Shown here: positions 1 through 64,000 of the stretch, piece by piece | How the letters are laid out: every line of letters starts with the position of its first letter | How positions within the stretch are numbered: the stretch's first letter is position 1 | Assembly (NCBI GenBank): GCA_965645245.1 | Contig: OZ287086.1 | Coordinates: forward strand, 1,054,001 to 1,118,000 | Length of the DNA stretch: 64,000 bases | Source: Massalongia carnosa | Taxonomy: Eukaryota | Direction of reading: 5' to 3' | Program-made: the position numbers and the translations under genes | The notes under the pieces: model-generated | The model's database searches: none | What the model saw: the letters and a program-made list of their open reading frames with translations, nothing else | Told to the model about the DNA's origin: nothing

Positions 1-83
1 CATCTTAATCGACAACAAAACTAAAGCTGAGACGAGCAATTACAATACATCAAGTCCTGACATCTATTCCTATCATCATCATT

Positions 84-470
84 ATGTCAGTTCGGTACGT
101 TGACAGTATTGAGGTTCTGCCTCAAGATTCCAAAGCGTTTGAGCAAGGACTGAGGTTGACAGAAAAATCTTCACTGATCTATGTTAATAATTGGCGGGCG
201 ATTCACAGAGATAAAGTGGAAGCGACATCATCAGAAGATCATGATCAAGCATTGCAGCTACTGCTGAAGATAGGAGTCAACGTGAACGCTCAAGGTGCTG
301 ACGGCGTCATCTAATGATCATGATCGAGTGATGCAGATACTGCTCGACAAAGAGGCTAATCCCAACGCTCAATGTGATATGACAGCGCATTACAGGCTGT
401 ATCTGCGGAAGATCATGACAAAGTAATGCAAATGTTACTTGCTGCTGATGCAATAGATTAGAAACATAGC
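84..470 (+). pseudogene. Degenerate ankyrin-repeat coding remnant
   Basis: Broken frames give ankyrin-like segments (HDQALQLLLKIGVNVNAQG; DHDRVMQILLDKEANPNAQ; ALQAVSAEDHDKVMQMLL) interrupted by stops and frameshifts. Confidence 0.6.
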
Positions 471-1199
471 ACGGATGTGACGAGCTTACTACTGATCTAG
501 CGATATAATGGCACGCGGTGAACCAAAAAAATCCGCACATTCGCTCATAAGCGAAAATCTTCAAGTTTGATAGCTACCGTCTAACTCGTCAAAACCATCA
601 CATTCTTGTCTATCTAGAGTTGGGCTGCTTCCTGCCATTCGCAGCACGCCGGCGCTCTGCGATCAGGGATGCTCGGCTCAGGAGGTCCAGCTTACTCGCT
701 AGAATGCTAGCCCCTAGTGCGAGTGGCAGAGAAACTCTCAACCCCCAAAACTAAATGACCCGCTAGCGGTACCGTTCCGACTGATGCTGGCCCGACTGAT
801 GTTCCTTCGACCAAGGCTCAACCAGGCGAGGATAAAGGGCGCTGAAAACGTATGGATTTGTTGATAACTTAATCTGAACTGGACTGAATATAAAGCTTGT
901 ATGCATTCGATTTCCATCGTCCTGTTAGATAGTAAGGACTAACATCTAACATCCATCTAGTTGTTAGATAATAAGTGTTAGATGGTAAGGACTGTTAGAC
1001 TACCATCATGGGCATCCATCTGGTGCTTATCTTCGGTGACCCTACCACAGGGGCCGAAGTGACCTCCGGGGACAGAAAATCAGTGGACCAGCTGACTCCC
1101 TATGAAAGGGGGTCGCCGGAAAGTCTTCAATGTGACTGCTATATAATGAGTAGATAGCTCACATATAATCCACACCTTCAATGACAAGCATGCTATTAT

Positions 1200-2150
1200 A
1201 CCTACAAAGTGAATCTATATTTTCATACGTCCAAGTTGCTATATTTATTCTTTAGAAATTCCGTTTATTCAGCCGTGATTGCTGCTCTTCTTCTTCTGAA
1301 CGTCTGGAAATTTTTCATTTTATGCCTAGCTAATTAATATCTGATTAGAGCTGGATGATGAGATACAGTTTTCTAAGAGAGCCGCCTTTTGAAGAAAATA
1401 AGAGGCTAGAAGAAGGCCGTGGAAATCGGATGAACAAGTTTCGGAGAGAGGAAATTGCGCAAGTTTCATCGTTTGATGATGCTGCCACCGTAAGCGTTAC
1501 GCCTTTTCTGACTCGATCAGTTTCGAAGCAAGAGCTTATTAAACTGAATACTTGCTGATTGTCTTGTTCATTGTCATGACGCCAATTCAGGATTCTGAAG
1601 ATCTTTATTTAAGCAGGAGAACTTTCCTGCTCGGAGAAAAGTTGCAAAAGTCAAACAGTAAGCGGCGCGTATCACTGCTTGTGATTCAACTGTTAAATCA
1701 AGCTATGACACTAGTTGTAAAAGAAAATTCTTTGTGATAGGAAGACGCTCGCGAATGTCTTCTTCCCCTCGTCTTCTTCTGATGCCTGTGATCAGTCTCT
1801 GAAGTAAAGAATGATAAAAGATTGCCAGATCTTCTACACCAAATCAATTAATATAGATCTAAGCCCGGCAAGGTAATCCTTAAGGGTTTTAGAAGCAATT
1901 CTCTGTTTGACTAGCTCGGTGATTTATGAAGCTATTCTTTGCAAGATAACAGGAAAATTGGAAAAAGTCTTGTTGACTTGACCATGAATCTCGTAGCTTC
2001 TTCTAGCTGAGGAATTAAAATCTCAAGTCCTAGTTGATAAATCCAATCGAATCAGATTGACTATTTGTCAAATGAGGTCTGGGTATGAAGGTTGGAGGAG
2101 GATCTCGAATTAAGGTATTGCTAATATCTGGAAATGAGAATATCAGTCAG
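1200..2150 (-). pseudogene. Degenerate tyrosine recombinase of a DIRS/Ngaro-type YR retroelement
   Basis: Manual minus-strand translation gives KTLKDYLAGLRS (~1855-1890), TFATFLRAGKF (FLRxGEF motif, ~1620-1650), KTDRVRKGVTLTVAA..ETCAISSLRNLF (~1430-1525) and an FRR..AA relic (~1280-1300). Many stops and frameshifts; ends approximate. Confidence 0.65.
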
Positions 2151-2198
2151 CAATCTTTTGTAAATTCCCTCGAGACAACATGTCAGCAGTTGCATTAT

Positions 2199-2470
2199 TG
2201 TAAAGGGGTACGAGACCAGTAAGCTAATCACGAGCGACACTGATCTCGAAATGGGAAATGCTCAGCGTGAGAGGTGGAAGATAGCTACTACGTGCTGGTC
2301 TCCGAGAGTATACGTGATCCAAAGAACTAATGGATGTGAAAGTGCTTAGACCAAGAGATCTCGTCCGAGACCCAAACGTAGTAGCTATCTTCCACCTCTC
2401 ACGCTGAGCATTTCCCATTTCGAGATCAGTGTCGCTCGTGATTAGCTTACTGGTCTCGTACCCCATTACA
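2199..2470. repeat. Fold-back inverted repeat formed from the LTR 3' end (~93 bp arms, ~85 bp spacer)
   Basis: 2199-2292 is the reverse complement of 2378-2470 (one mismatch seen). 2199-2378 is the reverse complement of 33901-34078. Confidence 0.9.
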
Positions 2471-2560
2471 ATTCTAATTGCTCTCATACCCTACGGGTCA
2501 GCCAGCCCGTTTGGAGGAAGCTTAGCTAGTGGAGCCATCTGTTTTTGAACTCCGCAAACG

Positions 2561-3688
2561 ATGTCATCAAACTCTCGCCCTCGCAGGAACGTTCGGCAAG
2601 GTCCAACAAGATCTCCCCAGGCGGAAGAGTCACCGACACCAAGCACTGAGGAAGCTACGGGCCCTGCTAAATACACAGAGGAAGATCTGCAGAGAATCAC
2701 AAAGCTCTGCATGGAGTCGTTCCTCCAGGCACAAGGTAGTCGACATGAAGGCCCCCGAGAAGGTCAGTTGAAAGCTCGGTTCCTGGATCTCTACTATGGA
2801 AAGTCCCATATGGAGTGTTACCATTTCTGCCAACAATGCGAAGACCACTTTGACACCGCCGGCGCCACCGGGTCAAACAGTACACCCTTTGCCGCATCTT
2901 TCCTTCGTGGCCGGATTAGCTTTCGTTGGCACCAGCACAAACGTCGAAGCCAAGGCGAAGAGGTAGGACCTTTGTCTTGGACCGAGTTCAAGGCTTTCCT
3001 TCGGAAGAATCTTGGAGATTCCAGGGCTTTTGTGGACGCAACCTGGAGTAGGATCAAGCGAGACTCCCAGTATCAACAAGAAGAAGTTCAGGATTGGGCT
3101 TCTCACCTGGAACATCTGCAATCGATACTCCTGAAGTTTGATGCTGAGGGAGCTCTAGAGTCGGACCTTATCCGGTTCTTTCGTGAAGGCCTCAAGCCTT
3201 CGATAAAGGCCCAGATGGAACAACGAGGAAGGGAACTAGACAGTTGGGAGGAGCTGGTCGAAAAAGCGATCGATGCTGAGGCAAAAGCTAGCCTGCAGCC
3301 GCAATCGATCCTTCGTAAGATGGATCAGCGTTGTCCACATGGAAACCGGCCCGCTCATGCCACTGTGGCCAAACCCCAGACCTCTACTCGAGACCCTCGA
3401 GACGAGCCTAGCGAAAAGCCCAAACCGTCGGGTCCGAAGCAATCAAACTCCTCGCGCCTAGAGAAGAGCGGAGTTGCTGACAAGACAGCTCGGAGAGAAA
3501 AGTAAAGGCAGCGACGTCTTGATCATGGTCGAGATCGGAAAGGCTCGGAGTCGACTCCGGCCACCGGTGCCAACACTTCCAGCGGCACCAGCAAGGACTT
3601 TTCCCAAATCACCTGCTTCAACTGCAACAAGAAGGGACACTACTCAAGTACTTGTCGCGAGTCCAAGAAGGACGCCTCAAAAAACTAG
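2561..3688 (+). pseudogene. gag: Gypsy Gag with premature stop and C-terminal CCHC knuckle
   Basis: 314-aa ORF stops at 3505, but the same frame continues to CFNCNKKGHYSSTC and ends at tca-aaa-aac-tag (A AAA AAC slippery heptamer, 3679-3685). Confidence 0.85.
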
Positions 3689-5361
3689 TATCGGTCCTGG
3701 CAACCTCCGCGCCTCCGACTGAAACTAGTAAGGAGGCTAATCTTGAGCGGGTTCCTTGTATTAGATATCCGGTCCGTTTGAGGAAGGATCAAGACGAGAT
3801 ACAGGCTTTGATAGATTCGGGCAGCGAGGTCAACGCAATGCACCCCGCTTATGCCGCGAAACTAGGCCTTCGTGTTAGGGAAACAGATTTTGGGGCGCAA
3901 AAGATTGATGGATCTCACCTGGATACCTTCGGTATGGTTATCGCAGGGTTCGCGGTCAAGGACAAGCTAGGGAAGGTTCGATTCTTCCAGGAAACCTTCT
4001 TGTTGGCTAATATTAGCCTGGAGGTGGTCCTGGGGATGCCTTTTCTTACACTCAGCAGTGTGGATATACGATTCGCAGAGCGAGAGCTCGCCTGGAGAAC
4101 CTACACAGCTGCCGAGGCTTTACCAACAACCAGACGTGTAGAGATCATCGATAAGGAAGAATCCGCGGCGGCGGTCCTTGGAGGAGACGACGAGGCATAT
4201 GTGGTGCATGTAATGGCCGTAAGCAAGCCATCGTCCATGCCGATCCACGCCTCTCGTCAGGCCCAAGTAGCCTCGTTAGTGAGCGAGGAGGCCAAGATCC
4301 CCGTTGAATATTCCGACTTCTCTGACGTCTTCTCCCCTGACTCCGCAGTAGAGCTACCGGAGCACACCGGCATTAACGACCATCCTATCGACCTAGTAGA
4401 TGGTAAGCAGCCACCTTATGGCCCAATCTACAGCCTAGGTCCTGTGGAACTAGAGACACTGAAAACCTATATCGAAACCAACCTAGCCAGCGGTTTTATT
4501 AGGCCTTCCCAGTCTCCGGCTGGTGCTCCGATACTGTTCATCCGCAAGAAGGACGGTAGTCTCCGCCTGTGTGTGGATTATGGAGGACTCAATACCCTGA
4601 CGATCAAGATTCGGTACCCGTTGCCCTTGATCGGAGAGTCGCTTGATCGACTAGGTCGTGCCAAGCGATTTACCCATCTGGATCTCACGAATGCGTATCA
4701 TCGGATGCGAATTCGAGAAGGTGACGAATGGAAGACGGCCTTCAGGACTCGATATGGCCACTTCGAGTATCAGGTTATGCCCTTCGGCCTTTCCAACGCC
4801 CCAGCTAGTTTCCAGGGTTATATCAACAAAATTCTAGCAGAGAAACTCGACATCTTCGTCATCGTATACTTGGATGACATCCTGATCTATACCGAGGACT
4901 CAGGCCAAGGCCACGTTGAGGCTGTTAAGTGGGTCTTGGAGAACCTCCAAAAAAACGGACATTTTGCCAATCTAAAGAAGTGCCGTTTTCATCAGGATGA
5001 GGTTCGCTTCCTAGGCTACGTTGTCTCTGGCCAAGGAATTCGTATGGAAGAGGAAAGGACTGAAGCTGTCAAGAACTGGCCAGAACCCAAGTTAGTACGA
5101 GACGTCCAGGTGTTTATGGGATTCGCCAACTTCTACCGGCGGTTCATCCGGGGGTTCAGCAAGATTGCTGCTCCACTCACCTCGATGCTCAAAACAAACT
5201 TGGTAGCCAACACTGGGCCATCCCTAAAGGCAAGGCGCGGAGAGGAAGAATGTTGTTTCCTAACTCCTGCCGCTAAGTTAGCCTTCGCCCAATTAAAGCA
5301 GGCGTTCACTAAAGCACCGATCCTCCGACATTATTGCTACGTTGGTAGTGATGTCGGCTGA
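3679..5361 (+). pseudogene. pol: Gypsy Pol (aspartic protease + RT), truncated before RNase H/integrase
   Basis: ALIDSGSEVN protease motif; RT motifs LRLCVDY, MPFGLSNAPASFQ, YLDD. Ends at TKAPILRH, then runs into LTR sequence. Confidence 0.9.
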
Positions 5362-5659
5362 ATGAACCTACATGACCTTGTAGTCTAGACCTTGTGTCTA
5401 GAGGCAGGTACGCAGTGTGGATAGAGATTCAGTCGGAGGTAACCTTCCATCGCTACGTTGGTAGTGGTGATGGCGAAATGAAGCTACATAGCCTCGGCGT
5501 CTAGACTTTATGTTTAGAGGCAGGCTAGCAATGTAGTGAGGGATCTAGCCGGAGGTAGATATTTTACGCTTAATCGGGTAAGGCGGCTTGGTATTTTAAC
5601 ATATTCTCATCGTGCTTGCACAGCGAACTTAGTAAGCAAAGCCTAACTATAAAAATTAG

Positions 5660-5751
5660 ACTTTTAGGCTAAGTGAGTTAGCGCCGAGTTAACCGGAAAA
5701 GGTTAATAAAGGCGAAGGCTGAGCCACAGCTCGTCTGAGGTACTGAGGCAA
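5660..5751 (+). repeat. Isolated terminus related to the Academ-like TIR family
   Basis: gtctgaggtactgaggcaa at 5733-5751 matches 34750-34768 and, without the first g, 34079-34096. Confidence 0.55.
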
Positions 5752-6117
5752 ACGACCAGGGTCAAGCAGGGCGTCGGTTTTGCACGGCGATCTTACGCTT
5801 CACAGCACATCAAATCAGACAATTCAGGCACGGGTCTACTCGTTGAAGGATGCTCTATTTAACGGTTTAAATTACTTCAAAATAAGAATTTTTATCGCTG
5901 CGCGAGACAATTTGGCGTGACAAGAAGAAATCACTGGATTTAGGATTTTAAACGCCGTCAAGTCTAACGTTAAGTGTGGCTTGTCTCACGTGTTTCAGAC
6001 GTGTACGGCTTAGCCTCGATAAGATACCTTGTATCCTTCGTTCCTTAATAACAGGAAATCTGCCTGTATGTTTTCTGATCTATGAGAGAACTTTAAGCTG
6101 AAGCGAATTGTGATTTC

Positions 6118-8309
6118 ATGATGGCCGAGACATTACAATGGACATCTGCAGATAAGGTGATCGCTGTTTTGGGCCCAACAGGCGCAGGAAAATCATACTT
6201 TGTGCGAGCCGCGACCGGCGATAATTCAGTTGAGGCGGGCGATACTTTGACATCTGGTCAGTCTCATAGATGATCTTACGCAGGCTGTATCTAACATCAA
6301 CGAGTGACACACTCAATCAGTGCTCATCGCGTTCAGATCGATAATCAGCAAGTGGTTCTCTTGGATACGCCCGGGTTTGACGACACGTTTAGAAGTGATG
6401 CCGAAATTCTCATAAAGATTGCACAATGGCTCGCCGCCAGTTATGTTGAAACACATCAATTAACGGGGATCATATACCTTCACCGGATTTCGGATGTCCG
6501 AATTGGGGGCAGTGCCAGGCGAAACCTGACCATGCTTAGAAAGCTGGCTGGAGATGATGCTTTACATAATGTGACTTTTATCACGAACAGGTGGGATCAG
6601 GTTGAAGAAAGCCATGGTGCGGCGAGGGAAAGGGAATTGGTTGATAACCCTAACTTTTGGGGCGGAATGGTAAGACTTGGGAGCACTGTTGCTCGCTTTG
6701 ACGGGACCACCGAAGGAACTTACACCATAATTCGATCGCTTTTGAACAGGATCATGAGACCATTGAATATTCAGAAAGAAATGATCGATGATCACCTTCA
6801 ATTAGCTGATACTGAGGCAGGAAAAGAAGTTCTTGCGAATATTTCCGAGCTCAAACTTCAGCATCAGAGAGAGATAAGTGAGTTACGTTCACTAATGGAA
6901 GAAACTCGACAACAAAACGATAAAGCAGCTTCCATGGAAGTTGCTGAACTGTCAAGAGAATACGATCGCAAACTGGCGTTGACGCAAACCCAAATTGACA
7001 AACTTCAATCCCGAAATCCTGAGATAGAGGCACTTCAAATCCGGTACGAGCAAGAAATGCTGAGGTTCAAGGATTCAATGGAAGCTCGAATGCGGTTTCT
7101 CGAAGAACAGGCAAGCGATCCTCCACCCGCTTACGCGGAGGCGGGAATGACTTCAGATGAAGATGTGCGCGGTCCATCACAATCTATCATGTTCCGTCTC
7201 TGGACTCTTTTCATTTGTTTTAGGAAATTCTATCAAAGAATATTAAGGCCTAAGGTACCTCCAGGCTATCGAAGACTGGAATGGGCCTGTGTATGTTTCC
7301 TACTTCGTATCTAGTGTTATGCTGATCGTTTTAGAGTTGCGGAGAATTGCTTTACGGAGACTATAAAGAATGTTCTCTTGGATCACTCGACAAACTGGCC
7401 GCGAGACTACAAAAACATTCTGGCAGTGGACCAGGCTATACATCGTCCCACCCATCATCTGGATCGCCATCAAACATGACTCCGCCACCGAAAGTGCATT
7501 TGAGGCGTTCAAATCATCCTATGAACTGGAACCTCCCTGGCAACGGAAATCAAGGGGATTCAAGTGAATCAGTACATCAAGCATCTAGTGAGAGAGCTTC
7601 CCACCCTCTAACTCCCGTAAGAGAATCTATCCAGTTATGCATAGAAACCGGCAAATACTCCTTGGAGCTTGAGGAACTCGAGTTAAATGGGCCACAAAGT
7701 GATGGCATACTGTTTCAAAGAATTAGAGAGAGGTATGAGCATACACGTCCTTCCATCCTGCCTATGAGACTTCGTTTCAGCAAACCTGAGAGGGCTATAT
7801 TGGTAAAAGTGAGTCTCGCTCTTGGGTAGTAATGCTGTTCTTTTTTAAAATATTCGGTATAGTTCAGGCTTAACAAACGCCCATTCGTATCTCCAATAGC
7901 GGGCTCTATTGACGCGCCTTCGATACCTCCTAAAGAGGAAGTCATCGCGGGAAACTATAACTATGACCCATGTCCTATAGATGAACCTTCTATTGATAAC
8001 CGGACCTTCTTTCATCATTATTATCGTCCGGCCTCGTTACATCCAGACATGATGTGGGGTCCGCGACTCCCAAGAAAGCTTGGCCCAGGTCTTTCACCAA
8101 TGACTCAAGGTTGGGGCATCCATCTCGAAGAACGCGCAGATTGGCCTCTCTTTGCCGCTCTGAACTTCATATCCCTACTCGCAAGCGGCGCGATTGCTGG
8201 AATATATTCCTGGAAGACGAAAGACACACAAACTGGCGTTGCGATTGGAGCTTGGCTTACAGCAGTTCAAACGATGGGCTTGACGGCAGTATATTTTTGG
8301 TGGACATGA
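6118..8309 (+). CDS. P-loop GTPase (G domain) + coiled coil + C-terminal WxCxCG/transmembrane domain; 4 exons, ~681 aa
   Basis: Exons 6118-6256, 6305-7290, 7335-7808 and 7863-8309 join in frame across GT-AG introns. G1 GPTGAGKS, G3 DTPGFDD, G4-like TNRWD; LEWACSCG across intron 2; LPRK..GWGI followed by two hydrophobic helices. Confidence 0.85.
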
Positions 8310-8731
8310 AGCTGTAATTGCCAGATTTGAAAGGGGAGAACAGAACTACAGAGAAGGCATATTTTATTATCGACAAAGTATGATTAATATAAGACAGTTT
8401 AAATTCGTTAATTATTATAACAAGATTCTGTGTAGAATTAATCACAACATAAAATCAAATTATATTTGTCGATGTAAAGTTTTAAGTTTACAAGATCGTT
8501 AAAATTGAAACAATCTAATTATTCTCAATTCTGTTACGAAGTCAATATACACTCGTTTGCAAAATGCTGTGACAAACTTTGAATCCCGAAACGGCGCGGT
8601 AAAAAAAAAAAAAAATTACATATCAGAATTTGATGCAGTAATTAATTACTCTTCTTTTCTTGACATCGCCTTTTGTAGTCTATACGATAAATGTTAAGTA
8701 ATATTTTTGTTATATCCAATTCCTACTAGCA

Positions 8732-8904
8732 TGTCAGGGTCCTGAGGTCACCTGACATCAGACTAGCATCGATTAGGTAATGTGCCGAGGAACCGACTTT
8801 TCAGGGGTTATATAGAACTCCGCCCGAGTAAAGCTTTTAGACTTCGTCTGAAGATTTTGGTGTAGAACTAGGCTATTGAAATTGAACTCGTTTTATCCCT
8901 CACA
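8732..8904 (+). repeat. 5' LTR of chromovirus
   Basis: Direct repeat of 14610-14782. Confidence 0.95.
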
Positions 8905-8949
8905 CAATCTTCAGACCTACAATCAGAATCATTAGGCTAATCAGAAAAC

Positions 8950-10542
8950 ATGAACTCATTAGAATCATCCAGCAGAGATGTCGCTCCCTCGGGGCCGGCC
9001 TTCAACACTAGAGCTCGCTCCATGTCGCGACAATCGACACAGAGCATACCAGGCGAATATGAACCCGCCGACGAAGAGGTGGGAAATGACACTGTTTTGC
9101 CGACAAACAAAGACAAAGGCAGGGAACCGAAGATCGAGGCCCCGACCTCAGAACCGAAAATCGACATAAGCAATTATGCCATTTATCGAAGTCTGACGGA
9201 AAGCAATCCGTCGAATTCAGCTATGATCATCAAGGTGGCCAATCGAGAAGAGTTGAGAAGGGCCCTCGTCCTAAAGGGAGACGGCGACATATGGTACACT
9301 GTTCTAGCCGGCACGCTCCTACAACATGAGGTCTTGATCGAGAAATATCAGGACTTGAAAAAAAGAAACAAAGATCTAAAAGGTCTACAGGCAGAATGGA
9401 CCCGAATGATAAAGAGCTGGGATCACGAGAGACTAGTATTTGAGGAGGATATCGCGGCTGAAAAATTGGAGACTCAGAAGGTCAAAGCGGAAAACTCGGA
9501 CCTCATTCGTGAAATATCAGAGATGAAACGTCTAGCTCGCGAAGCTACTCAGACGTCGACCTCATCGACTGGTCAAACTGAAGATCAATCCGCCGTCGCT
9601 GCCCCCTTAAGCAATTATCGACCCAAAGGCACCAACCCGAAGGAGGCCCTCGACGGTTCCAACTCAGACGCCTATAGTGCATGGGCGTTTACGGTGGAAA
9701 GAAAAATCAGAACCGACTCCCCAATGTACACTAGTGAGGAGTTGAAAATCGACTACGCCTTATCGCAGATGAAGGATCCCATTTTCGACGCCATACACAC
9801 CTGGGTAGTGGATGCCGGTCCCACTCTCTCTTTGAATACGTTCTTCAAGGAAATTGAGAGCTATCTCGGGATAGCATATTTGACAAAGGACGCGAAGAAG
9901 GAATTGAAAGAAATAAGCATGAACAAAGATGAAACGGTGACTGAATACTATCATCGAATGTTCAAACTCTGGCAACGTGCAAAAACCCCCGCGGATGAGA
10001 GAATTGAGACGTTCAAGGACACCCTGCGGCCGAACATCGCGCTGTCTCTATTGGGACGGGACTTCATCAGTCTAGAAACCCTCTTGCATGAAGCCAGGAA
10101 AATCGAACAGGGAAGAAAGGAGATGAATCAGAAGTACGCGAAGTCGGAATCTCAGAAGCCCGCGAAAACGACGACTTCTCCTTCTTCTTCCGTCGGTCGT
10201 GGTTTAAACAAAACCACGACCGCCACCTCCAGTACCTCGATCACAGTCAAACCAAAAGCGACTACGACCAACTCCGCCATCTCCGCCAACCCGAACTCGA
10301 AATTCGGACAGGTCTCGACCAGACCGGAAGGATGGGTAGGAGCTTGGTACGAGGGGACGCTTCACCCGCCCAAGTTGGAGGACGGGGAACGAGAGACTCT
10401 GTCACGACAGGGCCGATGTTGGTCGTGCAGAGGATCAGGGCATAGGGGCCGAGACCCCTGTTGCATTAGGCAAGCAGTGAATCTCAGTAGAGCCGCCATT
10501 CGAGAAGACTCATCCGAGTCCGAGGACTCGGAAAAAGAATGA
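8950..10542 (+). CDS. gag: Gag polyprotein
   Basis: 530-aa ORF directly after the LTR; ETVTEYY capsid-like motif; CWSCRGSGH..C zinc knuckle. Confidence 0.9.
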   Translation: MNSLESSSRDVAPSGPAFNTRARSMSRQSTQSIPGEYEPADEEVGNDTVLPTNKDKGREPKIEAPTSEPKIDISNYAIYRSLTESNPSNSAMIIKVANREELRRALVLKGDGDIWYTVLAGTLLQHEVLIEKYQDLKKRNKDLKGLQAEWTRMIKSWDHERLVFEEDIAAEKLETQKVKAENSDLIREISEMKRLAREATQTSTSSTGQTEDQSAVAAPLSNYRPKGTNPKEALDGSNSDAYSAWAFTVERKIRTDSPMYTSEELKIDYALSQMKDPIFDAIHTWVVDAGPTLSLNTFFKEIESYLGIAYLTKDAKKELKEISMNKDETVTEYYHRMFKLWQRAKTPADERIETFKDTLRPNIALSLLGRDFISLETLLHEARKIEQGRKEMNQKYAKSESQKPAKTTTSPSSSVGRGLNKTTTATSSTSITVKPKATTTNSAISANPNSKFGQVSTRPEGWVGAWYEGTLHPPKLEDGERETLSRQGRCWSCRGSGHRGRDPCCIRQAVNLSRAAIREDSSESEDSEKE

Positions 10543-13500
10543 TTCCTGATGATAGTCGCCATCAGGAATGTCGAGAAGTTTCATTAAGGGTTGTTAGAGC
10601 ATCTGTTATTTCTGTCGATCATCTCGTTCCGGGCAAGCATCTTTTATTTAGATGTAGTATAGCCTCTAATGAAAATCAGTTGATGATCGATAACGGAAGT
10701 GAAGCTCAATTTCTTCATGAATCCTTTGCGCGCAAAAGAAAACTAGAGACCATTAGACTAAAAAAAAGAGACAGGGTCAGACTGGAACTTGGGGATGGAA
10801 AAGTCCATCAAATCATTGATAAGGCCGTTATCGTTCCCGTCAGAATCGGAGATCATGAGGAAAAGTTATTCTGCTATCTGGCCGACATAGGTAATCATAC
10901 CTTGATCATCGGTGATGGATGGCTGCAGGAGCATAACCCTCACATTGATTGGGTTGAACGCACCATGACGTTCTCCAATCGGTGCGTCAGTAAGGGATGC
11001 GCACCTCGATCTCATTCAGTCTCAAAATTTGAATCCACAATCTTGGAGAAGGAAACGACTGCCTCAGCAAAGAACGAGGCCTTTGAAAATTTCGATATTC
11101 AGTCCCTCACCCCGAAGCGATTTATGAAACTTCTTCGAAGATCGGGTCATCAGACTTACTGTTTCTATCCGAGGGAAAAGCTCAACAAGAAGTTAGATAG
11201 GTACGAGAAGAAGCTTCTGACTGCTTCAAGTATCAACGCAGTCACCAGCGACGATCATGAGAAGTTCATGAAAGACAAAGTCGAATATACTCTGGAAGAA
11301 TTGAAAAAACGAGTACCCGAGGCCTATCATGGCGAGATTGAAGTCTTCATGAGGGCTAAGGCAGACGAGTTGGCACCTCATCGAAAAGAGGATCACGAAA
11401 TCAATTTGATGCCCGGGATCGAGCCCCCGTTCATCAAGAATTATCGGCCCATGTCCGAACAGGAATTGACCGCGGTAAGAAAATATCTAGATGAGCACTT
11501 AGCAAAAGGGTTTATTCGTCCGAGCTCGTCAAAGGCGGCCGCGCCGGTACTATTGGTCAGGAAACCAGGCGGGGGTCTTCGCTTTTGCGTAGATTATCGA
11601 GATCTGAATAATATCACGGAGAAAAGTCGATACCCCATTCCATTGATCAGCGAGACATTGGCGAAACTCGCCAAAGCAAAGTGGTTTACTAAATTGGACG
11701 TCATTCATGCATTCAATAGGATGAGGATTAAAGAGGGACAAGAGTGGCTCACGGCGTTCAATACTCGATACGGTCAATTTGAATATCTTGTGATGCCCTT
11801 CGGACTATGCAACGCTCCATCAACATTTCAGAGCTATATCAATAACTCCCTGCGAGAATACTTAGATTATTTCGTCACCGCCTATCTGGACGACGTACTG
11901 GTGTTCAGTGAAACAGAAACGGAGCACATCGAGCAGGTACTGAAGGTACTTCGTCGTCTGAAAGAAAGAGGACTTCAACTGGACATAGACAAGTGTGAAT
12001 TCTCTGTCTCCGAAGTCAAGTACCTCGGAATGTTCGTAGGGGTGAATGGCGTTAGAATGGACCCAGAAAAGGTGACGGCCATACTAGAATGGAAGACGCC
12101 CGCGTCAGTAAAAGAGGTGCAGTCCTTTCTTGGATTCGCTAACTTCTATCGTCGCTTCATTGAGCGATTCTCCGAAAAGGTGAAGTGTCTGACCGAGCTA
12201 ACCCGCGGAGAGCAATATGTCACGAAAGGCGGAAAGAGACGCACCAAGTATCAATACTTCGTGTGGACCACTGAATGTCAGCAAGCTTTCGAAGACATGA
12301 AGATTTCTTTTACCTCTGCGCCGATTCTTGCTCATTACGACCCAAGGCTAGAGACCTGGGTGGAGACAGACGCATCTGACTTCGTAGTATCGGGGATACT
12401 CTCTCAGATGCATGAAGGCGTTCTGAAACCCGTGGCTTATTTCTCGAAGAAGATGAGCCCCGCCGAATGCAATTATGAGATCTACGATAAAGAACTCCTA
12501 GCCATCGTAGAAAGTTTCGTCATCTGGAGACCGGAGCTAGCGGGGGTGGAGCAATCAACAAAGGTCTACTCAGATCATAAGAATCTGGAGACCTTCATGA
12601 CTTTGAAACAACTAAATCGCCGTCAAGTGCGTTGGGCTGAGATGCTGGCGGAATATAATTTTCGCATTATGTATAGACCAGGCAAGCAAGGGGGCAAACC
12701 GGACGCCCTCACCAGAAGAGAGCAAGATCTGCCGATGGACGCGGAGGATGATCGCACCAGATATCAATATCAGGTGCTGCTAAAAGAAAATCAGCTGGAC
12801 GATGAAGTGAAACAGGACCTGAAGCTGTACGTGACAACCAGATCCATGGCCAATCGAGAACGGGTTGAAGACAACATTACTACTGACTCATCCGATCAAA
12901 TCAGGGATGAGGAAGTAGAGGACTTGACGGTAGAGGAGTTCACAATCAATTCGAATGATGATTCGGATGCAGAAAAGCCTGATGAATTATTAGAAAATCT
13001 TTTAGCGGAGGCATATCAAGAAGACGCAATGATTCAGGAAGTCATGAAGGCTAAGTTGGAAAATCTGAAGAAATTGCCCGATAAAATTCTAAGCAACGGG
13101 CTGAGACTGGCGATGGGTGACTTGGAAGTCCGTCACGAAAGACTATACTACAAAACACGCCTCTTCATTCCGAATTTCGACAAGCTGAAGCTGCGTCTTT
13201 TATCGGATCATCATAATCCCCCGATGCAAGGACACCCCGGGTATCGAGGCATGTATGCCAAAATGCTGGAGAACTATTTCTGGATGTCCATGAAGGATGA
13301 TTGTCGAAGATACGCTACTAACTGCTCTACATGCCGAAGGTCCAAGGCGTACAACGATCAGAAACAGGGACTATTAGCCCCACTACCCATACCTCAAAGA
13401 AAATGGACAGACTTATCTCTGGACTTTGTAGTCAAACTGCCCAAATGTCACAGACGGGGCCGGACGTACGAAAATATCTTGGTTATCGTGGACAGATTGA

Positions 13501-14609
13501 CCAAACGTAGGTTGTACGAACCTATGGTGGATATAGGCACGAAGGACGTACTAGAAGTCCTCAAACGTCGGGTCTTTTCAACATACGGCTTGCCAAACTC
13601 CATCGTCCACGATCGCGGGACGCAATTGACAGCCCATCTGTGGAAGCGAATTTGTCAGCGATTAGGAGTCAAATCGAAACCGTCCTCCGCGCATCATCCA
13701 GAAACAGATGGTCAAACCGAAAATGCGAATAAGATTATGAAGAACTACCTGAGAGCATACGTCAGACATGCTCAAGACGACTGGGTGGACTACTTACCAG
13801 ATGCCGAATTTGCAGTCAATAATCATACGAACGCTTCAACCGGAATGTCCCCCTTCTTCGCTGATCACGGTTATCACCCTCGTAGTGGCTCGGAGCCGCC
13901 TCAGCCTTTTGACTCAAATGTCACCGGACGCGCGGAACTGATGTCGGCAGACAAAATAACCGCCCGACAAGAAGCCATGACCAAATGGCTTATCGAGCAC
14001 CTAACCTGGGCACAGGCAGATCAGATGAGATATGCCAATGAGTCGCGGGCCCCACATCCAGACTACAAGATAGGAGACATGGTATATGTCAACACCAAAG
14101 ATTTCTCCGTCGACAAGCAGAGTCGCTCTCTGAGTTCCAAAAACGCGGGGCCATGGAAAATCATCCGAAACATAGATAACAAGGCCTATGAATTGGAAAT
14201 TCCCGAACACTTGAAAAGAGTGGGGCTCACACCCATATTTCATCCATGGAAACTTCATCTGGCTCCTACGAACCCATTCCCCGGTCAACTTATTGAACCG
14301 GGTCCCCCGATACTGATTCAAGAAGACGCCGAATCCAGCCCTCATGAAGAATATGAAGTCCTCGAAATCGTCGACTGCCGTGAAACTAAGAAATACGGCA
14401 CTCAGTATAAAGCAACCTATATCGGCTCATGGGATGACTGGAACGCAAACCCACCTTGGCAGCCATGGACTGATTTCATTCGCGCCAAAGAAGAAATCAG
14501 AAAATTTCATACAGACAATAAAGGAAAACCCAACGCCCCAAAGGATGTCCTATTCATGAATAACAGTCAACCATCGACGTCCGGAGCCGCCGTCTCAGAG
14601 GAGGGGTAG
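10539..14609 (+). CDS. pol: Pol polyprotein: protease, RT, RNase H, integrase, chromodomain
   Basis: IDNGS protease; YLDD; ETDASD RNase H; HHCC zinc finger and DDE integrase; GPW motif; EYEVLEIVD chromodomain-like C-terminus. Confidence 0.95.
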   Translation: MIPDDSRHQECREVSLRVVRASVISVDHLVPGKHLLFRCSIASNENQLMIDNGSEAQFLHESFARKRKLETIRLKKRDRVRLELGDGKVHQIIDKAVIVPVRIGDHEEKLFCYLADIGNHTLIIGDGWLQEHNPHIDWVERTMTFSNRCVSKGCAPRSHSVSKFESTILEKETTASAKNEAFENFDIQSLTPKRFMKLLRRSGHQTYCFYPREKLNKKLDRYEKKLLTASSINAVTSDDHEKFMKDKVEYTLEELKKRVPEAYHGEIEVFMRAKADELAPHRKEDHEINLMPGIEPPFIKNYRPMSEQELTAVRKYLDEHLAKGFIRPSSSKAAAPVLLVRKPGGGLRFCVDYRDLNNITEKSRYPIPLISETLAKLAKAKWFTKLDVIHAFNRMRIKEGQEWLTAFNTRYGQFEYLVMPFGLCNAPSTFQSYINNSLREYLDYFVTAYLDDVLVFSETETEHIEQVLKVLRRLKERGLQLDIDKCEFSVSEVKYLGMFVGVNGVRMDPEKVTAILEWKTPASVKEVQSFLGFANFYRRFIERFSEKVKCLTELTRGEQYVTKGGKRRTKYQYFVWTTECQQAFEDMKISFTSAPILAHYDPRLETWVETDASDFVVSGILSQMHEGVLKPVAYFSKKMSPAECNYEIYDKELLAIVESFVIWRPELAGVEQSTKVYSDHKNLETFMTLKQLNRRQVRWAEMLAEYNFRIMYRPGKQGGKPDALTRREQDLPMDAEDDRTRYQYQVLLKENQLDDEVKQDLKLYVTTRSMANRERVEDNITTDSSDQIRDEEVEDLTVEEFTINSNDDSDAEKPDELLENLLAEAYQEDAMIQEVMKAKLENLKKLPDKILSNGLRLAMGDLEVRHERLYYKTRLFIPNFDKLKLRLLSDHHNPPMQGHPGYRGMYAKMLENYFWMSMKDDCRRYATNCSTCRRSKAYNDQKQGLLAPLPIPQRKWTDLSLDFVVKLPKCHRRGRTYENILVIVDRLTKRRLYEPMVDIGTKDVLEVLKRRVFSTYGLPNSIVHDRGTQLTAHLWKRICQRLGVKSKPSSAHHPETDGQTENANKIMKNYLRAYVRHAQDDWVDYLPDAEFAVNNHTNASTGMSPFFADHGYHPRSGSEPPQPFDSNVTGRAELMSADKITARQEAMTKWLIEHLTWAQADQMRYANESRAPHPDYKIGDMVYVNTKDFSVDKQSRSLSSKNAGPWKIIRNIDNKAYELEIPEHLKRVGLTPIFHPWKLHLAPTNPFPGQLIEPGPPILIQEDAESSPHEEYEVLEIVDCRETKKYGTQYKATYIGSWDDWNANPPWQPWTDFIRAKEEIRKFHTDNKGKPNAPKDVLFMNNSQPSTSGAAVSEEG

Positions 14610-14782
14610 TGTCAGGGTCCTGAGGTCACCTGACATCAGACTAGCATCGATTAGGTAATGTGCCGAGGAACCGACTTTTCAGGGGTTATATAGAACTCCG
14701 CCCGAGTAAAGCTTTTAGACTTCGTCTGAAGATTTTGGTGTAGAACTAGGCTATTGAAATTGAACTCGTTTTATCCCTCACA
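14610..14782 (+). repeat. 3' LTR of chromovirus
   Basis: Direct repeat of 8732-8904. Confidence 0.95.
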
Positions 14783-14886
14783 TAGCACAATGAATACCTA
14801 TCAGTATAATGAACATATCACCTACGGCTGCCCTAGATGGACAGATTATCTACGGAAACCATAGATGACGCATTAGGCTTACTCCC

Positions 14887-15229
14887 AAGATAAGATAAGA
14901 TCACCTCGCCTAGAAGGGGGTTGTGATGAAGCGAGATAGTGAATAGATTTCTACCATTGCGCCACCTGTCCTTCCCGACCAAAATGCACAATACTTAGTC
15001 CGCAGACCAAGCTCTATTCTACTATAACTGGGACTCCTGCTATGTTCGCTGTAGGTCCTGCCATCCGCACCACGCTTGGTCGAACCGTTACACTACCGCC
15101 CGTCTAGCTGCGGCTAGCCCCTAGCCGCTTCCAGTAATGGTTAGCCCCGAAGAATGGGCTCTTCTTAGCGTACGGCCCTCGCCGATCCGACTTAGAGAGT
15201 TTTCATCCAACGCTTTCCCGTTTCGTCCT
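14887..15229 (-). mobile_element. Possible 3' UTR remnant of a non-LTR retroelement
   Basis: Ends in an (ATCTT)3 tail on the minus strand and abuts the outer breakpoint of the inverted duplication. No coding evidence. Confidence 0.25.
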
Positions 15230-16871
15230 ACACGAGTGCGACCCCACCGATCGGCGGCATATTGAAGAGTCGGAGGATCAACCGGCTGAGCCTCTCCCCA
15301 ATGTATTTTATGAATAAGCTGCAGCATGTTAAAGCGAAGATGCCATAACCCTAATCCCGGTAAAATCCAGTCGAACCGATCGAAAGATTGCTCCTATATC
15401 CCACGACGTAATTCCTTGACAGATTGCATTCTCGACCATGTCTTGAGGTCACCATAGATAAGCCGAATGACGCTCGCAAACGTCGAGTCATCCTCCTTGA
15501 ACTTGAACTGTCGCACAAATATATCCTCCAATATTTGAATATTATTAGATGTTGTGCTCTCATCCTTCATGACTGGTTTGATAGGAATGTAATTGGTCTT
15601 GTATTTTTTCATCTTATTCAGCACGGGTATTGCAGTCGACCAGGGAAAATGAACGTCGCCGATCTCTGGGCCATAAAGCGCTCGAATCGCTGACTCTAGA
15701 TGATGAAGACGAATCTAGGTGCGCGGTGCATTAGCGGTTGAGCGCGGTATATACATCTCGTCCTGTATTGAACTCACCTGCATCTCGAGATCACCAGTCT
15801 CCAGCTTTCGCGCGATTCTTTCAGCTGATAAAAGATGCGTGGCGGGGCGCCACATATCCTGCCTCAAAGCGCCGGCATCGAATCCTTACCACTGAAAAAT
15901 TATAGCGGTAGTGATTGATCTGACGTCTCTATTATCCCCCGTGCACTCTCCTCGTTTACCTTCTGCGAAGTCAAAGTTATCGTATGTCAAGATCATGTTT
16001 GAGCCTTGTCCTAGCATCTGAACCTTTCGTTCGGCCTCCTTAATCAAGGATAACATGCGCCGCTGCAGGGTAGTATATGACATCGTCAGGTCAAAATGAC
16101 AGTGTGTATCTAGAACTCGCCGCCTCGCCCCACCTTGATAAATATAAAGGCCTAAGACGGACTGAATATTAGTCGCCTTATTAGGTCGCAATTTGTGACA
16201 AAGCATTGCCAATATAATGGTGTGCCGGCCGCTGGGAGAATCCAACGTCACATCGAGAGGTTCCTGCGGGCGAGCCTCGCGACAAACACCATCAATTAGC
16301 TCAAGCCATCGTGGCGCCAACTACTTGGCGGCAGATGCAGCAAGTTTAATAGCCTCCAAGGTCCCAAACTCGACTGTCGCAGAGGGCGGCTGGAAAGGGC
16401 CAAAGGCTGCGTGATCTGCCAAACTTTGATTTCTTCACGAAGCGCATCCGCGGCCCAAACCAATCCTCTCTCGCGAAGGATAGTGGATATTCTACCAGGC
16501 CCAATGAGGCTTGAAAAGTCTTCTTGCCGCACAATATCGACATAGACAAAATCGAAGAGCTGGCCTTGCGCCTTTCGCATACTATGACGGGCTCGATTCT
16601 TACAAAGTGTTGATAAAAAATCTTTTACCGACCAATTTAGATAGCTCAGAAATTTAAGCACCTCAACCAGCTTGTCGTAATCTGATATGCGCCGGCGGTG
16701 GCGTTTCGCGCCTCCATTTTTTTCAGGTAAGGCAGGAGGGGAGGAGGAAGAGGGTGAGCTATCATTACTGCCTGACGGCGATGGGTGGGGCCGCTTGAGC
16801 GCACCGGCGGGAGTCAAGGGACTTGTCCGTAGGTCGGTAAGTGGCGAGGAGGGGCCCCGGACAAGAGCCAT
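15230..16871 (-). pseudogene. Duplicated 5' part of Academ-like transposase (lacks the Copia insertion)
   Basis: Same YDNFD, IYGDLKT and WHLRFNML motifs and the same frameshifts as the copy starting at 20260; truncated at 15230. Confidence 0.8.
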
Positions 16872-17429
16872 GGCCTTCGTCAGATAGCTTCAATCTAGAT
16901 AAATCATACAATATCATTGATTGGCCGTCATTATTCATATCATCATGATCTTTGTAACTCAATGTAATCGCGATACATGAAAATAATCAGTTCATCAACC
17001 TCAAAATTGAGCGAAAGCGAGCAATTTATCACTTAATCGACTCTCACATCGCTTTTTATAGCCTGATAGTGGTTATAACACATGATTATCGAGTCATCCA
17101 TCTTGAGAGGTGCGTTTTTGTATAAAATACAGTCTCTGGTAAACTAATACGACGCTAAGCATTGTATTAAATCCATAAAAGGAAAGGTTGCACTGCTAAA
17201 ATTTTTATTACGCGGATCTGGCCGTAATTTGAGTTTTGCGCTCAGACGTGCTATCGTACTGACGTTAGTCAGCAGCAACGCTAACCCGGAGGGGCTTAGC
17301 CGGCTCATAGAGCCACGCATGTCTGGGCAACCGGAAGGCAGTCAAAGTAAATTGATTACTAAGCAATTAACAATAATAAACAAAGGCATGTCTGTTCAAG
17401 TACTGAACAACACAACGGTTTCACCAAAT

Positions 17430-18179
17430 ATGGCTCGACGTGTATCGGATCTTGAACGCAAGTTACGCGACGCAGAGCAACGAGCCCAGGAGGCGGAAGA
17501 GGAGAAGCAGAAGGCGGAAGAGGACAAGCAGAAGGCGGAAGAGGACAAGCAGAAGGCGGAAGAGGACAAGCAGAAGGCGGAAGAGGACAAGCAGAAGGCG
17601 GAAGAGGACAAGCAGAAGGCGGAAGAGGACAAGCAGAAGGCGGAAGAGGACAGGCAGAAGGCGGAAGAGGACAGGCAGAAGGCGGAAGAGGACAAGCAGA
17701 AGGCGGAAGAGGACAGGCAGAAGGCGGAAGAGGACAGGCAGAAGGCGGAAGAGGACAGGCAGAAGGCGGAAGAGGACAGGCAGAAGGCGGAAGAGGACAG
17801 GCAGAAGGCGGAAGAGGACAGGCAGAAGGCGGAAGAGGACAGGCAGAAGGCGGAAGAGGACAGGCAGAAGGCGGAAGAGGAAACCCAAGAAGAGCGGCAG
17901 CGCAAGCAGAAAAAAACCTTTGAAGAATTTCTACAGGCTTGCCACGAACATCTTCATAAACCATTACGCGTCGAGACCGATAAAAGTTTGACGACTAAAG
18001 GCCTTACCAATCCTGCGAAGAAATACTTCCCGAAAACGTTGAGTCCGTGGAATGGGTTTTCTGAAAAACAGGAAGAGATATTTTCGAGAGTCTCTAAAAT
18101 CTTTCATCCGTCAAAGCAATCTTTCCTACGACTCTTGAGCCCAGTCCTTAGCATCGAAGATTTTCCCGAAAACCCATGA
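17430..18179 (+). pseudogene. Truncated Spok-like protein, short copy (18 heptad repeats)
   Basis: [12 protein letters not shown]..(AEEDKQK-type)x18..[26 protein letters not shown]; cut at the fold-back junction. Alternative ATG at 17388. Confidence 0.7.
17493..17870 (+). repeat. 21-bp coding tandem repeat, 18 units (gcggaagaggaca[a/g]gcagaag)
   Basis: Counted from the sequence and translation. Confidence 0.95.
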
Positions 18180-19701
18180 GATTGCCGATAGAGAGCTTGT
18201 GGGGCGGTTTGTACTCAGCAACGAATAGTAACTCACGTATGCCCCCTACATTCTTATAAATAAAGTACTGGTCGGCACGACTTCGTACCGCCTCGGAATA
18301 GGAGCCAGAGTCAGGCTGAGATAGATTAGGTGGGGTTCGTGGTGGTTGTATCTGCAGGCGCTCTTGAACCTCGTATGCCACATCGCTGAGGGAGTTGGGG
18401 TCGTTCTCAAAAACAATCCCTTGTCCTAGCTTGAACTTTTCTGGATCTTGTTCGTTAATTAGATTTGGATCATGCTTCATCTCACATAGACGATTGATGG
18501 TGTCTGTCACTCGAACCTCTACCGCATTCTTTTCATAGTTTCGGAGACTTGCTTCGTTGGCGAGTCTTACATTGCAGTGGAGTCGACCTTGATCTTCGAT
18601 GCTAAGGACTGGGCTCAAGAGTCGTAGGAAAGATTGCTTTGACGGATGAAAGATTTTAGAGACTCTCGAAAATATCTCTTCCTGTTTTTCAGAAAACCCA
18701 TTCCACGGACTCAACGTTTTCGGGAAGTATTTCTTCGCAGGATTGGTAAGGCCTTTAGTCGTCAAACTTTTATCGGTCTCGACGCGTAATGGTTTATGAA
18801 GATGTTCGTGGCAAGCCTGTAGAAATTCTTCAAAGGTTTTTTTCTGCTTGCGCTGCCGCTCTTCTTGGGTTTCCTCTTCCGCCTTCTGCCTGTCCTCTTC
18901 CGCCTTCTGCCTGTCCTCTTCCGCCTTCTGCCTGTCCTCTTCCGCCTTCTGCCTGTCCTCTTCCGCCTTCTGCCTGTCCTCTTCCGCCTTCTGCCTGTCC
19001 TCTTCCGCCTTCTGCCTGTCCTCTTCCGCCTTCTGCTTGTCCTCTTCCGCCTTCTGCTTGTCCTCTTCCGCCTTCTGCTTGTCCTCTTCCGCCTTCTGCT
19101 TGTCCTCTTCCGCCTTCTGCTTGTCCTCTTCCGCCTTCTGCTTCTCCTCTTCCGCCTTCTGCTTGTCCTCTTCCGCCTTCTGCTTGTCCTCTTCCGCCTT
19201 CTGCTTGTCCTCTTCCGCCTTCTGCCTGTCCTCTTCCGCCTTCTGCCTGTCCTCTTCCGCCTTCTGCTTGTCCTCTTCCGCCTTCTGCTTGTCCTCTTCC
19301 GCCTTCTGCCTGTCCTCTTCCGCCTTCTGCCTGTCCTCTTCCGCCTTCTGCTTGTCCTCTTCCGCCTTCTGCTTCTCCTCTTCCGCCTTCTGCTTGTCCT
19401 CTTCCGCCTTCTGCCTGTCCTCTTCCGCCTTCTGCTTGTCCTCTTCCGCCTTCTGCCTGTCCTCTTCCGCCTTCTGCCTGTCCTCTTCCGCCTTCTGCTT
19501 GTCCTCTTCCGCCTTCTGCTTGTCCTCTTCCGCCTTCTGCTTGTCCTCTTCCGCCTTCTGCTTGTCCTCTTCCGCCTTCTGCTTGTCCTCTTCCGCCTTC
19601 TGCTTGTCCTCTTCCGCCTTCTGCTTCTCCTCTTCCGCCTCCTGGGCTCGTTGCTCTGCGTCGCGTAACTTGCGTTCAAGATCCGATACACGTCGAGCCA
19701 T
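18148..19701 (-). pseudogene. Truncated Spok-like protein, long copy (36 heptad repeats, PD-(D/E)xK region, no kinase domain)
   Basis: Coiled-coil repeat, then [39 protein letters not shown]...EYKPPHKL. Motif order matches Podospora Spok proteins as I recall them. The ORF runs into the opposite arm and stops. Confidence 0.75.
18883..19638 (-). repeat. 21-bp coding tandem repeat, 36 units
   Basis: The arm offset of 378 bp equals 18 extra units relative to the left copy. Confidence 0.95.
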
Positions 19702-22029
19702 ATTTGGTGAAACCGTTGTGTTGTTCAGTACTTGAACAGACATGCCTTTGTTTATTATTGTTAATTGCTTAGTAATCAATTTACTTTGACTGCCTTCCGG
19801 TTGCCCAGACATGCGTGGCTCTATGAGCCGGCTAAGCCCCTCCGGGTTAGCGTTGCTGCTGACTAACGTCAGTACGATAGCACGTCTGAGCGCAAAACTC
19901 AAATTACGGCCAGATCCGCGTAATAAAAATTTTAGCAGTGCAACCTTTCCTTTTATGGATTTAATACAATGCTTAGCGTCGTATTAGTTTACCAGAGACT
20001 GTATTTTATACAAAAACGCACCTCTCAAGATGGATGACTCGATAATCATGTGTTATAACCACTATCAGGCTATAAAAAGCGATGTGAGAGTCGATTAAGT
20101 GATAAATTGCTCGCTTTCGCTCAATTTTGAGGTTGATGAACTGATTATTTTCATGTATCGCGATTACATTGAGTTACAAAGATCATGATGATATGAATAA
20201 TGACGGCCAATCAATGATATTGTATGATTTATCTAGATTGAAGCTATCTGACGAAGGCCATGGCTCTTGTCCGGGGCCCCTCCTCGCCACTTACCGACCT
20301 ACGGACAAGTCCCTTGACTCCCGCCGGTGCGCTCAAGCGGCCCCACCCATCGCCGTCAGGCAGTAATGATAGCTCACCCTCTTCCTCCTCCCCTCCTGCC
20401 TTACCTGAAAAAAATGGAGGCGCGAAACGCCACCGCCGGCGCATATCAGATTACGACAAGCTGGTTGAGGTGCTTAAATTTCTGAGCTATCTAAATTGGT
20501 CGGTAAAAGATTTTTTATCAACACTTTGTAAGAATCGAGCCCGTCATAGTATGCGAAAGGCGCAAGGCCAGCTCTTCGATTTTGTCTATGTCGATATTGT
20601 GCGGCAAGAAGACTTTTCAAGCCTCATTGGGCCTGGTAGAATATCCACTATCCTTCGCGAGAGAGGATTGGTTTGGGCCGCGGATGCGCTTCGTGAAGAA
20701 ATCAAAGTTTGGCAGATCACGCAGCCTTTGGCCCTTTCCAGCCGCCCTCTGCGACAGTCGAGTTTGGGACCTTGGAGGCTATTAAACTTGCTGCATCTGC
20801 CGCCAAGTAGTTGGCGCCACGATGGCTTGAGCTAATTGATGGTGTTTGTCGCGAGGCTCGCCCGCAGGAACCTCTCGATGTGACGTTGGATTCTCCCAGC
20901 GGCCGGCACACCATTATATTGGCAATGCTTTGTCACAAATTGCGACCTAATAAGGCGACTAATATTCAGTCCGTCTTAGGCCTTTATATTTATCAAGGTG
21001 GGGCGAGGCGGCGAGTTCTAGATACACACTGTCATTTTGACCTGACGATGTCATATACTACCCTGCAGCGGCGCATGTTATCCTTGATTAAGGAGGCCGA
21101 ACGAAAGGTTCAGATGCTAGGACAAGGCTCAAACATGATCTTGACATACGATAACTTTGACTTCGCAGAAGGTAAACGAGGAGAGTGCACGGGGGATAAT
21201 AGAGACGTCAGATCAATCACTACCGCTATAATTTTTCAGTGGTAAGGATTCGATGCCGGCGCTTTGAGGCAGGATATGTGGCGCCCCGCCACGCATCTTT
21301 TATCAGCTGAAAGAATCGCGCGAAAGCTGGAGACTGGTGATCTCGAGATGCAGGTGAGTTCAATACAGGACGAGATGTATATACCGCGCTCAACCGCTAA
21401 TGCACCGCGCACCTAGATTCGTCTTCATCATCTAGAGTCAGCGATTCGAGCGCTTTATGGCCCAGAGATCGGCGACGTTCATTTTCCCTGGTCGACTGCA
21501 ATGCCCGTGCTGAATAAGATGAAAAAATACAAGACCAATTACATTCCTATCAAACCAGTCATGAAGGATGAGAGCACAACATCTAATAATATTCAAATAT
21601 TGGAGGATATTGTTGGATACCAACCTATGGCGCTAGACATTATTATGGTCACGTGTAACAGTAGACCTATTCCGGTATGCGGCACGCATCCTGGACTAGG
21701 AGGATTTCAGACCTTAGAAGTAGAGTCATAGAATCATTAATATAACAACAATGAATAACCTCATACTTCTACAGGTTATGAGCCCGGCCAGCGCATAAGC
21801 TCATTAATCTTCGCTAGCGACAGGCCACAAATACCCCACACCCCCCAGAGCAAAGCACCTAGAACGAAGAACTTCCTACCCGAAAAGGAGGAATGGTGTG
21901 AGGCGGGAGGGTTAAGACCACTTGGCTACCAAAAGGAGCCAATTCTGAAATGGCGGTGTGGAATCAAGCCAATGCGCCTGACCACCTACCACAATAGATA
22001 GGAAGAGTGCTACGCCCACGTACTGAAAG

Positions 22030-22545
22030 GATACGAAGTAGAACGCTCATATACCAAAGGCTACGAGGCAAACGCTCACATACCAGACGGCTACGAGGCG
22101 AAGACGCTCATACGAAGCAGAACGCTCACATACCGAAGGCTACGAGGCGGAGAACTTGCTCATATACCAAAGGTTACGAAGCGAAGACGCTCACATACCA
22201 GACGGCTACGAGGCGAAGACGCTCATACGAAGCAGAACGCTCACATACCGAAGGCTACGAGGCGGAGAACTTGCTCATATACCAAAGGTTACGAAGCGAA
22301 GATGCTCACATACCAGACGGCTACGAGGCGAAGACGCTCATACGAAGCAGAACGCTCACATACCGAAGGCTACGAGGCGGAGAACTTGCTCATATACCAA
22401 AGGTTACGAAGCGAAGACGCTCACATACCAGACGGCTACGAGGCGAAGACGCTCATACGAAGCAGAACGCTCACATACCGAAGGCTACGAGGCGGAGAAC
22501 TTGCTCATATACCAAAGGTTACGAAGCGAAGACGCTCGCATACCA
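22030..22545 (+). repeat. 115-bp tandem repeat (~4 units, with shorter subrepeats) in Copia 5' leader
   Basis: gcagaacgctcacatacc recurs at 22117, 22232, 22347 and 22462. Confidence 0.9.
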
Positions 22546-22617
22546 CAACAGCTACAAGGCAACCCACCTTCCTACAACCCAAAGGCGTTGAGAACTCTTC
22601 GCCCAAAAAACCACAAA

Positions 22618-23574
22618 ATGTCAGACCGACGAGAAGAGCAGGAGAAGGCTCCCCGCATCATTCTCCAAGGCTCCGAGAACTATACATTATGGCGATCCTA
22701 CATTCTGGGAGAGCTCAAGCAGAAGAACTGCGCCTGGGCAGTCACCGGAAAGCCAGAGCCAACGAAGGAGTCCGTCAGATCGGACATCATAGCCATGGGC
22801 TTCAAACCCACCGAAATGACGGCCCAAGCACTCTGGACTGCCCTCTCCACCGAAATTAAAGAGCACCGAGCCTCCCTGAGCAAAGCGGAGGGCATCATCA
22901 AAAACTCCGTAGCCTCCAAACACCAAGCAGCTATCGAGGGCAAAGAAGCCAAGGAAATGTGGGAAAGCCTACAAACGAAATTTCAGCACATCTCTCCAAT
23001 GAGCATCTCGCGACTCATCCTGGAGACCACCAAATTACGACTATCGGACTGCACAGACATTCACGAATATTGCAGCAAATACCAAGAGGCCTACGACACT
23101 GTGTGCGGCCTCATTCCCACAGATTCCGAGATCCCCGCAAAAGGAGCCGAGGTACTCCTGCAGGCAGGACTGCTCACTGGGATGGGAAACGAATACTCGG
23201 GGATCGTCTCTATGATGGAGACAGAGTGGAAAATGGGGAACACAAACATCGCCGAGAGCACTAAAAAGCTTATCCGGTTTGCAGAAATCAGGAAAGAGAA
23301 CGACCAAACTCCAGGACATTCCGGCACACCCAAACAATCGGCACTCTTCACCTCCAAACCACCAAAGCCTAGTAATCGAGCACCCCCGGGGACCTGCACA
23401 AACTCAGATTGCATCAAGAAGGGAAATACACAGCACTACACAGACCGTTGTTTCCTGAGATACCCCGAACTTCGGCCAAAACACTCGCTGCATCAGATGA
23501 GAACAAAAGGCTCTAGGCAAAACCTCCAAAGCCAGACAGAGAGCCCTTCCGAGACCCCGTCCCGCGAAAGTTGA
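22618..23574 (+). CDS. gag: Copia Gag
   Basis: First ATG after the repeat array (MSDRREEQ); LQGSENYTLW and AKEMWESL Copia gag motifs; CTNSDC..H...C knuckle-like motif. Confidence 0.85.
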   Translation: MSDRREEQEKAPRIILQGSENYTLWRSYILGELKQKNCAWAVTGKPEPTKESVRSDIIAMGFKPTEMTAQALWTALSTEIKEHRASLSKAEGIIKNSVASKHQAAIEGKEAKEMWESLQTKFQHISPMSISRLILETTKLRLSDCTDIHEYCSKYQEAYDTVCGLIPTDSEIPAKGAEVLLQAGLLTGMGNEYSGIVSMMETEWKMGNTNIAESTKKLIRFAEIRKENDQTPGHSGTPKQSALFTSKPPKPSNRAPPGTCTNSDCIKKGNTQHYTDRCFLRYPELRPKHSLHQMRTKGSRQNLQSQTESPSETPSRES

Positions 23575-26500
23575 CAACCAAAGGTGCTAGCGGTCAAAGG
23601 GCCGAGAGACGCTTCCTGGCTGGTTGACAGCGCGGCGGACGTGCACGTGTGCAATGATCGAAGCTTGATGACTGAGTACCACGAAAAGCCTACCCGGATC
23701 GGAGGCTCAACTGCAGATGGGGTTTCACCAGGCCGTGGAAAGGTGCGCCTTCGCCTCAGCCTGAAAGACGGTCGCGAAGGAGTGATCCTGAACCTGAACA
23801 ACGTGTTTTTCCTTCCCCACAGTCCTTCTAATCTTGTCAGCCTCGGCCTTCTTAACATTCATGGAATTTTCTATGATAATGAGAACGAGACACTCTATGA
23901 TAGAAGAACAAAGGAAACCCTGGCTTACGCCGAAAGGTGGAGGACCAGCTTCCTTCTTCACCCTCTCAACCTCTCTGTCTCTGCAACTCATCTAAAGCAG
24001 ATCGACGCCAACACGTACGAGTGGCCACCACACGCCTACAGGACCACCACCTCATCAAAACTACCTCTCACCACCTGGCACAAACGACTCGGCCACCTCA
24101 ACTTCCCCTCACTGAAGCAACATCTCCACAAACTGGAGATCGACTACTTGGACGACTCAGAAAAGTACGTGTGTGACAGCTGCCAACGTGCGAAAGCCAC
24201 AAAAATCTACAACCGCCACGAGCCTCAGAAACGAGCAAGCGAGTCGTACCAGTTTATACACACAGACCTAGTAGGTCCCATCAACCCTGTTGGTTTTGGA
24301 GGGGAGAGATACTTCTTCACATTTACGGATGACTTCACGCGATATACCGAAGTGCACACTGGTGCCCGGAAAAGCGATTGGTTCAAATGTCTTAAGACCT
24401 TCTACAACCTCTGCAAAACCAGGTCACACAAGGAGAGACCAGTCGAACGCCTACGTTCAGATTATGGATCAGAACTGCAAAGCAAAAGGGTAGAGGAATG
24501 GTTTGCGAAGAAGGGCATCACTTTTGAACCCTCAGCACCGTACTCTCAGGAACAAAACGGCGTGTCAGAACGAATGGGAAGAACCATCATGGATATGACA
24601 AGAGCGACAATCCTAGAGGGAAGCCTTGATGACGAGCTGTGGCCTGAAATTGTTCTTGCGATGACGTACGTCAAAAATGTTCGTCCCACGAAGGCTTTAG
24701 GTGGAGACAACCCCTACCATGCACAGCAGAAAATCCACCCAGATATCCAACACCTCCGAGTGTTAGGCTCGACAGTGTACGTTCTCCTACACGAAGAGGA
24801 ACGAGCCTTAAAGTCTGAGAAGTGGAACCCACGAGCCTTACGCGGTATTCTTGTTGGATACGATGGTCATACAATCTACAGAGTCCACATCCGAGAACAG
24901 AACAAAGTCATTCGCATCAAAGATCTCAGAATCTTTGAAGACTACGAGGCCAAGACGTCCACCGAGCTTCCTGAATACAAAAACACTCCCACCTTCTCAG
25001 GTTTCTTACTCTCCGATGACGATGACGAGGCGACGAGCGACACACAGATGTTGGATGTAGGCCGAAAGTTCAACAATGCAACAGGTGCCAGCGAGTCAAC
25101 TCCCAGTAAAGTAACCCCTAGGAAGGGCCGAAAGGTCACTACTAGAGATGAAACTACTGGAGCGTCAAATGAAACTACGGAGACAAGGAAGTCTCGGTCT
25201 GGCCGAACGATAAGGCCTACACAAAAGGCTCAAGATCAAGATCTGATAGTACATCTCAGCAAGCTGCTAGACCTTGACTGGGAACACAGCTCGGAGGAAA
25301 AAGCAAACGCGTTCCTGACAAACATCGAATGCGAGGAGGACGGCCATGACGCAGACGACGACCCATACACAATCTTGACTTCGAGGCTCATTCAGGCCAA
25401 CGCCCAAAGTAAAGGAGACTACGTCCTTGCCACCCAATTAGATGTCGAAGAACCTGAGTCATACAACAGGGCAATGCAATGCCCCCACGCCTCGCAGTGG
25501 GCACAGGCAATGAAAGAAGAAATAGACTCTCTACACGAAAACAAGACCTGGGTTCTCATACCAAAGAACGAGATGGAGTCAGGTCATCGACCTCTGGGGG
25601 GGAAGTGGGTGTACAAGGTCAAGCGTGATGTCGAAGGCAAAGTATCTAGATTCAAAGCCAGATGGGTTATCAAAGGGTACCTACAACAGTTTGGTGTTGA
25701 TTTCGATCAAACCTACGCATCCGTGGTGAAGCCAATGGCCTTCAGAACCCTGTTCGCCCTTGCCGCCTTCTTCGACCTGGACATCGACCAGATGGACGTA
25801 AAAACGGCTTTTCTCTATGGCCTCATTGATCAACTGATATATATGGAGATTCCAAAGGGAACTGAGACAGAAGCCACAAAGAATATGGTTTGCAAACTGT
25901 TGAAAGCTATCTACGGCCTCAAACAATCTCCTCGCCTCTGGTACGAACGCTTTTCAGCCTTCCTCCTCGAGAAAGTAGGCTTGAAACGCATCCACGCAGA
26001 CCACAGTATATTCGTATCGGGTGCAGGGCTGAAAGGTCCCGTACTCAGCGTCTTCGTAGATGACATCAAGATTATGGCGCCAAAGGACAGTGGGATAATC
26101 AAGCGAGTCAAAGCAGAACTCACAGCTGCATTCTCTATGTCAGATATGGGTCCCATCAGCTTTTACCTAGGACTGAGAATAGATCGGGATCGAAAGCAAC
26201 GAACCATCAAACTGTCTCAACCGGCCTACATCGAAAAAGTGTTGGAGAGATTCCATCTCGACAAAGCCAACCCCGTCAACACCCCGATGAAAGAATCTGT
26301 GCCACTCTCCCAACGCGAGGAAGGAGAAGCCTCACCACCAGAGAAGGAGAGATACCAAGGAATGACGGGGTCCATAATGTTCTCCATGGTAGAGACCAGA
26401 CCAGATATTGCCTTCGCCACGTCCCTCGTAAGTCCCTTTGCCAAGAACCCGAGCCATCAGCACACCGAAGCAGTCAAAACCATCCTCAAATACCTCAAGG

Positions 26501-27105
26501 GCTCGAAACATCGAGGCATAACCTATGGGGGGGATGAAGAACTGAAAATCGAAGGCTATTCGGACTCGGATTGGGCAGGTGACAAGGACAGCCGGAAGTC
26601 AACATCCGGTTTCATCTTTATGCTGAACGGGGGACCGATAAGCTGGTGCTCTAAAAGGCAATTAACAGTTGCTCTCTCTTCCACAGAAGCGGAATACATC
26701 GCACTCACGCTGGCCGCCAAAGAAGCCACCTGGCTTCGTCTACTCCTCACAGAGCTTGGGGTGTTGGAAGCGGACCAACAGCATGCTGAGATCAAGGTCT
26801 CCAACAAGAACTCGTGCGTACAAGCGATCGACAGAGACCTCAACAGCCTCAAGCCCAGCGACGGAGACCCCACTGTTTCACTCAAAGGTGACAACCAAGG
26901 ATCTCTTGCTCTGGCACACAACCCAGTATTCCATGCCAGGACCAAACACATCGATATCCAGCACCATTACATCCGAGACGAGGTGGAGGCAAAGAGAATC
27001 GAGTTGACCTACGTGCCAACTGGGGAGATGATCGCCGACGGCCTGACGAAGGCCCTAACGCACGCAAAGTTCCACACCTTTGTCGAACAGATGCAGATGA
27101 CCTAG
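23575..27105 (+). CDS. pol: Copia Pol (protease, integrase, RT, RNase H), in frame with gag
   Basis: WLVDSAA protease; WHKRLGH..CDSC; HTDL..SDYGSE..NGVSER integrase; QMDVKTAFL and FVDD RT; YSDSDWAG..TKHIDI RNase H. Confidence 0.95.
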   Translation, partial: QPKVLAVKGPRDASWLVDSAADVHVCNDRSLMTEYHEKPTRIGGSTADGVSPGRGKVRLRLSLKDGREGVILNLNNVFFLPHSPSNLVSLGLLNIHGIFYDNENETLYDRRTKETLAYAERWRTSFLLHPLNLSVSATHLKQIDANTYEWPPHAYRTTTSSKLPLTTWHKRLGHLNFPSLKQHLHKLEIDYLDDSEKYVCDSCQRAKATKIYNRHEPQKRASESYQFIHTDLVGPINPVGFGGERYFFTFTDDFTRYTEVHTGARKSDWFKCLKTFYNLCKTRSHKERPVERLRSDYGSELQSKRVEEWFAKKGITFEPSAPYSQEQNGVSERMGRTIMDMTRATILEGSLDDELWPEIVLAMTYVKNVRPTKALGGDNPYHAQQKIHPDIQHLRVLGSTVYVLLHEEERALKSEKWNPRALRGILVGYDGHTIYRVHIREQNKVIRIKDLRIFEDYEAKTSTELPEYKNTPTFSGFLLSDDDDEATSDTQMLDVGRKFNNATGASESTPSKVTPRKGRKVTTRDETTGASNETTETRKSRSGRTIRPTQKAQDQDLIVHLSKLLDLDWEHSSEEKANAFLTNIECEEDGHDADDDPYTILTSRLIQANAQSKGDYVLATQLDVEEPESYNRAMQCPHASQWAQAMKEEIDSLHENKTWVLIPKNEMESGHRPLGGKWVYKVKRDVEGKVSRFKARWVIKGYLQQFGVDFDQTYASVVKPMAFRTLFALAAFFDLDIDQMDVKTAFLYGLIDQLIYMEIPKGTETEATKNMVCKLLKAIYGLKQSPRLWYERFSAFLLEKVGLKRIHADHSIFVSGAGLKGPVLSVFVDDIKIMAPKDSGIIKRVKAELTAAFSMSDMGPISFYLGLRIDRDRKQRTIKLSQPAYIEKVLERFHLDKANPVNTPMKESVPLSQREEGEASPPEKERYQGMTGSIMFSMVETRPDIAFATSLVSPFAKNPSHQHTEAVKTILKYLKGSKHRGITYGGDEELKIEGYSDSDWAGDKDSRKSTSGFIFMLNGGPISWCSKRQLTVALSSTEAEYIALTLAAKEATWLRLLLTELGVLEADQQHAEIKVSNKNSCVQAIDRDLNSLKPSDGDPTVSLKGDNQGSLALAHNPVFHARTKHIDIQHHYIRDEVEAKRIELTYVPTGEMIADGLTKALTHAKFHTFVEQMQMT

Positions 27106-28788
27106 AGCCAAATCAGCACAGCCACACTACCTGGAGCCACAACCTACCAATGAACCGATGCAACCAACAGCTGCTGATTCTTCCAGAAAAAACGAGATAA
27201 AAATCGATTCGTTAGCGTGGGCGATTCTTACGTAACTAGCGCATAGCTTGTGGGGGGGTGTTGGATACCAACCTATGGCGCTAGACATTATTATGGTCAC
27301 GTGTAACAGTAGACCTATTCCGGTATGCGGCACGCATCCTGGACTAGGAGGATTTCAGACCTTAGAAGTAGAGTCATAGAATCATTAATATAACAACAAT
27401 GAATAACCTCATACTTCTACAGATATATTTGTGCGACAGTTCAAGTTCAAGGAGGATGACTCGACGTTTGCGAGCGTCATTCGGCTTATCTATGGTGACC
27501 TCAAGACATGGTCGAGAATGCAATCTGTCAAGGAATTACGTCGTGGGATATAGGAGCAATCTTTCGATCGGTTCGACTGGATTTTACCGGGATTAGGGTT
27601 ATGGCATCTTCGCTTTAACATGCTGCAGCTTATTCATAAAATACATTGGGGAGAGGCTCAGCCGGTTGATCCTTCGACTCTTCAATATGCCGCCGATCGG
27701 TGGGGTCGCGCTCGTGTCGTGCAGCCGAACGATTTCCAGGCCTTAGAGGATCTGATCATTCAGAGCTATCAAGCTAGAATCGTTGGGACGTGGATTAGGT
27801 TTTTACGAAAGGATGGATATGCTCCGCAGCGAACCGAAGCAACTATTTCGTGGCTCATAGCGCAGACTTGCGGGCAGGATGGCACTTGGATGAATATGTT
27901 GGGCAGGATATCTAGCAAACTTCACGCGGAATTACCCTCAACGTCAATAGATATGCTTCCTCCAACGCTTGATCAACAATTTCAGAATCATCAGAACTTC
28001 TGTGATCACGTTGAATCGTATCTAACACTTCGATACGCAATCAAATATGCGGATATTGGACTACTTCGTCACGCATTGCGCCACGCAACGGTGATCTTTC
28101 AGGCAAGCGTAGCTGGCACCCCGAAATATGCGCAAGCTCTTCTATACACCCTTCATGCGATTGATTCTTCCGCAGCGACTATAAGGCTACAGGAAAGTAT
28201 TTTAATGAATAGTCTTGTCAATTTACGCGGTGACGAAGAGTCGAGTTTTGAGACCGATCGGCTTTTAGAGTTACTAAACAATAACCTCAAGACGTTCCAA
28301 CACGAGCGATCTTATTTTTCAAATGGGCACTCAACGGTCCATATCTTATGAAGCTCAAAGAAATCGTTGAGTTTTACTTTGGAAGAGTCAACTCTTCAAG
28401 GCATCCAGCAAAATCGGCCGCGGAGGATGTGTGGGGCATGGCTACGGCACTAGCACATAAATCACTCTGTAAAAGAAGCTATGATCGATTTTCAACTAAT
28501 CCAACAGCTAATCTTTATGTTGAGGGATGGAAGAATCTTGGAGAAAATGTATTAAAATACAATCAGTAGTATCTTTCCGAAGAAATTTTAAAAGAAATTT
28601 CAACAGACGACCTTGAGGGTAAGTATGAAGCCGAGCCCGATTTTGTCAATGAAACAAAGCAGGTCCCCGACAGCCCTGTCATTTCAATGGCCCGTCTCGA
28701 GATATCCGGCGGTATGTTTTTTTGATTAAATCATCGATACCACGAGATAGCCTAGTCATGTACATCCGCGCCGCGCGGCTTTACAGAG

Positions 28789-31193
28789 TCAGAGGTAGCG
28801 GACGGGGCACTTTCTTTCTTGTCTAGATCGTGTCGGAGGAAGGGCCATGGGTACATTCAGCGACAACGCTTCCATAGGATCTCGAGGCGCTTTTTTGGTC
28901 TTTGATGCCTTCATCGATGATTTAAGAGCATCAACATTGTCAACAACGAGCGCCGCATCGGAGATATTGTGATCAGGCGCAGGATTCTCGCCCGATGGCT
29001 CCGTGCTCTCGCTTTCCTTCGAGACTTTCTTCTTGACCGCATTTCGCCTTTTAGAAACCTTTCTCGACATATATCCTTGTTTGATCATCCAGTTTTTCCT
29101 CCGTTCCTCAAATTCAATACTGGCGGAGTTGCATGTTAGGCTAGGTAATCGTTTTCGCTTTATGTCGTTGTGTCGTTTCCATTCCTCGAACATGTCTTCC
29201 CTCATCTAATCTCATCGCTTGACCCCGCTTTAAAATTTCTAAAAGCTCGGTGCCGTAGGGCCTAATACCAGCCCATGTGTTACCAATCCATCGCCGCATG
29301 GTGGGCTTGTCCACAATCTGATCCGCCCAAGTGGTCAAAGAATTCAGTACCTCATCGGGCATTATCAATGATGGGAAGTATCGCATATGTGAATTTGGGA
29401 ACTTTTCCTGCGCCTTGGCCTCCCTCCATTCTCGAAGTTTAAGGGTGAACCAAGGCCGCCTAGACGAGTCACGCTCGGCCGTTCTATTTAACATCTCATT
29501 GGCGGCTGTTGATGTCTGAAAACTTGGATCGCAAATTGAACAGCAAGGTTGCGGCTTAACATAGGCCGACGTTGGATACACTTTATCATTGAAGAAATTC
29601 AAGCCAATACCTCGAACGCAACCATCTGAAGGCACATTGATTATCTCCCAAAGACCCGGTGGCATATCTCGTCGCCGATCAGCATCCTTTTGATTGATGC
29701 AGCGTTTACTGGCCTTGGATTCAATCTCGATTCCCGTGTCATCAGATCCGTCCTGTTCGTCCATTTTTGATCCGCTTCTTGGACCTATGCACCAAGAAGG
29801 ATGCAAAAGAGTAAAATGCGCCTGTCGACCGCAACGCAAAGCACGACCTAAACGTTGATATAGCTTCGCCATTGACGAGGGTAGCAGCCATTGCGTAACT
29901 CTCATAACGTCTGGATTATCAATACCAAGCCCGTATGCTTCCGTTGCGATCAGGATTCGAGGAAATTTACATTGATTCGAGGGCATTTCGAAGCGAGCCG
30001 CAATCCTTTCTTTGTCTTGGGTGGCCATGTCGGAAAAGAAAGGCGCGACCCAACTAGCGGCCTCAATTGGATAGGACAATTGATTCATCCATACTTTCAT
30101 TAGCACACATTAGCACACACGCCTTTTTGATAGATGAAATTGAATCCATGAAGATAATCGTTTTCGGAATATCAAAAGGACTCTCAGCCCGTGTTGGTAA
30201 AAGATGTTGAAGATCTATCATGCTGTTCATAGGCCTCTGTAGACTGCTTGTCTGTATGTATATCTCTGGTCGATCAATTGCTGTTTGAATAACAGTACTT
30301 TCGTTATCAAAGCCACAGCGATCTTTAACGCTCTCTAGGGTTTTTGAATCCAGCGTTGCAGACGCACCCAGAAAAGCAATACCGTCTGGTAATCGTGTAC
30401 GAAGCATACCGAGATTGAAGTATTCGGGCCGGAAATCTCGCCATTCGGATAGAAGATGCATCTCATCAAGAGCTAAAAGACATAAATTCAAGAAGAAACT
30501 TGGATGCCTCAGAACCTCCTGATTAAACAGCTTTGACGTCGCTATCTCTGGGCTAGTAAAAACTTGTCAGGACTCGGGTGTGGGAGCGCTAAATCCAACG
30601 GCTCTTTCCGACCGAAGCTTCGGAGATAAGCTTCTAGAGCCGGATGGAAACTTCGAGAAGAAGGGCAAACGGGCATATAGATTTCACATTCTTCTTTGTA
30701 GATAGATTTCTCTTCTTCATGCTTAGTCTCTTAGGTAGCTGACTACTATTCGTCTTCCCTGGATAGTGGTTCTTACAAAACTATTCATATTAACGAGTAA
30801 GTTTTTATATTTACCTCAATCATAATTTGAATACACACCATGCGTATAATTGTTTTCACGAATTAACTTTAAATTAGAAGAATTATTACTATCACCGTCC
30901 AACACGAAAGGCTTGCATCCCTCGATAACGCTCAATTTCTTGCACTGTTGAGCTTCTAAGGTCTTGAGAGGCATGATAATTAAAACGATTTTAAGACAAG
31001 AGAACATTAATGGCATAGCTTGAAAGATAATACTCTTTCCAAATCCAGTCTTGGCGATAAATATCAGATCCTTTTGATCTTGTACCAAAGTCATGATAGC
31101 GTCAACTTGCTCATTCTTTGGTGAAAAGCCGAATTTACTTAAAATTACGGTCGTCACCTGCTCGCGAGTTATCGACGCTATAGGATCGTCCAT
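28789..31193 (-). pseudogene. RecQ-like SF2 helicase of the Academ-like element
   Basis: AKTGFGKS, FTSPE, LDEMH..WRDFRPEY, ASAT, DRPEI, ATEAYGLGID, QRLGRALR, CCSIC and an HRDC-like tail. One intron, a solo LTR insertion and two frameshifts. Confidence 0.88.
30565..30777. mobile_element. Solo LTR (213 bp)
   Basis: TGT...ACA ends with 5-bp TSD AAACT (30560-30564, 30778-30782); interrupts the helicase. Confidence 0.85.
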
Positions 31194-31741
31194 TTAGATG
31201 TGTTCGCGAGCGATATTCGACGATTCGCGAGTTGGATTCTTAGCCCGCAAAACGCAAATCAAGCAAGTTCATCACATTCAACGATTTTAGGCTTTCGAAA
31301 ACAACGCTCGGAGGATCAGATTAATGATTAGAAGCGCCGACAATGAAAAACTAGAGCTAGTGACCCGTTGAGTCTGCTGTGGTGGTGTCGAAATTTCGAG
31401 TCAAAGTCGAGTCCTCGTCGCGAGATCGATATTGCGACTCAATTCTGCATCGATATGTAATTAAAATATTGATTAATCGATAGAATGTATATCAAAACAT
31501 CATTTCTATTACTATATAATTTATGAAATGTCGTTGTGCGTTATTGATTCCGCCGTCAACTTGATTCTTGATAATTTTTTAGGTTAAGCCAAAAATTTGT
31601 ATGAGCGCGCACTAATATAAGCCGGATCTGACAAAAATATAGAGTTTTGCGCTCAGAAGTGCCGCCCGTAGCATGCGTAGTCAGCTAAAGGGCCGCTAAC
31701 CCGAAGGGGCTTAGCCGGCTCATAGAGCCACGCACGTCTGA

Positions 31742-34078
31742 TGTAATACGGATGGCGCTAGAGGGATACGTGATCGCCTAGGGACGCGGGTGACAAAATA
31801 AAATTTACACCAAAATTTCTACCCCGCCAAAATCATCAGACTTTTCATCCATTATTGTAACGTCTATTCAGTTCATTTGATGATGTTTGAATTTCATTTG
31901 CTACAACTAATAACCAGTCATTCCAACTTCATCATCAATCACCGCTTGCAGTCGTTTGGGCATTGTGGCCACCTGTTCGTTGACAAATTGCTGAGAAACA
32001 TGACTCCATCCCTCATAAATCAACTCTTTAGTAGTAGCATCGTCCCGATGAGGATATTTTCGAAGATGTTGTTTGACAGGCTGCCAACAATTCTCAATCG
32101 GAGACAGATCAGGAGATGAAGCACAATTGAAATAACGATTCAAGTCATTTTTCTCCTTCCAGGTGCGTACGATATTCGATTTGCCTGGTCTATGACCTGA
32201 ATCACGATCTTCTTCTAAAACGAACCTCTGACCCGTTTGCAGCCATGGAAGAACAAGCGAATCCAAAATCTGCTCGATGTAGGCCTTTTGACTCATCTTT
32301 CCGTTGGTGTTACCCGAAACATTGTAAAAAAATATATCTGATTTAAAACTGTGTCCCATCGCAGCCCAGAATGATGACGCTTTTTGTCCTTCTCGTCTGG
32401 TTCATTCTCTTCTTGAATACAATTCTGACAATATCTTTCTCCAGGTTTTCGTATGATTCGTAATTTTCCTTGAGGGACCCAGCCGAAATGAACCTCATCG
32501 CTGAATCGTACATGATGCCAATCCTCCGGCTCAGGATAATTCTCAAGCATTACAGTTGCCCAACTGAACTCGATGCGCTGCTGTTTTCTTATTGACCCAG
32601 CCCTTTCTACAAGAAACATACTTATGATAATCAATCGTACCCATCGCTCTTTGAACAATGCGACGTAGCCCAATTGTTCCCAAGTTAAAGCTCGTGCTTC
32701 AATGCCTTCGGTCTCAAGAATACGCTCCATTTCTCGTATTTGTTGAGGTGTTATGATAGATTTTCGACCCCGCTGCTCTGATATATCAGGATTATTATGA
32801 TGTCTTCGTGAAGATTCGCTGCGTAGATATTTGTAGCCTTGTTGTCTTGAAATATTGAACACACGAAAAACGTCTTCCTTATAATAGGATATTTCCATTG
32901 CTTCGCAAAATTCTACAGCTCCTTGAATTTTTGCCTTATTAGGTGTAGGAACTTCGACTCCAGGCCGTGTAATTTCAAGAAGTGGAGTGGTGGATCGATT
33001 CATGATTATTTAATATGATGGTAGATGGAAAGTCTGATGATTTTGGTAGGGTAGAAATTTTGGTGTAAATTTTATTTTGTCACCCGCGTAGGGCGGTTGC
33101 GGGATTAACTAGCATGAGCCAGGCCGTAGTACTTAGTCGCACAGCCGTCGAGGTTGACACGACGCCACCTTACCACACAACTCCGAATTAGTTGTTACTA
33201 CGTTCTAGACTGCTTACAGATCAAACACCTGTCGAGGCCGTAGTGGTAGATTGCTATGGAGTAAGGCGAACTCCTGTGGAGAAGCCGTGAACTCTATATG
33301 GAATCTACTGGCCTACTCGGAGCTACTCGATCTCTTGATGGATCAAGACTTGTAGCAGGAGGCACGGCTAGCTGGACGCAGCTTGAGCTCGGCCTCCCCG
33401 GTGTAAACTTCAGCTTCCAGCTTTATTGCTACGTTGGTAGTGATGTCGGCTCAGTGAACCTACATGACCTTGTGGTCTAGACCTTATGTCTAGAGGCAGG
33501 TCCGCAGTGTAGATAGAGATTTAGTCGGAGGTAACCTTCCATCGCTACGTGGGTAGTGGTGACGGCGAAATGAAGCTATATAGCCTCGGCGTCTAGACTT
33601 TATTTTTAGAGGCAGGCTAGCAATTTAGTGAGGGATCTAGCCGGAGGTAGAAGTGTTCTACCTTGCAAGGGAAGGTCTAGAAGGCTGCACGAGGCTGACT
33701 TGATGATCCAGCGAACGCCGAGTTCGTAGATGGATCCTGAGGGATGGTTAGATGTAAGGCGATAAGGTCAGAAGTAGGTTGCAAGGCTCCTAAGGTTCCA
33801 AGGCTCCCAAGGCTATAGGCTTGGGGTGAGTAGGATAAATACCAGAACGAATCCTGTATTATTCGTTAGCAATTAGTCTTTATTCTATGAAAAACCTACC
33901 TTTGGGTCTCGGACGAGATCTCTTGGTCCAAGCACTTCCACATCCATTAGTTCTTTGGATCATATATACTCTCGGAGACTAGCACCTAGTAGCTATCTTC
34001 CTCCTCTCACGCTGAGCATTTCCCCTTTCGAGATCAGTGTCGCTCGTGATAAGCTTACTGGTCTCGTAGCCCATTACA
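31742..34078 (+). mobile_element. Solo LTR (~1 kb) of the Gypsy family at 2199-5558, containing a Tc1 insertion
   Basis: TGTAAT...ATTACA ends; TSD TCTGA (31737-31741, 34079-34083); homology to 2199-2470 and 5331-5558. Confidence 0.85.
31784..33089 (-). mobile_element. Tc1/mariner-type DNA transposon with frameshifted DD37E transposase (33003-31907)
   Basis: ~65-bp TIRs (acgcgggtgacaaaataaaatttacacc...); FSDE, EEDRDSGH and SPDLSPIENCW motifs. Confidence 0.9.
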
Positions 34079-34096
34079 TCTGAGGTACTGAGGCAA

Positions 34097-34776
34097 CCGG
34101 AAGGTTGCCTCAGTACCTCAGACGTGCCCGGCTAAGCCCCTTCGGGTTAGCCTTACAGAACGTTAAGCCCCTTCGGGTTTACAAGCTGACTACGCAGCAC
34201 ATCTGTAGCAAGTCTGAGCCCAAAACTCAAGATTACGGTCAGATATGGCTTAACGATCATGACATGAACGATTTCGACCTTATAGAACAACGTCACAACT
34301 TCATTGTTTTCATTTTTATAAGGTCGGCGTCGCTTGATATGATCATGATCAATGAATTTTTGATTTTTTCGTTATAAATTTGAATCTTTATTTATGTTTA
34401 TAACGTGCAGAGCAATTTTACATACATCTTGTTATTTTCGTTAAGTCGATTCTCGATTTCTATGCAAAGTGCAGTCAGATTGCCCCACATGAACTTCAGG
34501 AAATTTTCTATACAAATTCTACTCGAATTCTTTCGAAGAAATAGCCCGTGTCAAACGAAAAAGCAAGACGTCAAAATGTCGAAAAATCGCAATAATACAC
34601 GATATATTACGAATATCTGACCGTAATATTTAGTTTTGCGCTCAGACGTGCTATCGCAGTCACATTAGTCAGCTGGGACGCTAATCCGAAGGAACTTAGG
34701 GAAATAGGCTAACCTGGAGGGGCTTAGACGGCTCCTAGAGCCCACGCACGTCTGAGGTACTGAGGCAACCTTCCGG
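34097..34776. mobile_element. Non-autonomous MITE-like element with Academ-family TIRs
   Basis: Perfect 30-bp terminal inverted repeat ccggaaggttgcctcagtacctcagacgtg, extended imperfectly to ~150 bp; AT-rich non-coding interior. Confidence 0.75.
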
Positions 34777-35532
34777 CCCGAATGTTACTCCGTGGGTCCT
34801 TATTCTCATTTGCAAGTTGCCTCAAGGCTCGCCGCTCTCACCCGTTCTGTTCCTCTTCTTTAACGCAAAACCTTTCTATTTATAACTGCTAGGCTTCGAT
34901 CATCTGACCCAGATAGAGTTAGATGATATCACCTGCATCTCCGTACAACGCTTGTAAGGAGATCTATGATCTGACCCATATCGAGGATTGTGTTGGCAGT
35001 GAGAGGATCAAATGCTTTAGAGACCGTGCCAGAACTCCCCTTACCGAGATCTCCTTCTTTCTCTATAACACAATGTACTCGAGCTCATTTGCCCGGAAGA
35101 CATTCATTTCTGTCTCCATCTTAATACCCTTCATGTCCCCCAACTTCTCACTTCGATTTCCCCCCTTCCCACCAAACTGTTCTACCTGTAACTACCAGTC
35201 TCCCCTCTACTATGGTATGAGAATCTTGAAGGAACTATTTGGAAGGGTTCAGGTATGTTGCAATAAATGTAGAATCTGCCGCTTTTATAGAGGGACAATG
35301 CGAGGGCGGCCACTCTCAATCCGGATTTTATTTGTTCTGAGGAACTTCCTACATAGCTACTCGTACCTGTCTCCATGATGACGTCATAGTCCTAATCCCC
35401 CCACCAAGTTGTTTCAAAATTTGTTTCATCTGGTACGCGGATCTGGACTCCAAAAATGGAGCCACAGCCCCCCTAAACATTTTCGCACGATATTCTGTCC
35501 GATTCTCCTCTAGGGAGTACTCCCTTTACTCA

Positions 35533-35735
35533 TGCTCTCTCGAAGACTGCTCCCTCGAAGACTGCTCTCTCGAGGACTACTCTTTCCAAGACTACTATCC
35601 CAAGGACTGCTCTCTCGACTACTACTCTCTTGACGACTGCTCTCTCAACGACTGCTCTCTCCAGGACTACTCTCTCATGGACTGCTCTCTCGACGACTGC
35701 TCTCTTGATGACTGCTCTCTCGACTACTACTCTCT
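35533..35735. repeat. Degenerate 15-bp tandem repeat (tgctctctcgacgac), ~13-14 units
   Basis: Periodicity is directly visible. Confidence 0.85.
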
Positions 35736-36413
35736 TTGCTCTCTCTAGCTCTCACTGCCAGGAGAGGTATTCTAGTAGCCAAGCGAAACGAGGAAAAGTT
35801 TGCTAGGAAAGTTGGTCTTCTGGGCAGTCTCGCCTAGCAAAAAGAAAGATCTAGGAGATGCTGTCTGGGAGAAAATTCCTGGTATAACAGGGATACTGGG
35901 ACAAGTCTCCCAGGAAAAAATGGCTCCTGGGAGAAAGCTCCTAGGACCAAATAACTCCTAGGACAAGGCTCCCGGGACCGGACATTTCCTGGGAGAAAGG
36001 CTCTAAGCCCAAATATTTCCTAGGACAATCCTCGTAGGACAGAATAGCTCCTCGGACGAAGTTCCTGAGAGGTGCTATTCTTTTGGGGCTGACCAGTGTT
36101 TGGCATGCTGAGTCAGTACAGTTCCCGCGGAGACTCAACCGCCTGGTAGAAAATCCGCACTCCACGAGTTTCTGCATCGTGTAAAAAACGTTACAATGCT
36201 TAAGGCTCTAGCGCATTTCCAAATATCTGAGACGCAAGCTTCCACTGTTCCTTCTTTATGAACATTTATTTCCCCCCTTCGCTGTAGGCATCTTACAGCG
36301 ATTTCCAGCGCGGTAAAATGAATCGGCGAAAGTATTAACGATGGCAGGACAGTATACTATCTTTGACAATGGCATGCATCCCTCACGAGTCTCCGTAAAT
36401 TATCTGGATTTCC

Positions 36414-36723
36414 TATGTCCTTGGGATGTCCCAGAAAGTTGGGCATCCACGTCTGTGTCACTGGGATGGCCACCGAAAGTGGGGACGCCCTCCAACGTGG
36501 GAAATCCCTGAATATTGGGGATGTCCCTCGCATTTGGGGATGTCCCTCTCACTTGGGGATGTCCCTAGAATGTGGGGATATCCCCGAAAAATTGGGATAT
36601 CCCTCGCATTCGGGGACGTCCCTCTCGCTTGGGGATGTCCCTAGAACGTGGGGATATCCCCGAAAAATGGGGATATCCCTCTCGCTTGGGGATGTCCCTA
36701 GAATGAGCACTTGGGAATATCCC
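36414..36723. repeat. Array of ~20-bp spaced quasi-palindromic units (ggggatgtccc/gggatatccc)
   Basis: More than a dozen copies of the core motif in ~300 bp. Confidence 0.8.
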
Positions 36724-37138
36724 TCAAATCCCTGAGTGTTGTTCAGTTGGTGGCATCAAATATGGATGCTATTGGAGAAGACTAATTTTAGATATTTTTA
36801 GTTTACAACAACAAAAATATATGGTAATTACGACTCAAAAATGAATACCTTTAGAGAGGGCCAGTTTTGGATATATGCAGTGGACAATGGCAAATTTGGC
36901 AGAGCCAATCATTATATTTCATACTTTGTCTATTAATAACAGTCTGGCAGGCGGATACTAATGACAGAAATATCAATTTTAGATTCGCGTCTTCTAGACA
37001 AGACTAGCGCCATTGCTCCATCGTTCCCTAGCGCTAAGAATCGGAGTGATGCATGTCGAGCGCCCAGCTTATTCATAGAAATTGAATGGGTATATAGTCT
37101 CCTCCCAGGGCCTTCAATGCTCACGAAATCTGGCGACC

Positions 37139-38493
37139 ATGAAGAGGAAGGCGAGTTTTAATGCCTTAGAAGACGACTTCCGTGTAGAGATGTCTCAAGA
37201 TGGAGAAATCTTCCGTCAGATTCGAATCGCAAATCTAGAGCAGGATGAAGCCTCAAAAGTAAGATGGCTTGCAAAGCTTTCCGAGGTCAAGAGGAACCGT
37301 GTATTGAGCTTGGAGAATATGGCCGAGATGCAGTAATTCCGAAGGGCTCTGGATAGCTTGCTGCCTTTCCAAGGCCTCTGGCCAGATTTCCAGGTTGGCA
37401 CGCTAACCCGGATACTGTCGTTGCGATGTCCCGAAGTATGTAACCTTATCATGCAACAGAATGCCGTGTCACTTACAATACTTACTGGAACTGACGCGAT
37501 ATTTGCATCGCACTAAAGCCACGTGGGATATTATCGTCTGCGACATAGGTGCTTGTGTTGATGTTGACACGGTCAAATCGCTTCAGGGGCTTTATCCGTT
37601 CCGATCGATCGAAGATCGCTTGCAAGTCGAAGAGCGCATCAACGCCAGCATAATCCTTCTCGAAATCATATCACAACCGCAACGGACGCAATTGTTGGCA
37701 CGAATCTCGTCGATTCCCTACATCATACCTTCGCTCCACACGTTCCTCGAAGATACGAAATACCTCGAACCTTGTTGCAAAATCTTAAGAGAAATCCTTC
37801 CCCCAAGTTCCAAAGGTACCATTTTCCAGAGATTCCGCAGAATCCATAACCGGCAACTCCATATCAAGATTCAGTTGACCGAACTGACCAGCGAGGAACG
37901 ACTCGAGCAAACCAGCACTATCGCCCAATGGAAAGGCTTATCGACAGCTTTGGCTCTTTACCTTTCGCAATTTCCCATAAATGACGGCAGTCACACCTCG
38001 AAAAGATCCTGGCAAGCCGAAACCGTCCCAAGAATGGAATCCACAGGGACGGTGGTTCGAGCTTGCCCAATTGGCATCCGACTGCGGTTATAGCGGGGTT
38101 CGTAAGCCCTACCCGACGGCGCGGGCCGCTGATGCTCGAACCGTGGAAGATTTTGTGCGTCAAGTACGACCACGCGGGATCTACGAAATCTCAGGTTCCA
38201 ACCTGCAGGATAAAGTCCAGTCGATATGCAGAAGCCTTGATGAGATCAGATCACAAGAGATCACCGCCGATACACCCCAGCTATCCTCAAATCACCGAGA
38301 TCACGATTTGGATATCTCTCATCGATGCGGGAGACCCTTCATGCAGTCCTTTCACGATGTTAAGATCCTACTTTTCCTTGGTCAAGTCTATGATATTTAT
38401 TATACGCACCGTCCGAATCGCTATCTTACCTCCTTTGCAGTGAAGATAGATGTCTTTCATAGGTTTTTTTGGTATATTAAGCCCAGATCCTAG
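37139..38493 (+). pseudogene. DUF3723-like protein, 5'-truncated and disrupted
   Basis: DGEIFRQIR, LDSLLPFQGLW, LSLRCPE-intron-ELTRYL, VDVDTVKSLQ, IPSLHTFLEDTKYLEPC and RCGRP motifs. In-frame stop at ~37334, lost splice acceptor and frameshifts. Confidence 0.75.
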
Positions 38494-38972
38494 CTTTCAT
38501 ATCCAGGATAGTAGCGACGATGAAGTTTTTTATGACACAGAAATTTAGCGTGCCGGAATCATATCGGATAGCAGCGGCCTTCTGCTTCTTTATTTAGTTC
38601 GTGGCATCAAATATGGATGCTCATGGAGAAAATCAATTTTGGTTATTTTTAATTTACAGCACCAAAAATGGATGCTAATTTACGACGTCAAAAATGGATA
38701 CTTTGGGAAAGGCCAATTTTGGATTTATGCCGTAGATATAACAACTGAGGCGGAGCTCGTAGCACAATATTTATATTTAATAAGTTACTTTGTCTGGCTA
38801 CTGGGTAGAGCAGTTATATATAGCCTTTAGACAAAAGTTTGTCAAGTCAAACCCCGCTTTTTAACCCGCAATATCAAAACCACGATATTAATTGCAAAAA
38901 ATATTATTATTTATTATGTTATGGGGGCATTCTTATATTATATAGATAGCTTATCTACGCCCAAAATATTAT

Positions 38973-39312
38973 TTAAAACCTCGTATACCACCCATCTGCT
39001 TCAATAACCGCATTCATCCTCGTAGTCATCGAATCTAATAGATTATATTGTAAATCCACCTCCAAATGCTCCCAGGCTTATTGTAAGGCCGGAATCATTA
39101 CTATTTTAACTGCAACGTAGTCTCCATGCATCAATTTGAGCTCTGGATGAAGCTGATGCACCAATTGTTTTAACCGGAACCATAGTTGCTCAATCGGATT
39201 CAAATCCGGACTATAAGGTGGCCATTCAAGCACCTTAACCCCGTTTTCAATAAATCATTCTTTGGTTTTCTTTGCCGTATGGATTCGGGCGTTGTCCTGC
39301 ATGAATACTCGT
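38973..39312 (-). pseudogene. Tc1 (DD34E) transposase C-terminal remnant
   Basis: Manual translation [45 protein letters not shown] with internal stops. Confidence 0.85.
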
Positions 39313-39862
39313 ATAAGCAGTCACCTCCGTAGTAATTTCAACATTATGCCGTCAACTATTATTTAACAGAGCTCACCATGGCGGTTCCATTCAAACAGGG
39401 AGAAAACCCAAGGCCGATAACGAGATGAATTCCCCAGCGAAGGGGAAGCGTCATTGGGAGACTCATGGCTTCCCGAAAATGATCTGTCGAGTATCTCTCT
39501 CTCGACGAGGGGCCATAAGGAGAAAGGAGGGGAAGCTTGAGTAACGAAGGCGAGAATGCTGCATTATTGGTCACAGCGATTCAAGATTATCGGTGATGCA
39601 GCTAGTCATTTAATCTTTACCCTGTTCCCTGGTTTTGATATTGAAGCTATGGATCTATCTTCACCATTACTCATGAACAGTCTTGAAGTCCAGATTCACG
39701 CAGAAATCTAACGGAGATTTGTATCGAGAAGGTGCACTAAAAGAAAAATTCAAAGGTGGGAACTCTTCAAAGAACAGTCTCGTTGATATAAAACAGTTCG
39801 AACGACCCATCAGCTCCGTCACAACAGGATAATGTGAACCCGTTTGAGCATTTACTTAACAT

Positions 39863-41050
39863 ATGAGTCATACAACCTTTGGTGGAATTGGGGGAAATGA
39901 CAAGCAGGAGAATACTTTGAAATGTCGGCTTTCCATCTCTAGACAAAACTTTCGCGAGGATATATTTGAGTTCCCGCTCCCCAGGAATAACGTAGAAACG
40001 CCAGCGGGTACCGCTCGGCATGAAGGTAATTCTTATCTACACCAAGGGATCAATTACAAGGGAAACTATCAGGCAACCGGCAATAGGAATACAGATTCTC
40101 TTCAGACCACCGCCATAAAAAATACGATATTCCAGGAGCTAGCATCAATCCCATTCGAGCAGTCCAGGCCCCATCACGAAGGAAATAGTGATCTTAAGCA
40201 TGTTATTCCCATAGAAATGAACGCGCTAGATGTCGAGCCCGTCAGCAATCTTGGCTCACGAAGACGTCTGGAAGCAGCTTAACTCTCCCGGCCCAACCAA
40301 GGTTGAGGGCATCAGCATTGATAACGCCGAGCTTGTCGTCACGGCTGAGAAATCTCTGGTCGCTTATTCTTACTTGGGCTACACTGCATTTGACGTACGA
40401 GCCCTCCCAATGCAGCTATTTTCCATTGGCACCACTGCTGTTCTAGAAAAGCTATTGAGACTCCCAGATGAATTCGTATTGAAAGGCAGCTCCTTCTTTT
40501 TTGGCATGATACTCGTTGAGCTCTATACACTGCAGTCGCCGTCAATCCCGGGTGTTCACCAGCGTGTCACTATTCCTGGTGATCATTCACTGGGGAAGCT
40601 AATACCTTCGATGGCGAGCTCACCCATCGATGTTTCGGGGCTTATAAGTACTGATCCCGACTGTCTGGAGCATGTGCCAACACCGACTGAACTCAAGCTG
40701 CACGGTAAGCTAGAGGTCAATATCAATATTTTTGGAGATCTAGACATTACACATCTGGGACTTGAGATTATGGAAGTTGTGTTAGCCTGGAGGATGGATA
40801 TGACTATCCGTATAGATTTGTCGGACGAGGAAGAGTGTCGGATATGCCAGCGCGCTGGTATTTGAGGAAGCATCAAACTACATACAGGTTCTGGTGTTTC
40901 CAGAGTGCGAGATCTGGAAGAAGATGTCGTGGGTGTCAATGTAAACCTGTCCAGTTAGAAGCCTTCTGGGTTGATATCAACGTCGTCAGTGTTACCCTTG
41001 AACTTCAAGCCACCCTCGACATCGTCAATACTTACATCTTCGTTTTGTGA
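39863..41050 (+). pseudogene. Fragmented unknown gene (beta-strand-rich)
   Basis: Consecutive overlapping + strand ORFs (139, 211, 71 aa) with protein-like composition; family not recognised. Confidence 0.3.
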
Positions 41051-44000
41051 TATTGAGTACTAGAGTTCTTTTGCCGTGTTAAATTTGATCGAGTTGCAAA
41101 TAAGAATTATAAAAAAAAAGAGAGGAAAATATATTGAAAGAGGATTCTTGTTTTATTCGTTTATGCGGGTCGATGTTTGTAGATAATCGGATCTGCTTTA
41201 TCTCGTGAAACGTCTTCAAATAATTATAAGCAGATAATTGATCAATTGATTGTTTGTGATGTCTTATGCATGGATCTAAAAATGGACAAAATCAGTATTA
41301 TAAGAGTCATTGCAAATAGGAGGAGTTGAGGTAGTCTCAACTCCTATATAATAGCTGTATCTTCTCTCTGTAAATTAGCTAGTCAGTTATTACATAGTTT
41401 ATCACTTCAAGCCTATTTCCAGTCTGTCTCTCACCTTATTTACTGCGTGGAGAGTCTTAGAGAAAGCTGGTTAATCATTTCAGAACCCAATCTAACCAAC
41501 AGCTGACAAGTCCCGGATATCATTCCGTAAATGCATCGATGACCGCGCAAAAATTGTTTGTAAGAGCAGGATCTGCCGCAAGTTCTAGTTTTTGATGACG
41601 ATGACTTCAGCGAGGCATGAGCAGCGGCAGCGGACCTTTGCGATCGATACCCGAATCTCTATTGCTATGTCAAGTATAAGAGTCTCAATTGTGATCTTGA
41701 ATGTGGCGTTGAAGCTTGATCCCCTAGCGCTTGCCAGCAGGTGTATAAATTATTCATTCAATTTCAGTTCTAGGTTTTAGTGACGAGGTTCGTCCGCGAG
41801 TAGGCAACATAGGATACTCGCGCGAGCGCTTCAAGTTCGAGAATGATAGAAATCGTTTGATTCCTTTGAGGATATTAAACTAACGTTCTTAATTTGATTT
41901 CAGGTGATGCTCCGTTCAATAGCGATGATCATGATGGTTGTTGACATGAGATGAAGCGTAGATTAAAGGACACCCAAACCAAACGACCCTTTAGTCGCTT
42001 GACTTGGCCGCGCCAAATCTCTGTATCTCGTCAATTTATCTGTATCAAATGTGTGGACTCTGTCGAGGAGTCCTGGATACCTTTATGGTGAGCTTTGTAA
42101 GCTCACCTCCGACTGCTTCAACGGCAAAGAGCGGAGATTCCAGGCCGTCCAGATACCTAAGAGAGACCAGATCAAGAATATGCAAGGTTAAAAACTCGGA
42201 ATTCCTTATTGTCTAGCGGGACCTAAGTAAATCCGAACCAAAGGCCTTGCAATCGGTATCTACGGTGCTGATATCTTGAACTCGGACAGCCCAAACCCCG
42301 AATCTCGGAGCACGGAATGGCGCACATGAGTAGAGACGCGAGCATCATATAGCCGCGCTGCCTGCCGTCGCTGCCACCGCTGCCTGGATTCCACCGTAAA
42401 CCACGGCGCCTTAAAGCCAGCTTGATGATATAGTAATAATGAAAAACGAGCAGAAGGATGATGTAGCTAAGCCAGCTTTTTACCTGTAGCTTGGAGGGTG
42501 AAGGCGAGAACGGAGGCGACAGCGAAGAGAATAATCGAGAATACCAGGTTTGCGGATTCGCCTGGGGCTAGCTTAGACAATCCCGAATAAAACTGTCGTG
42601 ATGGAGCTATAAAGAGAAGCTGTGCGGTCGCTAATTCTGGCCGTTCCAGATCAAAAGGTTTGCGGTTATCTGTTTTGTTAAATATGTTGATGCCTAACTT
42701 TTTATAATTTATATCATGATCTGATCATGGAATTACGGGGAAATATATCGACGGAGGAGATCCCGAAGTAGGCTAACACTTAATGATTGACTACAAGCAG
42801 GAAGCTCGTCATCAGGGGAAGGATAGATGGTATCAAGCGCAAGATAGAGTATAACTATGAAAAAGATTCCAAAGGACCGGAATTGAACGTTGAGGCGGTA
42901 AAGAGAAAAATTTGTGTGCTATACTTTCATCCAGCTTTGAAACATCATCACAACTGAATGACGGTGCAAGGCTGAAACGTCTTTCAATGATGTTGCAAGT
43001 AAAAACCTACCCGTTAAATCCACGAGAACCCGCACATACGTTTTTTATCTATCGACTCGAGTCTCACAAATGGGGGGAAAGAAGACGAACGCTTGATTCG
43101 CGGGGGCTATAAAGAGCACTGAACCACAAATATTTTATAGGTGAAAAACCGGGCTGCAGCGTCATATGAGAAGACTGATGACTAAATTCTCTCAGCTGAC
43201 GAAATCGATATTTATGGTTCTAATGTTTGTTCATGATCATGAACTAGGATAGGAATAACTCGATAGCGATAAAGCAGCAAATACTATCCCTAGCTCCTTT
43301 TTACAAACGAGGCCGTTACAACAGTGAAAGTAGATCGATAACCTTTGATCAAACCGTTCCTTTTCCGATTTTTGCTTAATTGTTCTCCACGTTGCAAGTC
43401 TCGTCATAGACTTGTACTCATCTCGTTTGTCATCTAGTAAAGTAAGGCTTCAAGTTCCCTTGAGTCTTCCAAAGTAAAATCGTTGGCGAAATCGGCTGTT
43501 ATTGCTTCCTATATAGGGATAATGCAAATTTCGTCCAAAACATGCAGCCTCCTGCGTCTCCGGATTGTGATGCTCTTCTCAATCAATTGTTTTGCACAAG
43601 TTCCTTATGATCTGCAGGTCCCTGGACAAACAAGCAAGTGGTGCAGCACTTGCAATGAGATCATCAACGGAGGCGGACTTGTCTATAAACCTGAACCGGG
43701 GAGAGAAGTTTAATTGTTCTTAGGCTTTGTGATTTAGGCGTACCATTTCGTCAGCCGCATCATAAGAGGGAGAGTACTCGTAAGAGCAATTCGACACAGC
43801 TCATTCGCATCCTTTTCTTGTTGAAATAGGTATATGACTATATGGCTATGTAATAAATAACAATGTGTATGACACTGATGTATAAGATGAAGAGTTGCTA
43901 TGAAGCAGTCTTCTCCTTTTAAGTGGTCACCCTCTACTAAGCGAAGTGATAATAGTTTATCCGAGCCTAGGTTGCTTAAGACACCGCTTAAGTAACCGAT

Positions 44001-44938
44001 ACGGTTAGACTGGAACTGATCTAACCTAATCTGTTGTGCTGGTAGAAGTTAAACATTCATACTGCGGCGGTGCCTTCGTTATCTCGTCGTCAAACTACAA
44101 CTGTTTTTATTATAATCTGTTTCGCCGTCAAACTACAACTGTTTTTATTATTATTTGTTTCGCGTCTTCTAAAAACCAGCCGCCTTTCGTACTTATATGA
44201 ACACGTGTATTACAGCTTTCATGCGATTCAACTGTTAATGGTAGCTCAGTATATTGTAAACTTGATCTAACTCGGCCATTAGCTTTTGTAAATCGTATAT
44301 CATGATATTAGCTGATGAATATTTATCTCAAAGAATTGTCCTGCTTTCACATCTTTAGAAAGAGCCATGTCAGTTCTCCGCTGATAGAATCGTTGTGTAC
44401 ATCGAGATTCTAATGTCAATGATCGATACATCCCGTCCTCCACTCAAATACAATTGGCTAGAAGGACGAAAAATAGGTGATGCGTAACTAACAACATAAT
44501 ACAGAGTACTCTGTATCTCTGTACGGAGATTTCGATTTCGACTTCGATTTGGATTGTCCAAGCACTAAGATAAGATAAGATAAGATAAAGAGACCATCGA
44601 CTTATCATCCTCGTACTAGTACACTGCAGGGGTTCTCTTCTCTGCAGAATTCACTTGTTTATATACTTCATCCAGCAGCATTCGGACAATGTAGAATTCG
44701 TTCGGATCGAGTCGCATGGAGTGGTTTTAATGAGTCAAAAGTTCAAAGATCAAGTAGGAAATAGTTCAAGACAGTACAGAAGTACATCTCAGGCCGCCAT
44801 CGCGATGCGTCTTCATCAGTCTCGTGAATAAACCACAACCGCACTTGTCATGACGTCTTCTCTGCTTCTCCTCTAGGATTCATAGGCGACGAGAGGCAAG
44901 ATTTGAACCCTTGGCGAATCCGCTACACATTTCATGTC

Positions 44939-46280
44939 ATGAGCGACGTTCACTCGCTAGACATTTATCACTGGCTGAGTGACATAGTGCCACCTCTGGA
45001 CTCGTCGTTAGATTCACTTACAAGCACAACTGTGACTCATCCGCCACTGGACATACCTCACAAACGGAAACGATCCGTGGATTCGGTCGAATTCCATGCC
45101 TCAAAGAAGTCTCGATTAGAACTCGGTGTCGTGAACCAGGACCTGCAGGCAGATCTTCAGATGTCAAACATTGAGTCTCCAAGAGCTGGACGAGGGAAGG
45201 CCAAGGTGAATCCATTGCTCGATCCTCCATCTGTTTCATTGCTCATATGCCCTTCAGGCGTTTGTGACACCCGCTACGTCTCATCAAAGCCGGCCCAGCT
45301 CGAGAGCTACCCAAGAAACTATCTCCCAGAACTCCGAACACAACAGCGAGGAGCGCATCCAGAAAGTGGCAGCCAACATCCCGAACATCCGTGAGGCGCT
45401 AGCGAACAATGGAATGCACTTTCGTAACGATGCCGCTTTCGAGCATGAGATCGCCTTGAAGGAACTACTCGATGCTATCACCTCCAAGGAGCGAAACTCC
45501 GCGGTGAAGCCCGAATCTCTACGGAAGATTCGTGGCATTAGGGACAGTAATGACACGGCAAATGAGCGAACGTACTTTGGGGGACTGTTGGGCAAAGTGA
45601 TCAAAGAGGAGCGAATGGTAGATACTCGGAAAAGAGATGCCGAAGGGGAGGTGATTCATGTTGCACGGGAGTTTAGCGCAGATAGTTTGAAACATGAGGA
45701 AGATTTTCTATTCCTAAAAGGATGCCTCCCTGGTATCGACGTGGATGAAAACAAGACCCTCGGTCTCACCACACCCAAGCCCGATCGGGTGTATGGCCTT
45801 CAAGCAGCGCGACACCCAACGACCAACCTCCGCCTAAGCGCTGAGGTACAGTCACTCATCGGCTACGCGGGCGAGGCCAAGCACCCATTCTTTGTCATCG
45901 AAGGCAAGTCCTGCCGCGCTTCCATTGAGGTAGCCGAGGTGCAGGCGATTCGGACTGGAGCGGCCTTGGTCAATACGAGAAGGCGCTTGAACTATTTAGC
46001 CAAGAAAGCAAGCGGGAATTCTGAATTAGAGTCACGAACATCTACGCCGGAGGAATCCTTTGCCTTCTCCTGCACCTGGACTCCTAAAATTGCCGAGCTA
46101 TGGGTTCATTGGCACCAGCGCCTCGACGACGGAACCGATCTCTTTCACATGAACTCTCTTCAGCTTTACTTTATGAGCCGTGACGCCGAGGTTATCCAAT
46201 TTCGCCGAGATGTTCACAATATCCTTGACTGGGGTGTAAGCTTGCAGCGCAAAGAAAACATTGAGGACCTTCTAAAATAG
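44939..46280 (+). CDS. PD-(D/E)xK nuclease-like protein (DUF7924-like); 2 exons, ~429 aa
   Basis: A phase-0 intron 45206-45257 (GTGAAT..CAG) joins the two ORFs. Motifs PKPDRVYGL, HPFFVIEGKS, AEVQAIRTGAALV and NILDWG. Confidence 0.75.
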
Positions 46281-47903
46281 GTCACAATAAAACACGACAA
46301 ACAATAAAACTATCCTTTTCATCTCTCGACGCCAGCTCTTGCGCAGTGTTGAGCCAGGCTGGATCGACTCTATCATATAATCAGATATTGAGATTCTATC
46401 GTAACGATCAATTCTAGACTTACAGAAATCATCAGCCCGAATCCCTTCGCACTCCAAGATCAATCCTGGATATAGTCTCCTCAACCGAGTGGTTTCCGGA
46501 TATAAACTGCTGGAAGCCAGCAATCGTGAGAAGTAAAACCCCCCCTCCTCCTGTCCATCTTGGAATAACCACTTCTCATTAGTGTTGAATCGCGAAGTTA
46601 CCCCAGCACCTTTGCAACTCTCAGTCCAATTCCTAAAAACTTGCTCAAGGCTGAATCAATTTCAGATTGCCGGCAAAGGCCTTAGTGTCTCCCAATCTTA
46701 ACTCGAAATCATCAAGCGTCAAATTCAAAGTTACAACACGCGCATTTCTACTTTGATGCCTTGCAAAGATATCAATAGGCATACGGTTTAGGATTCCCCT
46801 GTGCTGAGTTCTTATACCACAATTCCCCCTTAACTTACCCTCACTTCATTTGTCCCCGTTTCAACCTCTGCCGTCCCAACTCAAACACTTCTCGCGAATC
46901 ATCAAGGTACTCTCCCCACTCCGCATATCGAGCCTCCATAACCCTCCAATAACCCTCCAAGGCGGCTATCAGCGATAATCAGCAGCCTCAAATCTCAATT
47001 TAGAGTCGTCATCCTATTCAAGCCAACAGCGGACGAAATGTTGGCCGTTTTCCGTATCTTTGCGCTGGACCCGCCTGTATTCTCGCTGTCCCGCAGGTCA
47101 ACTTCCAACACGCAGTAACTCCGAGGTATGGCGCTTGAAGCATTAATGTCGCACGTTACAAAGTCGATGACAAAGACGTGATCCTACACCTCCCTGATGC
47201 CCTGTATCGCGTCCCCGGCTACTGAAAATGCGTGAAGATCAATCTGTGGGGACGACGGCGCCCTAGGGTTTAAGTGGTAGGAATATGGGAGTTGGTGATG
47301 ATGACTAGAATGAGATCGTTGTGTCGGATGGCTTGGTTCTTCTTTCCTGTTACCGGCGGGAATTGATGAGTATGATGATGGGGTAAGGGAGGATGATGTC
47401 TTCATTCGTAATAATTTCGTCTTTCAAAGTTCAAAGGAGACATCTGATTCGACGCGTCAAGACAGGTGAATAGGCATAATTAAAAATCAAAGGTTTCGAG
47501 TCCGTTTATTGACTTAAAAAAACCATCGATTTGTTGTATTACCCTACAAGTTTTTTGTCTTCTGCTTTTTTACTGATGTAAGTTGTAATACTAATAAATC
47601 GAGAAGATAAAATTAAAAAGAATTCAAGTTAACAAGCGTCGCTTTGAAGTTTGTCCCCGATTCAACCAATCGTCTTATTTACAAACGTATATTTAGTCAT
47701 CGTCAACTTGACGCGTGTGTTGACAAAATTGAGAGGTTCGATAACTATAATTGCTTCTTCCCGAAAAGATTCGTGACGTACGGAGTAATCGAATGCTAAA
47801 TGCGGGTGTATGCGACTGGGGGGCTTCGATTCTCAATGTCACAGTACTCTCTCTGTACTTCGTACATCAGTCGAAAATGCGACGTGCGGGTGGCAACCAC
47901 TCG

Positions 47904-48556
47904 TTAATTGGTGGTTGATGTTCGGGTCCGAAGTCTGAACCTATCCAGGTCGCCCTCGCCAGGCTTCGGGCCTAGATAGTGCAACGCGGCACCGATTGCC
48001 CCGGTGATGAACCAGAGCAGCAAATTGGTCAGATCGACAAAGGCCGCGCTTTTCACCCGCCTGGTGCTGCCGCCCTGGAGTGGCCCGTTGTCCATGTAGA
48101 GACCAGCGAACATGCCCAGCACGACTGTCCAGAAAAGGCTTTGTATGCCCCATCATGGTCAGCATGGCTGAAGTGGGCCTAATGACAGGAATTACCGGCG
48201 TTCGCGTACAACAGCAAAAAGTCCCACGGCCAGGTAACGAATCTCCTCACATACGGCATCACGCAGACGATGGCGGTGAGCAGGGACATTGCTGCGACGG
48301 CCACCGCGTACGCCTACAGCAATCCTTGGGATTAGCATACCTCCGGCTCACCAGAGATTTTGAAATGCGCCCGCGCTGAGTGACATACCCATTTGTTACG
48401 ATTGTACCGAGCTGGTTTGCTAGAGCTGGTCAAGCCGTCGGCGTACAGGCCGGCCACTGTGAGGCCGAGCACGAACTGCAGAAAACGAAGGGTGGCGTGT
48501 ACGGCGATTTCCGGGAGGTGCCTCTGCTTGTTCTGTGGCGGCAAGGTGTCGTCCAT
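47904..48556 (-). CDS. MARVEL-domain membrane protein; 3 exons
   Basis: LRFLQFVLGLTVAGLY, W|AYAVAVA (intron 48388-48314), WDFLL, AAFVDLTNLLLW; four hydrophobic segments. Confidence 0.8.
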
Positions 48557-49201
48557 TCTGCGTGGCTCTACGACCAAACAGAAGCTAATCCTACGAAGGT
48601 GACGCTAAGGGTTTCTCTATCGTGAAGTTTCGAGTTGGGAGAAGTGATGGGCGTGGGCACTTTTAACCAAAAAGGCCGAGTCGTGTTTAAAACCGATGGA
48701 TTGAGGTTCATGTCAAGACTTAAGAGGCAATGCCAGAGACCATGAGCGCTAAAAGTCTGTCAAGGCGTAAACATCAGAGAGTCCCTAACAGGCAGCAGCT
48801 CTACCCAAACACCGAGTGACTGAGGCTGCAAGAAAACGCCACAACCGCATAACGTGTATGAGGCGCCCTCGAGCGGCATTAATTGTCCAGCCTGACCAAA
48901 ATACCTTAACGCTGACTAACTCTTCGCGCGCAGCCTTGCTCTTACTTGTATAGAAAAAAACGCGATGCTTTGCCGCGAATCAATACCCCGGCTCTGATGC
49001 AGACGCCGCATCAGTGCACAACACCCCCTTCCCCCCTTTCTTGCGACACACATTCTCAGCCTTTCCCTTACCTTTACATTTCTGTCCGGTTATCGAACAG
49101 GAAACTTGCAATCATCCTTCATTGCTCCATGTTAGTCTCGAAGCTATTCTTGCTTCCTCGCCTGAGTTTTGACTTCGTTCGTCTTCGGTGAACTGAGGAA
49201 G

Positions 49202-50488
49202 ATGACGCAACCTTTCGAGTCTAAACTCGGAAGGTTTCTGCGGAATGCCAAAGTCAAGCTTTTCTACGACAGCCCTCTTGGCGACGGCGCTTTATTCGAG
49301 GCCGGCATGGGAGCTAAACCTGACAGACATCCTGATAATGTATCCTTTGGTTTCGGGTCCGTCAACGTCCCCTTCCGGAGCTTGAATAACGGCTTGTTCC
49401 AGGACGAGGTGGCATGGCCCCATCTAAACTCTCACCACAGTGACCCTATCGCAGACGTTGTAGCTCACAGCGTCCAAGGCGATTGGCAGCCATGCGCATT
49501 GCCCAATGGGCGTGAAAACCAACACAGAAGCTTTTCTTCGCCCAATATGTCCAAGACCCAGGCTCATGTTCATTCATCGCGACGAAACTTCTCCGACGGT
49601 CATTATCCGTCGACATTGAAAAGCTGTAACATCTGCGCGGAAGAACGGCCCGAGAAAGATTTCCCAACGATTCCAGTTACTGCCAGCTGCGTACATGCTA
49701 TTGACCTTGCTTGCAAAGTATGCATCCGCCGCCAGATCGAAACGCAGATTTCTAATCGCGGCGACGCCCCTCCGACGTGCGTAGGATGCAACCAGCCTCT
49801 ATCGGACGAAGACGTACAACGTAACGCGACGCACGAAGACTTCGAGCGCTACGGTGAACGGGCCACTTATAAGCTATTAGAAAGTGATCCTCGATTCACC
49901 TGGTGCCCGCTGTCGGGCTGCAGTGGAGGCCAGATTCATGAGCGCGGCTCCGATGAGCCTAAGGTCACATGTTCGAGCTGCGGCGGAGCGTACTGCTTTA
50001 TAGATAGAGTGAGATGGCATACGGGCTCGACGTGTCGCGAGTATAGCATGGATCCTGAACGAGCCATGGAGGTCCGCCGGCGTGAGGAGGCAGCACCCAT
50101 ACGCAGTAGAGGCCCGCCGGCTGGGAGTTTCCAGGATGAGGCCGCCGAGCTGGAGAGGAGGGAAAGGGAAGCGCAGGAGAGGAGGGCAGCGCAGGAGAGA
50201 AGAGCAGCGCAGGAGAGGAGGGAAGCGCAGGAGAGGAGGGAAGAACAGGAGAGACGAGACGCGGATTTCGTCCGCAACAGAGCCGTGCCCTGCCCAGGGT
50301 GTAAGTATATGACGGAGAAGAACGGTGGCTGTAAACACATGACCTGTATGTCAAGCCAAAGTCCCTATTTGTTCATCTGAGCCCAGCTGACTCGTGGATT
50401 CCGGCGAAAAGGCGTAAAATGTGGGTTCGAATATTGCTGGAAATGCCGGGCAACCTGGCAGACTGGCCATCTGAACAGCAATTGCTAA
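49202..50488 (+). CDS. RBR (RING-IBR-RING) E3 ubiquitin ligase
   Basis: RING1 CNIC..CVH..CKVC..CVGC; IBR WCPLSGC..CSSC..WH..C; RING2 CPGC..EKNGGCKHMTC completed by exon 50412-50488 (CGFEYCWKC) after intron 50346-50411. Confidence 0.9.
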
Positions 50489-51037
50489 GTCTCTTACGCC
50501 GCTATTCAACCAGGTGGCTTTCTCTGATGGACACAGTCGGCAAGCTTGCCTATTTGATATTCGAGGTTATGACGGCCGGAGGCATGAAACGGAGCTCAAG
50601 GCCACAGATCGAAGGAAGATGATCGTTCTTTCGAGCAGCTTGAGCGCGTTCAAGGCGAGCTTCACGGCGATGCTGTCTTGACTGTCCCAATCAACCAACC
50701 AATTATGCCTAATTCGCATCGAATCCGCCCCTAATATCCCTCTTTTGGTCTCCAGAGTAACCTAAAACCTTTAATTACAGACCCCCATCACTAAACATGA
50801 AGCCGATCCACCAGGGGCTAGGGCGCGTGCTCCTTGAGCCTTAGGAAAACTCCTCGATTATCACGATACCGCTTGATTTAACAAGCGCACGACTTCCTCC
50901 CCTCGTCCCCACTGCTGAAAAAACACGAAACTGTCGCTTCGCCGTCGACGACGAAAGCACGCCTCGTACATACGTATGTATACACCTCGACCTAAGGACT
51001 GCTGATTGCTGTTTTCCTTCGGGAAATGGAGCAAAGC

Positions 51038-51046
<9 letters not shown>

Positions 51047-51089
<43 letters not shown>

Positions 51090-51104
51090 TGAGAGAGAAA
51101 GAGA
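51047..51104. repeat. (GA)n microsatellite
   Basis: About 17 perfect units followed by imperfect units. Confidence 0.95.
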
Positions 51105-51771
51105 GTAGCGAGGGGGCAGCGAGAACGCGAGAGAAGAACTCAGCACCACAGTCTAGAACGTGGCTATAGCTGCTAAAGACATCTTTCCACCCATTCTGCT
51201 GACCTAGACCTGAAATCTCGCTTGATGCCTGTGTTTTTTTTGTTTTTTGTTTTGCCATGCGATGGCGATACTGAGACATCAAGTCGAACCTGCACGCATC
51301 TCCAAAACTTCTGAAACGCGTCTTCGCATAATACTAGAGAGGGTCCGTTTAACCTCCTAACTACTAAGTACTTGCTTACTTACCACCTATGTAACTTCCA
51401 GAACTTGTTCTTGTGTTCATCTTCTTCATTTTTTTTTAATGATATTTTTCTTTCTTTTCGCATCAGCAACGCTATACGCGGCCGCCCGCGAGATTTTAGG
51501 TTTGGGAAGAAATCAGTCGCAAATACATCGGAAACTGGCTGCGAGAATGGTTTAGGTCGATGAAGAAGAAGAATCTTTGGGTTTTTTGGGGAAAGAATAT
51601 GTAGTTAAGTTGTCGTTATTACGTGTTGTAATCAGGATTTTATAACTTTCGAGATAATTCACGTTAAGAAGCGGGATTTTCTTCTTTTTTGATGTTTTGA
51701 GTTTTAACACAGGTGCAAAAAAAGAAAAAAAAGTTTATATGGATATGAATAACGGGTAATTAGTTCTATTA

Positions 51772-53004
51772 TAGTAGGTCCGGATAGGCGAATTTAAACG
51801 AATTTCATAGCAGTATGAATTAGCTATTGTTGCTGTTACAAAATCAACGTTTCAGTAAAATGATGCGATTATTTGTTTACATTTAACTAATATTTAGTAT
51901 AACCTCCATTTGCACAGGACTGCTTGCACTCGACGAGGCATTGACCGCATTAAACTTTCCAAAAACGCCTTCGTTATGTAGTCCCATGCCTCCAAGATAG
52001 CATCAACAATGGCCTCTTGAATTTTTGGGGCACTTGCTGACAGAATGCGTAATTCGGGGTGTCTTCTAAAGACTATGTTCTTCACTTTCTTCCATACCAT
52101 CTCGATGGGGTTCAAATCGGGGGAGTAGGCCGGCCAATCCATGACCATGTACCCCTTTTCTTAGAACCAGTCCATTGTCTCTCGAATTTTGTGTGTTTTA
52201 GCTCCAGCTTGCATGAAAAAAATGCCCGAATCGATATCGAGCATGGTAGGAAGATGTTCTTTATAAGCATCGAGTATAATCAACCCTGTGATACCTTTCT
52301 TTCCCGTACGATCTGGATCGGGCTCCAACGAGATCAAACCACCCCGTCGATTGCCTGCAAAGCGGCCCCAGAACATCTTTGTGACTCTTGATCCATTGTT
52401 GACTAGTTCGAAGCATTATTGATCCCATTTCTCATTTAAAAGTTGAAAACCCCACACGTTCTCACTCCCATCCTGTTTGCAAACTCATCTCATCAGACCA
52501 GCACACTTGAGCCCACTCATCCTCCAAAACAACCTCATATTAACATGCCCAGCCCAGCCAATCAGCAATATGAGCTTCCGTTAACATCGTACGATTAGCT
52601 GCGCGCCATTTGCAAAACGTTTTAATCTCGAAGACGTCGCTTCATGGTGGTTCGAGAAACATCGGGCATAATGTTAGCTTGCAACTCCCCCAGAGGCTGT
52701 CGACGACCCTTTGACCCCGATTTAATCGCTGCTCGTATCAAATGACGATCTTCTCGTGCTGTGGTTATTTTGGGCCGACCAGATCGTACATCCGATTTGT
52801 GGTCGTCGCGGAAACTTTTCGTGTATAGTACTAACGGAGGCGCCGGCGAGGCCCATACCGTAAATTTCAGCTCTGATTATGACGGGCACTTCTTTGCGCG
52901 TAGTTCTGGGCTGTTTAGAGCTACGTGGGGGTGGCATGATGGATTGAAAGGTGGTTATTTACTTTTCAAAACTAAAAAAATTCTCGCCTATCCAGACACT
53001 TCTG
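51772..53004 (-). mobile_element. Degenerate Tc1/mariner transposon
   Basis: Fragments [29 protein letters not shown] and SMPRRVQAV; degenerate TIRs around ggataggcga (~51782) and tcgcctatcc (~52984). Confidence 0.85.
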
Positions 53005-53840
53005 ACCCCGCATAAATAGTTATGTTCAACAAAAAACAATAAAAAAAATGTGATTACACAAACTAGAGAAACCCCTTGTCGGTCGCTGAGTTCGTGAAAA
53101 ACGAAACATCAGCCGATTCTTCTTCTGCATGCGTTGCTTTACAATCCTTCCTTCCTTCCTTCCTGCTACTCTAAACGGGTACTCGACAAAATCTCAAGAC
53201 CTAACCCTCCTTGGGTCGTTCAGCTAACATACTTGATTACTTACTTAACCACATCCGCTCAAACCATCCTTGGAAAAGCCGAAAAAAAATCTCCTGATCT
53301 AGGGGAGCCATACTCTGTGTATATATATATAGCGGGCTTCCGTCGTAGCGGATAGAGGAGGTCAAGCAGGTAAGCAGCTATTGCTGCATTTCTATTATTT
53401 CGATACCTTTTCAGGCGTTTCTGTTCAGCGCCTTCATTGTTTGTTCGATCCAAACCCCCTGACTAGAGAGAGATACTTTCTGGGGGAGTCATCGGTCAAG
53501 GGGCGATCGGTCGACAAGATGTATTGAGCTGTTAATTATCGTTATCTTACAGTCTCGCTTCAGTGCGCGCGACATGTCCTGCTCCAGCCTGACCTTGCGA
53601 AGTGCCAATGTTCGAGTACCCGTAGCGGGTATCGCAGGCGTCGTTGAAATCGGCTTCGATGCAGCGTGAGCGAAGACATGAAACACTCATTCATTCGTCG
53701 CACGTTTATTGGAACGAGTGTTCGACATCTTCGCCGCTTTTAAACTCTTGACATCGCTTGCTGTGTTTAGGCTTCTTTAATGATTGCGCTGAAGATACGG
53801 ATGAGGAAGACTCGTTTCGACGTACGGTGATTTTTCGTTA

Positions 53841-54501
53841 TCAATATCGAAGACACCAGTTCCTGGGTCCACAGGAGGCAGTTCTTTGAGTAATGATGTT
53901 AAGATCAATACTACAGTGAGGATAACGCATCGGAGGACTTAAAATACCTTCCATATCTTGAGCTGCCTTGAAAATAATTTGCGAAGCTTCAGCATAAGTC
54001 GCACAATCTTTTCCTGATGGGAGCAACCATACGAGAGGAGTCTTTCGAGAGTGAAGACATTTTCGTAGAAGTCGTCGATGAAAACCCCCCTTCTCTTTCT
54101 TGATCATCCTCGAGCTTTATGACGTCCGAAAGGAGATATTCCTGTTCGTGAAACCTACGTATTCGGTGTGTTGCGTCCAATGCGGTAGATTCGCCCCCTA
54201 AAAGAAGAAAATCCTTCAGCACCACTGTCAGGACATGTTCACATGTTCTCGCCAATCTCATTGAAACTAATAATCCACCGTTCCTTGCTTGCACTGACTG
54301 TGTCGCTCGTTGTAAAACTCGTATTGCGTTTTCGTGTGCTGTCATGGTCTGTTTGTGATGTGAAACTATGTCAACAGAAAAGCTCAGGGTTAAATTATGG
54401 AGTGTAATCCAGAGGTTGGAATATCGGAAGTTTCTTTGTGCTTGCTTTTCATGATAGACCAATAAAGGATTGGCGAGGTCCGCTTCATCAATCCATGTCA
54501 T
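53841..54501 (-). pseudogene. Hypothetical protein, probably frameshifted
   Basis: 170-aa and 88-aa overlapping ORFs just downstream of the HET gene; no recognised motif. Confidence 0.3.
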
Positions 54502-54567
54502 AAGTGGGTTGTAGCTGGAGCTAGAACACGTTTCAAGAAATCGTTGCGGCTCACATAGTCGTAAGAT

Positions 54568-56427
54568 TCAACGGAGAGAAATGCTTTCAACCCTGTAGCT
54601 GCCGATGGCATCTCCAATGTTGACATTCTTCGATAGATCCTTTAGCAGCTCCCCTCGATTGAGCTCGTCAAAGGATCCCTCACCAATCACCAAATAATAA
54701 TCGCCAACGGAGCGAAGAATCATGGGTTGTTCGCACCCGAGCATCATCCATACCTCATCTCCCGCCTTGGCGGACTTGAGACTCATCCCTATCCCCCCCT
54801 TTGCCCCAACCCACGGTTGATGTTTGCCGATTACGCCCCACGCCAGTCGGGCGAACATTTGCCCAGATTCGGACTCTGTAGACGTGTTCGGGCGGATGAT
54901 ATCTACCATCGTCAAAGGAGGCCGTTCTCTAGCCCTGGCTTCCGAGGCCTGACTTGCTTTGATGAGGTTGTCAGCACTTTGAGACACCCCCCGTCGGAGG
55001 ATGTCGTTGGCATCCGGATCTTCCGGTTTAAGAAGGTCTACGCCAGCCAACACACGGACTAGTGAATACCACTGAGGAAGGCAAAATACGTCCCTGTCGT
55101 GCTCTTCATTTTCGGCATCATGTTGTGTTAAGGATGCAGCATTCACAATGGTTCGACAGATTCCCAGGAAAGTAGTTGTAGGGGTGATGTACATCTCCAC
55201 GCCCTCTGGTAAGTAAAATGCATGTTCAATGCGATCAATGCAGATTCCATAGGCGCACAATGCCGTACCATCGGGTGAGATGGTTGATTTCAGTCTTGGC
55301 GTGATCAATGGCGGTTCTTGTGAGAGTTTCGGCGAGTGGGACAACCACGTCCTCGTAGAAGGATCCCGCCAGTCTGGTACCCACGTTGGAAGCGTTCTTT
55401 CGCTGGAAGGATCCCTCCAATTGATACCGGCATAAAGCATGAAGTTAAGCGAGTTATACTTCCGCAACATGAACTCTGCAACGCTAGCGTAAACCTCTTG
55501 GATGGAACGCTCGTAACTTATCGGTATATCTCCCTCAGAGTAGTCAAAAGCGAGGTAGAGGACGCCATATACTCTATCCCGATCATCGCTGCATTCGAGT
55601 TTGAAGCACGACGACAAGGTCACTAGAAGACTGAGCTCTTGTACGCTCAGCGTCGAACCCTGGATTGGCTGAGAAGAGCTGTCAATCTCGCCGAATCTCT
55701 TGGGTAGGAGCAGATTAGGACGGACATCGAGCCAATCAATCCAAATCGGGGTGTTGATATCGGCTGCTTCGGTTCTGTCAGTCATAATCCGAATATAATG
55801 ATACAAATTGTACACGGGCATCAGTATTCTTCGACATTGTATGGCCAATGCCTTTGCGTTGGAGATTTCTTGCTGAATCCAAATCCGCATCCAATAAGGA
55901 TTCTTGAAGACCGCACATAGGGGTTCCCAAAACGATGGGCGATCTCCGAGGTCTTTCTCAGTGCTCTGGTCGTTGAGAATTCGCAACCTGATCATCGTGG
56001 AACTTTCGGGATCAATGTCTACATCAAGCCAAATGCGCACCGTGATAGCATTTCGGTATATGCGTCGCATCAGCTGCACTTGTTGATTCCGCTCCTGGAC
56101 ATCGCCTTGATTGATGCAAATGGCATCGATCCAGATCTTGCGGGCCTGATTTGGTAGCCGCAACGCTTGCAGTGCCGTTTCAAGGGCGGCAGTTATGGCA
56201 AAGCTGTTGTTCTGGTTTAACTGGATTTTCTTTGGATTCGCTATCGGTCCCCACATGTAAGAAAGGGCGTCGTACGGTTGATTAATACTCTCGTCTTGCA
56301 AAGAATGCCGTATCAGTCTTCCAGATACTTGACTGTTGATAATACCAGGTAAGAGAACAAAAAGTCGGATTTCTTGACTATCAGCACTGATTGGAGCATC
56401 TGGATAAACATTCTGAATGTTATTCAT
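54568..56427 (-). CDS. Heterokaryon incompatibility HET-domain protein (HET-6-like)
   Basis: YDALSYMWG, IWIDAICINQ, ERNQQVQLMRRIY, YWMRIWIQQE, DRVYG, LPTWVPDW and GDEV..PMILR..GE; intact 619-aa ORF. Confidence 0.93.
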   Translation of the reverse strand: MNNIQNVYPDAPISADSQEIRLFVLLPGIINSQVSGRLIRHSLQDESINQPYDALSYMWGPIANPKKIQLNQNNSFAITAALETALQALRLPNQARKIWIDAICINQGDVQERNQQVQLMRRIYRNAITVRIWLDVDIDPESSTMIRLRILNDQSTEKDLGDRPSFWEPLCAVFKNPYWMRIWIQQEISNAKALAIQCRRILMPVYNLYHYIRIMTDRTEAADINTPIWIDWLDVRPNLLLPKRFGEIDSSSQPIQGSTLSVQELSLLVTLSSCFKLECSDDRDRVYGVLYLAFDYSEGDIPISYERSIQEVYASVAEFMLRKYNSLNFMLYAGINWRDPSSERTLPTWVPDWRDPSTRTWLSHSPKLSQEPPLITPRLKSTISPDGTALCAYGICIDRIEHAFYLPEGVEMYITPTTTFLGICRTIVNAASLTQHDAENEEHDRDVFCLPQWYSLVRVLAGVDLLKPEDPDANDILRRGVSQSADNLIKASQASEARARERPPLTMVDIIRPNTSTESESGQMFARLAWGVIGKHQPWVGAKGGIGMSLKSAKAGDEVWMMLGCEQPMILRSVGDYYLVIGEGSFDELNRGELLKDLSKNVNIGDAIGSYRVESISLR

Positions 56428-56898
56428 TGGATTGACCTAACTTGTAAGAAGTGTTGTTTTCGCTGAGTATTGTTTTAGATTTTCGCGGCTTTAGAAATGC
56501 AAATCCTTCAAGCCCAACGAGTCCTCATTGTTAGATGATAGGCTACTAATTATCAGTTAGATGATTGGGATACCATTCATCATTATAGACACCCGTCAAG
56601 AGTCCCAGGGATACCTGTCATATATCGATAGATGTGCCTATTAGAAATTATAAAAGATGTTATAATTCTATCCTAACATGAGAAGTTAAACTATTAAATG
56701 AATTGTCTACTACGTTGTGCAATCGAATAAAAGAATTAAATAATTATCATATGACAACGTGTTTAACTTTAATTAGATTAAAGCGTTACAATAAAGTTTC
56801 AAAAGACGTCGATGTTTGTTTAGATGCGTATAAATCTAATCGTTTTAAACCACTTTCAAAATAAAAGAATATTTCTTAATGTTTTATCAGTTCAATAA

Positions 56899-57776
56899 CG
56901 CTAACTTCCTCTACCAACGACGGGTCCCCGCCGTCACCTCACCGGCCTGCCTATGTGGTGGCACAGACAAACTCCAGAACACGTAATTATGTTCTGTAGA
57001 CTTATTGACAGTAGAGAACAGATGTTTCGCGCCGCTGGCACGAACAACTATCAACAGCTGACCGAAACATCAAAAACTCTAAAGATATTAACTACTTGGC
57101 TAATGAAAACAGGTCTACTGACCCAATTCTCACTGGCATCTACACTATTGTACAATTAACAGTAGTTTCACTTCTCTTTTCCTTCTTATCTCACAAAGCG
57201 TCACAGTTCTCACATGATTTTCGCTCTGCGTCTCCTGTCCGACGTCGACCCGGAGTCACATGGACAGGTATCAAGGGATATGGTTTTTACACCTGAAAAA
57301 GGTTTTCCATGTAACATATGTGACGGTTCAACCAGGATTTGGAATTGACTATCTACTGGGAAGCTATGCACTAGAAAATATCAAAGATGCAGAAAGGAAA
57401 CAAGCAAAGGGTGCGCTCTCTGAGAGTCTATATAGATAATCGCTTGGCCCGCTCCAGCTGCTTGTGTCTTCATCAATAAGTGAACAGTTTGGTCAAACAG
57501 TCTTTCTGTCCTTTGTCCATTTATCTATTTGTGTTTGCTTTAGAAGGTCGTTTCGATGCGTCCCTTTCAGTCCTTTCAGACCTCCGTTGATTGCCCCTAT
57601 GATTGCTAAAAGGGTTGAGTAACGGAAGCGGTTAGTGCGCCGGCAGATGCCGTACTTTCCTTTGATTGGCCTTGGGTGGATATGGTTGAACCGTGACAAC
57701 ATACCGCATGGGCCGGCCTACGGCCGGTGACATATCGGAGTATGAATACATCATCATCATCATCATTATCATCATC
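56899..57776 (+). mobile_element. 5'-truncated Tad1-like LINE
   Basis: C-terminal QTPEHVIMFC..WLMKTGLLTQFSLA similar to the LINE at 62300-62499; (CAT)n tail; TSD ATCAGTTCAATAA (56886-56898, 57777-57789). Confidence 0.9.
57319..57698. mobile_element. Solo LTR (380 bp) nested in LINE 3' UTR
   Basis: TG...CA with 16-bp terminal inverted repeat (15/16 match) and TSD ACATA (57314-57318, 57699-57703). Confidence 0.85.
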
Positions 57777-58147
57777 ATCAGTTCAATAAGACATTGAATT
57801 TAATATCAATTTTTTCATCATTTATTAACTTTTTTAAATACGTAAAAACCTTTGATTACAGGAGGCTTAGTAGCAGACTGAAGACTTTGAAAGGTGATTA
57901 TATTAATGCTATCTAGAAGGAAGGAAGTTCGAGGGGTCCTCCCGAGGACCTTATTGACCAGATTGTTTGCTATCCCTCTCGCTGGTGAATTGGCACCCCC
58001 CTCCCGCACTATATATAGATAGTTTAGAGCTCCCGATACCTTAAATATCTACCAATCAAATAAAGCGGCTTGCTACCCCTTTCTGACTCTTTTTAAGAAT
58101 TGCCTAATCAATTACTATCTACCTGAACTCCATCTACTTCTTTCAGT

Positions 58148-58564
58148 TCAAATGTATTGCCTCCCAGCAGGCCTGATTTTACAACAAGGTCTGATTGGAT
58201 GACATCTTCCACACGCCCATCTTGTTTGAGAACCTCGCTGCTTTCTTTTCCTGCCATTAGCGTCTCTTTCAGCCAAATGCTCCCCTTTTCCTTTGGAGGG
58301 CCTTGTTTTATTGACATTGCAGGGCTCGCATTTCCGCTTCTTCTCCAGATGAATATAATGGTGCTCGGGGGTAGAAACTAAAGGCTCAGAGTTGGTCTGA
58401 ATCCTTATCTTTGGCTCATGTCGTCGGGTTTGTCCAGTGGGATTCTTCATCAGACTGAGGGCAAGATGATGAGTAAAATCCGTACGAGTGAGTTTTTTTC
58501 CTTCGGTTCTGAAGTCATCAATTAGATAAAGCTTGTATGCATTGAGCGCAACAGCATCTAACAA
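58148..58564 (-). pseudogene. piggyBac-like transposase C-terminus
   Basis: LDAVALNAYKLY..F...LA..L followed by a Cys-rich tail (KCEPC..TRWACGRC..CC); truncated where the LINE begins. Confidence 0.7.
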
Positions 58565-58579
58565 AAAAAATAAACAGTG

Positions 58580-61500
58580 GCCTCATTATCGACTACGAAA
58601 TCAAGGACTGCGAAAGGTTCACCAAGGGATGCACTGTGACGCAATGCTTCAACTGTCACAAATACGGTCACATTGGTCGCTCATGCCCAAACCCTACCAC
58701 CTGTGGCTACTGCGCCGGATGCAACATGGAAACAACGGGTAGATACCGAAGATGTGCTGCATGCAATGAGAAAGGACATGAAGCATGATCTACATCTTGC
58801 GAAATCAGGAAATCAGAAAAACGTAAAGCAGACAAGGCCATGCAAAATCGGGTCCCGTTTTACTCAGTTGTCGCCCTCGCACCAACCCCGTTCAAATTTC
58901 AAGGCGAAATCATAAACACAAACACAAACAACGCAAGCAGCAAAAAGCGGAAAATCGTATCACCTCCGGATTCGCCTCTCATTCCTCCAAGAATCGGAAC
59001 AACCTGGGCTGACACCGGTATCATGAACCCAGAGAACATGGCGAAGGCCCTCGCAAAACCAATCGTAGATAAGCCACCAATTAGGCCCCGAGGTGAGTCT
59101 ACAGCTCCCATTATCCTCAATGCAAATGCGTCAACTAACGCCTCCCCCACGACCGCTCAGGTCAACTCCATGGACGTCTTATGAAGAACACAAACTCTCT
59201 CTCCATACTACAGTATAACGTCAGAAATGACAGAGTGAGTACTATGTTACCCCTCTTAGCAGACCCGAACACTCAGGATTATGACATTATCGCTATTCAA
59301 GAACCCTTGTGCAATCCCTTTGCTCCTACCACATTAAGCTCTCATCAAAGTGGATTTCACCTATTATATCGTCCAAATGGAGACACAAGGGTATGTTTCT
59401 ACATCAATGACTCAATTGATCCCGATAGTTGGGAAGTAGAATTCCTGTCGGCAGACATGTGCGCCCTAATAATACGCACAAAAATTGGAGAAACATCAGA
59501 AGTGATTCACGTTCATAACGTGTGCAATCCTTCCCCCGCTTCCTATTCCTCTATAGACAGTCCGTCAACTTTACCGATTGTAAAACGTCAGTTAACGACA
59601 AGATCAAATCACATTTGTTAGGCGACTTCAACCTACATCATCCTCTTTGGAACGATCCGTCCAGAACAACGCAAGATGCGGGCGCAGATCAACTGTTAAA
59701 CATAATTGAAGAGTCCAGTCTATCAAAAGGCACTATCACCTGGGAGGCTAGCCAATCGTTCAGCACCATCGACCTTGTATTCATGTCGGAGAATTTAACC
59801 GAAAGATTAGAACACTGCATGTCAAGACCTGAACTCAATCAGTCATCTGATCACATACTAATCTCGACCCGAATAACACTTGACAGTGAGCCTCAAACAA
59901 TCATCGAGCGTAGGGCATGGAAGTTATTGAACATGGAAAAATTGAAAGCTGAAAAACAGGCTTCCCTCATGTTCTCACGCCGAAATTGACGCGTACACCG
60001 TATCGATCCAAAAATTCCTTCAAGAAGTCATTAACGCCGCCGTTCCATGGGCCAGACCCAGTAAGTACGCTAAACCCTTTTGTAATGATGACTGCAGTGT
60101 AATTACGAAAGAAACACGCAGGCTCAGACGAGTCTGGACCAACTCCAGAGACCTCTCAGACTGGATAACATACACGAAGTTCAATCACAGAAAACAAAAA
60201 GTTATTCAAAAAGCTAAAAGACTATCGTTTCGCAAGGAAATAGAAAAGCCACTGGATCATCCATGGGATTATAGTGACTAGCCAAATGGGCAAAATACAA
60301 AAGTGAAAAGACAAGAGAACTTCCAAAAATGCCTAACCTCATCAAAGACGGCCAAATAGCATCCACATTCGAGGAAAAAACGGATATGCTTAAACAGAAA
60401 TTCTTCCCACCCGCTCCTCCTGCTGACCTCAGCGATATAGAGGGCTCTTTCTATCCTAGCCCTCCCCATTGTCCCATAATCGTAACCAGATCGGAAGTGA
60501 CAGAATCGATACGTCGACTCAAACCCGACACGGCACCTGGTCCGGACGGAATAGCCAACAGAATTGTAAAGGCGTGCTCCGAAAAGCTGTCCGATTTACT
60601 AACTCCTTTGTTTCAAGCATGCATAGATCAGGCATATCATCCACTCGCATTCAAGACCGCAAATACAATCACACTGAGAAAGATAGACAAAGACGACTAT
60701 ACGGCTCCGAACGCCTATCGCCCCATAGCACTTCTGAACACGCTCGGCAAGGTTATGGAATCTGTCATGTCCAAGAAAATTACTCACCTAGCGGAAACCC
60801 ACAGACTCCTACCGGACACACAGATGGGGGCCAGAAGAGGGAGATCAACCGAAACTGCTCTGGAATTGTTAACTGAACAGATCCACACAGTATGGGGACA
60901 AGGCAACGACAAAATAGCTACTCTGTTAAGCATGGACGTAGCAGGAGCGTATGATACAGTGTCACATCGACGTTTAATTCATAACCTGCGCAAACGAAAA
61001 ATCCCAAAATGGATTACTGACTGGGTAGACAATTTTTTAAACGAAAGAAGCACCACGCTAGCAATACATAGCCGAGTCACCGGCATATTCGAAGTACGAA
61101 CTGGAATACCACAAGGCTCTCCTATTTCTCCTATCCTTTATCTATTCTATAACGCAGACCTGTTAGACATATGTGAAAGACCCGGAACAAACACGAGCGC
61201 CTTAGGTTTCGTAGACGACATAAACGTACTAGCATATGGGAAAAGCACGGAAGAAAACTGCAAAACGCTGGAGGAAATTCACAAGAAATGCGAAAAATGG
61301 GCTATTCGATACGGATCAGTTTTTGCACCGAAAAAGTACGAACTGATACACTTGTCAAGAAATCCGAAGAAATTCAACATGTCTACTGTCGTTAGAATTG
61401 AAAACAGCATCATAGAACCAAAAACGGACATTAGAATCTTGGGACTTCGAATCGACACAAAATTGAAATGGGGTCCGCACGTCAGAAAGATCCAGGAAAA

Positions 61501-62723
61501 ATTAACAAAACAATCCAAGGCACTGACAAAAATTTCTACCTCCACATGGGGCGCCACCTTTCCAAAAGCCCGCCTAGTATACACCGCCGTAGTCCGTCCG
61601 GCAATGACGTATGGTTCTACCATATGGCACACGCCAAAGGACATAAAAAAATCGAACGGCATCTCAAACAAGCTAGCCGTCATACAGAATAAATGCTTAC
61701 AAACTATAGCTGGGGCATTTAAGGCGACTCCCATACCGGTACTGGAAGCGGAAACGTACATAGCCCCAATTGATATACATCTAGATCAACTTCAGGCTCA
61801 GGCTAGACATCGCTTGTGTCAGGGAGGTCAAAATAAATTCATCATCAATGCATGCAACTCCATTGCAAACAAACTCAAAGGACGGGCTGGACGAAAGCGA
61901 GCTCCTGCGAGTACTCCGGGAACGCTGAAATTGAAAATAACATCGGATACACAAAAAAGCCTGATGCCGGTAGCGAACCCACCATGGGCCGAAACCCCCC
62001 CAAATACAGCTCGAGACATCCAAGAAGCGCGTGCCGTTCAACGCAAAATAATCGCAAAATAAAACAACGATATACAGACGCATGGCAGACCTCTTGGAAA
62101 TCATATCAGAACCTCACATCTACGCCTACTCCAGCACAAGCAGCCCCACTCACAAAAACACGCATCAAATTGCACGAAACTCTAGCCAAAGCAGAAAGCG
62201 CTCTAACAATTCAGATACGCTCAGAAAAGATAGGTCTAGCCGACTTCCTATTTAGACGTCGCGTTCCCGACGTCTTGACACCGGGGTGTCCATGTGGCTG
62301 GCCAAAACAAACCGCGAAACATGTAATCATGTTTTGCAAACTCAACAGTAACAGACATTCAATGTTACGCTCCATAGGAACAAATAATTATCGACTCATT
62401 ACTGGCTCATCCAGAGCGATGAAACTAGTCGCCGCTTGGTTAATGAAGACCGGCTTACTAACCCAGTTCTCACTGGCAGCACAGCATTTATATCATTGAC
62501 AATTGGCGATTAAATACATCGATTCTTTTCTTTAACTTGTCATCGGTCAACTGTTCTTTAGGAAGATCTCTCGACGGAGACTCGGAGAGTATTCGTAGAA
62601 GTATCGGATTACTTGGTTTTTCTTCCTCAAAAGGTTTTCCATGTGTTATATAATCCCATAGACTTGCCCGCATGGGCCGGCCTTCGGCCGGTACCACATC
62701 GGAATAAGAATTATCATCATCAT
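58580..62723 (+). mobile_element. Tad1-like LINE, degenerate, 5'-truncated in ORF1
   Basis: ORF1 CCHC relic (QCFNCHKYGHIGRSC); APE endonuclease (QYNV, IAIQEP, GDFNLHHP, SDH); RT; C-terminal CxC..H..C; (CAT)n tail; several frameshifts. Confidence 0.92.
60329..62062 (+). pseudogene. LINE reverse transcriptase (ORF2 fragment)
   Basis: APGPDGI, YRPIALLN, DVAGAYD, GIPQGSPISP and FVDD motifs. Confidence 0.92.
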
Positions 62724-63469
62724 GACTTGCATTCTACTGAATCAATGTCTACTTTGTTCGTCGGCGAGGACAGTGACGTCTCTTCTTGATACAAGCAAAG
62801 CCGAATGCTGGCCAGTGATCTTAAAACCTCGAGGCGGTCACAAAAATGAATGACAGTCAAAACGCAGGATTCAGCTCAATGCTGCGCTGATGAAAGGCCG
62901 CTTGTTTCCACAATCGGATCAAACGACAGTTTCATCACGTAACGTAATCGTATCGAGAGCACTTCTCAAACTCAGGATCATTTCTTGATTTCCGAATCGG
63001 TCAAGATTGTAGCGATACCTACGCACTTTCAAGGTTATTTATGTTCAGTATCCACAGCAAACTTTCACACAGTCCTTCATACAGCCCTGGGACAAATTAA
63101 GATAAGCATATTTATGCCAGTATTTCGTTTAGTAAAAAACAATCTTCTCCGGCCGTTGTTTTTTGGATTCAAATACATGATCCTACCCCATACATCATGA
63201 TTGCCAACGGCGAAGAAAAAGGAGAAGGAGTAGAAACGACCACCAGGTAGCCGAGGGATGGATGCTCATGGACATGCAGCGGTAGTAGCACTACATATAT
63301 AGAAAAAGGAAAGACTTGACGAAAGAGCATTTGCCGATTTCGTCGATATCGAAGGAAAGATCGCACTAATCATTTAATTACCCAATCGGATTCTCGCTGG
63401 CAAATGTTAGATGGTCAGGTGATGTCGAAAAAAAGGGGTCAGCGTATATACATAACTTAAAAGTAATTC

Positions 63470-63573
63470 GGAGGCAGGCCGCGAAACAGCCGACGAAGGC
63501 TGAAGGCCATGGATAGCCGAAGGACCGAGTGGAGGCAGGCCGCGAACAGCCAACGAAGGCCGAAGGACAAAGG
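63470..63573. repeat. ~61-bp imperfect tandem duplication with cgaagg subrepeats
   Basis: ggaggcaggccgcgaa(a)cagcc occurs at ~63471 and ~63531. Confidence 0.7.
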
Positions 63574-64000
63574 AGGATGATTTCCAAAATAGTTGGACAA
63601 GCAAGGGAGAGAAAGGGCATAAATAGGTGGCCTTTTGGCACTCTTCTCCTCATCATCACCATTGATTCGGAGTTCAGCACCAAAAGGTCTTTTGCCCACC
63701 CACCCACCCACTCCCTGAATCAGCCGCATAGGTAGATGGAGTTTTTCCCCTCACTGCTGCCAAAACAAAGCCATTATAGGAGGGGCGCTCAGCAAAACTG
63801 AGCGCCAGCAGGGCAGCAGCGAGGGGAGAGTTGCCCAAACATAGATAGAAATTATGTATATGTTCAGCTGACACGATGGAGCCCGCGAATTAATTACGAA
63901 ACCTAATTAATTTCTCTTTCCCTCCTTTCCCCCCTTATCTGGGCTCTACCTAACTATCTATCTATACATGCATGCAGGCATGACTCTCTACCTCTCTACC

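Follow-up and report, generated by a model that had tools for sequence, protein, structure and literature searches.

The window, i.e., the whole 64-kb stretch of DNA that was analyzed, contains two truncated copies of a Spok-like gene. The left copy (17319-18179, plus strand) is an ORF of 286 aa from the first ATG, with six foreign codons and a stop at its end, and its true start is likely the methionine at 17430. The right copy (18148-19812, minus strand) encodes 554 aa, of which the last four codons are foreign and read from the left arm of an inverted repeat; the 584 aa given for this ORF in an initial annotation correspond neither to this ATG-to-stop length nor to the stop-to-stop frame of 611 aa. 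Both frames are open from the ATG to the break, without internal stops, and the whole upstream region is kept in both arms, which leaves room for expression of either copy. Each ORF harbors a 21-bp tandem array: 18.8 copies (19 heptad units; heptads EED(K/R)QKA) at 17487-17881 on the plus strand in the left ORF, and 36.8 copies (37 heptad units) at 18872-19644 on the minus strand in the right one, the two arrays differing by one 18-unit block. These heptads suggest that the N-terminal part of the protein is a coiled coil encoded by a repeat of variable length.

Anatomy of the inverted repeat

The left arm of the repeat (15230-18161, 2932 bp) is uninterrupted and matches positions 21610-18592 and 27717-27423 in reverse complement (self-BLAST, global alignment). 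The right arm accordingly has an inner part at 18592-21610 and an outer part at 27423-27717, the latter lying past a Copia insertion. By self-BLAST, the outermost segments (15230-15525 and 27717-27422) are 99.3% identical, and a repeat finder returned the arm pairs 15516-17911/19220-21615 (I1; 2396 nt, 99%) and 17487-18161/18592-19266 (I2; 675 nt, 99%). Repeat finder and self-BLAST thereby bear out the early observation that the same 5′ gene part is present in two copies, tail to tail around 18162-18591; the extent reported at that time, 17388-19743, is too short for arms of ~2.9 kb each. In the global alignment, the arms differ by three substitutions (15237, 15273, 15628) and one 378-bp indel, which sits in the 21-bp tandem array of heptad repeats; 33 of the 36 mismatch rows of this alignment fall outside the arms. 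Length and identity of the arms exclude a chance origin, and with three substitutions over 2.9 kb the inverted duplication is young.

The single-copy center (18162-18591, 430 bp, minus strand) had been described as a spacer. It does lie between the arms, but it is not a foreign loop: it continues the coding sequence of the right copy for the next 143 codons and includes the motif RADQ...EYKPPHK (D...ExK). At the inner joint, 18161/18162, the end of the left arm abuts the broken end of the right copy, and on the one side that is readable there is no shared letter, i.e., no microhomology. At the outer left end, the left arm is joined to unrelated DNA at 15229/15230.

The repeat also includes the 5′ part of a neighboring DUF6589 gene, which lies at 20260-21610 (plus strand) in the right arm and is represented by the same ORFs, of 191 and 106 aa and identical in both arms, at 15886-16871 (minus strand) in the left arm. 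The similarity of 21417-21608 to positions 34-89 of the DUF6589 profile is below the cut-off (E 0.005); the continuation of the gene at 27554-28351 (plus strand) matches positions 131-376 of the PF20231 profile with E 2.5e-41. Because the outer break at 27717 falls inside this gene, the left DUF6589 copy is truncated as well. The Spok-like and DUF6589 genes are divergent, and the stretch that separates them (19813-20259, as delimited by the ORF ends), with its second copy at 16872-17318 of the left arm, is presumed to be a shared promoter region.

The setting is a transposon-rich region of an ascomycete. A Gypsy-type LTR retrotransposon (8732-14782, plus strand; LTRs of 173 bp, 100% identical; target duplication TAGCA) is located 447 bp left of the left arm, and a Copia-type LTR retrotransposon (21611-27421, plus strand; gag_2, RVT_2, rve) is found in the right arm only. 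The Copia element, with 164-bp LTRs that are 100% identical and a 5-bp target duplication, GATAT, is young. As the left arm is uninterrupted at the corresponding site, the two arms must be separate DNA, and the duplication must be older than the insertion. There is no RIP signature, which, together with the identical LTR pairs, indicates that near-identical duplicates are tolerated in this genome.

Family membership and extent of the truncation

The assignment of the parent gene to the Spok family, which the initial annotation had made, is supported by its homologues. PF27653 (SPOK2_N) is carried by all of the 27 homologue matches of a protein search, and the profile of alignment A1, in which the window sequence is included, matches FOXG_12586, FOXG_12536 and FOXG_17087 of F. 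oxysporum with E about 1e-220; all three are flagged “Reference Spok: yes” (PMC12693581, Supplementary Table 2). By BLASTP, the window’s 227 aa match a homologue from Polytolypa (32% identity, E 1e-29) as well as FOXG_12586 (E 2e-26). The sequences compared for this placement were homologues and the Fusarium reference Spoks, and the Pfam scan of the window ORF itself, which gave no match, used a Pfam set that does not include PF27653. Among 5.8 billion proteins, none is more than 69% identical to the Spok-like gene (best full-length protein 69%, best shorter one 66%), and its closest relatives are from lichen-forming fungi.

With Podospora Spok1-4 and their homologues (PF27653; IPR052396 according to PMC12693581), the window copies share the repeat-encoded N-terminal coiled coil of variable length and domain 1; a heptad run similar to that of the window is present in homologue P0006. 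The D-to-K spacing of the D...ExK motif is 21 residues both in the window copy and in SPOK3 (219-240), where K240 is the catalytic-motif lysine needed for killing (PMC6660238, in excerpt), and alignments of 16 and of 60 sequences show E-Y-K of this motif to be invariant. Like Podospora Spok proteins, the full-length relatives of the window gene further possess QxxxY, a cysteine cluster C-x3-C-x13-C-x5-H (invariant C547, C551, C565 and H571 in P0001 numbering) and a C-terminal kinase: the homologue profile matches PDB kinases, and in two structure searches, whose result lists were both filled with kinases, residues ~550-780 of the P0001 model matched Rio2 among others (Foldseek E 7e-6; VIA Z 12.4 to 9.4).

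That both copies lack the natural 3′ end, as had been noted from the outset, is evident from tblastn and from searches with a 774-position profile, which reach only 141-143 in the left copy and 272-282 in the right copy. The left copy, which holds the coiled-coil region and part of domain 1 and ends inside domain 1, aligns to P0001 residues 40-141 (tblastn) and to profile positions 14-143 (E 3.1e-33). The right copy extends through the coiled coil and domain 1 into the first ~36 residues of the nuclease domain; it aligns to P0001 residues 57-282 (tblastn; 68.8% identity, E 2e-102) and to profile positions 15-272 (E 4.2e-85). Its coding sequence ends 15 residues past the ExK lysine of the nuclease motif; at the motif level, D...ExK occurs in the right copy only. 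Nothing past profile position 272-282 was detected anywhere in the 64-kb window (tblastn, 774-position profile; best other E 0.96): QTFHY (QxxxY; P0001 344-348) and the strands that follow it have no counterpart, the cysteine cluster and the C-terminal kinase are absent, and no intact copy of the gene accompanies the two truncated ones. Mapped on the AlphaFold model of the full-length homologue that is closest to the window gene, the break lies between the D...ExK strands (247-266) on one side and the QxxxY-containing helix 317-351 and the strands 356-383 on the other. Up to the break, all ORF residues in invariant columns of A1 are kept, the window sequence being itself a row of this alignment.

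In contrast to Podospora Spok proteins, the window copies reach only as far as the counterparts of residue 282 (right copy) and residue 141 (left copy) in a homologue of 789 aa; they thus lack the resistance domain altogether and the killing domain for the most part. In Podospora Spok3, residues 1-490 kill, and an E282stop allele lost toxicity (PMC6660238, in excerpt). Judged by their sequence, the copies appear to be remnants of a Spok family member and not working members, and neither truncated protein would be able to kill or to protect. Spok pseudogenes are known in Podospora: SpokPsi1 of P. anserina is likewise a decayed Spok, located in repeat-rich DNA close to transposon insertions (PMC6660238, in excerpt). 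However, SpokPsi1 lacks the 5′ end, keeps the resistance part and has many stop codons, whereas at the window locus the 5′ part is kept, twice, inverted and without internal stops.

The inner joint in public sequencing runs

Four public runs were compared, and the joint 18161/18162, which the initial annotation had singled out for verification, is bridged by contigs in all three that gave any cover (X1, X2 and X4, from three studies). The X1 contig spans 17930-18267; the X4 contig spans 18100-18582, matching without mismatch over 62 letters to the left of the joint and 421 to the right; the X2 contig spans 18132-18621, with only 30 letters on the left side and 460 on the other. The joint sequence is identical in these runs, which are filed under three organism codes. 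The arrangement was thus maintained over time or has spread, neither of which would be required of a neutral scar.

Chimeric reads classically take the form of near-perfect inverted repeats around a short center, and an inverted chimera from amplification or a fold-back long read would have this appearance. In X1, the joint is covered by a single contig, which terminates in a putative library amplification primer. However, the joint is also present in X4 and X2, from other studies and organism codes, which rejects an assembly artifact, and the arms differ by a Copia element with its target duplication, by the 18-unit repeat block and by three substitutions, as two strands of one molecule could not. 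An artifact of assembly or library is therefore scarcely credible and already close to refuted.

Origin and possible roles of the locus

The locus is probably a recent rearrangement scar and the pseudogene of a Spok-family gene. Of the readings offered initially, the “neutral breakage scar” then given as an alternative fits the evidence best, considering that neither an intact copy (64-kb window), nor a protein above 69% identity (5.8 billion proteins), nor a contig continuing past 18162 (X1, X2 and X4) was found. Fold-back inverted duplications consist of two inverted arms and a short unique center, the sequence beyond the break being lost. The window locus has all of these features, but its left arm is only 2.9 kb long and ends in unrelated DNA, which calls for a second joint. 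The order of events that we infer starts from a minus-strand Spok-like gene transcribed away from the plus-strand DUF6589 gene. A DNA break at 18162 within the Spok-like coding sequence would have been healed by joining an inverted copy of the adjoining 2.9 kb, carrying the Spok-like 5′ part, the shared promoter region and the DUF6589 5′ part. The outcome would be an inverted duplication of the fold-back type with the 430-bp single-copy center, and ~65% of the coding sequence would have been removed, including the cysteine cluster, the kinase (i.e., the antidote part) and all but the beginning of the nuclease domain. Subsequently, 18 heptad units may have been lost from or gained by one of the arms, and the Copia element would have inserted into the right arm. 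If the duplicated promoters fire, convergent, self-complementary transcripts would arise, and these would be diced where the fungus has RNAi, as a by-product and not as a purpose; the locus itself presumably has no evolved function.

A role as hairpin-RNA suppressor had originally been put forward, in which arm transcripts read through the center and fold to a duplex, and Dicer-produced siRNAs silence intact Spok paralogues in trans and thereby suppress spore killing, like Nmy/Tmy versus Dox. The postulated capacity for >700 bp of dsRNA is upheld by folding prediction, according to which a read-through RNA (17319-19812) would form 843 inter-arm pairs, including two perfect helices of 436 and 407 bp (-1950 kcal/mol). 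Each arm keeps the full upstream region, the joint is common to three runs, and the absence of a RIP signature, along with the fully identical LTR pairs, is compatible with the persistence of near-identical duplicates; in Neurospora, by comparison, RIP has been argued to preclude duplication-based silencing (PMC8092558, in excerpt). A long, near-perfect inverted repeat from a partial copy of a driver-family gene is also what characterizes Nmy/Tmy, the Dox-family suppressors of D. simulans (10.1101/2021.08.05.454923; PMC12941216; both in excerpt). As Drosophila hairpin suppressors are young, too, and derive from partial duplicates of the driver (10.1101/2021.08.05.454923), the youth of the window locus does not count against function. 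However, siRNAs, targets and genetic suppression have been demonstrated for Nmy/Tmy, whereas for the window locus all three are hypothetical. The origins differ as well: Nmy was formed by retroposition at another locus, but the inverted repeat of the window came at the cost of its own parent gene, which was destroyed where it stood. That RNAi can act against a fungal spore killer is known from MSUD, which suppresses Sk-1 in Neurospora sitophila and is the only such case that we found in print (PMC8092558, in excerpt); but MSUD is triggered by unpaired meiotic DNA and not by a dedicated hairpin locus, and it acts on an unrelated killer gene, Spk-1. Moreover, no target was found: there is no intact copy in the 64-kb window, the best full-length and shorter proteins among the 5.8 billion searched are, at 69 and 66% identity, far too diverged for siRNA targeting, and no contig of X1, X2 or X4 diverges from the window at 18162, where one would be expected to do so if an unbroken near-identical copy existed. 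This last point is weak because contigs drop rare variants, and an intact paralogue may yet lie elsewhere in the genome. Overall, we regard a suppressor of this kind as unlikely. In a lineage without RIP signature that tolerates near-identical duplicates, a natural hpRNA gene might also arise from a Spok-family killer, with diced arm transcripts that keep related Spok copies silent, perhaps including those, broken or intact, at which other samples hint; this version is somewhat more doubtful still.

The inverted repeat might instead belong to a repeated or mobile unit, e.g., the cargo of a decayed Starship, that was copied and re-broken several times and left several rearranged fragments, this one among them. 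Within the same 5′ part of the gene, contigs of X2 and X4 are broken at further positions (18606 in both runs, 18624, 18709, 18088 and 18602), and contig depth has arm-to-center ratios of ~3:1 and 2.4:1, as opposed to 2:1. A gene remnant at 37407-38493 belongs to DUF3723, a Starship auxiliary gene family (PMC11162782, in excerpt), and Spok homologues are frequent Starship cargo (PMC12693581, PMC12941216; both in excerpt). Such an origin is nevertheless improbable: no tyrosine-recombinase captain (DUF3435) was found when 56 different window frames were compared with Pfam, only two copies are present within the 64-kb window, and at its outer right end the repeat stops within a gene whose sequence runs on (27718-28351), which marks a duplication break and not an element terminus. 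Even less can be said for a decoy protein, i.e., an N-terminal fragment that, by way of a coiled coil greatly extended to 19 or 37 heptads, binds full-length Spok and blocks it in a dominant-negative manner. Both ORFs are open from the ATG to the joint and keep the invariant residues of A1, to which the window contributes a row; but open frames are expected anyway at the age of three substitutions, Spok resistance needs the kinase domain that is missing here, and the search of 5.8 billion proteins found no partner, which makes a decoy very improbable.

Of the fungal toxin-antidote drivers that consist of a single gene, Spok genes are the best understood, and how hosts disarm them is little understood. 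A whole-word literature search for “Spok” and “Lecanoromycetes” returned nothing about such genes, a family that has seldom been described in the lineage of the window, which is related to lichen-forming fungi. The locus reveals a concrete route of Spok-family gene death, breakage followed by inverted duplication, and the structure that is left is, on paper, an ideal source of dsRNA in a RIP-free genome. Should small RNAs and a target exist, the principle of the Drosophila hairpin suppressors would extend to fungi, which with this locus would have their first hpRNA suppressor dedicated to a toxin-antidote driver; if not, it provides a dated example of Spok pseudogenization in a lineage related to lichen-forming fungi.

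Extent and content of the inverted duplication

The initial annotation described two facing copies of a 5' gene half around a 430-bp spacer, the single-copy centre at 18162-18591, which is borne out by both a repeat search and self-BLAST; the extent it assigned to the structure, 17388-19743, is too small. The left arm runs without interruption over 15230-18161 (2932 bp), and the right arm consists of two pieces, 18592-21610 and, past an insertion, 27423-27717, with 15230-15525 matching 27717-27422 at 99.3% in self-BLAST. The insertion in the right arm is a Copia-type LTR retrotransposon (21611-27421) whose ends are TG...CA and whose two 164-bp LTRs match each other at 100%; its target duplication is GATAT (5 bp). 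The element is apparently intact, and between its 5' LTR and gag a 115-bp tandem repeat occurs in about five copies (21959-22648).

When the arms were aligned globally by script after excision of the Copia insertion, they differed by three substitutions (15237, 15273, and 15628), all transitions, and by one 378-bp indel within a 21-bp tandem array. Elsewhere in this alignment, 33 of the 36 mismatch rows fall outside the arms, and a 4-nt gap at 15518 remains from cutting out the target duplication; the 99% arm identity given by the repeat finder results from register shifts of the array. The arrays contain 18.8 and 36.8 copies, i.e., 19 and 37 heptad units, of which the first 11 and the last 8 are identical, so that a single event explains the difference in length.

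Besides the Spok-like sequence, the arms include 447 bp of intergenic sequence and the 5' portion of a divergent DUF6589 gene, whose ORFs are identical between the arms. The outer break (15230 / 27717) falls within this gene, which runs on rightward: the stretch 27554-28351 matches DUF6589 profile positions 131-376 (E 2.5e-41), and the ORF at 21417-21608 has a weak match to positions 34-89. Because the DUF6589 gene continues past the outer break, the original lies on the right side, and the left arm was copied from it.

A remnant of a Spok-family gene

The two truncated ORFs that meet at the centre encode 554 aa on the right (18148-19812, minus strand) and 286 aa on the left (17319-18179, plus strand). 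A Pfam scan of the window ORFs assigned them to no family and returned only sub-threshold low-complexity matches, e.g., to MAP7, with a library that lacks PF27653. With 227 non-repetitive residues as a query, 27 longer proteins of 517-947 aa were retrieved (top identity 69%), all 27 annotated with PF27653, which the protein atlas names SPOK2_N; the named homologues belong to Lepraria and Xylographa, two lichen-forming genera, and to Nemania. A family profile built from 15 homologues plus the window ORF itself matched 437 proteins with E <= 1e-5 among 8000 candidates, including FOXG_12586, FOXG_12536, and FOXG_17087, which Supplementary Table 2 of PMC12693581 flags as “Reference Spok: yes”, and a Polytolypa hystricis protein, which the account of Vogan et al. 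(2019; PMC6660238) places as a close relative of the Podospora Spoks. In BLASTP, the 227 residues share 32% identity with the Polytolypa homologue (E 1e-29) and with FOXG_12586 (E 2e-26). PF27653, the profile, and BLASTP thus support the proposed placement in the Spok family at the level of sequence, the direct comparisons being with Fusarium and Polytolypa proteins.

SPOK3 is described in PMC6660238 as combining a coiled coil, a D...ExK motif, a QxxxY motif, a C-x3-C-x13-C-x5-H motif, and a kinase. The full-length homologues show all of these, with heptad repeats in the coiled coil and QTFHY as the QxxxY motif. In the AlphaFold model of the closest of them, P0001 (789 aa; mean pLDDT 79.7), the C-terminal domain resembles Rio2 and other kinases in structure searches; kinases fill both match lists obtained with the full-length model, and the nuclease assignment is a putative one at motif level.

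The initial annotation had noted that both copies lack the natural 3' end, and the searches of the whole 64 kb agree. With P0001 as a query, tblastn aligned residues 57-282 to the right copy and residues 40-141 to the left copy, with no other match anywhere in the 64 kb. A 774-position profile likewise matched the right copy over positions 15-272 (E 4.2e-85) and the left copy over positions 14-143 (E 3.1e-33), and the best E in the window for positions 273-774 was only 0.96. Nor does the lost 3' half lie next to the left arm or on the far side of the Gypsy element there (8732-14782).

The right copy retains RADQ...EYKPPHK with a D-to-K spacing of 21 residues, as in SPOK3 (219-240), and continues for 15 residues past the lysine, followed by four antisense codons of the left arm and a stop. 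Mapped on the P0001 model, this break keeps the two strands at 247-266 and removes the helix at 317-351, with its QxxxY motif, and the strands at 356-383. According to the Spok3 constructs described in PMC6660238, Spok3(1-490) kills and an E282stop allele is without toxicity; if the numbering transfers, the longer fragment in the window would be shorter than this harmless allele. The kinase half, i.e., the antidote part, is missing from both copies, and the window therefore carries remnants of the Spok family and no working member.

Reality and origin of the inner joint

An inverted repeat of this kind could arise as a chimeric molecule during library preparation or assembly, which would make the inner joint at 18161/18162 an artefact. 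This is nearly excluded, since the arms differ by a transposon insertion with target duplication, a repeat block, and substitutions, which the two strands of a single chimeric molecule could not carry. Moreover, contigs from public sequencing runs, four of which were compared with the window over 17930-18790, bridge the joint with 0 mismatches: X1 (17930-18267) extends 232 letters to the left and 106 to the right of it, X4 (18100-18582) 62 and 421, and X2 (18132-18621) 30 and 460, the left-side overlap of X2 being one letter below the bridging rule. These three runs represent three organism codes and three studies, and X1 may derive from the same source as the window; their contig cover carries no information on expression. 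The fourth run, X6, yielded no contig over this interval, which is no evidence of absence. At 18267, the final 21 letters of the X1 contig differ from the window; they are presumably the reverse complement of a commercial primer for cDNA or low-input amplification, and thus a library adaptor.

The order of events at the locus can be inferred from these features. The coding sequence would have been broken at 18162 and the neighbouring 2.9 kb attached to the broken end as an inverted copy, with 430 bp staying single-copy; a second joint, 15229/15230, would have connected the copy to unrelated DNA, and only later would the repeat arrays have come to differ by 18 units and the Copia element have inserted. 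The left arm is intact across the insertion site, so the Copia insertion is younger than the duplication. Microhomology at the inner joint was sought on the sole readable side, where no letter is shared; reading the other side would take the ancestral sequence, which is lost.

In X2 and X4, contigs diverge from the window elsewhere in the same 5' part of the gene (18606, 18624, 18709, 18088, and 18602), the break point at 18606 being common to both runs and accompanied by a 2-nt deletion at 18658. The ratio of arm to centre depth in these runs is ~3:1 and 2.4:1, i.e., above 2:1, and together with the extra break points this implies that the samples contain at least one additional, differently broken copy. 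Both observations would also fit a locus that belongs to a repeated element, a reading that we consider unlikely.

Repeat tolerance and the hairpin reading

Transposons are abundant across the entire window. The Gypsy-type LTR retrotransposon at 8732-14782, apparently intact and separated from the left arm by 447 bp of unrelated DNA, has a single 1372-codon frame with gag, protease, RT, RNase H, integrase, and SH3-like domains, as well as a gag frame; its two 173-bp LTRs match each other at 100%, its target duplication is TAGCA, and it seems to have inserted very recently. A further Gypsy-like element, at 2549-5361, is truncated, with gag, protease, and RT only, and a 236-bp stretch at its end (5324-5559) recurs 28 kb away at 33416-33651 with 94% identity. 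A LINE-like element (59519-62062, plus strand) has endonuclease-reverse transcriptase (Exo_endo_phos_2) and RVT_1 frames. Fragments of DEAD/Helicase_C domains lie over at least three frames at 29141-31193, within 29141-33009 (minus strand), and adjoin a DDE_3 transposase fragment (31907-32401); they look like decayed mobile-element genes. A HET-domain frame of 622 codons (53989-56436, minus strand) is directly followed by a 192-codon open stretch in the same frame, and the two may form a longer gene interrupted by a stop. The part of the window with fewer repeats contains a DUF7924 frame (45210-46280, plus strand) and an IBR-domain frame (49166-50380, plus strand) similar to RBR-type E3 ligases. 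A DUF3723 gene remnant occupies two frames at 37407-38493 (profile positions 180-326 and 349-507); DUF3723 is listed as one auxiliary gene family of Starship elements (PMC11162782), and none of the 56 different window frames scanned against Pfam showed a Starship captain recombinase.

In eight stretches, TpA/ApT ranged from 0.59 to 0.85 and (CpA+TpG)/(ApC+GpT) from 1.04 to 1.32, ratios that by the usual thresholds mean no RIP. On this basis RIP is ruled out as a signal of age or of defence, and the arms, with just three transitions between them, offer too little for typing. Two LTR pairs and the 2.9-kb duplicate are identical or nearly identical, and the genome seems to tolerate fresh repeats.

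The initial annotation proposed that a transcript of the locus might form more than 700 bp of dsRNA and silence intact paralogs in trans. The structure would permit this: the predicted fold of an RNA spanning 17319-19812 has 843 inter-arm pairs in two perfect helices, 436 bp and 407 bp long (-1950 kcal/mol), and the upstream region is present in each arm. With no RIP here, the objection raised for Neurospora in PMC8092558 falls away. Nmy and Tmy, the hairpin-RNA suppressors of Dox-family drivers in Drosophila simulans, are likewise portrayed as young inverted repeats from partial driver copies (10.1101/2021.08.05.454923; PMC12941216). However, a hairpin acting in trans needs a target, and there is no intact copy in the window; among 5.8 billion proteins, the top identity is 69% for longer and 66% for similarly long ones, and no contig of X1, X2, or X4 departs from the window sequence at 18162. 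In metagenomes, a protein-guided scan gave 250 pattern matches with no relative among them, and a 23-nt word taken from the single-copy centre had 0 exact matches. Literature searches on Spok with inverted repeats, siRNA, lichens, or suppressors returned no Spok-derived hairpin locus, those on inverted repeats, siRNA, and lichens yielding mostly noise because “Spok” also matched “spoke”. The hairpin-RNA reading is thus attractive but unsupported: that the locus works as a trans-silencing hairpin is improbable, and that it evolved as a suppressor is less probable still. The locus falls within known kinds, a Spok homologue or pseudogene and a fold-back duplication, and the duplication is recent, common to several samples, and destroyed a Spok-family gene.
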